A stretch of DNA of 32,000 bases from Pseudodesulfovibrio piezophilus C1TLV30 (GCF_000341895.1 NC_020409.1:1-32000), one strand, 5' to 3'. Shown: positions 1 to 32,000, counted from the first letter of the stretch. The notes: generated by a model from the sequence alone, not told the origin. A program made the numbers and translations.

Positions 1-27
1 TTTAAGTCTATTAAAGAGTCACCTCTC

Positions 28-59
28 TGTAGATAAAGTCTCATGTGCATTGTGCATAC
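28..59 (+). promoter_or_regulatory. DnaA-box-like motifs upstream of dnaA (possible autoregulatory sites)
   Basis: tgtagataa (28-36) matches TGTGGATAA at 8/9. tgtgcatac (51-59) matches at 7/9 and the overlapping tgtgcattg (44-52) at 6/9. All lie upstream of the ATGATG at 112 where the conserved DnaA N-terminus begins. Confidence 0.3.
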
Positions 60-111
60 GAAAGGAATTCGAGAATTGTCTGAGCACCCACAATCAATTA
101 TTACCGACCAC

Positions 112-1473
112 ATGATGAAGACTGCGTGGAAGCAAATACTCCGTTCACTCGAAAAGAGCCTCAATCCTGGCGTGTATACCGTCTGGATCAAGCCTCTCAG
201 AGGCACTGTCGAAGGCAATAAACTGATACTTACCGCACCGAATGATTTTGTTGCTAATTGGGTTCGGGACAGACTTCTTCAGGTCATCCGCGAGGCCGCA
301 ACCCAGGTAATGGGGAGTGAGCCTAAGATAAGCATATCTGCAAGCACCGAAAAGAAAACAAAACCGGCCATGACGACTGTACGGACAAAACCGTTGGGTA
401 AGGCTCCATCGGCGACTCCGTTGGGATTGCCCATTGTCAATACGCCAAAACCTATTCCGGTTCAAAATTGGCGTTTTTCTTTTGACGACTTTGTCGTTGG
501 TTCCAGTAATGAACTGGCTTGTGCGGCAAGCCGCTCTATCTGTGACACCGCTTTTGTTTCCGATCACCTCTTTTTGAGTTCTGAGCCAGGGCTCGGCAAG
601 ACGCATCTGCTGCATTCAGTGGGGCAACAACTTTGTGCAACCGCCAATAAAAAGAATGTCCGGGTTGCCTGTCTTTCGTCAGAGAATTTTGCCACTCGGA
701 TGGTCCTTGCCATACGGGGAAAGCAGATCGATCAGTTCAAAGCTCAATTCCGTGAAAGTATTGATGTCTTGCTTCTTGAAGATGTGCATTTTTTTCAGGG
801 TAAGGAGAAGATGCAGGAAGAACTGCTCTGTACGATGGGGGCATTACGTGAACGTGGCTGCAAAGTGGTCCTGACCAGCTCGTTCATGCCTAAAGACTTT
901 TCCGGGGTCGACTCCCGCTTGGTCTCTCGGTTTTGTTCTGGCTTTCTGGCCCATATCAATAGGCCTGATATGGAGACTCGCCGCCGGATCGTACAGGAGA
1001 AGGCTCGCAAGCTTCAGGTGGATGTTCCTGTTGAAGTTACCGAGTTGCTTGCCGAACGAATCACGACTGATATCCGCCAGCTTGAGAGCTGTTTGAACAA
1101 CATGGTCCTGAAAGCTCGCTTACTCAACCGAGCAGTAACCATGAATCTCGCATGGGAAGTGCTGGATAACTATGCTGTCCAGAATCCGACTCCGGATTTC
1201 GGACATATTATTGAGTTTATTTGTAAAAGTTACTCACTCTCGGAAGAAGAACTGAAATCCAAAAGCCGCAAACGACAAATTGTTCTGGCTCGGAACACCG
1301 CTTTTTATCTGGCCCGCAAGCACACTGAACTTTCTCTTAAATCCATTGGTGAAAAGTTGGGTCGCCGGCATTCCACAGTCCTCAAAGGCATCACCAAAGT
1401 TGAGCGGGAAATTTCTCTTCAGACCCCATTGGGGCGTCAGCTAGAGAAGACAACAGAGCGACTTACTCCTTAA
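112..1473 (+). CDS. dnaA: Chromosomal replication initiator protein DnaA
   Basis: The N-terminus MMKTAWKQILRSLEKSLNPGVYTVWIKPL is typical of DnaA domain I. Walker A is GLGKTHLL and Walker B is LLLEDVHFF. The C-terminal DNA-binding domain reads RKRQIVLARNTAFYLARKHTELSLKSIGEKLGRRHSTVLKG. The ORF track extends to 43, but residues 1-23 have no DnaA-like character. Confidence 0.95.
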   Translation: MMKTAWKQILRSLEKSLNPGVYTVWIKPLRGTVEGNKLILTAPNDFVANWVRDRLLQVIREAATQVMGSEPKISISASTEKKTKPAMTTVRTKPLGKAPSATPLGLPIVNTPKPIPVQNWRFSFDDFVVGSSNELACAASRSICDTAFVSDHLFLSSEPGLGKTHLLHSVGQQLCATANKKNVRVACLSSENFATRMVLAIRGKQIDQFKAQFRESIDVLLLEDVHFFQGKEKMQEELLCTMGALRERGCKVVLTSSFMPKDFSGVDSRLVSRFCSGFLAHINRPDMETRRRIVQEKARKLQVDVPVEVTELLAERITTDIRQLESCLNNMVLKARLLNRAVTMNLAWEVLDNYAVQNPTPDFGHIIEFICKSYSLSEEELKSKSRKRQIVLARNTAFYLARKHTELSLKSIGEKLGRRHSTVLKGITKVEREISLQTPLGRQLEKTTERLTP

Positions 1474-1553
1474 TACAAGCCCCCCACATGTCCCCTCGGA
1501 TCATTTGGCATCATTCATGAGCCTGTTGTTCCGGGGGGCATATTGCCTATGTC

Positions 1554-1585
1554 GAGCATCCTTTTCAAAAAAAGGATGCTCTTTT
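1554..1585 (+). terminator. Rho-independent terminator after dnaA
   Basis: Perfect 12-bp stem gagcatcctttt/aaaaggatgctc with loop caaa, followed by TTTT. Confidence 0.7.
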
Positions 1586-1664
1586 CATGACGGTATTCGT
1601 ACGGGAAAGTCTATTGAAATTATTTGGTTGTGCCATTTTAGGAGTGGGACAGAGCATGTTTCGT

Positions 1665-1713
1665 AAAAAAACGCATGGTTCTCTGGGAGCGCCATGCGTC
1701 AAGATTTTTTTTG
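1665..1713. terminator. Bidirectional hairpin terminator (serves the minus-strand tsaB operon end)
   Basis: 8-bp stem acgcatgg (1671-1678) / ccatgcgt (1692-1699). An A7 run lies on the left (T7 on the minus strand) and a T8 run a few nt to the right. Confidence 0.5.
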
Positions 1714-1741
1714 GGGGGAGAGGCTGTGAGAAGTGAGGGGC

Positions 1742-2533
1742 TTACCTATTTTGGAGTTCATCAAGCCTTTTGCGGGCTTCTCGTGGGTCGAGGCCGCGTT
1801 TTTTTGCAATATCAGCAAGGTTATCCTCTGCATCTGTGACCCGCACATACAGCGGGGTGATATGGGCTTCGTCAAACTCGGCAACAGCGGCAGTTTCCAG
1901 AAGAAGCTCAGGTGAAGCATTATCCCATATTTTTGAAAGAAAGGTAAAGCCTGTGTGGGTTTTCTGGAAATCATCAAAATAGGTTTGATTCTTGCGAAGG
2001 CCACTCCCCATCACAACAGCTTGTGTGCCCTGGGCAAGAATTTGCTCAGTTGCGGCATCAAGTGAGAGTGATGTGAGGGGGAAGATTTCTTCCATGGACG
2101 GAGTGTTGAATGTCCTGAGGTAGACGAGTCCTTTGCGTGCGTACGTCATGACATGCAGGGTGCCGGAGAGCAGGGGGGCCGGTCCTCTCGCGAGCATGGC
2201 GAGGTAATCAATTCCAGCCAGAGATGCGTTACATCCGGCAGCAAGGCCTTCGGCTGCTGCAAGGACAAGTCTCAGCCCGGTAAAGCTGCCGGGGCCACGT
2301 ACACAAGCGATACGACCTATATCGGACACTGTGAGACCGAGGGTGTCCAGGGTCTCTTTCAGTCCGGCAGTCAGGACTCGGAGGGATTCTCTCGGTACAG
2401 TCCATTCTCGTGAGGCTACCATCTGGTACCCGGTTTGCGTCGGCTTTCCTAAAACCAGCTGTAACCGTTCTTCAGTCCCGCCCATAGCGAGAAGCAGTTT
2501 CTGCGAGTTATGAAAGGAGTCTGCGGAAATCAT
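1742..2533 (-). CDS. tsaB: tRNA threonylcarbamoyladenosine biosynthesis protein TsaB (YeaZ, M22 glycoprotease-like)
   Basis: Carries the family-typical ACVRGPGSFTGLRLVLAAAEGLA motif. The N-terminal LLLAMGGTEERLQLVL aligns to the ILAIDTS start of TsaB. The start overlaps the rseP 3-prime end by 26 nt. Confidence 0.8.
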   Translation of the reverse strand: MISADSFHNSQKLLLAMGGTEERLQLVLGKPTQTGYQMVASREWTVPRESLRVLTAGLKETLDTLGLTVSDIGRIACVRGPGSFTGLRLVLAAAEGLAAGCNASLAGIDYLAMLARGPAPLLSGTLHVMTYARKGLVYLRTFNTPSMEEIFPLTSLSLDAATEQILAQGTQAVVMGSGLRKNQTYFDDFQKTHTGFTFLSKIWDNASPELLLETAAVAEFDEAHITPLYVRVTDAEDNLADIAKKRGLDPREARKRLDELQNR

Positions 2534-3569
2534 TGAAAATAGCCAATGCCATAAGGAGGAGGAGGATCATGATGCCAAAACGCATCGCCAGAGCTTTCCA
2601 GCGGTCGCTCAAAGGGCGCCTGAAAATAAGCTCCAAGCCAAAGAACAGAATGTGCCCACCATCAAGTACAGGGATAGGCAACAAATTGATAATTGCCAGG
2701 TTGATGGAGATGATGGCAACCATATTGAGAAGGGCATATATGCCGGTCTGGGCGCTGTCATGAACCATTTGAGCCAGCATGATTGGCCCCCCGATGCTTT
2801 CAACGGGAATCAGTCGTTCGATGATGGAGAGGAAACCTTTGATCACAACGTGAGCCATATTCCATGTGTGCTCCAGAGCAAGACCGGCTCCGGTTCCATC
2901 TATTGGGTGGTATTCGACCTTGCCTCCTTGACTGATGCCAACCATGGGGACAGTGACTTCCTCGCCAAAAAGATTCTTAACGGTATTGACTTTGGGAGTG
3001 ACGGAAAGAGTGACTGTTTGACCGTCCCGTTCAACAATAAATTCGAGACTTTTTTCTCCGCTTTCACGGATTGTAGTGACCATTTTTGTCCACGAATTGA
3101 TGGAGGTTCCATCAATTGAGAGTACCCGGTCATCCAGTCGGAATCCGGCCGAAGCCGCAGGAGTGTCGGCCATTATTCCGCCAACGGTAGGAAGAATGAT
3201 TCCCTGCCCTTGAGCGAGTGCAAGAAACCAGAAGATTATAAAAGCGAGAAGAAAATTGAAAAAAGGACCAGCAGCGACAACGCACATGCGTTGCCATGCC
3301 GGGCGGCTGGAAAAAAGTTCCTCGTCAGAAAATCCATCTTCCTCTTCTTCACCATCTTCCCCTGCCAGTTGAACATATCCCCCTAATGGAATGAGGGACA
3401 GTTTATATTCGGTTTTTCCCGAGACGGTCCCGGCCAGTCTTGGACCAAACCCAAGGGAGAAAGCCTTGACGCCCATTCCAAAGAGACGTGCTACGGCAAA
3501 GTGGCCGAGCTCGTGAAAGAAAATAAGCCCTCCGAGGGCCACTACAATAGCGATGGCACTTATCAGCAT
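2508..3569 (-). CDS. rseP: RIP zinc metalloprotease RseP (site-2 protease) with PDZ domain
   Basis: HELGHF zinc motif near the N-terminus, a central PDZ-like segment, the C-terminal NLLPIPVLDGGH motif, and multiple hydrophobic helices. Confidence 0.9.
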   Translation of the reverse strand: MLISAIAIVVALGGLIFFHELGHFAVARLFGMGVKAFSLGFGPRLAGTVSGKTEYKLSLIPLGGYVQLAGEDGEEEEDGFSDEELFSSRPAWQRMCVVAAGPFFNFLLAFIIFWFLALAQGQGIILPTVGGIMADTPAASAGFRLDDRVLSIDGTSINSWTKMVTTIRESGEKSLEFIVERDGQTVTLSVTPKVNTVKNLFGEEVTVPMVGISQGGKVEYHPIDGTGAGLALEHTWNMAHVVIKGFLSIIERLIPVESIGGPIMLAQMVHDSAQTGIYALLNMVAIISINLAIINLLPIPVLDGGHILFFGLELIFRRPLSDRWKALAMRFGIMILLLLMALAIFNDFRRLLS

Positions 3570-3640
3570 ATGTTCCTCATTGTGTCGCAGGGTTATTCAA
3601 AGTGCGACGATACTCATTATAAGCATTCATTATCATTTGG

Positions 3641-4855
3641 CTAGAGAGAAGACTCTGCTTCTTCCCGAGTGATGCGGTCAAGCTCTAAAATAGCAGACGG
3701 AGTGTCAACTTTCACAGCTTGATGAGAGGTCAGTGCCTGTTCGATCATTTGGGGGATGTCAAGAAAGTGTATTTTTTCATTGAGAAAAGCAGCTACAGCA
3801 ACTTCATTGACAGCATTGAGAACTATCGGGTGGCTTTGTCCGGCGGCAAAAGCCTCGCGGGCGAGGCGTAAGCAGGGGAAAGCTTCTTCATCAGGGTCTT
3901 CAAATGTCAGCGTCCCAACTTGGGCGAGGTTGAGTTGTGGGACATCGACCTCAACACGTCGGGGAAAGCAGAGACAGTGAGCAATGGGAATCTGCATATC
4001 CGGATTTCCCAAGTGAGCGAGTTGTGACCCATCCATGTATTCGACCAGCGAATGGATGATTGATTGAGCATGCACAACGACATCAATCTTTTCAACCGGT
4101 ACTCCATAGAGATGGCAGGCCTCTATGACTTCAAGCCCTTTATTCATCAACGTCGCAGAATCAATAGATATCTTGGCACCCATGTCCCAATTGGGATGAG
4201 CAAGAGCCTGGTCTCGTGTCACCGTTTGCAAGAAGTTTTTATTCCTGCCTCTGAAGGGACCGCCAGAGGCAGTCAGTATCAGGCGCTTCAAGTCAGTGTT
4301 TTCGTCCTGGCTACTTTGGTGTCCGACAAGTCCTTGAAAGAGGGCATTATGCTCTGAATCAACAGGAAATATCGTAGCACCGGATGCATGGCATTCCTTA
4401 CGGATCACATGCCCGCCAAGGACCAGGGATTCCTTGTTTGCAAGGCCAATCATTTTTCCTGCCTGAGCGGCTGCCAAGGTGGGAATGAATCCAGCTGCGC
4501 CAACGATGCTGGAAAGAACGAGGTCGACACTGTTCAGCGCGGCAAGCGTCGCATATCCTTCTGGTCCGACATGTATTTCCGGCGTATATCCGCACGGGAG
4601 ATAACTGATGAAATCCTGTCTGACCTGTTCATTCAGAACACCGACATGCGGAGGGCGAAACGTTACACATAACTGTGCCAGCCGTTTGGCATTAGCGCCG
4701 CCCGCAAGAGCTGTCACCGTAAATAGATCCGGGTGTTTGCGGATAACCTTGAGTGCACTTGTCCCTATGGAGCCTGTGGCTCCTAGTATGCAGATTGAGC
4801 GAGGAAAATCAGGTTGAGGGACAGAAAGCGGCCAGGGAGAAATATACGTTTGCAC
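3641..4855 (-). CDS. dxr: 1-deoxy-D-xylulose 5-phosphate reductoisomerase
   Basis: ILGATGSIGTSAL NADPH-binding motif, LANKESLV, and SEHNALFQ motifs. Confidence 0.95.
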   Translation of the reverse strand: MQTYISPWPLSVPQPDFPRSICILGATGSIGTSALKVIRKHPDLFTVTALAGGANAKRLAQLCVTFRPPHVGVLNEQVRQDFISYLPCGYTPEIHVGPEGYATLAALNSVDLVLSSIVGAAGFIPTLAAAQAGKMIGLANKESLVLGGHVIRKECHASGATIFPVDSEHNALFQGLVGHQSSQDENTDLKRLILTASGGPFRGRNKNFLQTVTRDQALAHPNWDMGAKISIDSATLMNKGLEVIEACHLYGVPVEKIDVVVHAQSIIHSLVEYMDGSQLAHLGNPDMQIPIAHCLCFPRRVEVDVPQLNLAQVGTLTFEDPDEEAFPCLRLAREAFAAGQSHPIVLNAVNEVAVAAFLNEKIHFLDIPQMIEQALTSHQAVKVDTPSAILELDRITREEAESSL

Positions 4856-4868
4856 AGTGTGTCCGTGG

Positions 4869-5672
4869 TTATTGAAAATAAGGGTGAACCATGCGCATCA
4901 GACCATATGCGGGAACAACCAGAAGCATGGAGTCCACGCGATCCAGCAATCCTCCATGACCGGGCAGTATGGAGCCGGAATCTTTGACCGCAAGGGAGCG
5001 CTTCAGAGCGGATTCGAAGAAGTCACCCATTTGAGCGGCAATATTGAGAATAATACCAAGGAATATCCATTGCCAAAGGGATGCATGCCCAAAAATTAAG
5101 CCATAGACGGATATCAACACAGTGCATGCAGTCATCCCCCCGATACTGCCTGCCCAGGATTTTTTCGGGCTGACTTTGGGCCAGATCTTTTTCTTGCCCC
5201 ACAGGGACCCGCTATAAAACGCTGCAGTATCCGAAATGGCCGCCGCTCCAATGACAAGAGCGCATTCCCATCTGTTAAAATGCAAAAAAAAGTGAAAATT
5301 GACAGGTATATAAAGAAGTCCTGTCAAAAAAATCATAGCCTGAACAAATGATGCATTCAGGTCTGTGCTGTAGCGAAAGAGAAAAATGAAGGCCGCTGTC
5401 CAGAAGGCACTCATGAAAACCAGGGCAGGGTAGAGAAGATTACCCGTCGAAAAAGCTGCCAGTAAAAGAAAAGTATAAATGGCCCCTAGACTTTTGACAG
5501 TCTTGATACCCTGGTGTGACTTGAAAAGATTGTAAAACTCCCAGAGAGTAAAGGAGCAGAAAAGTGCAAGGACAGTAAAAAATACCCAACCTTGGAAGAC
5601 GAGAGCAAGAATCGGGATAAGCGCGAGGCCTATCGCTGTAACAATTCTTTTTTTATGAAGAGATATGTCCAT
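4869..5672 (-). CDS. cdsA: Phosphatidate cytidylyltransferase
   Basis: Polytopic membrane protein with the C-terminal signature SALKRSLAVKDSGSILPGHGGLLDRVDS. Confidence 0.9.
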   Translation of the reverse strand: MDISLHKKRIVTAIGLALIPILALVFQGWVFFTVLALFCSFTLWEFYNLFKSHQGIKTVKSLGAIYTFLLLAAFSTGNLLYPALVFMSAFWTAAFIFLFRYSTDLNASFVQAMIFLTGLLYIPVNFHFFLHFNRWECALVIGAAAISDTAAFYSGSLWGKKKIWPKVSPKKSWAGSIGGMTACTVLISVYGLIFGHASLWQWIFLGIILNIAAQMGDFFESALKRSLAVKDSGSILPGHGGLLDRVDSMLLVVPAYGLMRMVHPYFQ

Positions 5673-5778
5673 ATGTAATATTCAGCGGGTGCTTTAAGTG
5701 AGCGCTTTATGCGCGAGTGTTCAGTATGTACGCTATTTGGAAACCAGGGGCAACATGCGTTGCGCTCTTCATATTGGC

Positions 5779-6564
5779 TTAGGTCAATTGATCGCTCGTT
5801 TTGCCGAATCTACGTTGCCGGTGACCAAGTTCAACAAGAGCTTTATCAAGTTCATCAGATGAAAAATCCGGCCAGTAGATATCTGTAAAGTACAATTCAG
5901 AATAGGCGCATTGGAAAAGAAGGTAATTGGAGAGACGAAGTTCTCCACTTGTTCTGATGATTAGATCCGGGTCGGGTTGACCTGCTGTCCAGAGTTCATT
6001 TGAAAAAATTTCCTCTGTTATTTCAGAGGATTCAAGTCCTTTTTCTAGCAGTGCTCTGGTGGCACGAAGAATTTCGTCCCGGCCCGAATAGTTCAGGGCA
6101 AGGTTGAGAGTCATTGTCGAGCATTCCTGTGTCTGGCGCATGACATGTTTGAGGACCTGACGAACCGTCATGGGCATGTCATTGATATCGCCGAGAACAT
6201 TGAGTTTGACCCCTTGTTCTTTCAGACTCTTTTCTTCCCGTTTGAGAAATGCGGTCAGCAACTCAAAGAGAGTTTTTACTTCAGCCTTGGGACGTGACCA
6301 GTTTTCTTTTGAAAAAGTGTAAAGAGTCAGGTGTTTAATTCCTAACTCATGGCAGCGCGATACAACGGTGCGAGCTGTCTCGGTTCCGGCTTTATGGCCT
6401 TCAGTTCGAGGAAGCCCGCGCTGTTTCGCCCACCGCCCATTGCCATCCATAATGATGGCAATGTGGGCAGGTATAGAGGTAGTGTCCAAGAATGGTCCCT
6501 TAGATTTCGAGAATTTCTTTTTCCTTGGCAACAAAGGCTTGATCGCTTTCCTTGACATAGTCAT
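5779..6564 (-). CDS. uppS: Undecaprenyl diphosphate synthase (isoprenyl transferase)
   Basis: [13 protein letters not shown] and [24 protein letters not shown] motifs. The ATG at 6564 overlaps frr by 65 nt. An alternative TTG at 6489, preceded by AAGGGA just after the frr stop, would remove the overlap. Confidence 0.93.
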
Positions 6565-7054
6565 CGGTCAGCTTCTGCACGTCGGCTTCGCCTTTTTTCT
6601 TCTCGTCTTCGCTGATGTCCTTCTCTTTCTCCATGGCCTTGAGCGAATCGTTCAAATCGCGGCGAACATTGCGAATGGCTATTTTGCATTCTTCAGTGTA
6701 TTTTTTGGCTATTTTGACCAAATCTTTTCTGCGTTCCTCTGTGAGAGGTGGAATGCCGATACGGATGATCTTGCCATCGTTGACAGGGGTCAGACCGAGA
6801 TCGGAATTCATGATTGCCTTTTCCACGGCTCCGAATGCGCCTTTATCCCATGGTTGGATGCTGACAGTCTTAGAGTCAGGGATGGAGACTGAGGCCAACT
6901 GGCTTATGGGGGTAGGGGTGCCGTAGTAGTCCACGACAATGTTGTCCACCAGGGATGTCGTAGCACGCCCTGTGCGCAATTTTCCAAAATCCTTGTCCAA
7001 GGCTGTCAAAGCCCCGGTCATGCGTTTTTTTCCATCTTCGAGCAGAGATTGCAT
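6500..7054 (-). CDS. frr: Ribosome recycling factor
   Basis: 184 aa. Typical RRF sequence, e.g. [32 protein letters not shown] and [18 protein letters not shown]. Confidence 0.97.
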
Positions 7055-7055
7055 A

Positions 7056-7784
7056 TTAGTCTCCTCCTTGAACTGTCGTTCCTATGGGTTCTCCGTTGGC
7101 TGCCTTGCGGATGTTACCTTCTTCATAGAGATTGAAAACAATGATCGGCAGGTCGTTGTCTCGTGCCATGGAAATGGCTGTGGAGTCCATAACTCCGAGG
7201 CGTTTTTCCAATGTTTCTATGTAGGAAACTGTATCGTACTTGACAGCATCGGCGTATTTGGCAGGATCTTTATCGTATATACCGTCCACTTTGGTTGCCT
7301 TGAAGATTGCATCGCATTTGAGTTCCAATGCACGAAGGGCGGCTGCAGAGTCGGTGGTAAAATACGGGTTGCCTGTTCCGGCCGCGCAAATGACTACGCG
7401 GCCTTTATCCATGTGGCGTTGTGCCCGGCGGCGAATATATGGTTCAGCCACCTCTGCCATGGATATAGCTGTCATGACGCGGGTGTCGCACCCATGTTTT
7501 TCCAGCGCATCCTGAACAGCGAGAGCATTCATGACGGTTGCCAACATCCCCATGTAGTCACCTTGTGCCCGGTCCATGCCTTTGGCACTGGCTGCCATGC
7601 CTCGAAAGATATTTCCACCACCGATGACGAGGGCGAGTTGTAGCCCTGTGGCCGCGACTTCGGCGATCTCCCTGGCAAACTGGTTAATGGCTTCCGGTTC
7701 TATGCCAAAGCTTTGTTCACCGGCAAGAGCTTCGCCGCTGAGCTTGAGCAATACCCGGTTATACCGCGCTTTGTTCATTACCAC
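7056..7784 (-). CDS. pyrH: UMP kinase
   Basis: Contains [20 protein letters not shown] and the [11 protein letters not shown] motifs. Confidence 0.97.
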
Positions 7785-7905
7785 CTCGTGTATAGTTTCT
7801 CATGATTCCATAAACTCGCCATCAGGCGATAGCATGTTTCAGGCTGTCGATAAAGAGCGGATTGCCGGGGCAATCGCACTTTTCTCAACAGCCTGTATGC
7901 TTACC

Positions 7906-7935
7906 AAAAAAAACGGGCCTTGCGGCCCGCTTTTT
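7906..7935 (-). terminator. Intrinsic terminator immediately after tsf
   Basis: GC stem cgggcc/ggcccg with loop ttgc. It is flanked by A8 on plus (T8 on minus) and T5, and starts 2 nt after the tsf stop codon. Confidence 0.6.
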
Positions 7936-7937
7936 GT

Positions 7938-8765
7938 TTAGTCTTCGCTTTCTTCTTCCTTGGCGTCTTCCCCTAGGGCAAGTCGCACAAAGCCTGCGAC
8001 CTCGGCTTTGCCGAGGATGTCCTTAACGGACTTTTTATCTTCCTTGATGTAGGACTGATTGATCAGGCATACCTCAGAGTAGAATTTGTTGAGTCGACCG
8101 ATGACGATCTTTTCAGCGATGTTCTCGGGCTTCCCTTCATCCATGGCCTGTTTCATGTACAGGGCTTTTTCCTTCTCCAGAATGTCCTGAGGCAGTTCTG
8201 CAGAAGTAATACAGGATGGGTTCATGGCCGCAACGTGCATGGCGATGTCTTTAGCCATCTCAACATCATCAGAGCCAGTCACTTCGACAATGGCACCGAG
8301 TTTGTTGTTGGAGTGGATGTAGACACCGAGTACGCCTTCGGTTGTGAACTTGGCAAAACGACCAACGCCCATGTTCTCGCCCAACTTGGCGATGAGGTCG
8401 GTTACGTCAGCTATCTCTGCGGGCAGATCGGCAGCGGAGCCAGTAGTGACATCCAGTTCTGCTATTTTCTCGGAGAGAGCATTTGCATAGGCGACAAAAT
8501 CGTCCCCTTTTGCAACGAAGTCGGTTTCACACAGCAATTCAGCAATAACGGCAGTCTTGCCATCTTCACTGATGTAAGGGGTGACGAGTCCTTCAGATGT
8601 GGCGCGTCCGGCTTTTTTGGCAGCCTTGGACAGGCCCTTCTCGCGAAGGTACATGATTGCTTTTTCCTCATCGCCACCGGATTCTACCAGGGCTTTTTTG
8701 CAATCCATCATGCCTGCGCCGGTCTTCTCGCGCAGTTCCTTAACCTGAGATGCAGTGATAGCCAT
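7938..8765 (-). CDS. tsf: Elongation factor Ts
   Basis: N-terminal UBA-like ITASQVKELREKTGAGMMDCKKAL. Sits in the classic rpsB-tsf gene order. Confidence 0.97.
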   Translation of the reverse strand: MAITASQVKELREKTGAGMMDCKKALVESGGDEEKAIMYLREKGLSKAAKKAGRATSEGLVTPYISEDGKTAVIAELLCETDFVAKGDDFVAYANALSEKIAELDVTTGSAADLPAEIADVTDLIAKLGENMGVGRFAKFTTEGVLGVYIHSNNKLGAIVEVTGSDDVEMAKDIAMHVAAMNPSCITSAELPQDILEKEKALYMKQAMDEGKPENIAEKIVIGRLNKFYSEVCLINQSYIKEDKKSVKDILGKAEVAGFVRLALGEDAKEEESED

Positions 8766-8767
8766 TC

Positions 8768-9562
8768 TTACTTCTCCTGAGCAGGGGCTTCGGCAGGAGC
8801 CTGAGCCTTTTCTTCGGTTTTAGGGGCTTCAGCTTTGGCGGCTTTGGCTTCCTCGGCAGCTTTGGCTGCGAAATCTTTTTGCATTGCGCTTCCCTCGATG
8901 CAGGCATCGGCCATGTGAGTGGCAAACAGCTTGATGGCGCGGATTGCATCGTCATTGCCGGGGATGATGTAGTCTACCATGTCGGGATCGCAATTGGAGT
9001 CAACAACGGCGACAACAGGGATACCCAATTTGCGGCATTCCTGAATGGCGATGTGTTCACGCTTGGGATCAATGACAAAAGCAGCCTTCGGAGCATCGTG
9101 CATGTCCTTGATTCCGCCCAGAGCAAGGTTCAGTTTCTTGACCTCGCGGTTCATGCCCACTGCTTCCTTTTTGGTGTAGCGGGAAATGGAACCATCTTCG
9201 AACATCTGCTCGAGATTCTTGAGGCGGTCGATGGAGCGTTTGATGGTCTGGAAGTTTGTCAGTGTGCCACCCATCCAGCGGTGAGTGACGAAGAACATGC
9301 CAGCGCGTTCCGCTTCCTGTGTGACAGCTTCCTGAGCTTGACGCTTGGTGCCGATGAACAGGACTTTGCCGCCTTTGGCGACGGTGTTGACGATGAAGTC
9401 ATGGGCGGTCGCAAACATCTTGACGGTCTGCTGCAGATCCATGATGTGAATACCGTTGCGTGCGCCGAAGATGTAGGGGCGCATTTTGGGGTTCCAACGG
9501 CGGGTCTGGTGGCCGAAGTGGACGCCGGTTTCCAGCATCTGCTTCATAGTAACGTAAGCCAT
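8768..9562 (-). CDS. rpsB: 30S ribosomal protein S2 (with Ala/Lys/Glu-rich C-terminal tail)
   Basis: Contains [22 protein letters not shown] and the rest of the conserved S2 core. Low-complexity C-terminal extension [33 protein letters not shown]. Confidence 0.98.
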
Positions 9563-9734
9563 GATAATCTCCTGGGTTTTTCGTCCATCCCGCAGTCCAT
9601 TTAGGAGTCCGTGCCATCACGGACCACCCGGAGTTATGGGCGGGATGTGTGAATTTGAAGTCGGGGGTAATTAGCCCATTATCATATAGATGACAAGTGA
9701 TAAAGTGGGCTCTTTGAAAAGTTGTTCAGAGAGT

Positions 9735-11339
9735 TCATTTCATTATTTCTTTGATACGGCTGAGATGTTCCTGAAAAAAGTAATAAAATTTTGTATCATT
9801 TCCCAGAATCTGACCGAGTTGTGGCTGTGTCAATTTTTTCATGAATCCGCCACCTGTGTTTTGATGATGAATGCATTTGACCAGTCCACAATAGCGAACT
9901 TCTCCACCGTTGATCCTTAATTTGATGTCATGTGCAATGTCGTCAACTTGTGATGGCGAATATCGGAGATCAAAGTCCGGACCATCCGGCATATGAGCCA
10001 TGCGAAGAAGGTGACAGCACCCCATTACATGATCTGTGGAGCGGCAGAAGTCATATTGGCCGATATCGGTCAGGGCGATGGAAGTGGGATCTGTGAGTTT
10101 GAGCAAGCCTGGTTCTGCCAAGGAAAAGCTTCGGTAGAGGTACTGAATCATCCTTTGGTTGCTTCCGAAAATGACTTTGCTCCCGACCACAGAAGCAGTG
10201 GGGTGCTTTTGCATTTCTGTCAGGTAATGACCGAGCCAATCCGAGGGTAATTCCACATCGTCATCAAGGTAGGCCACAAATTCACTTTGTCGGACTTCAG
10301 GGAGGCTTCCAAGCCAGTTCCTCGCAGCAGGAGCACCCACATTCACGGGCAGAACCAAAGTTTGAAAGTCGTTGTCAGGAAAGAGAGAGCGGGCTGATTC
10401 GGTCACAGCCTCACTGTTGTCGGTGCACCCGTTCAAAAGAATGCGAATCTTCGCCGGACCAAGCGTTGTTTTTGCCAGACTCTCCAAAGTCATTTTGAGG
10501 TCATCAGCTTTATTCCATGAATAAATGCAGATCGTTACATTGCTTGTATCGAGAAGTCCCATATCCGGAAGAGTTGGTCCTTTCAATTCGCTGAGTCTGT
10601 ACCTAACCGGACCTTGAGCAGGGTCCTGGGTGAGTGACTTCTCATAGAGATCAATCGCTTGAAGTGTCTCTCCTGTTTGAGCAAACATTTCAGCCGCACG
10701 GTTAAGGAGCACCTCTGAAGTTCTGTTCGATTGAATGAGGCTGGGCCATAATCTCAGGGCGTCTTCAGCCATACCGAGTTCTGAATAGTGAAGAAACAGG
10801 CGTTCATCCCATTGTGGCTGAGCAAAAGGTGGGATGACGATTTTGCTTAACCATGGGCCTGGTTCATTCCCTTGGTAGTAATCGAGCAGCAGGCGTTGCG
10901 AGGCTGCGACGATGTGTCCGGGCCTTTGGGTGAGAATGTCTTCCAATATATTGATTCGACGCTGCAAAGCAGACGGACTCGACATGACTCGGCGCATATC
11001 CATGAGTGAGGGGGCATCCTCAAATCGTGCAATTTTCTTGGCTCGCTCCAGAAGGAGCGGGTCTCCGGAAAGTTGAGCCGCAAGATTTAATGTCATGTGA
11101 TTGAATGGGCTGAGTGCAATGGATTTGCGCAGAAGACGCGTAATTGTATCAACTGTTTTCGGATGGGAATTGGCTGTCTGGTCATTTAGTATGCGTGCCA
11201 AAAAGACGGAGCACATCTCATGGTCAAGATAGAGATTGTCTTCCACCTTTCCCAGGACTTTGAAAACAGCGTCAAGATTAATGCGATCCAGTTCTTCGAA
11301 ACGATCAGTCGGGGTATAGATGTCGTTCATTCTCTCCAT
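9735..11339 (-). CDS. TPR-like N-terminal domain fused to a family 2 glycosyltransferase
   Basis: The C-terminal half has the GT2 layout: ICIYSWNKADDLKMTLESL, LLNGCTDNSEAV and the DxD-type YLDDDVELP. The N-terminal ~260 aa is helical-repeat/TPR-like (AIDLYEKSLTQDPAQGPV). The ATG at 11330 (MNDIY) is an alternative start. Confidence 0.7.
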   Translation of the reverse strand: MERMNDIYTPTDRFEELDRINLDAVFKVLGKVEDNLYLDHEMCSVFLARILNDQTANSHPKTVDTITRLLRKSIALSPFNHMTLNLAAQLSGDPLLLERAKKIARFEDAPSLMDMRRVMSSPSALQRRINILEDILTQRPGHIVAASQRLLLDYYQGNEPGPWLSKIVIPPFAQPQWDERLFLHYSELGMAEDALRLWPSLIQSNRTSEVLLNRAAEMFAQTGETLQAIDLYEKSLTQDPAQGPVRYRLSELKGPTLPDMGLLDTSNVTICIYSWNKADDLKMTLESLAKTTLGPAKIRILLNGCTDNSEAVTESARSLFPDNDFQTLVLPVNVGAPAARNWLGSLPEVRQSEFVAYLDDDVELPSDWLGHYLTEMQKHPTASVVGSKVIFGSNQRMIQYLYRSFSLAEPGLLKLTDPTSIALTDIGQYDFCRSTDHVMGCCHLLRMAHMPDGPDFDLRYSPSQVDDIAHDIKLRINGGEVRYCGLVKCIHHQNTGGGFMKKLTQPQLGQILGNDTKFYYFFQEHLSRIKEIMK

Positions 11340-11385
11340 ATCCTTGGGTAGTTTCGGGCGAGTTTATCTGATTTGAACGGGAAGT

Positions 11386-12516
11386 TCATTGGCTTTGATC
11401 ATCAAAGGACTGTCCCATCAGTCGCTTGGCCAATCCGCCAAAATCTTTTGGGGCATAACCGAATACTTCATTCCAGACATCCGTGGATTCCATGCAGAAA
11501 TAGAGTTGTTTGTCCATACCATGCGCACGGAGTCGATTGACGATGAAGGAGAATTGCTTCACTCGCAGGGGGCGAAGGAGGCGGGCCTTGCCATCGAGTC
11601 CTGGAATGAACTCATCATAGATGTATGTCGTTTTGGGGAAATTGTCAGCAATGATAGGCGTGAGTTGTGGCATGCATCGGAATGAGCCGATTGACATGTA
11701 GGCGATCTGGTGTGGCTTAACATAATCAAAAATCAGGTCGATGGTTTCCGCATAGCCTTCTTCCCAGCCTGGATAATGAATGACCGGATCGAAGTGAAGA
11801 CAGACTCGAAAACCAGCTTCCGCACATGTCCTGGCAGCCGAGAGTCGTTCCCGCAAAGTGGAGACATCAAATTCTTCATGTTCATTGATGAAGGGAGCAT
11901 TCATGGACCATGCCGGAAGAATTCGGTCTGTTCGTTTGGCTGCATCCATCCATGAAAGATCAACGACTTTTGACTTGAGTTCAAGGGCTACATTGCTGTA
12001 GTTATTCAGAAATTCGACAAGATCATGACTGTATCCGGTCAGGTGTTCCAGAGCGAGAGAATCTGTGAACTCTCCAGTCCCGACCCGGAAGCGTTGTGCC
12101 TGATTGGCAAAACCCTCAGCAAGTTCACTGAACAAGTCACCCTGGTTCGCCCATATCTTGAGGACTTGGTCCTGGAAATAGGCCTGGAGGATACAGTAGG
12201 AACAGGCCATCGGACAGTTCTCTCCAATGTGGATGATACGATATCCACAGCAGTGGTAGGCTTTGGTACCAGGGCAGAATCGGAGGAATTTCCCTTTGTA
12301 TTCTTTAAGATAGAGTGCCTGTTCGGAACCTTTGCTGAATTCAATACGGTCCATGTCCGGGGAGACGACGGTCCACGGGAGGTTTGCTTTATCCGTACCC
12401 GCAAGGCGCCTCTGTACTCTCCTTGCTATCAGTGAATCCTGCATGGATTCATCAACGAATATGTGGGAGATGCGACGCAGGTGATTGGGGAGCTGTTTAG
12501 TCATGGCTGGTTCCAA
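11386..12516 (-). CDS. Spore photoproduct lyase family radical SAM protein (SplB-like)
   Basis: CX3CX2C cluster in NCPMACSYCILQAYF. It is preceded by KGKFLRFCPGTKAYHCCGY, matching the SPL-family layout rather than a generic rSAM core. The track start at 12516 is TTG; an ATG at 12504 (MTKQL) overlaps the upstream gene stop. Confidence 0.75.
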   Translation of the reverse strand: MEPAMTKQLPNHLRRISHIFVDESMQDSLIARRVQRRLAGTDKANLPWTVVSPDMDRIEFSKGSEQALYLKEYKGKFLRFCPGTKAYHCCGYRIIHIGENCPMACSYCILQAYFQDQVLKIWANQGDLFSELAEGFANQAQRFRVGTGEFTDSLALEHLTGYSHDLVEFLNNYSNVALELKSKVVDLSWMDAAKRTDRILPAWSMNAPFINEHEEFDVSTLRERLSAARTCAEAGFRVCLHFDPVIHYPGWEEGYAETIDLIFDYVKPHQIAYMSIGSFRCMPQLTPIIADNFPKTTYIYDEFIPGLDGKARLLRPLRVKQFSFIVNRLRAHGMDKQLYFCMESTDVWNEVFGYAPKDFGGLAKRLMGQSFDDQSQ

Positions 12517-13483
12517 TCGTCCAGAGAATTTCCCACTCAGGGCGTGTAACCATGTCTTCCAAATCGTGGAGCGCTGTTTTTAGCTGCTGGGAATTCTTGA
12601 TTCGAAGAGTCAGCTCTGCTTCATTTGTTTCGAAATTATCTGGTTGTTCTAGCTGCCATTTTGTTCCGGCAACCAATTTTGCAGATGTTTCGGCATAGGA
12701 CTTTTGGCGAGATGTCAACTCTGGGTAGCGGGCTTTTTTTGCCGTTGAGACAAGGCGGGCAATGGTGTCCTTGGGAGAAAGAGTCAGGCCCATCATTGTG
12801 TCCATATGAGTTGTATTCATAATGTTCGCTATGGAATGAGCAGTCATTTTAGAGGTTTCGAAAAGCCACGTCAGCACGTTGACGGCGTTAGAGCGTGACC
12901 ATGAGTAGTTTGTGAAGAGCTGTTCTACGGCGTGTCTGTCAGAGTCATTCATTTTGGCAATGATGGTTCCCGCAGCTAAGGGAATGCGCCCTGCGGTCAG
13001 GTGAGACTGCCAGTTTTCAGGTAATTCCAGCCATGTCATGAAGAGCTTGGCGTCTTTGCTTTTCGGCTTGATACCAAGACGGTGGAGAACTGTCTGCCGG
13101 ATCTCCTTCTCTGAGGTGAATGTACGGAAATACCGAAGTGCTTTGAGTTTCATTCCATCATCTTGGAGACGGTGGGTATTCTCAATCAGATAGAGTAGCC
13201 CCTTCTCCATGTCAGTCAGTCTCTCGACCAACCTGACCAGAACGGGCTTTCCCAGTTCCTTTAGAATCATGACTCTGGCGAAGCCGGATATGAGTTCCAA
13301 GCCTGTTTCTGTCTCCTGAACAAGGATTGGGGTGGTTTGACCGACTTCCTCAAGGGAAGTCTTCAATGAAGTGTTGGTCTGTTCGGACCAGAACAGGTGA
13401 GAGCCTGTGGTCTGGATAGCTTGAGCGGAAGCTGTAATGATTTCGCTTGAAAGCTGCAAAGTGTGCTCCTGGCATTTCTTCAA
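12497..13483 (-). CDS. ParB/Srx-fold N-terminal domain protein (ParB-like, degenerate GERR box)
   Basis: SLEEVGQTTPILVQETETGLELISGFARVMILKELG aligns to the ParB box SI...G.lqPi.V....g.yelIaGeRR. TWLELPENWQSHLTAGRIPLAAGTIIAKM resembles the ParB LLkLPeevq..l..gkls.ghAraL helix region. The only in-frame starts are TTG: 13483, or 13459, which has AGGAG 6 nt upstream. Confidence 0.6.
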   Translation of the reverse strand: MKKCQEHTLQLSSEIITASAQAIQTTGSHLFWSEQTNTSLKTSLEEVGQTTPILVQETETGLELISGFARVMILKELGKPVLVRLVERLTDMEKGLLYLIENTHRLQDDGMKLKALRYFRTFTSEKEIRQTVLHRLGIKPKSKDAKLFMTWLELPENWQSHLTAGRIPLAAGTIIAKMNDSDRHAVEQLFTNYSWSRSNAVNVLTWLFETSKMTAHSIANIMNTTHMDTMMGLTLSPKDTIARLVSTAKKARYPELTSRQKSYAETSAKLVAGTKWQLEQPDNFETNEAELTLRIKNSQQLKTALHDLEDMVTRPEWEILWTIGTSHD

Positions 13484-13600
13484 TGGTTATAACGTAAGGT
13501 TCTATAAAATAAGATGATTTTGTTTGGTCAGTAAGGGTGAACACACAAAGTCATTGTTATTTCAATGTGATGAGAAGCCGTGTTTCTCAGCTTACCCCTC

Positions 13601-13630
13601 TTGACATTTTCGCGTTGCTCTTCCTATAGG
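13601..13630 (+). promoter_or_regulatory. Candidate sigma70-type promoter for the EF-G paralogue
   Basis: TTGACA (13601-13606), an 18-nt spacer, then TATAGG (13625-13630), about 95 nt upstream of the ATG. Confidence 0.3.
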
Positions 13631-13724
13631 ACTAAACCTGTCAAAAACCAAGTGTCCTAGACCAAACGGGGTCGGAGGTGCCCCAAATTAGAGTAAAAAA
13701 CCAATAAATATACTGGAGTAGAGA

Positions 13725-15785
13725 ATGCCTGACTTGAACACCCAGAGAACATATTCACTTGTCGGTCATGGCGGCAGCGGCAAGACCTCTGTCGCCGAGA
13801 TGCTTCTTTTTAACGCTGGCGTCGTCAATCGCCTCGGCAAAGTCGAAGATGGGAATACCATTCTCGATTATGAGCCTGAGGAGATCAAGCGGCGCGGTTC
13901 CATTCAGCCTGGTTTTGCTCATTACAAATGGAAAAAAAACGATCATTTTCTCATTGATACTCCGGGGGATTCCAACTTTGCCGGAGATTTATCCTATAGC
14001 TTGACCGCAACTGACGGTGTGGTGCTTGTCCTTGATGCTGTCGATGGAGTCAAGCCGCTGACCAGAAAAATCTGGTCTCAAGTTCAGGCTCGGGCATTAC
14101 CAGCCATGATTGTCATCAATAAAATGGATCGTGATCGAGCTGATTTTGATGCTGCTTTTACTGGTATTTCTGATGCATTGGGTGCGCGGCCGGTCCTTCT
14201 TTATTATCCCATTGGTGTCAGGGAAGACTTTAAGGGTGTGGTTGATATGTTGTCAGGTCAAGCTTTTCTGTTTAGTGCGGATGGTGCCGTTACGGAAGCT
14301 GATATTCCTGCCGAGATCGCGGATGAAGTGGAAAGTCTCCGAGAGACCATGATTGAAAATATCGCGGAAAGCGATGAAGACCTCATGGAAAAATATTTCG
14401 AGGAGGGGGAATTGGGACCTGAAGATAGCATAAAAGGTCTCAAAGCCGGAGTTGCATCTGGTGAACTCGTTCCTGTCGTGGTGTCTTCTGCTTTGAATAA
14501 TCAAGGCGGACAGATGATCCTTGAGACTGTACAGAAACTCTTGCCTGGTCCATTGGACCATGCTCCCTGGGTTGGCGAAGACGGGGAACGTCCGAGTTCT
14601 CCAGACGAACCTCTGGCATGTTTTGTCTTCAAAACACAAGCTGACCCTTTTGCCGGACAGCTTACACTGGCTCGTGTGTTATCAGGACAAATCAAGCCGG
14701 ATTCCCATTTGTTGAACGCCTCGAACGGTGAAAAAGAGCGCGTGGGGCAATTGTTGCTGACAAGTGGCAAGGAGCAAATCCCGTCGAAAGAGGCCATGGG
14801 ACCTGGGGCTATCGTCACCCTTGCCAAATTGAAGAATACGGCTACGGGAGATACTCTGGTAGAGAAAGACGTATTCAAATTGATCAAGCCTGAACGCGCA
14901 CCACAGCTTATTACCTTTGCTTTGGCTCCTGCTGAAAAGGGTGATGAAGATAAAGTATATGCAGCTGTCGCCAAACTGCTTGATGAGGATATCACGTTGA
15001 CCCTGTCTCGTGATGAAGAGTCCGGTGATATTCTTCTGTCCGGTATGGGGCAAAATCATATTGAAATTTCAGTAGAAAAAGCCAGAAGGCGCTATAAGGC
15101 TGATATTGTCCTGAAGACTCCCAAGGTCCCGTACCGCGAAACATTCAAAACCGGAGCCAGGGAAGTGCAGGGGCGCCATAAGAAACAGTCCGGCGGCCGA
15201 GGGCAATTTGGTGATTGCTTTATCCATGTGGCCCCTCAAGGGTCGGGTGAGGGATATGAGTTCGTGGATAAGATTGTCGGAGGATCCATTCCTCGGCAGT
15301 TCATTCCTGCCGTAGATAAGGGAATACAGGAATCTGCCGCTCGAGGCGTGCTTGCTGGGTATCCGGTTATCGACTTTCAGGTCACACTGTATGATGGCAG
15401 CTATCACAATGTCGATTCATCAGAAATGGCTTTCAAGATTGCAGGTTCCCTTGCCTTCAAGAAGGCGGCAGAAAAGGCTCATATGGCCCTTCTTGAACCG
15501 ATCATGCTGGTGACTGTGGCGGTGCCGGACTCCTTTATGGGGGATGTTATTGGTGACCTTTCTTCACGCAGGGGCAAGGTGCTGGGGTCTGATTCCCAGG
15601 CCGGCCTGACAGAGGTAAAGGCCCATGTTCCCATGGCTGAAATGCTGAAATATGCTCCGGATCTCAATTCCATGACTGGAGGGCAGGGAACATTCTTCAT
15701 GGAATTTGCTTCTTATGAAGAATGCCCTTCACAGGAAGCAGAAAAGGTTATCGCGGCACATTCCAAATCGGCTGAAAGCGATTAA
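13725..15785 (+). CDS. Elongation factor G paralogue (divergent GTPase motifs)
   Basis: Full five-domain EF-G length (686 aa). G1 is GHGGSGKT, G3 is DTPGDSNF, G4 is NKMD. Domain IV has GSYHNVDSSEMAFKIAG. It stands alone rather than in an rpsL-rpsG-fusA-tuf context. Confidence 0.88.
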   Translation: MPDLNTQRTYSLVGHGGSGKTSVAEMLLFNAGVVNRLGKVEDGNTILDYEPEEIKRRGSIQPGFAHYKWKKNDHFLIDTPGDSNFAGDLSYSLTATDGVVLVLDAVDGVKPLTRKIWSQVQARALPAMIVINKMDRDRADFDAAFTGISDALGARPVLLYYPIGVREDFKGVVDMLSGQAFLFSADGAVTEADIPAEIADEVESLRETMIENIAESDEDLMEKYFEEGELGPEDSIKGLKAGVASGELVPVVVSSALNNQGGQMILETVQKLLPGPLDHAPWVGEDGERPSSPDEPLACFVFKTQADPFAGQLTLARVLSGQIKPDSHLLNASNGEKERVGQLLLTSGKEQIPSKEAMGPGAIVTLAKLKNTATGDTLVEKDVFKLIKPERAPQLITFALAPAEKGDEDKVYAAVAKLLDEDITLTLSRDEESGDILLSGMGQNHIEISVEKARRRYKADIVLKTPKVPYRETFKTGAREVQGRHKKQSGGRGQFGDCFIHVAPQGSGEGYEFVDKIVGGSIPRQFIPAVDKGIQESAARGVLAGYPVIDFQVTLYDGSYHNVDSSEMAFKIAGSLAFKKAAEKAHMALLEPIMLVTVAVPDSFMGDVIGDLSSRRGKVLGSDSQAGLTEVKAHVPMAEMLKYAPDLNSMTGGQGTFFMEFASYEECPSQEAEKVIAAHSKSAESD

Positions 15786-15807
15786 TTGAGAAAATCTCAC
15801 ATGAATA

Positions 15808-15842
15808 GGGGCAGCGAGTCGACTCGCTGCCCCTTTATTTTT
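15808..15842 (+). terminator. Rho-independent terminator after the EF-G paralogue
   Basis: Perfect 11-bp stem ggggcagcgag/ctcgctgcccc with loop tcga, followed by TTTATTTTT. Confidence 0.85.
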
Positions 15843-15912
15843 GTGCTTGCGCTCTTGTTTAGCGTGAGGATTTGGTTTACTCATGCGTGAGCCAAAACAA
15901 TAAGGATAATTC

Positions 15913-16635
15913 ATGTTTAAAAGGATATTTTTTGTCGTTCTGCTGGTTCCGGTAACCCTGTATTATAGCATACGAATGCTTTTGGTTGATCCGGAAAAGG
16001 CTGCGCCGGAAGAGTATGATAGCTGGGGACTGAAATGGGGAGCGGCGGCAGTGTGGCTTTCCGGCATTACCATAGAAACGGATATGGGGGACGTTGACCC
16101 CAAGGGCCATTACGTTTTTATTGGGAATCATCAGAGTAATCTCGACATCCCGGTGCTCTTTAAAGTCTTGAAGGGCAATCGCATTCGCTTCGTAGCAAAA
16201 AAAAGTCTCTTTGATATCCCGATATACGGGAAAGCACTAGCGCATTCCGGGCATATTTGTATTGATCGGGATAACCGCCGTGCTGCCATGCAAAGCCTCA
16301 ATGATGCTGTAGAGCAGGCTCAAAAAGGCATTTCTCCCTTGATATTTCCAGAAGGGACTCGCAATGACAATCTGGATGATTTAATGGAGTTCAAGATCGG
16401 TGCCATGATCATTGCGCTTAAGTGCGGTTTGCCAGTGGTTCCTTTTGTTATGGCGCATACCGGGCGTGTCATGCCCAAGGGGAAAATGATTATCGACAAC
16501 CGTCCGGTTGTTCGATTTAAGGCATTGCCCATCATAGATCCTTCCCAATACACCCTGAAAGAGCGCGAAAAGTTCAAGGACGATTTGCGCGCGATGATGA
16601 GCAAGGCGTACAAGGAACTCCTTGCTGAAGGATAA
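15913..16635 (+). CDS. plsC: 1-acyl-sn-glycerol-3-phosphate acyltransferase
   Basis: HX4D motif NHQSNLD, the FPEGTR motif, and an N-terminal membrane anchor. Confidence 0.85.
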   Translation: MFKRIFFVVLLVPVTLYYSIRMLLVDPEKAAPEEYDSWGLKWGAAAVWLSGITIETDMGDVDPKGHYVFIGNHQSNLDIPVLFKVLKGNRIRFVAKKSLFDIPIYGKALAHSGHICIDRDNRRAAMQSLNDAVEQAQKGISPLIFPEGTRNDNLDDLMEFKIGAMIIALKCGLPVVPFVMAHTGRVMPKGKMIIDNRPVVRFKALPIIDPSQYTLKEREKFKDDLRAMMSKAYKELLAEG

Positions 16636-16638
16636 ATA

Positions 16639-18294
16639 ATGTCTTCGACATCCCTCAGTCTTTATCCCTTGGGCGGGCTTGGTGAAATCGGTATGAACTG
16701 TATGGCCTATGTGACGGATCGGTCCATGGCCCTTGTCGATTGTGGGCTCATGTTTCCGGAGGATTATCATTTTGGTGTGGATGTGGTCATTCCATGCTTT
16801 GACATGATTCTTGAAAACAAGCAGAAATTGCACGGTATCGTGCTCACTCACGGGCATGAAGATCACATTGGTGCCTTGCCCTGGCTTTTACAAAATGTCG
16901 ATGTTCCTGTGTATGGGAGTGAATTCACCCTTGGCTTGGTTGAGAGCAAATTGCGTGAACATGGTTTGGACCGTTGGGCCGACCTTCGTCCTGTCCGCCC
17001 GTACGACAGGGTGCTCATTGGTGATTTTAAATTTAATTTTTTCCCTGTCTGCCACTCAATTATTGAAGGTTTCGGTCTTGGTATAGAAACCCCTGTCGGA
17101 CGAGTTGTTCATACAGGAGATTTCAAGATTGATCGGAATCCTCTTGGTGGGCATGCCACTGATCTTGGTGCATTCCGTAAATTCTCCGAATCGGGTGTGA
17201 CTGTGATGCTCTCGGATTCGACCAATGTGGAGAGGGAAGGGTTTGCCCTGACAGAACGGGAAATCAAGGTATCTCTCCGCGAGATTTTCTCTACGGCGAA
17301 AGGTCGTATTCTTGTTTCTCTTTTTTCGAGTCATATTCAACGAATGCAGGAAGTCATTGATTTGGCTGATGCCGAAGGGCGTAAGGTCGCAGTTTCAGGG
17401 CGTAGCCTTTTTCGAAATATAGACTTGGCGAGAGAGCAGGGGCATCTGAAAATACCCAAAGGGATTTTGGTGGACCTTGACCAACTCGATGAATACGGGG
17501 ATTCAGAGCTTGTCCTGCTCATTACTGGGTCGCAGGGCGAACCCTTGGCTGCTCTTTCGCGGATGGCTATGGGGGAACACAGGCAATTGAGCGTCAAACC
17601 GGATGATTTGTATGTCTTGTCATCCCGTTTCATTCCGGGAAATGTCAAAGCCATAACCAAGGTCATCAACAACCTTTACCGCTTGGGTGCCGAGGTCCTG
17701 TATGAAAAGATGCATGGTATTCATGCTTCGGGACATGCTCATGCGGGAGAATTGACATTGATGCTTGAGACTGTTCGTCCAAAATATTTTATCCCGGTGC
17801 ATGGGGAATACCGTCATTTGGTGAAGCATCAAAGGCTTGCTATCGGATGTGGTGTGGAAGAAGACTGTGCCTTGGTTGTGGAAAACGGACAACCCATTGT
17901 TTTTCATGCCGATGGGAGTATGGAATTTGGGAAGCTTTTTTCAGCTGAAAAGATTCTCGTGGATGGGAAAGGGGTTGGTGACGTCGGACAATCTGTCCTC
18001 AAGGAGCGGCAACTGCTGGCCGGAGAGGGGATGGTGATTGTAGTCATTGTGGTCGATGAAGCCTCTGGTGAGATCTCCATGGGACCGGATATTATATCAA
18101 AGGGTTTTGTTTTCGAGCAAAAATATCGTCATGTTCTGGATGATGCCAAATGTATCATCCTGGATGTTCATGAGAATATCACGCCGGGCGAAACCGAAAA
18201 ACTCAAGGAACGAATTCGTTCTGCGCTGAGGCGATTTTTCCGCAAGGTTCTAGGGAGAGACCCTGTCGTGGTTCCTCTTGTGATCTCAATGTAA
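16639..18294 (+). CDS. rnj: Ribonuclease J (metallo-beta-lactamase/beta-CASP)
   Basis: LTHGHEDHIGALP zinc motif, later conserved HASGHA and HGEYRH motifs, 551 aa. Confidence 0.9.
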   Translation: MSSTSLSLYPLGGLGEIGMNCMAYVTDRSMALVDCGLMFPEDYHFGVDVVIPCFDMILENKQKLHGIVLTHGHEDHIGALPWLLQNVDVPVYGSEFTLGLVESKLREHGLDRWADLRPVRPYDRVLIGDFKFNFFPVCHSIIEGFGLGIETPVGRVVHTGDFKIDRNPLGGHATDLGAFRKFSESGVTVMLSDSTNVEREGFALTEREIKVSLREIFSTAKGRILVSLFSSHIQRMQEVIDLADAEGRKVAVSGRSLFRNIDLAREQGHLKIPKGILVDLDQLDEYGDSELVLLITGSQGEPLAALSRMAMGEHRQLSVKPDDLYVLSSRFIPGNVKAITKVINNLYRLGAEVLYEKMHGIHASGHAHAGELTLMLETVRPKYFIPVHGEYRHLVKHQRLAIGCGVEEDCALVVENGQPIVFHADGSMEFGKLFSAEKILVDGKGVGDVGQSVLKERQLLAGEGMVIVVIVVDEASGEISMGPDIISKGFVFEQKYRHVLDDAKCIILDVHENITPGETEKLKERIRSALRRFFRKVLGRDPVVVPLVISM

Positions 18295-18303
18295 TGATCT
18301 CAG

Positions 18304-18347
18304 AAAAAAAGGCCCGGTTTCATGAAAATGAAACCGGGCCTTTTTTT
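18304..18347. terminator. Bidirectional intrinsic terminator between rnj and the convergent YbjQ-like gene
   Basis: 13-bp perfect stem ggcccggtttcat/atgaaaccgggcc with loop gaaa, flanked by A7 and T7. Confidence 0.88.
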
Positions 18348-18360
18348 CTGTTTTCATGTG

Positions 18361-18699
18361 CTATTTAAGCTTTTTCATTCTGACCGCAGTGCCATAGCAC
18401 GAATAGTACTTGTCACCCTCAGGGTGGAAGGCAACAGATTCGCGGTATCCGATAATGACATCGGCATTGACATCTACCGCTTGGGCCATGAGTCCATACA
18501 GGGCATTGTCAAAGGTGTAGCTTCTACACACCAGGAGACCGAATGCGGACTGAATTTCCCGGCCGGGGATGGTCTCGGTGGTCATGATTTTCATTTTTCC
18601 TGCCATATACATCTCTTTGGCAAGAGTCAGGCGATGATCCATCTTTACATCTTCCCTGGATGCACCCTGTTTTTTGGGTGAGCCGAAAATAAGCGCCAT
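18361..18699 (-). CDS. YbjQ/UPF0145-like small protein with atypical N-terminal extension
   Basis: The family-like motif KIMTTETIPGREI and the C-terminal YGTAVRM are present. The ATG at 18699 has an AAGAGGA RBS 8 nt upstream. The central segment is shorter than I expect for the family. Confidence 0.5.
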   Translation of the reverse strand: MALIFGSPKKQGASREDVKMDHRLTLAKEMYMAGKMKIMTTETIPGREIQSAFGLLVCRSYTFDNALYGLMAQAVDVNADVIIGYRESVAFHPEGDKYYSCYGTAVRMKKLK

Positions 18700-18796
18700 T
18701 TCGTCGGTCCTCTTCTTAAGTAAATGAATTCAAGCTGAGGATTTGTACCCCACTGGGGGAACATGAGCAAGTCTTTGCGCCCGGCATGTGGAAGTG

Positions 18797-18819
18797 AAGG
18801 CCGGAGACCGTCCGGCCTT
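18797..18819 (-). terminator. Strong hairpin just after the CMD-like gene (weak or atypical terminator)
   Basis: 9-bp stem aaggccgga/tccggcctt with loop gaccg, 8 nt beyond the stop. There is no clear U-tract on the minus strand. Confidence 0.3.
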
Positions 18820-18826
18820 ACAGGAG

Positions 18827-19339
18827 TTATTTGGAAAACGCGCCAACAACTATTCCAAGGGTCGCCATCTGAGCGGCATAGGCTGTGCTTTCAAAAATCT
18901 GTGAGTCAGTCCAACCGTGCTCTCTGGCAGTATTGATGTCAGCACTACAAACGCTTTCCGGCTTTGTCATTGCCTTACTTATCAGAGCGAGGAGAGAAGC
19001 CTCTTTGGCTTCAAAAGCTTGGTACGGATCGGTAATCAGCGCATCTATTTCTTCTTCACTCAGTCCCATGGAGCCAAGTATATCTTTGTTATATGTCGCG
19101 CAGTATCCGAAGCAGGTATTTATGGAGCCGATATAACGCATGGCTGCCAATAATTCCGGTTCATATTCGCCATCTTTCATGATCGTTTGCAGTATCTCCA
19201 TTTGTTTTTCCAAATACCGTGGGCTTGCGCTGTATAATTGCATCGGTTCCGGGACAGGGCGTCCTGTGGGAATCATCGAATAGATTTCCTTGATTTTTCC
19301 TTCTGCTTTCTCTGGGGTGATGTAATCGATAAGAAACAT
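18827..19339 (-). CDS. Carboxymuconolactone decarboxylase/AhpD-like family protein
   Basis: About 170 aa, all-helical composition, Cys pair in NTCFGYCATYN, and pairing with an upstream TetR regulator. The assignment is by resemblance only. Confidence 0.5.
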   Translation of the reverse strand: MFLIDYITPEKAEGKIKEIYSMIPTGRPVPEPMQLYSASPRYLEKQMEILQTIMKDGEYEPELLAAMRYIGSINTCFGYCATYNKDILGSMGLSEEEIDALITDPYQAFEAKEASLLALISKAMTKPESVCSADINTAREHGWTDSQIFESTAYAAQMATLGIVVGAFSK

Positions 19340-19362
19340 GGTATCTCCTAAGTTTGTTGTAG

Positions 19363-19377
19363 TAGACCGGTCGTCTA
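19363..19377. promoter_or_regulatory. Palindromic operator copy 1 (TAGAC-N5-GTCTA) upstream of the CMD-like gene
   Basis: tagaccggtcgtcta lies 24 nt upstream of the ATG at 19339. It overlaps a TATAGA -10-like element on the minus strand. Near-identical to the site at 20009-20025. Confidence 0.45.
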
Positions 19378-19411
19378 TAATGTTGGTAAAAAAAGATAAA
19401 CTAAAAAACAG

Positions 19412-19990
19412 TTATTTTCGCAAGATGGTGCCAAAAATAAAGGAATAGAATATGGAAAGAGGTTCGTCATCTTCTGTCGCTTTCATCCTGATGAGAGCTC
19501 CGTGCCATGCTTCGATAATAAAAATGGCTGTTGTTCGAGTGTTGAGTTTTGGCGTGTCTCCTCTTTCGATGGATTCTTTCAAAAGGGACTCGATGGTTGT
19601 GGCCATACCATCCAGAGATTGCTTGAGTTTGAAACGAAAAGCTTCGCTTAGGTCGCCCATCTCCTGAGTCAGGTTGCCTATAGGGCATCCACGTTTATAG
19701 CCGTTTGATTTCATGATATCATGGTAATGCTGAAAAAAATGTCTCATGCGAACAAGTGGAGGGATCGATTGATCTGAGAGGATTATCAGGACTGACTCTC
19801 TAAACCGCTCTTTATAATAGTCTATCACCTCTATGCCGAATTGTTCCTTGTTCTTGAAATAGAAATAAAAGGAGCCTTTCGGAACTTGAGCCGCAGCAAG
19901 GATATCCTTCAGTCCGGTATTGTTGAATCCTTGTTTATGGATCAACTCGGCTCCTGCTTTGATGATGCGTTGTTTTGTTTTTTCACTCAT
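19412..19990 (-). CDS. TetR/AcrR family transcriptional regulator
   Basis: N-terminal HTH region TKQRIIKAGAELIHKQGFNNTGLKDILAAAQVPKGSFYFYFKNKEQF. The track start at 20002 sits only 7 nt from the operator, so the ATG at 19990 (MSEKT) is preferred. Confidence 0.88.
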   Translation of the reverse strand: MSEKTKQRIIKAGAELIHKQGFNNTGLKDILAAAQVPKGSFYFYFKNKEQFGIEVIDYYKERFRESVLIILSDQSIPPLVRMRHFFQHYHDIMKSNGYKRGCPIGNLTQEMGDLSEAFRFKLKQSLDGMATTIESLLKESIERGDTPKLNTRTTAIFIIEAWHGALIRMKATEDDEPLSIFYSFIFGTILRK

Positions 19991-20008
19991 AAGCTTTCCC
20001 ATTTGTCA

Positions 20009-20025
20009 CTAGACCGATCGTCTAG
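20009..20025. promoter_or_regulatory. Palindromic operator copy 2 (CTAGAC-N5-GTCTAG) in the tetR / GGDEF divergent region
   Basis: ctagaccgatcgtctag. On the minus strand it sits immediately downstream of a TTGACA hexamer (20035-20030), the classic position for TetR autorepression. Confidence 0.45.
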
Positions 20026-20088
20026 CCCCTGTCAACAGGAAAGATAACAGGCATGGAATAAGAGGTGGAATGAGGTTATCAGGGGTAT

Positions 20089-21171
20089 ATGAATCCTTTG
20101 TGCGAATATGATTCAGGAGCGGATATGGGCAATGGTATCCTTTGGGACATTTGTACGGCCTGCTTGAAAGTCGGGCAAATAACCTGTCGAGTCTATGGTT
20201 TTTTTCAGGCGTCGGCTCAGGATGATGCATTACAGACTTTTTGGGGGAAGATGCTTGAAGGAGAAAAACAGCTCGTGGTGTTTTGGGAGTCATTGCTTCC
20301 TCTTATTCAAGCTGGGATGATTCCGGACATCTTCGATGACCCGGAGAGAATCCAGAAGGAGTTGACCCGGCATCATGAGCGGGCCATGGGATTTTCATCG
20401 AATCTTGCGACCGAAATGGCTCCCAAGGATATGTTCATACTTGCTTTTCGTCTTGAGTATTATTTGCTGTACCCTGTTTTTGAAATCTTGTTCGACTTTG
20501 CCAGAGAGCTTCGATTGGTTTCAGCTTCAGGAGGAAACTGGGGTGACCCCAAGTCTCATGTGAGTGATCTGTTTGAAGGAGTCACCCGTTTTTGTGGAGC
20601 ATCGCCAGAAATGGAATTGTTGGGTGAGACCATGAAGATGTTATGGATGGAGAACAGACGATTGGCGACAACGATTAATACTGATCCGCTGACCGGATTG
20701 ATGAACAAGCGTGGCTTTTTCAATGCCTCAAAGCCTTTGATGGATTTAGCGCTCAGAGATCGAAAGAATATCGGACTGATTCTTGCCGATCTTGATGATT
20801 TCAAGAAATTCAACGCTCTCTACGGACAACAGGCTGGAGATAAGCTGCTCAAAAGCATTGGCTCTGCTTTGCGGCAGGTTGTGCGCTCTTCGGATCTGGT
20901 TACCCGGTTTGGGGGGGAGGAATTCATGATTCTGTTTTATGCCATTGAGCATTGTCATTTAGATGATATGGCAGCAAAAATTGCCAAAACCATTCAAGCA
21001 TGCAGTTCTGACGGGCAGGGATGTACAGCAAGCGTGGGGGCTGCGACGTTAATGTCGGGTAAGGCTGAAGTCGGGACGTGTTGTGTCAATCTGGAAGAAG
21101 TTCTGTCCGTGGCTGCGAAAAATCTTGAAAAGGCCAAGGAGACTGGAGAAGGGGGCGTGGTTGTTTCATGA
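20089..21171 (+). CDS. Diguanylate cyclase (GGDEF) with uncharacterised N-terminal cytosolic domain
   Basis: TDPLTGLMNKRGF, ADLDDFKKFNALYG, and the active-site GGEEF. An RxxD I-site (RSSD) lies exactly 5 residues upstream of GGEEF. The ATG at 20125, preceded by AGGAG, is the more likely start. Confidence 0.88.
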   Translation: MNPLCEYDSGADMGNGILWDICTACLKVGQITCRVYGFFQASAQDDALQTFWGKMLEGEKQLVVFWESLLPLIQAGMIPDIFDDPERIQKELTRHHERAMGFSSNLATEMAPKDMFILAFRLEYYLLYPVFEILFDFARELRLVSASGGNWGDPKSHVSDLFEGVTRFCGASPEMELLGETMKMLWMENRRLATTINTDPLTGLMNKRGFFNASKPLMDLALRDRKNIGLILADLDDFKKFNALYGQQAGDKLLKSIGSALRQVVRSSDLVTRFGGEEFMILFYAIEHCHLDDMAAKIAKTIQACSSDGQGCTASVGAATLMSGKAEVGTCCVNLEEVLSVAAKNLEKAKETGEGGVVVS

Positions 21172-21186
21172 CCATCCCTTCTTCAC

Positions 21187-21221
21187 AAAAAAAGGGAGAC
21201 CGACACATCGGTCTCCCTTTT
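21187..21221. terminator. Bidirectional intrinsic terminator between the GGDEF gene and the convergent M16 peptidase gene
   Basis: 10-bp stem gggagaccga/tcggtctccc with loop caca, flanked by A7 and T4. Confidence 0.8.
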
Positions 21222-21225
21222 GGGA

Positions 21226-23910
21226 TTATGGTGTGACTTTCATCATGTACGCCTTGTTCGGGTCGAGATAATCCCGAACAAGCTCCTGAATCTCTTTTGG
21301 AGTCACTGTTTTTGCGCGTTCGATTATATCGTGCTCGTAGTCCCGGTCAAACCCTCTGGTAAGAAGGCTCGCGGCCTGGCGGCTACGGGAGAGGAGCGAC
21401 TGGTGCTCCTGATAGTAATCTCCAACCAGAATATTTCTGGCACGGGCAAGCTCCTCCTCCGGCAGTGGCTTGGCAGTCAGGTCCGCCAGCACTTTGTTGA
21501 ATCCTTGCAGCGAGGCTTCCACCTTGTCCGGCCCGGTTCCTATGTAAAGTGCCATGAATCCGGTGTTCTTGCTTTGCCACAACATAGCGGTGACTGTGTA
21601 AGCCAACCCTTGTTTATCTCTCAGGTCTCGGAAAAGCAGACCAGACTGGCCGGAAAGGGCAGCCTTGAGCAGCTCCAGGCGGGCGGAGGTGTCTCGGTCC
21701 GATTGACCCGGAGTCGGGAAAACCATCAAGATGTGTGATTGGTTACGATCAGGAAGGTGCAGTGTCCGTTCCCGTTCGGTATTCCATTCCGGTGTCGTGA
21801 ATTCATACCCATTGCCCGGCGCTGTCAGCGTCTGCGATATATCGCTGGAAAACGCTTTGATCATTTCAGAGTCAAATTGTCCGCAGACTGCAATGGTAAA
21901 GGGATGCATGGATTGTCTGCCCCAGAAGCGCATGATGTCGCTCTGGGAGAGTTGCTCCACTTCTTCCGGTGTCCCCTGATGCAGTAGTGCATAAGGGCCT
22001 GTTTTGAAAAGAAATGGGAAAAGCTGTCTGAAAGCAAGGCCGAGCGGGCGGTCTTCGCGACGCTTGATTCCGGCGATCTGATCCTGTTTGGCGCGTTCAA
22101 TTTCCTTGGCGTCAAAGGCGGGCGCAGTCAGAACCTCACGTATCAGCGGCAAAATCTTGTCTGTGAAACGAACTGGATATTTTGTTTCAAGAGCGAAGAC
22201 ATTTCGTCCGGCGCTGGAACCGATCGACGCAGCATGGTCAGACAGGAAATCCTGAATTTCTGTAGCCGACATGTTCATTGTGCCACGAGTGAGGGATTTG
22301 GCAGTTAGAGCGGCCAATCCCTGTTGATCGGGGGATAACTCTCCATCGCCACCAGTCCAATATATGGACATGGCGGTATAAGGCAGGGTTGCATCCGGCA
22401 GTAGGACAAGCTTGTTGCCTCCTGGCAGTTCCACCACCTGTTCCGCTGTATCCATTTTGTGAATCTGTGTCTTTTGAATATTGTCTTGAGTCGACCAGAG
22501 AGACTGTGTCACGGATACCATTTTTTCAGGTGAGAGCTCACTTGATTCGGGAACAAGGACAGCAGTCGCAAGTTGTTCTGGGCGGATGTATTTTGCATAG
22601 AGAGTTTTCATTTCCTCGCGGGTCACCTGGCTCAATGCAAATAGATAATTTTTTTCAGCCTGTTCACCGTTTTCGAAGAATTGAAAGTAACCGGTTTTAC
22701 TTGCCAGTCCCGAGAGTGTTTCCTTGGCCAGAAACATGGAGTCTTCCAGGTTGAGCCGGGCACGTTCTATCTCTCTGTCAGAAAAACTCGTGGCGTCAAA
22801 GGATGATAGTTCTGCCATAAATTCTGCCCAGAATTGATCGACCTTATCAGCGTCGAGGGTGGCATTAACATAGAGCATCCCCCCTCGCTCAAGGGCAAGA
22901 GGAGATACTGAAATATCGTCAACTAACTGTTTTTCATATTTGAATTTTCGATAGAGACGGGAGGAATCATCTCCGCCCATGAGTTGTGAGAGCAGTTCCA
23001 ATCCAGCCATCTCGGCAGAAGTGCCGTGTGGAATGGGAAAAGCGGCTCCAAGATAAACCTTGTTCCATTTGCCAGGCAGTTTGACCACTTGAGGACCGTG
23101 TCCAGTCGCGGGGATGGTGATGGTTTCAGGCGGCGTGACGGTTTTGGTGTTCGAAAGGTGACCGAGTAGTCGTTGTGCTTCAGCCAGGACCTGATCAGGG
23201 TCAACTTTGCCGACCACGGCGAGCAGCATGGACTGAGGCTGATAGAAGTCTTTTATATACTGCTTGATGTCCTTGTGGGTGAATGAAGAGACCGTCTCAC
23301 GGGAGCCGATAATGGGCCATTCATAGCTGGTCCCTTTCCAGATCATGCCTTGAAGTGTCTTGAACAGCTTGTTGCCGGGAGTATCTTCACCCCGCTCGAG
23401 CTCTTCCAGAACAACTTTTTTTTCGCTTTTCAATTCGTCAGGATCAATGGTCGGGTTGAAAGCCATATCGGTAATGACATCAAGTCCCAGCTTCCATGAT
23501 GAGTCAGGAACTTCAACATAAAATACGGTATAATCAAAACTGGTCGCCGCATTCATGGAACCGCCGACAGATTCGATGTCACGGGCAGACTGCCCCAGTC
23601 CCCGTTTTTTGGTGCCTTTGAAAACCATATGTTCCAGAAGATGGCTGATTCCCGCGAGCTGGGGAGTCTCGTAGGCACTGCCAGCATGGACGTAGAGCCG
23701 GGCATTGACCAGGGGAAAGCGATCATCCTGTTTGATGAGAACAGTCAAGCCGTTTTGTAATTTGATGATATGTGTGTCTCCATCGTGTGTCTCGCTCAGG
23801 CTCGGGAGCGTCGGGGCCACTTCTGGTGATGTGATTTTTTTGTTCATGGTAGTTTGGCAACTGGTCAGGAGCATGAGCAATCCCCCCAGCAGAAGTGCTT
23901 TTCGAAACAT
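21226..23910 (-). CDS. Tandem M16 (pitrilysin-family) zinc peptidase, predicted lipoprotein
   Basis: HLLEHMVFKGT (HxxEH) in the first half. The second M16-like half lacks HxxEH. Signal peptide with lipobox LLTSC. GGAGAA RBS. Confidence 0.88.
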   Translation of the reverse strand: MFRKALLLGGLLMLLTSCQTTMNKKITSPEVAPTLPSLSETHDGDTHIIKLQNGLTVLIKQDDRFPLVNARLYVHAGSAYETPQLAGISHLLEHMVFKGTKKRGLGQSARDIESVGGSMNAATSFDYTVFYVEVPDSSWKLGLDVITDMAFNPTIDPDELKSEKKVVLEELERGEDTPGNKLFKTLQGMIWKGTSYEWPIIGSRETVSSFTHKDIKQYIKDFYQPQSMLLAVVGKVDPDQVLAEAQRLLGHLSNTKTVTPPETITIPATGHGPQVVKLPGKWNKVYLGAAFPIPHGTSAEMAGLELLSQLMGGDDSSRLYRKFKYEKQLVDDISVSPLALERGGMLYVNATLDADKVDQFWAEFMAELSSFDATSFSDREIERARLNLEDSMFLAKETLSGLASKTGYFQFFENGEQAEKNYLFALSQVTREEMKTLYAKYIRPEQLATAVLVPESSELSPEKMVSVTQSLWSTQDNIQKTQIHKMDTAEQVVELPGGNKLVLLPDATLPYTAMSIYWTGGDGELSPDQQGLAALTAKSLTRGTMNMSATEIQDFLSDHAASIGSSAGRNVFALETKYPVRFTDKILPLIREVLTAPAFDAKEIERAKQDQIAGIKRREDRPLGLAFRQLFPFLFKTGPYALLHQGTPEEVEQLSQSDIMRFWGRQSMHPFTIAVCGQFDSEMIKAFSSDISQTLTAPGNGYEFTTPEWNTERERTLHLPDRNQSHILMVFPTPGQSDRDTSARLELLKAALSGQSGLLFRDLRDKQGLAYTVTAMLWQSKNTGFMALYIGTGPDKVEASLQGFNKVLADLTAKPLPEEELARARNILVGDYYQEHQSLLSRSRQAASLLTRGFDRDYEHDIIERAKTVTPKEIQELVRDYLDPNKAYMMKVTP

Positions 23911-23939
23911 GGTGATTCTCCATTAAAGTCGTTCGCAAC

Positions 23940-23959
23940 TCGAGTCGAGTCGAGTCGAA
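23940..23959. repeat. Pentanucleotide tandem repeat (TCGAG)x3 + TCGAA
   Basis: tcgagtcgagtcgagtcgaa read directly, 30-50 nt upstream of the M16 peptidase start codon. Confidence 0.85.
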
Positions 23960-24355
23960 TCTTTTTTCTCAGTTCGATCATACGTAGATAAATCTCTTTT
24001 TAGTCATGGCAAGCGGATATTTACCTGAATATTGTCCCGCGCAAGGGCGAACCCTAACTGAGGCTTTCATAAATGGAAACCGCTATCCGGAAAAACACCA
24101 TGATTTTGTCTGTGAAGTGGGGGATGGTTGGGAGAAATGATGTGGGGTCAAGGAAAGCAGTGGTTGCTTCTCTCTGTTACACGATGGAGATGCTTTATTT
24201 GCCGAAGTATGGCAGGAGTACGCTTTGGATAAAATCATGGAAAGTTTGTTGTAAGCATCTGGAAAAGAGGGAGTCTGTTGACATTAATTTGTTGTCATGC
24301 ATAGGGTTTACCGATTGTTGTCGAATCTTTTTGTTTAACCCAAGGAAGGTGGTGC

Positions 24356-25006
24356 ATGTCTGTCAGTTACGCGCCTGCTGGGAAGCCGGGTAAATGGGAT
24401 GGTGTGATGGACTGGTGTCAGATGCTCTCTGGTGCCGGGTTGATACTGTTTATGTGGTGTCACATGCTTCTGGTATCAAGTGTTGTCATCAGCCCTGATC
24501 TCATGGATTATATTGCTGAATTTTTTGAATCAACAGGTATGGCACAAGTGGGCGGCCCAGTCATTTTTCTTGTTTTTCTGACCCATTTCGTGCTTGCGGC
24601 CAGGAAAATACCCTTTCGCTTTGATGGGCAGAAGGTCGCGTGGCAGCATGCTAGAATGATGCGGCATGGCGATACGTGGTTATGGCTGGTTCAGGTCCTT
24701 TCGGCCATGATTATTCTCATCATGGGTTCAATTCACATATGGGTGGTTCTGACAGACCTGCCTATTTCCGCCATGAAATCTGCTGCTCGAGTTCAAAGTG
24801 GCTTTTGGGCTATTTTCTATCTCGTTCTACTCCCATTGATTGAACTGCATGTCGGGATTGGTTTTTATCGTATTGCGGTGAAATGGGGATTTGTGAAAGA
24901 TTCCCAGCGTGCCAGGTTCAAGCGAGGCGAGAATATCCTGACAATGCTGTTCATCGCCATTGGTTTCATCACCTTACTTCGCTTTTTATTTCTGAGTGTG
25001 GCTTAA
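24356..25006 (+). CDS. frdC: Fumarate reductase dihaem cytochrome b subunit (Wolinella type)
   Basis: Five hydrophobic helices. Four spaced His residues (WCHML, LTHFVL, SIHIW, ELHVG) are positioned like the haem ligands of type-B FrdC. Immediately precedes frdA. GGAAGGTGG RBS. Confidence 0.82.
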   Translation: MSVSYAPAGKPGKWDGVMDWCQMLSGAGLILFMWCHMLLVSSVVISPDLMDYIAEFFESTGMAQVGGPVIFLVFLTHFVLAARKIPFRFDGQKVAWQHARMMRHGDTWLWLVQVLSAMIILIMGSIHIWVVLTDLPISAMKSAARVQSGFWAIFYLVLLPLIELHVGIGFYRIAVKWGFVKDSQRARFKRGENILTMLFIAIGFITLLRFLFLSVA

Positions 25007-25018
25007 CGGAGAATCATC

Positions 25019-26854
25019 ATGCAGACTATTTACACCGATTTACTTGTTGTGGGAGCGGGGCTGGCCGGTGAACGTGCTGCTGTGGAGGCCGCTGATGCAG
25101 GCTTTTCCGTCACTTGTCTCAGCCTTGTCCCTGCTCGACGGTCCCATTCGTCGGCAGCACAAGGGGGCATGCAGGCTTCACTGGGAAACAGTGTCATGGG
25201 TGAGGGAGACTGTCCTGACGTTCATTTTGCTGACACTGTCAAAGGCTCGGACTGGGGATGTGATCAAGAGGTCGCCCGCATGTTTGCCGATACCGCTCCT
25301 GTTGAGATGCGCCGCTTGGCACATTGGGGAGTGCCTTGGAATCGGGTTGTTTCCGGTAAATCGATTTATTACAAGGGTGGCCAGCAGTTTGAAAAGGTGG
25401 AAAAGACAGAAAAACAGGGGTTGATCATGGCCCGTTCCTTCGGAGGCACTGCCAAATGGCGTACCTGTTACACCTCGGATGGCACAGGGCATGCCGTGAT
25501 GTGTACCATGGATAATCGCTGTGCTCAGGTTGGCGTGGAGGTCCATGATAAAACCGAGGCCATTGGCATGATTCAGGATGGTGAAACCTGTTCCGGTGTG
25601 GTGGCGCGGTGTCTTCGTACCGGAGAGTTGCTCGTTTATCTGTCCAAGGCGACCATGATTGCTTCAGGCGGTTTTGGGCGTGTCTACCCTAATACGACAA
25701 ATGCTGTGATCTGCGACGGTGGGGCGCATACGCTCTGCATCGATACCGGAGTGGTTCCCATGGGAAACATGGAGGCGGTACAGTTCCATCCTACCGGGAT
25801 TGTTCCTACCGATATTCTGGTCACGGAAGGATGTCGAGGGGATGGGGGAACGCTGTTGGATGTCAATGAGAAACGTTTCATGCATGAATATGAGCCGGAC
25901 AAGGCTGAATTGGCATCGCGTGATGTCGTTTCTCGGTGGATGACCCATCATATGCGCGAGGGCTATGGGGTCAAATCATCCTATGGCGAGCACCTCTGGC
26001 TCGATATCCGTCATTTAGGTAAGGATCATATTACCGGAAAGCTTCGGGAGGTCCATGAAATATGCACATCTTTTCTGGGTGTTGATCCCATACACCAACT
26101 GATTCCCGTGCGACCGACTCAGCATTATTCTATGGGGGGCGTTCGGACCAACAAGGACGGGGCGGTTTACGGGCTCAAAGGGCTTTTTGCCGCAGGAGAA
26201 GCCGCGTGCTGGGATATGCACGGCTTTAACCGGCTTGGTGGGAATTCCCTGGCAGAGACTGTTGTGGCAGGTGGTATCGTAGGGAAAAAAATCACAGAAT
26301 ACCTTCAAGGGAGTGAAACTGTTTTCGATACCGCACTCATCCATAGTGCCGTCTCTCGTCATGAAACAAGGATAGATGCACTGCGAAAGTGTTCTCATGG
26401 TTCCGAGAATGTCTACCGGGTTCGTTCAGCCATGCAGGATGCTTTGAATAAGGGGGCCAATATCTTTCGCAATCAGGAAGGATTGGAGAAATGTGTCGCA
26501 TCTCTTCAGGAGGTTTTAATCCGTGCGAAGCATATCGGGCTTCGTTCTGACGGCAAAGGTGTCAATCCTGAATTGGCTGCGGCACTCAAACTTGAAGGGC
26601 AAGTGCGGATGGCGTTGATGGTTGCTTATGGAGCTCTTATGCGAACGGAATCACGCGGGTCGCATAATCGTGAAGATTTTCCGGCTAGAAATGATCGGGA
26701 TTGGCTGAATCGCACTTTGGCGTATTGGAAGAATCCAGACGACACTCTGCCTACGCTTGAGTACGAATCTGCAACGAAGGTAGTGGAAATTCCACCGGGA
26801 GAGAGAGGATACGGTCACTCAAAGATTATTCGAGCTGATAAGGGGAGGGCATAG
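25019..26854 (+). CDS. frdA: Fumarate reductase / succinate dehydrogenase flavoprotein subunit
   Basis: VVGAGLAGERAA dinucleotide fold, RSHSSAAQGG (covalent FAD His), and the ESRGSHNREDFP motif. Confidence 0.95.
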   Translation: MQTIYTDLLVVGAGLAGERAAVEAADAGFSVTCLSLVPARRSHSSAAQGGMQASLGNSVMGEGDCPDVHFADTVKGSDWGCDQEVARMFADTAPVEMRRLAHWGVPWNRVVSGKSIYYKGGQQFEKVEKTEKQGLIMARSFGGTAKWRTCYTSDGTGHAVMCTMDNRCAQVGVEVHDKTEAIGMIQDGETCSGVVARCLRTGELLVYLSKATMIASGGFGRVYPNTTNAVICDGGAHTLCIDTGVVPMGNMEAVQFHPTGIVPTDILVTEGCRGDGGTLLDVNEKRFMHEYEPDKAELASRDVVSRWMTHHMREGYGVKSSYGEHLWLDIRHLGKDHITGKLREVHEICTSFLGVDPIHQLIPVRPTQHYSMGGVRTNKDGAVYGLKGLFAAGEAACWDMHGFNRLGGNSLAETVVAGGIVGKKITEYLQGSETVFDTALIHSAVSRHETRIDALRKCSHGSENVYRVRSAMQDALNKGANIFRNQEGLEKCVASLQEVLIRAKHIGLRSDGKGVNPELAAALKLEGQVRMALMVAYGALMRTESRGSHNREDFPARNDRDWLNRTLAYWKNPDDTLPTLEYESATKVVEIPPGERGYGHSKIIRADKGRA

Positions 26855-26856
26855 TC

Positions 26857-27597
26857 ATGTCCAGGTTGTTGAAATTCAACATATTCAGATACAATCCGGA
26901 AGAGTCTTCATCACGGCCGAGGATGGAGGAATTTGTTCTCGAAGAAACAGATTCCATGACATTGTTTATCGCCCTGAATCGGCTGCGTGAAGAGCAGGAC
27001 CCGGCACTTCAATTTGATTTTTGTTGTCGGGCCGGTATCTGTGGCTCGTGTGGTATGGTCATCAATGGCCGTCCAGGACTTGCCTGCCATACGAAGACGC
27101 AAGATCTTCCTGGGGAGATCACTCTTTTGCCCCTGCCGGTTTTCAAACTGGTTGGCGATTTGTCTGTAGATACCGGGTCGTGGTTTCGCGAAATGTATAC
27201 ACGAACAGAGTCGTGGATTCACACAGATAAGGCATTTGATCCTTGCGCTCTTGAAGAGCGGATGGAAAACAGGGACGCCATAGCCATTTACGAGCTGGAA
27301 CGGTGTGTTGAGTGTGGGTGTTGTATCTCGGCATGTGGCACAGCTCGTCTGCGTGACGATTTTCTGGGAGCAGCCGGATTGACTCGGGTAGGGCGTTTTC
27401 TCATTGACCCGCGTGATCAGCGTACAAACGATGATCACTATGAAATTATTGGTAATGACATGGGGATCTTCGGGTGTATGGGATTGCTGGCCTGTGAGGA
27501 TGTGTGTCCGAAGCACCTTCCGTTACAGAATCAACTCGGGTTCCTACGCCGCAAAATGGGGATCACATCTCTGAAGCGGCTTTTTTTTAAGGGATAG
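26857..27597 (+). CDS. frdB: Fumarate reductase iron-sulfur subunit
   Basis: Three Cys clusters: CRAGICGSCGMVINGRPGLAC, CVECGCCISAC and CMGLLACEDVCPK. Confidence 0.95.
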   Translation: MSRLLKFNIFRYNPEESSSRPRMEEFVLEETDSMTLFIALNRLREEQDPALQFDFCCRAGICGSCGMVINGRPGLACHTKTQDLPGEITLLPLPVFKLVGDLSVDTGSWFREMYTRTESWIHTDKAFDPCALEERMENRDAIAIYELERCVECGCCISACGTARLRDDFLGAAGLTRVGRFLIDPRDQRTNDDHYEIIGNDMGIFGCMGLLACEDVCPKHLPLQNQLGFLRRKMGITSLKRLFFKG

Positions 27598-27713
27598 AGT
27601 CTTTGATCAAGAGCTTTTTCGGATGGGGAGAGGCGATTGTTTTGTCGGAGAGCGATTGACACAGGATATAACAGGGTCGGTCAAAGATTGGTCGGATCGA
27701 CGAGAGGGGTACG

Positions 27714-28553
27714 ATGAGAGAGATTCAGGCTGAAGCCGTTGTACAAGCGGTGGCAAAAATGTGCATGAGTGCCAATACCGAACTTCCGACAGATGTACGG
27801 GAGAAGTTGAAAATGGCTTTGGTGAAAGAGACTGCTCCCTCCGCCAAGGAGGTATTGCGGCAGCTTCTTGAAAATGCGGATTTGGCAAAGGAAACAAAGT
27901 TGCCCTTATGCCAGGACTGTGGTCTCGCCGTTTTTTTCGTTGAGATCGGGGATGATTGTCGGGTGGTGGGGGGCAATTTGCGGGAATTGATCAATGAGGG
28001 AGTGCGCCAGGGCTATAGGGATGGTTTTCTGCGCAAGTCCGCCTGTGACCCGCTTTCTCGGGACAATACCGGGGATGGTACTCCGGCTATCATTCATTTT
28101 GACGTGGTTCCGGGCGATTCTCTTAGGATATTCTTTATGGCGAAGGGAGGCGGTTCTGAAAATATGAGTCGCGTAACCATGTTGGCTCCGGCTCAAGGGT
28201 GGGACGGAATTAAACAATTTGTTGTCAACCGGATAGCGGAAGCCGGTCCGAATCCCTGCCCTCCGACCATTATTGGTATTGGAATAGGGGGAACTTTTGA
28301 CCATGCGGCAAAAATCGCCAAGAAATCACTGATGCGTGATTTGAACGATACCCATCCTGACCCTGCAATTGCGGCCAGGGAAAAGGAGTTGGAAGAGGCT
28401 TTGAACAAGCTTGGCATCGGTCCAATGGGCCTTGGGGGAAAAACAACGGTTCTCAGTGTCAAGATAACCATGGAGCCCTGTCACCTGGCGAGTTTGCCCT
28501 TGGCTGTCAATGTTCAATGTCATTCACAACGTCATGAAGAGGTGGTGTTATAA
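27714..28553 (+). CDS. fumA: Class I (Fe-S) fumarate hydratase, alpha subunit
   Basis: LCQDCGLAVFF cluster-binding motif and the GGGSENMS segment. The stop overlaps the next start (TAATG). Confidence 0.88.
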   Translation: MREIQAEAVVQAVAKMCMSANTELPTDVREKLKMALVKETAPSAKEVLRQLLENADLAKETKLPLCQDCGLAVFFVEIGDDCRVVGGNLRELINEGVRQGYRDGFLRKSACDPLSRDNTGDGTPAIIHFDVVPGDSLRIFFMAKGGGSENMSRVTMLAPAQGWDGIKQFVVNRIAEAGPNPCPPTIIGIGIGGTFDHAAKIAKKSLMRDLNDTHPDPAIAAREKELEEALNKLGIGPMGLGGKTTVLSVKITMEPCHLASLPLAVNVQCHSQRHEEVVL

Positions 28554-29104
28554 TGGCTGAATATAAGTTGAGCATGCCGCTGACAGATGAGGATGTTGCA
28601 CAACTCCGGGCAGGGGACGTTGTCTTTTTGACAGGAGTCATTCATTCAGCTCGTGATGCAGCGCACAAGAAGCTTGTCGAATTGTTGGATGAAGGAAGTG
28701 CTCTCCCATTTGCTCTGGAAGGGTCGGCAATCTATTATGTCGGTCCATCTCCGGCTCCTCCTGGTCGACCTATAGGCTCAGCCGGTCCCACCACCAGCTA
28801 CCGAATGGATACTTACGCACCTCGATTCTATGGCCTGGGCATGAAAGCCAGTATTGGCAAGGGGAAACGCTCTGAAGAAGTCAAGGCTGCCATGCAAGAG
28901 CATAAGGGCGTATATTTGGGTGCTACAGGTGGAGCAGGGGCTTTGCTTTCAAATTCTATTGTCGAATCAACGGTTATCGCTTTTGAAGAACTTGGGCCAG
29001 AGGCCGTTCGGGCAATGAAGGTGAAGGATTTTCCCTTGTTGGTGATTAACGACTGTCACGGTGGGGAACTCTACGTAAAACCGGACATGGAAGCGTCACA
29101 GTAA
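28553..29104 (+). CDS. fumB: Class I fumarate hydratase, beta subunit
   Basis: GVIHSARDAAHKKL, GPTTSYRMD and GKGKR motifs typical of the C-terminal domain or subunit of class I fumarases. Confidence 0.88.
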   Translation: MAEYKLSMPLTDEDVAQLRAGDVVFLTGVIHSARDAAHKKLVELLDEGSALPFALEGSAIYYVGPSPAPPGRPIGSAGPTTSYRMDTYAPRFYGLGMKASIGKGKRSEEVKAAMQEHKGVYLGATGGAGALLSNSIVESTVIAFEELGPEAVRAMKVKDFPLLVINDCHGGELYVKPDMEASQ

Positions 29105-29216
29105 GTCGCTTGACAGGAGTTCATTAATCATTCACCAAAGGGGTGAGCGACGTTGTCGTTCGGCCCATGTTTATTGCTAAACTACGGGCATAATTCGACC
29201 CAACCGAGGTGTTGTC

Positions 29217-29390
29217 ATGGAAAAATCATATTTTGAAAATATTGATTGTCATGAAGACAAGAAAAAAGACGAAGAGAAGACCTATACTCCTTTTCCCGGC
29301 GCGGATGAGAAGTATGATGATGGGCGTGATTGGCGTCTGTATAATCCTGATAAATATCGTGATCCCAATTGGTCTCCGGATAAGGAATAA
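29217..29390 (+). CDS. Candidate 57-aa highly charged small protein
   Basis: ATG at 29217 with GAGGTG 7 nt upstream. Translation: MEKSYFENIDCHEDKKKDEEKTYTPFPGADEKYDDGRDWRLYNPDKYRDPNWSPDKE. It uses common codons (GAT, CGT, CTG) and is followed directly by a terminator hairpin. Below the 60-aa cutoff of the ORF track, and competing with the overlapping 62-aa GTG ORF at 29209-29397. Confidence 0.4.
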   Translation: MEKSYFENIDCHEDKKKDEEKTYTPFPGADEKYDDGRDWRLYNPDKYRDPNWSPDKE

Positions 29391-29398
29391 GATATAAT

Positions 29399-29427
29399 GG
29401 AGGGGCCTGATGGCCCCTCTTTCATTT
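29399..29427 (+). terminator. Intrinsic terminator closing the frd-fum transcription unit
   Basis: Stem (g)aggggcc/ggcccct(c) with loop tgat, followed by the T-rich ctttcattt. Confidence 0.55.
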
Positions 29428-29753
29428 ACCTTCGCGGCTTTATCATTCCTGTTCCAGTCAGCTCATAAGTGGGCTGTCTTTCTTTTCTTTTCCCCACTGT
29501 TTCTCAATCTACCCCGTTGGCTCTCGTCATACACACCAATTTCAGATGGTTCTCTCTAGTCTCTGAAAATTCCCCCGAGGGAGACGAAGATTCTTCTATT
29601 CAAAAGTGTCTTTTAATTGATGCAGTTAAAGTGCATTAAAGAGAGAAGGAAGGCTATGAATGGAACTGTGTTTATATGTTCCCTTTTGAGATACCGGCGA
29701 CGAGTCTTTTCTTTACCAGTCAATCTTCCCATCATATCTTTTGCCCCATATTC

Positions 29754-29781
29754 TTGACAACTAAATGAGAATAGATATTAT
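29754..29781 (+). promoter_or_regulatory. Candidate sigma70 promoter of the sRNA candidate
   Basis: TTGACA (29754-29759), a 16-nt spacer, then TATTAT (29776-29781). The reverse complement of 29755-29760 is TTGTCA, with TATGAT 18 nt further on the minus strand, so a back-to-back pair is possible. Confidence 0.45.
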
Positions 29782-29787
29782 TACTGT

Positions 29788-29918
29788 ATGGTAAAAGGCT
29801 TATTCAATGGGCCTTGTCTTTGGAGAGTGTCTCACTCAAGTCAATATTACTTGAGGCTCTCTTTCTTCTCCTCTTCTTGCTCTGGGAGCGACCTTTGTTG
29901 GTCGCTCCCTTTTTTTTT
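29788..29918 (+). ncRNA. Candidate small RNA (~130 nt) or attenuating leader
   Basis: Bounded by the promoter above and a very strong terminator. Internal hairpins are aaggc(t)/(g)gcctt (29795-29815) and the perfect 7-bp ctcaagt/acttgag (29835-29855). A 28-nt pyrimidine tract gctctctttcttctcctcttcttgctct (29856-29883) contains anti-SD ttctcct. The overlapping ORFs look non-protein-like. The 5-prime end is only estimated. Confidence 0.4.
29884..29918 (+). terminator. Strong Rho-independent terminator
   Basis: 10-bp stem gggagcgacc/ggtcgctccc with loop tttgtt, followed by T9. Confidence 0.88.
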
Positions 29919-30106
29919 GCATTTGGGTATAGTCAACAAGGAGAAAATCCGACCTCTTCAGTCGGTAATAAACCTTCGGAAAAGCCTTCTTGAGAAACAA
30001 GTATATTTTGCAATGTTGGGGAGTTGTTTTCTTACCGCTTGAGGGCGGAAGCCCTTGCAAGAGAGCTTTTTTAGGAGTAACTCATGCATCTTGCAAGGAG
30101 AGAGAT

Positions 30107-31282
30107 ATGTCCGATAAATTCGCCCGGAGGATGGGGACGGTCCATCGATCGTTCATCCGGGAAATACTCAAAGTGACCGCTGACCCAGAAATTATTTCTT
30201 TTGCCGGGGGACTTCCCAATCCTGAATTGTTTCCGGTTCATGCCATGGATACCGCTTCTCGGGAAGTCTTTGCGGCAGTCGGAGCATCAGCCCTCCAGTA
30301 TTCCACCACTGAAGGTGATTTGGGCCTTAGGACTATTATTGCCAGCCGATATGAGCAGCGAGGTCTTCAGGTTGATCCTGATTCCATACTCGTGACCACC
30401 GGTTCTCAGCAGATTCTTGATATTGTGGCCAAGGTTTTTCTTGATAGGGGAGATAAGGTCGTTATCGAGCGCCCAGGCTATCTTGGAGCAATTCAGGCTT
30501 TTTCTTTTTTCGAGCCGGAGTTCTTGACGGTTACACTTGAATCCGATGGCCCGAACCTTGTTGAGTTGGAAAAACGCTTCGAGCAGGGTGCCAAGTGTTT
30601 CTATGCCGTGCCAAATTTTCAGAATCCTTCTGGCGTGACCTATTCACTGGAAAAGCGTCAAGCCGTGGCAGAGTTGGCAGACAAATATGGTGTCCTTTTC
30701 ATTGAAGATGACCCTTACGGTGAACTCCGTTTTTTGGGGGAAGATCTTCCAAGTATATACTCTTTGTGTCACGAACCAGGTCTTCTGTGCGGGTCTTTTT
30801 CAAAAATAGCTGCACCGGGTTTTCGGATTGGGTGGGTTGTGGCTGAAAAAGAAGTCTATGACAAGCTTGTTATTGCGAAGCAGGCCTCCGACCTTCATAC
30901 GAGCACGGTCGCTCAAGCTATTATGCGGCGGTACCTCGAGACCAATGACATTGGATCGCATGTCGGGTTGATCAAGGAACGCTATGGGCGGCAGCGTCAG
31001 TGTATGGTTGAGATGATTCATCAATATTTCCCGGTCGGTGTCAGTATCATCGAACCGGAGGGCGGAATGTTCCTGTGGGGCACGTTGCCCGAGGGTGTCT
31101 CTTCCATGGATGTTTTTGATACTGCCATCAAAAAGAAGGTGGCGTTTGTTCCCGGCAGGCCGTTCTATGTGGATGGTTCTGGTGAAAACACACTTCGACT
31201 CAACTTCTCCAATTCCGATGAGCAAAAGATTGAAGTGGGTATCAAAAGACTGGGTGAATGTCTTAAGGAATTCTTGCAATGA
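30107..31282 (+). CDS. PLP-dependent aminotransferase (class I/II, aminoadipate/aromatic-type)
   Basis: The start MSDKFARRMGTVHRSFIREILKV...ISFAGGLPNPELFP is typical of this family. FQNPSGVTYS is present, as is SFSKIAAPGFRIGW with the Schiff-base Lys. AAGGAG RBS 6 nt upstream of the ATG at 30107. The track's upstream extension to 29990 runs through hairpins. Confidence 0.88.
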   Translation: MSDKFARRMGTVHRSFIREILKVTADPEIISFAGGLPNPELFPVHAMDTASREVFAAVGASALQYSTTEGDLGLRTIIASRYEQRGLQVDPDSILVTTGSQQILDIVAKVFLDRGDKVVIERPGYLGAIQAFSFFEPEFLTVTLESDGPNLVELEKRFEQGAKCFYAVPNFQNPSGVTYSLEKRQAVAELADKYGVLFIEDDPYGELRFLGEDLPSIYSLCHEPGLLCGSFSKIAAPGFRIGWVVAEKEVYDKLVIAKQASDLHTSTVAQAIMRRYLETNDIGSHVGLIKERYGRQRQCMVEMIHQYFPVGVSIIEPEGGMFLWGTLPEGVSSMDVFDTAIKKKVAFVPGRPFYVDGSGENTLRLNFSNSDEQKIEVGIKRLGECLKEFLQ

Positions 31283-31335
31283 CATTTTCGGTCGAGAGGG
31301 ACGATTTGAAAATGTAAGCCATCAAGGTTAGCTCC

Positions 31336-32000
31336 ATGTCACAACACATTGTCGTAATTGGCAGCGTGGCCCTTGGGCCCAAAGCTGCATGTCGCTTTAA
31401 GCGACTCGAACCAGGCTCCACCGTCACGATGATCGACCAATCGTCGCTCATTTCCTATGGCGGCTGTGGAATCCCCTACTATGTCTCGGGTGATGTTTCT
31501 GATGCCCGAGAACTCTGCACAACCAGTTTTCATATGGTAAGGGACCCTCAATTTTTTAAGGATGTCAAAGGAGTAGATGTCCAGATTCTTACAAAAGCCA
31601 CCAGGATTGATCGCGAGAACAAGCGGGTGGAAGTGGAGAACATGAACAATGGCGAAAAGTCGTTTATCGATTACGACCAGCTCGTCATTGCCACAGGCGC
31701 TTCTCCCAGAAAATTGAATTTGCCGGGAGAGGATCTCAAAGGGGTCAGTTATGTCTGTAACCCCGATGACGCCACGCGCATCCGTGACGGTATTTCCAAA
31801 GGTGAAGTTGGCAATGCAGTCATCGTTGGTGCCGGTTTCATCGGCTTGGAAATGGCTGAAGCCTTTGCTGATATGTGGGGGGTTGAAACCAGTGTGGTTG
31901 AGATTACCGATCAGATCATGCCGAGGCTCGTCAGTCCGGCCCTCGCAACCATGGCCCAGAAGCACATGGAAGAGGGAGGCGTCAACTTCTATTTTGGTGA
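31336..32000 (+). CDS. FAD-dependent pyridine nucleotide-disulfide oxidoreductase (CoA-disulfide reductase / NADH oxidase family), 3-prime truncated by the window end
   Basis: Own translation from the ATG at 31336 gives MSQHIVVIGSVALGPKAACRF...ISYGGCGIPYYVSG (redox Cys), then VIVGAGFIGLEMAEAF (second Rossmann fold). It is open to the end of the window and so absent from the ORF track. The 208-aa minus ORF at 31339-31965 is its antisense shadow. Confidence 0.85.
   Translation, partial: MSQHIVVIGSVALGPKAACRFKRLEPGSTVTMIDQSSLISYGGCGIPYYVSGDVSDARELCTTSFHMVRDPQFFKDVKGVDVQILTKATRIDRENKRVEVENMNNGEKSFIDYDQLVIATGASPRKLNLPGEDLKGVSYVCNPDDATRIRDGISKGEVGNAVIVGAGFIGLEMAEAFADMWGVETSVVEITDQIMPRLVSPALATMAQKHMEEGGVNFYFG

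Follow-up and report, generated by a model that had tools for sequence, protein, structure and literature searches.

A conserved and sometimes fused pair of a ParB/Noc-like protein and a spore photoproduct lyase-like radical SAM enzyme in anaerobic bacteria

Results

A co-inherited gene pair

Our analysis of 32 kb of origin-proximal DNA from Pseudodesulfovibrio piezophilus (32,000 nucleotides, hereafter the window) revealed a gene pair, about 11 kb from dnaA, that encodes a ParB-like protein and a radical SAM enzyme related to spore photoproduct lyase (SPL). These two genes are co-inherited across several phyla, are mostly translationally coupled and constitute a conserved and sometimes fused pair in many anaerobes. 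Literature searches yielded no description of this pairing or of its function, in agreement with the initial annotation of the locus, whose author knew of no characterised system of this kind. Direct reading of the sequence also corroborated the three genes that had been described there (encoding the ParB-like protein, the radical SAM enzyme and a GT2 glycosyltransferase, all on the minus strand), the overlap of stop and start codons in ATGACTAA and the gap of 46 nt (Table 1).

Table 1. Features of the locus (positions counted from the first nucleotide of the window)
Feature	Position	Strand	Basis or remark
ParB/Noc-like partner gene, 320 aa	12497..13459	-	TTG start at 13459; ORF reaches alternative TTG at 13483
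ParB/Srx-type N-terminal domain, ~aa 20-105	13145..13402	-	Family alignment and PDB alignments
Helical region with homology to the DNA-binding HTH domain of ParB/Noc, ~aa 106-185	12905..13144	-	Profile and Foldseek; approximate boundaries
Radical-SAM-associated helical module, ~aa 186-262	12674..12904	-	HMM matches; approximate boundaries
Beta-beta-alpha-alpha region at the C-terminus of the ParB/Noc-like partner, ~aa 263-320	12500..12673	-	DSSP of AF2 model
ATGACTAA, radical SAM start/ParB-like stop, 8-nt overlap (12504-12497)	12497..12504	-	Direct reading; radical SAM ATG at 12504-12502, ParB-like TAA at 12499-12497
SPL-family radical SAM enzyme gene, 372 aa	11386..12504	-	Pfam SPL, AF2 and Foldseek
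Cys77 codon (C of CPGT)	12274..12276	-	Profile alignment to 4rh0
CX3CX2C cluster motif, C97-P-M-A-C101-S-Y103-C104	12193..12216	-	Family alignments
Predicted beta-hairpin FIPGLDGKARL, aa 299-309	11578..11610	-	DSSP of AF2 model
46-nt spacer, radical SAM gene to GT2 gene	11340..11385	-	Direct reading; radical SAM TGA at 11388-11386, GT ATG at 11339-11337
GT2 glycosyltransferase with helical N-terminal half, 534 aa	9735..11339	-	Glycos_transf_2 match

Of 169 loci, 116 have the ParB-like gene immediately before the radical SAM gene, and the two are adjacent in 18 of the 22 clusters defined at 60% identity; the stop and start codons usually overlap or nearly abut. The pair is found in Desulfovibrionales (the ParB-like gene immediately preceding the enzyme gene in about 68 of 80 genomes), in other Thermodesulfobacteriota and in Ca. 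Wallbacteria, and a ParB-like gene lies upstream in 39 of the 67 informative metagenome loci; some lineages carry the enzyme gene without an adjoining ParB-like gene. All host lineages of the pair are anaerobes. Stop/start overlaps of -8, -4 or -1 nt occur in most orthologous pairs of Desulfovibrionales and in 17 of 35 metagenome pairs, the Ca. Wallbacteria pair showing the 8-nt overlap. The overlap had been read initially as a sign of partnership, and both it and the pairing persist outside the lineage of the window. The 8-nt overlap alone is ordinary for operons; the conservation of the pairing and the fusions exceed chance. Among the latter, P0249 is a single full-length fusion of a ParB-like and an SPL-like protein (HMM E 2.4e-46; BLASTP E 8e-10). 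In many other lineages (about 15 representative clusters), the helical module alone (positions ~187-255 of the ParB-like HMM, E 1e-15 to 1e-5) is fused to the N-terminus of the radical SAM enzyme, and the same HMM region matches the linker of two PNP_UDP_1-radical SAM fusions (P0316 and P0363); further searches gave weaker support for these matches.

The synteny of the locus is chromosomal and housekeeping-like, the neighbouring EF-G2, purC, SSB and RNase E/G genes being syntenic across the lineages that carry the pair. No phage or plasmid copies were found, and PADLOC gave no match for the enzyme. The genes show no linkage to restriction or defence functions, and the surrounding regions contain no further biosynthetic gene that recurs. 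The window contains neither a parS site nor a repeated palindrome, and no parA adjoins the ParB-like gene.

The ParB/Noc-like partner

As judged from orthologues, the ParB-like protein probably starts at the TTG at 13459, the one at 13483 being less likely, since the former agrees with P0121 (a 320-aa "ParB/RepB/Spo0J family partition protein" of P. piezophilus, 100% identity) and with all 320-aa orthologues. The ParB/Srx fold initially proposed for this partner is supported by structure and by the family profile but not by the Pfam ParB_N score of the window's protein alone, which lies below the cut-off (14.6 vs 26.3 bits); the assignment is therefore made on the first two grounds. The AF2 model (pLDDT 91.3) retrieved ParB, Noc, KorB and Spo0J in Foldseek (E 2e-6, ~200 columns), and the family profile compared with the PDB matched Noc/ParB with an E-value of 2.5e-20 over positions 9-197, i.e. 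into the HTH, the match to SbnI, a ParB/Srx-fold kinase, being far weaker (E 2e-3). Furthermore, a distant orthologue, in L082, exceeds the Pfam ParB_N cut-off of 26.3 (34.4 bits) and reaches 72.8 bits against a Noc model. The partner is a true ParB/Noc homologue, with the N-terminal domain and the HTH, that carries an undescribed C-terminal module.

Its N-terminal domain contains the motifs GQTTPILV (box I-like), SGFAR (box II GxxR) and IENTHR (box III-like). Box I (G..NPP.L), box II (G[FYW]RR..A) and box III ([DE]NL..R) are recognisable in the family alignment, in which G59 (codon 13285-13283) and R62 are invariant and N94 and R97 nearly invariant. The catalytic Glu of GERR is absent from the family, which has an aromatic residue instead, and box II of the window's protein has degenerated to SGFAR, with one arginine left. 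The recognition motif of the ParB HTH is not conserved in the family alignment. The radical-SAM-associated module contains SWSRSN...LTWLFE, LSPKD and ARYPEL; this module and the distinct C-terminus have no Pfam or PDB sequence match. In the AF2 model, DSSP assigns two strands (269-271 and 282-284) and two helices (290-303 and 307-314) to the C-terminal region, where E277 is invariant and F276 nearly invariant in the family.

The SPL-family radical SAM enzyme

The initial annotation had assigned the radical SAM enzyme to the SPL family on more than a generic CX3CX2C core, and this assignment was confirmed by the Pfam SPL score (67.5 bits for a cut-off of 27) and by the full-length SPL fold. The AF2 model of the enzyme (372 aa, 100% identity to P0001; pLDDT 93.6) aligned in Foldseek with the SPL structure 4fhf over 355 columns (E 1e-19, TM 0.75/0.82), the next radical SAM match after SPL reaching merely 1.6e-4. 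Comparison of the enzyme family profile with SPL gave an E-value of 1e-42; sequence identity to SPL is only about 16-25%. C97, C101 and C104 align with SPL C90, C94 and C97, and Y103 with Y96; the CX3CX2C motif is invariant in three family alignments. The SAM ligands are also kept (D148, K179, S200 and R276, for D143, K174, S195 and R273 of SPL).

The FCPGT motif had been taken as part of the specific SPL layout. It does not, however, follow the layout of Bacillus SPL: its cysteine, Cys77, 98% conserved in the enzyme family, corresponds to Ser76 of the G. thermodenitrificans SPL (profile alignment to 4rh0, a C140A/S76C mutant) and aligns with the fourth cysteine of the Clostridium type, a hydrogen donor in Clostridium SPL (PMC3467042). 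Compared with SPL residues of described role (PMC3467042, PMC3742179, PMC5368176), Cys140 is replaced family-wide by an invariant Glu and Tyr98 by Ile, Phe or Val, and residue mapping showed Ala or Ser in place of R193 and Gly in place of E268, both of them thymine contacts in SPL. A 7-8 residue insertion relative to SPL carries the invariant Cys86. From these alignments, the invariant E145, H237, D239, C86, C337 and E339 are new candidates for active-site residues. DSSP predicts a hairpin (strands 299-301 and 307-309) whose position matches that of the hairpin described in SPL (PMC3467042); D304, K306, R308 and R314 are invariant in the family alignment, the basic ones lying at or after the hairpin. 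The enzyme fails the NCBIfam SPL equivalog TIGR04070 (63.6 bits for a cut-off of 400). On sequence grounds, it is not a canonical spore photoproduct lyase, since Cys140, Tyr98 and the thymine-recognition residues are lost.

Glycosyltransferases and nucleosidase-like partners

The third gene had been described as a TPR-glycosyltransferase belonging to the same unit. The GT2 domain was retrieved (Glycos_transf_2, aa 269-404, 47.7 bits for a cut-off of 23.3), but all TPR matches are sub-threshold (at best 16.8 vs 23.5 bits). A glycosyltransferase of this type accompanies the pair in only four of 80 Desulfovibrionales loci (L001, L002, L006 and L009), all from close relatives. It is a lineage-specific neighbour, adjacent to the pair but not conserved with it and not part of its core. 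It is possibly co-transcribed with the pair; the 46-nt spacer contains no terminator-like site.

A different, small GT2 family is a dedicated and translationally coupled partner of the enzyme in other lineages, where PNP_UDP_1 nucleosidase-like proteins, either fused to the enzyme or encoded next to it, likewise act as dedicated partners. The window's GT2 does not belong to it: its match to the HMM of this family (24 bits) covers only positions 3-112, i.e. the generic N-terminal 110 residues. Of 80 metagenome loci, 14 carry the small GT2 gene immediately before the enzyme gene, frequently with an overlap between the two; the upstream slot is occupied by a GT2 gene only in 11 loci, by a ParB-like gene only in 36 and by both in three. 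Distant lineages carry operons in the order GT2, ParB-like, radical SAM. In L171, the genes encoding a PNP_UDP_1 protein, a small GT2 (357 bits against the HMM of its family) and a module-radical SAM fusion all overlap in this order; the best NCBIfam match of this PNP_UDP_1 protein is HpnG, at a sub-threshold 61.6 bits (cut-off 187). L170 shows PNP_UDP_1 followed by module-radical SAM, and triple PNP_UDP_1-module-radical SAM fusions are found on more than 20 contigs of Elusimicrobia. In the window and in the 80 Desulfovibrionales loci, neither a nucleosidase gene nor a small GT2 gene was detected close to the pair.

Discussion

We tentatively favour, with somewhat less than even confidence, the interpretation that the SPL-like protein and its ParB/Noc-like partner together form a single two-subunit radical enzyme directed to DNA or nucleic acid. 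The conserved pairing and the fusions support this view, and its context includes the proximity of dnaA and the UV induction of an SPL-family gene in a non-sporulating actinobacterium (PMC12029717). The homology of the partner to ParB/Noc, HTH included, and the full SPL fold of the enzyme favour DNA as the substrate, whereas the lack of conservation of the SPL base-recognition residues disfavours it; the unconserved HTH recognition motif, the single box II arginine of the window's protein, the lack of parS sites and repeated palindromes in the window and the lineages whose enzyme gene has no adjoining ParB-like gene also argue against this interpretation. Fusion is no proof of DNA targeting, since an enzyme-fused DNA-binding domain may serve in autoregulation, as in PutA and SbnI. 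In the mechanism that we envisage, the ParB-like subunit would bind DNA, possibly as an NTP-gated and hydrolysis-poor clamp, and would hold the catalytic subunit via its helical module. The enzyme would flip a damaged or modified pyrimidine-type residue into its active site, where the 5'-deoxyadenosyl radical would take a hydrogen atom from the substrate; the substrate radical would then rearrange or fragment, with Cys77 quenching and Tyr103 relaying. The outcome would be repair or base modification. The substrate would not be the classical spore photoproduct, because R193, E268, Tyr98 and Cys140 are all replaced. Furthermore, a pure DNA-repair function is weakened by the small GT2 and PNP_UDP_1 partners found elsewhere, neither of which is expected for a repair lyase. 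Their coupling to the enzyme is explained no less naturally by a pathway for nucleosides or glycoconjugates than by a DNA substrate.

Such a biosynthetic or salvage pathway, in which the enzyme would act on a small or lipid-linked substrate, is the main alternative, and we regard it as a serious though rather doubtful one. One conceivable chemistry is that of HpnH or MqnE, in which the 5'-deoxyadenosyl radical adds to a double bond; adenine might then be removed by PNP_UDP_1 (cf. HpnG, MqnB) and a sugar added by the small GT2 (cf. HpnI), the ParB-like protein being perhaps an NTP-using accessory enzyme and/or an autoregulator docking on the enzyme (cf. SbnI, PutA). The small GT2 genes upstream of the enzyme, mostly in loci devoid of a ParB-like gene, the three-gene operons of distant lineages, the PNP_UDP_1 operons and the triple fusions all point in this direction, as do the loss of the SPL base-recognition residues, the new polar active-site set, the housekeeping-like synteny and the lack of mobile copies and of a PADLOC match; a quenching cysteine would be equally useful after radical addition. 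However, the partner is much nearer to ParB/Noc, HTH included, than to SbnI, the enzyme keeps features of the SPL macromolecule type (N-terminal domain and basic hairpin), and neither a nucleosidase nor a small GT2 accompanies the pair in the window or in the 80 Desulfovibrionales loci. No other biosynthetic gene recurs in the neighbourhoods either. Moreover, PNP_UDP_1 could merely clear 5'-deoxyadenosine, an inhibitory by-product, which would suit any radical SAM enzyme. Hypermodification and glycosylation of DNA or RNA bases appears unlikely. A base radical (e.g. at the thymine methyl) would be generated by the reverse logic of the last step of SPL, after which a GT2 would transfer a sugar; targeting to the chromosome would fall to the ParB-like protein, yielding an oxygen-independent counterpart of base-J-type modification. 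This is the only reading that puts a ParB/Noc-like binder, a base-flipping SPL-fold enzyme and a dedicated GT2 on one substrate; GT2-family enzymes that glycosylate nucleic-acid bases exist, as do ParB-like accessory proteins of DNA-modification systems (DndB, DpdB), and O2-dependent hydroxylases cannot work in the anaerobic host lineages. However, the chemistry has no known precedent, and the genes are not mobile and show no association with restriction or defence. In the slot before the enzyme gene, a GT2 gene and a ParB-like gene mostly replace one another, and the window's GT2 is outside the dedicated family.

P. piezophilus is a deep-sea, non-sporulating sulfate reducer, which argues against a genuine spore photoproduct lyase that would repair 5-thyminyl-5,6-dihydrothymine in dehydrated or A-form DNA. 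The equivalog score far below the cut-off, the family-wide replacement of four SPL residues and the Cys86 insertion also make such an activity very unlikely, despite the Pfam SPL membership and full fold, the conserved Tyr96, the Clostridium-type cysteine in place of Ser76 and the UV induction of an SPL-family gene in Curtobacterium, a non-sporulating actinobacterium (PMC12029717). Finally, we give almost no credence to the absence of any partnership, i.e. to an ordinary partition or nucleoid-occlusion paralogue whose adjacency is inherited synteny. The neighbouring genes are likewise syntenic and the site is origin-proximal, but this view is already contradicted by P0249, a fusion of both proteins, and by the many clusters in which the module is fused to the enzyme; adjacency in most divergent clusters and in another phylum, the frequent stop/start overlaps and the fusion elsewhere of a family-specific C-terminal module, devoid of Pfam or PDB match, to the enzyme family also speak against it.

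Comparison with known systems

The window's enzyme resembles SplB of Bacillus, Geobacillus and Clostridium (PDB 4FHC/4FHD/4RH0; Pfam PF20903) by its whole fold (TM 0.75-0.82 over 355 columns), its CX3CX2C motif, SAM ligands and Tyr96, and by the Clostridium-like cysteine at the Ser76 position. It differs by the replaced Cys140, Tyr98, R193 and E268, the Cys86 insertion, the invariants H237, D239, C337 and E339, its ParB-like partner and its non-sporulating anaerobic hosts. The partner shares with the CTP-dependent DNA clamps ParB, Spo0J, Noc and KorB the N-terminal ParB/Srx domain followed by an HTH, boxes I-III and an origin-proximal gene. Unlike them, its family lacks the GERR Glu, does not conserve the HTH recognition motif, possesses an additional helical module as well as a C-terminus of its own, and is coupled or fused to an enzyme; the locus lacks parS (within the window) and an adjacent parA.

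DndB (phosphorothioation) and DpdB (7-deazaguanine DNA modification) are ParB-like accessory proteins found in mobile, defence-linked islands. The likeness is conceptual: the gene for a ParB/Srx-fold protein adjoins that for a DNA-altering enzyme, and the two proteins work together. Here, the partner resembles chromosomal ParB/Noc, the enzyme is of the radical SAM lyase type and the locus is syntenic and housekeeping-like. Radical-adenosylation pathways include HpnH, HpnG and HpnI for the hopanoid side chain and MqnE and MqnB for futalosine. Their protein types, namely a radical SAM enzyme together with a PNP_UDP_1 nucleosidase and, for the hopanoid pathway, a GT2, recur here within one operon, for example in L171. 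However, the present radical SAM enzyme has an SPL fold, the HpnG match is far below its cut-off, no squalene-hopene cyclase or mqn genes are found nearby, and a ParB-like protein replaces the nucleosidase in the clade of the window. Lastly, the uncharacterised "spore photoproduct lyase family protein" TIGR03886 is also an SPL-related radical SAM protein of non-spore-formers, from which the window's enzyme (31.8 bits for a cut-off of 437.55) forms a separate clade.

Conservation of the ParB-like/enzyme pair and its fusions

In the window, the stop of the ParB-like gene and the start of the radical SAM gene of the spore photoproduct lyase (SPL) family, whose product is called here the enzyme, share the octamer ATGACTAA (12504-12497), and the glycosyltransferase (GT2) gene follows after a 46-nt spacer, exactly as read in the initial annotation. 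The question raised there, whether the pairing and the overlap persist outside this lineage, was answered positively: the pair is found in 116 of 169 loci overall and in 18 of 22 clusters (60% identity, single linkage), it recurs with an 8-nt overlap in a different phylum, Ca. Wallbacteria, and it also exists as fusions. In the 80 Desulfovibrionales genomes that encode an enzyme orthologue (55-82% identity), the ParB-like gene, searched with the ParB-like HMM, is directly upstream and on the same strand in about 68; the remaining loci include four pairs split by an insertion, six loci without any ParB-like gene and two contigs that are too short. Stop/start spacings in this order are mostly -8, -4 or -1 nt. 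A full-library search extended the enzyme family well beyond Desulfovibrionales (396 clusters at 50% identity, E < 1e-30). We selected 80 metagenome loci whose enzymes share only 43-70% identity with a distant representative. Of the 67 informative ones, 39 have the ParB-like gene immediately upstream; stop and start overlap in 17 of 35 pairs, an estimate that is somewhat optimistic since the start nearest to the stop was chosen.

In Ca. Wallbacteria (L168/L169; 3856-4818 and 756-1904, minus strand), the divergent neighbour of the pair is a fusion of a TudS-like desulfidase (DUF523) and YbgA (DUF1722), which scores 85.5 bits with the E. coli YbgA model, and dnaN is located 3 kb away. In E. coli, ybgA is co-transcribed with the photolyase gene.

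Fusions bring the two proteins together in a single polypeptide. P0249, a single metagenomic sequence of 705 aa, consists of a full-length ParB-like protein, a low-complexity linker of about 30 residues and the enzyme (HMM E 2.4e-46; BLASTP E 8e-10; Pfam); this linker is unlike the product of a frameshift across a short overlap. Furthermore, a helical stretch of the ParB-like protein, hereafter the module (positions ~187-255 of the ParB-like HMM, window residues ~186-262, motifs S.N.Q.E.L...EIA and R.P.L), occurs N-terminally in about 15 further representative enzymes (E 1e-15 to 1e-5); in Elusimicrobia fusions from more than 20 contigs, it connects a PNP_UDP_1 domain to the enzyme. When the module and the C-terminus of the ParB-like protein were compared with Pfam and with PDB sequences, nothing significant came up. 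Since the module is fused to enzymes and devoid of any Pfam or PDB match, it is an undescribed domain dedicated to this enzyme family. A duplicated HTH as its origin was rejected, hhalign giving no signal. The fusions essentially exclude a chance adjacency of the pair, and the shared module argues most strongly that the two proteins of the window would act as a physical unit.

An SPL-family enzyme that is not a canonical SP lyase

The enzyme scores above the Pfam SPL model PF20903 (67.5 bits vs a cut-off of 27) and far under two NCBIfam SPL equivalogs (63.6 bits vs 400 for TIGR04070 and 31.8 bits vs 437.55 for the second). Its only sequence relatives in the PDB are the SPL chains of G. thermodenitrificans (E 1e-13; family profile E 1e-42). 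The AlphaFold model (pLDDT 93.6) matches SPL in Foldseek with E 1e-19 and TM 0.75/0.82 over 355 columns, the next radical SAM structure reaching only 1.6e-4. It includes a beta-hairpin at residues 299-309 (strands E299-301/E307-309), the position at which SPL carries its DNA-lesion hairpin (PMC3467042), and the nearby basic residues K306, R308 and R314 are invariant in the enzyme family.

The residues of known role in SPL (PMC3742179, PMC5368176, PMC3467042; G. thermodenitrificans numbering) fall into kept and lost ones. As in SPL, the cysteines of CX3CX2C (C97/C101/C104) and D148, K179 and S200, which correspond to the SAM ligands D143, K174 and S195 of SPL, are invariant or 98-100% conserved in the family. 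R273 of SPL is also conserved, as R276, and Tyr96 corresponds to Y103 (100% conserved). In contrast, Tyr98 is replaced by Ile105 (Ile in 70% of members, with Phe and Val also occurring, and never Tyr in the consensus) and Cys140 by an invariant Glu145. Arg193 and Glu268, involved in thymine-dimer recognition by SPL (PMC3467042), are replaced by Ala/Ser and, in 100% of members, by Gly, respectively; the comparison of recognition concerns these two residues, Tyr339 not being alignable. The lyase-type radical-relay core thus appears to be kept, but the base contacts are lost and the substrate pocket has been rebuilt; the enzyme is not a canonical SP lyase.

The family also has invariant residues of its own: Cys86, located in an insertion of 7-8 residues, H237, D239, Y335, C337 and E339. 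The position of Ser76 is occupied, by alignment, by Cys77 in 98% of the family; it holds the fourth cysteine of Clostridium SPL (PMC3467042), and the best-scoring PDB sequence, 4rh0, carries an engineered S76C there. Cys77 is a candidate H-atom donor at this Clostridium-type position. Beyond CX3CX2C, three cysteines are near-invariant (C77, C85/C86 and C337) in the enzyme-family alignments A1, A3 and A4, and Desulfovibrionales enzymes carry two further ones, C227 and C235. These extra cysteines would suffice as ligands of a second Fe-S cluster or a metal, a possibility that competes with the role of H-atom donor proposed for Cys77.

The ParB-like partner

The ParB-like protein is 100% identical to the P. 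piezophilus protein P0121; judging from P0121 and the orthologues, it likely starts at TTG 13459 and has 320 aa. This protein alone is sub-threshold for ParB_N (14.6 vs 26.3 bits); orthologues exceed the cut-off (34.4 bits for the one of locus L082) and many of those in databases carry PF02195. Its structural model (pLDDT 91.3) matches ParB, Noc, KorB and Spo0J over about 200 columns, and the family profile matches Noc/ParB chains over the N-domain and the HTH domain (E 2.5e-20 to 1e-15). These fold and profile alignments predict an HTH DNA-binding domain after the N-domain. The family consensus has three motifs resembling those of ParB: box I (G..NPP.L), [DE]NL..R.LN..EK, the counterpart of ENLQR, and IV.G[FYW]RR..AL, the counterpart of GERRxRA, in which an aromatic residue stands in place of the catalytic Glu; the window protein is a degenerate member (SGFAR at box II). 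The family may plausibly bind a nucleotide without hydrolysing it efficiently. In the HTH region, the hydrophobic pattern of ParB is kept but its recognition motif is not.

Within the 32-kb window, we found neither a canonical parS allowing 3 mismatches nor a repeated palindrome, no parA gene adjoins the ParB-like gene, and the intergenic region upstream of the latter is devoid of inverted repeats. The 8-mers most conserved in this intergenic region among Desulfovibrionales, CTTGACAA (38 of 65 loci) and CCTATAGG (32 of 65 loci), were rejected as a binding site of the ParB-like protein because they coincide with the promoter of the divergent EF-G2 gene, which is what the TTGACA/TATAGG site of the window looks like. 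Isoelectric points, tried as a proxy for DNA binding, were not decisive. No specific curated NCBIfam model covers the enzyme or the ParB-like protein, which are named in databases "SPL family radical SAM protein" and "ParB/RepB/Spo0J family partition protein" or "hypothetical", respectively.

Glycosyltransferases and nucleosidase-like partners

The initial annotation described the third gene of the unit as a TPR-glycosyltransferase. The GT2 domain is clear (Pfam Glycos_transf_2, 47.7 bits vs a cut-off of 23.3, aa 269-404); as for the TPR half, no TPR model reached its gathering score (best TPR_14, 16.8 vs 23.5 bits). Nor does this gene hold as a third member of the system: it is located downstream of the pair only in four close relatives (L001, L002, L006 and L009), and in equally close Pseudodesulfovibrio genomes the enzyme gene is directly followed by rpsB. 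The TPR-GT2 of the window is a lineage-specific occupant of the slot downstream of the enzyme.

Elsewhere, the enzyme family has a dedicated neighbour, a small GT2 of about 280 aa, for which we built an HMM from 17 loci. Distant Thermodesulfobacteriota show the gene order small GT2 > ParB-like > enzyme, and 11 metagenome loci without ParB-like gene show small GT2 > enzyme, often overlapping. The window GT2 was rejected as a member of this family, since it reaches 24 bits over HMM positions 3-112 only, which is the generic N-terminus. None of the Desulfovibrionales loci has a small GT2 within 6 kb of the pair.

In a second architecture, a PNP_UDP_1 nucleosidase-like gene, with or without the small GT2, precedes a module-enzyme fusion, all genes overlapping (L171 1822-4491; L170 4417-6314). 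In L171, the order is PNP_UDP_1 > small GT2 > module-enzyme, and the GT2 scores 357.7 bits over HMM positions 3-258. Elusimicrobia encode a single PNP_UDP_1-module-enzyme polypeptide (L166 6001-8007); the genes of their neighbourhood (Ddl-like gene, aldo-keto reductase) did not add up to a coherent pathway. The PNP_UDP_1 partners resemble HpnG and MTA nucleosidases, at sub-threshold scores. In this architecture, a predicted nucleosidase-like protein replaces the N-domain and the HTH domain of ParB.

Genomic setting and other neighbours

Coordinates of the features of the window discussed in the text
Feature	Position	Strand	Remarks
dnaA	43-1473	+	First gene of the window; Bac_DnaA 144.6 bits, N-terminal and C-terminal DnaA domains
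Housekeeping run	1742-13459	-	TsaD-family gene, rseP (M50 peptidase), dxr, cdsA, uppS, frr, pyrH, tsf, rpsB, then GT2, enzyme and ParB-like genes
t44 RNA (rpsB leader element), weak match	9576-9669	-	Rfam 21.8 bits vs gathering score 44, E 0.36
GT2 gene	9735-11339	-	534 aa
Radical SAM enzyme gene	11386-12504	-	372 aa; 100% identity to database protein P0001
ParB-like gene	12497-13483	-	ORF; start probably TTG at 13459
Promoter-like site	13601-13630	+	TTGACA, 18-nt spacer, TATAGG; window counterpart of CTTGACAA/CCTATAGG
EF-G paralogue gene (EF-G2)	13725-15785	+	Upstream of the ParB-like gene, divergent
RNase J gene	16639-18294		
Inverted repeat	18294-18357		30 nt, 90% complementary, 4-nt loop

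The position of dnaA and a GC skew that is positive over the whole window place the latter directly on one side of oriC; with dnaA as first gene and a ParB-like protein identical to P0121, it is the origin-proximal 32 kb of P. piezophilus, a non-sporulating sulfate reducer. Some 11 kb separate the pair from dnaA. Locus tags of relatives (DND132_0014 and SYK_00130) put the gene at about the 13th or 14th place on the chromosome, which suggests the same origin-proximal position. The three-gene unit is followed by rpsB-tsf-pyrH-frr and then by more housekeeping genes; the TsaD-family gene of this run is likely tsaB. The plus strand is G-rich over the run; were it the leading strand, replication would meet the transcription of these genes, highly expressed translation genes among them, head-on. 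In most Desulfovibrionales loci, the ParB-like gene has the EF-G paralogue as its divergent neighbour; the paralogue is also found near the enzyme in 11 metagenome loci with another arrangement (enzyme > SNase > EF-G2 <).

An Rfam scan of positions 9400-13900 detected no riboswitch, its sole match being the weak t44, which falls exactly within the 172 nt that separate the GT2 stop from the rpsB start. This location suggests that rpsB may have its own regulated leader and not depend on mere read-through from the GT2 gene. The promoter/terminator scan of the operon limits gave site counts close to those expected from shuffling, and it detected no terminator in the spacer that precedes the GT2 gene. 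The inverted repeat just past the RNase J gene, with A/T runs on either flank, resembles a strong bidirectional terminator.

In other lineages, a staphylococcal-nuclease homologue (SNase; 96 bits, N-terminal signal-like hydrophobic segment) is encoded directly downstream of the enzyme, co-directionally with it, in about 14 metagenome loci (L087, L088, L100, L102, L105, L110, L122, L126, L128, L136, L141, L144 and L165); other groups have instead SSB (about 10 loci) or an unknown gene and DciA. These neighbours are DNA-related, but they may reflect origin-region synteny alone. In separate lineages, two different genes of purine biosynthesis are the immediate upstream neighbours: purC precedes the ParB-like/enzyme unit in eight loci (L088, L089, L095, L097, L102, L105, L133 and L164), and purN precedes the enzyme, without a ParB-like gene, in three (L037, L043 and L045); together with the PNP_UDP_1 partners, they could hint at a purine-nucleoside link or at synteny.

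The PADLOC models of anti-phage defence systems gave no component match for the enzyme or the GT2 and only a weak MTase_II match (17.8 bits) on the ParB-like domain. A mobile or phage origin was rejected: the scan of viral contigs revealed no relatives, and tblastn against plasmids and phages retrieved only distant SPL-family genes.

Possible functions and comparison with known systems

We tentatively favour, at somewhat less than an even chance, the view that the ParB-like protein and the enzyme form a DNA-directed two-subunit radical enzyme, whose substrate would be some lesion or base of DNA other than SP. This view is based on the facts that the enzyme has a single characterised relative, a DNA lyase, that the full SPL fold is kept with macromolecule-binding extras, that the homology of the partner to true ParB/Noc is close and extends to the HTH domain, that the pair is close to dnaA here and, from their locus tags, in relatives, and that an SPL-family gene is UV-induced in a non-sporulating actinobacterium (PMC12029717). 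A nucleoside or glycoconjugate pathway ranks second and is a real but doubtful possibility. The dedicated small GT2, the PNP_UDP_1 partners and fusions and the loss of the base contacts of SPL all argue for such a pathway and against simple repair; however, the nucleosidase may merely clear 5'-deoxyadenosine.

The DNA-directed reading has a more specific form, which we consider unlikely: a ParB-type nucleotide-gated DNA clamp would serve as targeting or processivity subunit of a radical SAM enzyme acting on chromosomal DNA in strict anaerobes and, in the lineages that also have the dedicated GT2, would yield a glycosylated base without O2. The idea of an O2-independent glycosyl-base modification system survives. 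To our knowledge, SPL is the sole characterised member of its radical SAM family and the only radical SAM enzyme known to repair DNA directly. If the clamp proposal is true, a ParB clamp would for the first time be seen to carry an enzyme, and DNA-directed radical SAM chemistry would have a second example besides SPL; the ParB CTPase fold would gain a role in enzyme delivery, and anaerobes a previously unknown route of DNA repair or modification. If the GT2 and the nucleosidase define the function, the SPL fold would have been co-opted into a new pathway for nucleosides or glycoconjugates that is widespread among sulfate reducers and candidate phyla.

The initial annotation considered the pairing to be without characterised precedent, and full-text literature searches indeed found no paper on it, and the locus tags DND132_0013 to DND132_0015 retrieved nothing. 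As late as 2025, a paper treated the presence of an SPL-family gene in a non-spore-former as without precedent (PMC12029717). Overall, this work reveals a large enzyme clade that appears to keep the radical-relay core of SPL, with a rebuilt pocket and partners that are absent from SPL. A radical SAM enzyme combined with a nucleosidase and a GT2 parallels the logic of HpnH/HpnG/HpnI in the synthesis of the hopanoid side chain, and the pairing of radical SAM enzyme and nucleosidase that of MqnE/MqnB. The SPL and ParB folds are of known kinds, and the module that couples them is undescribed.
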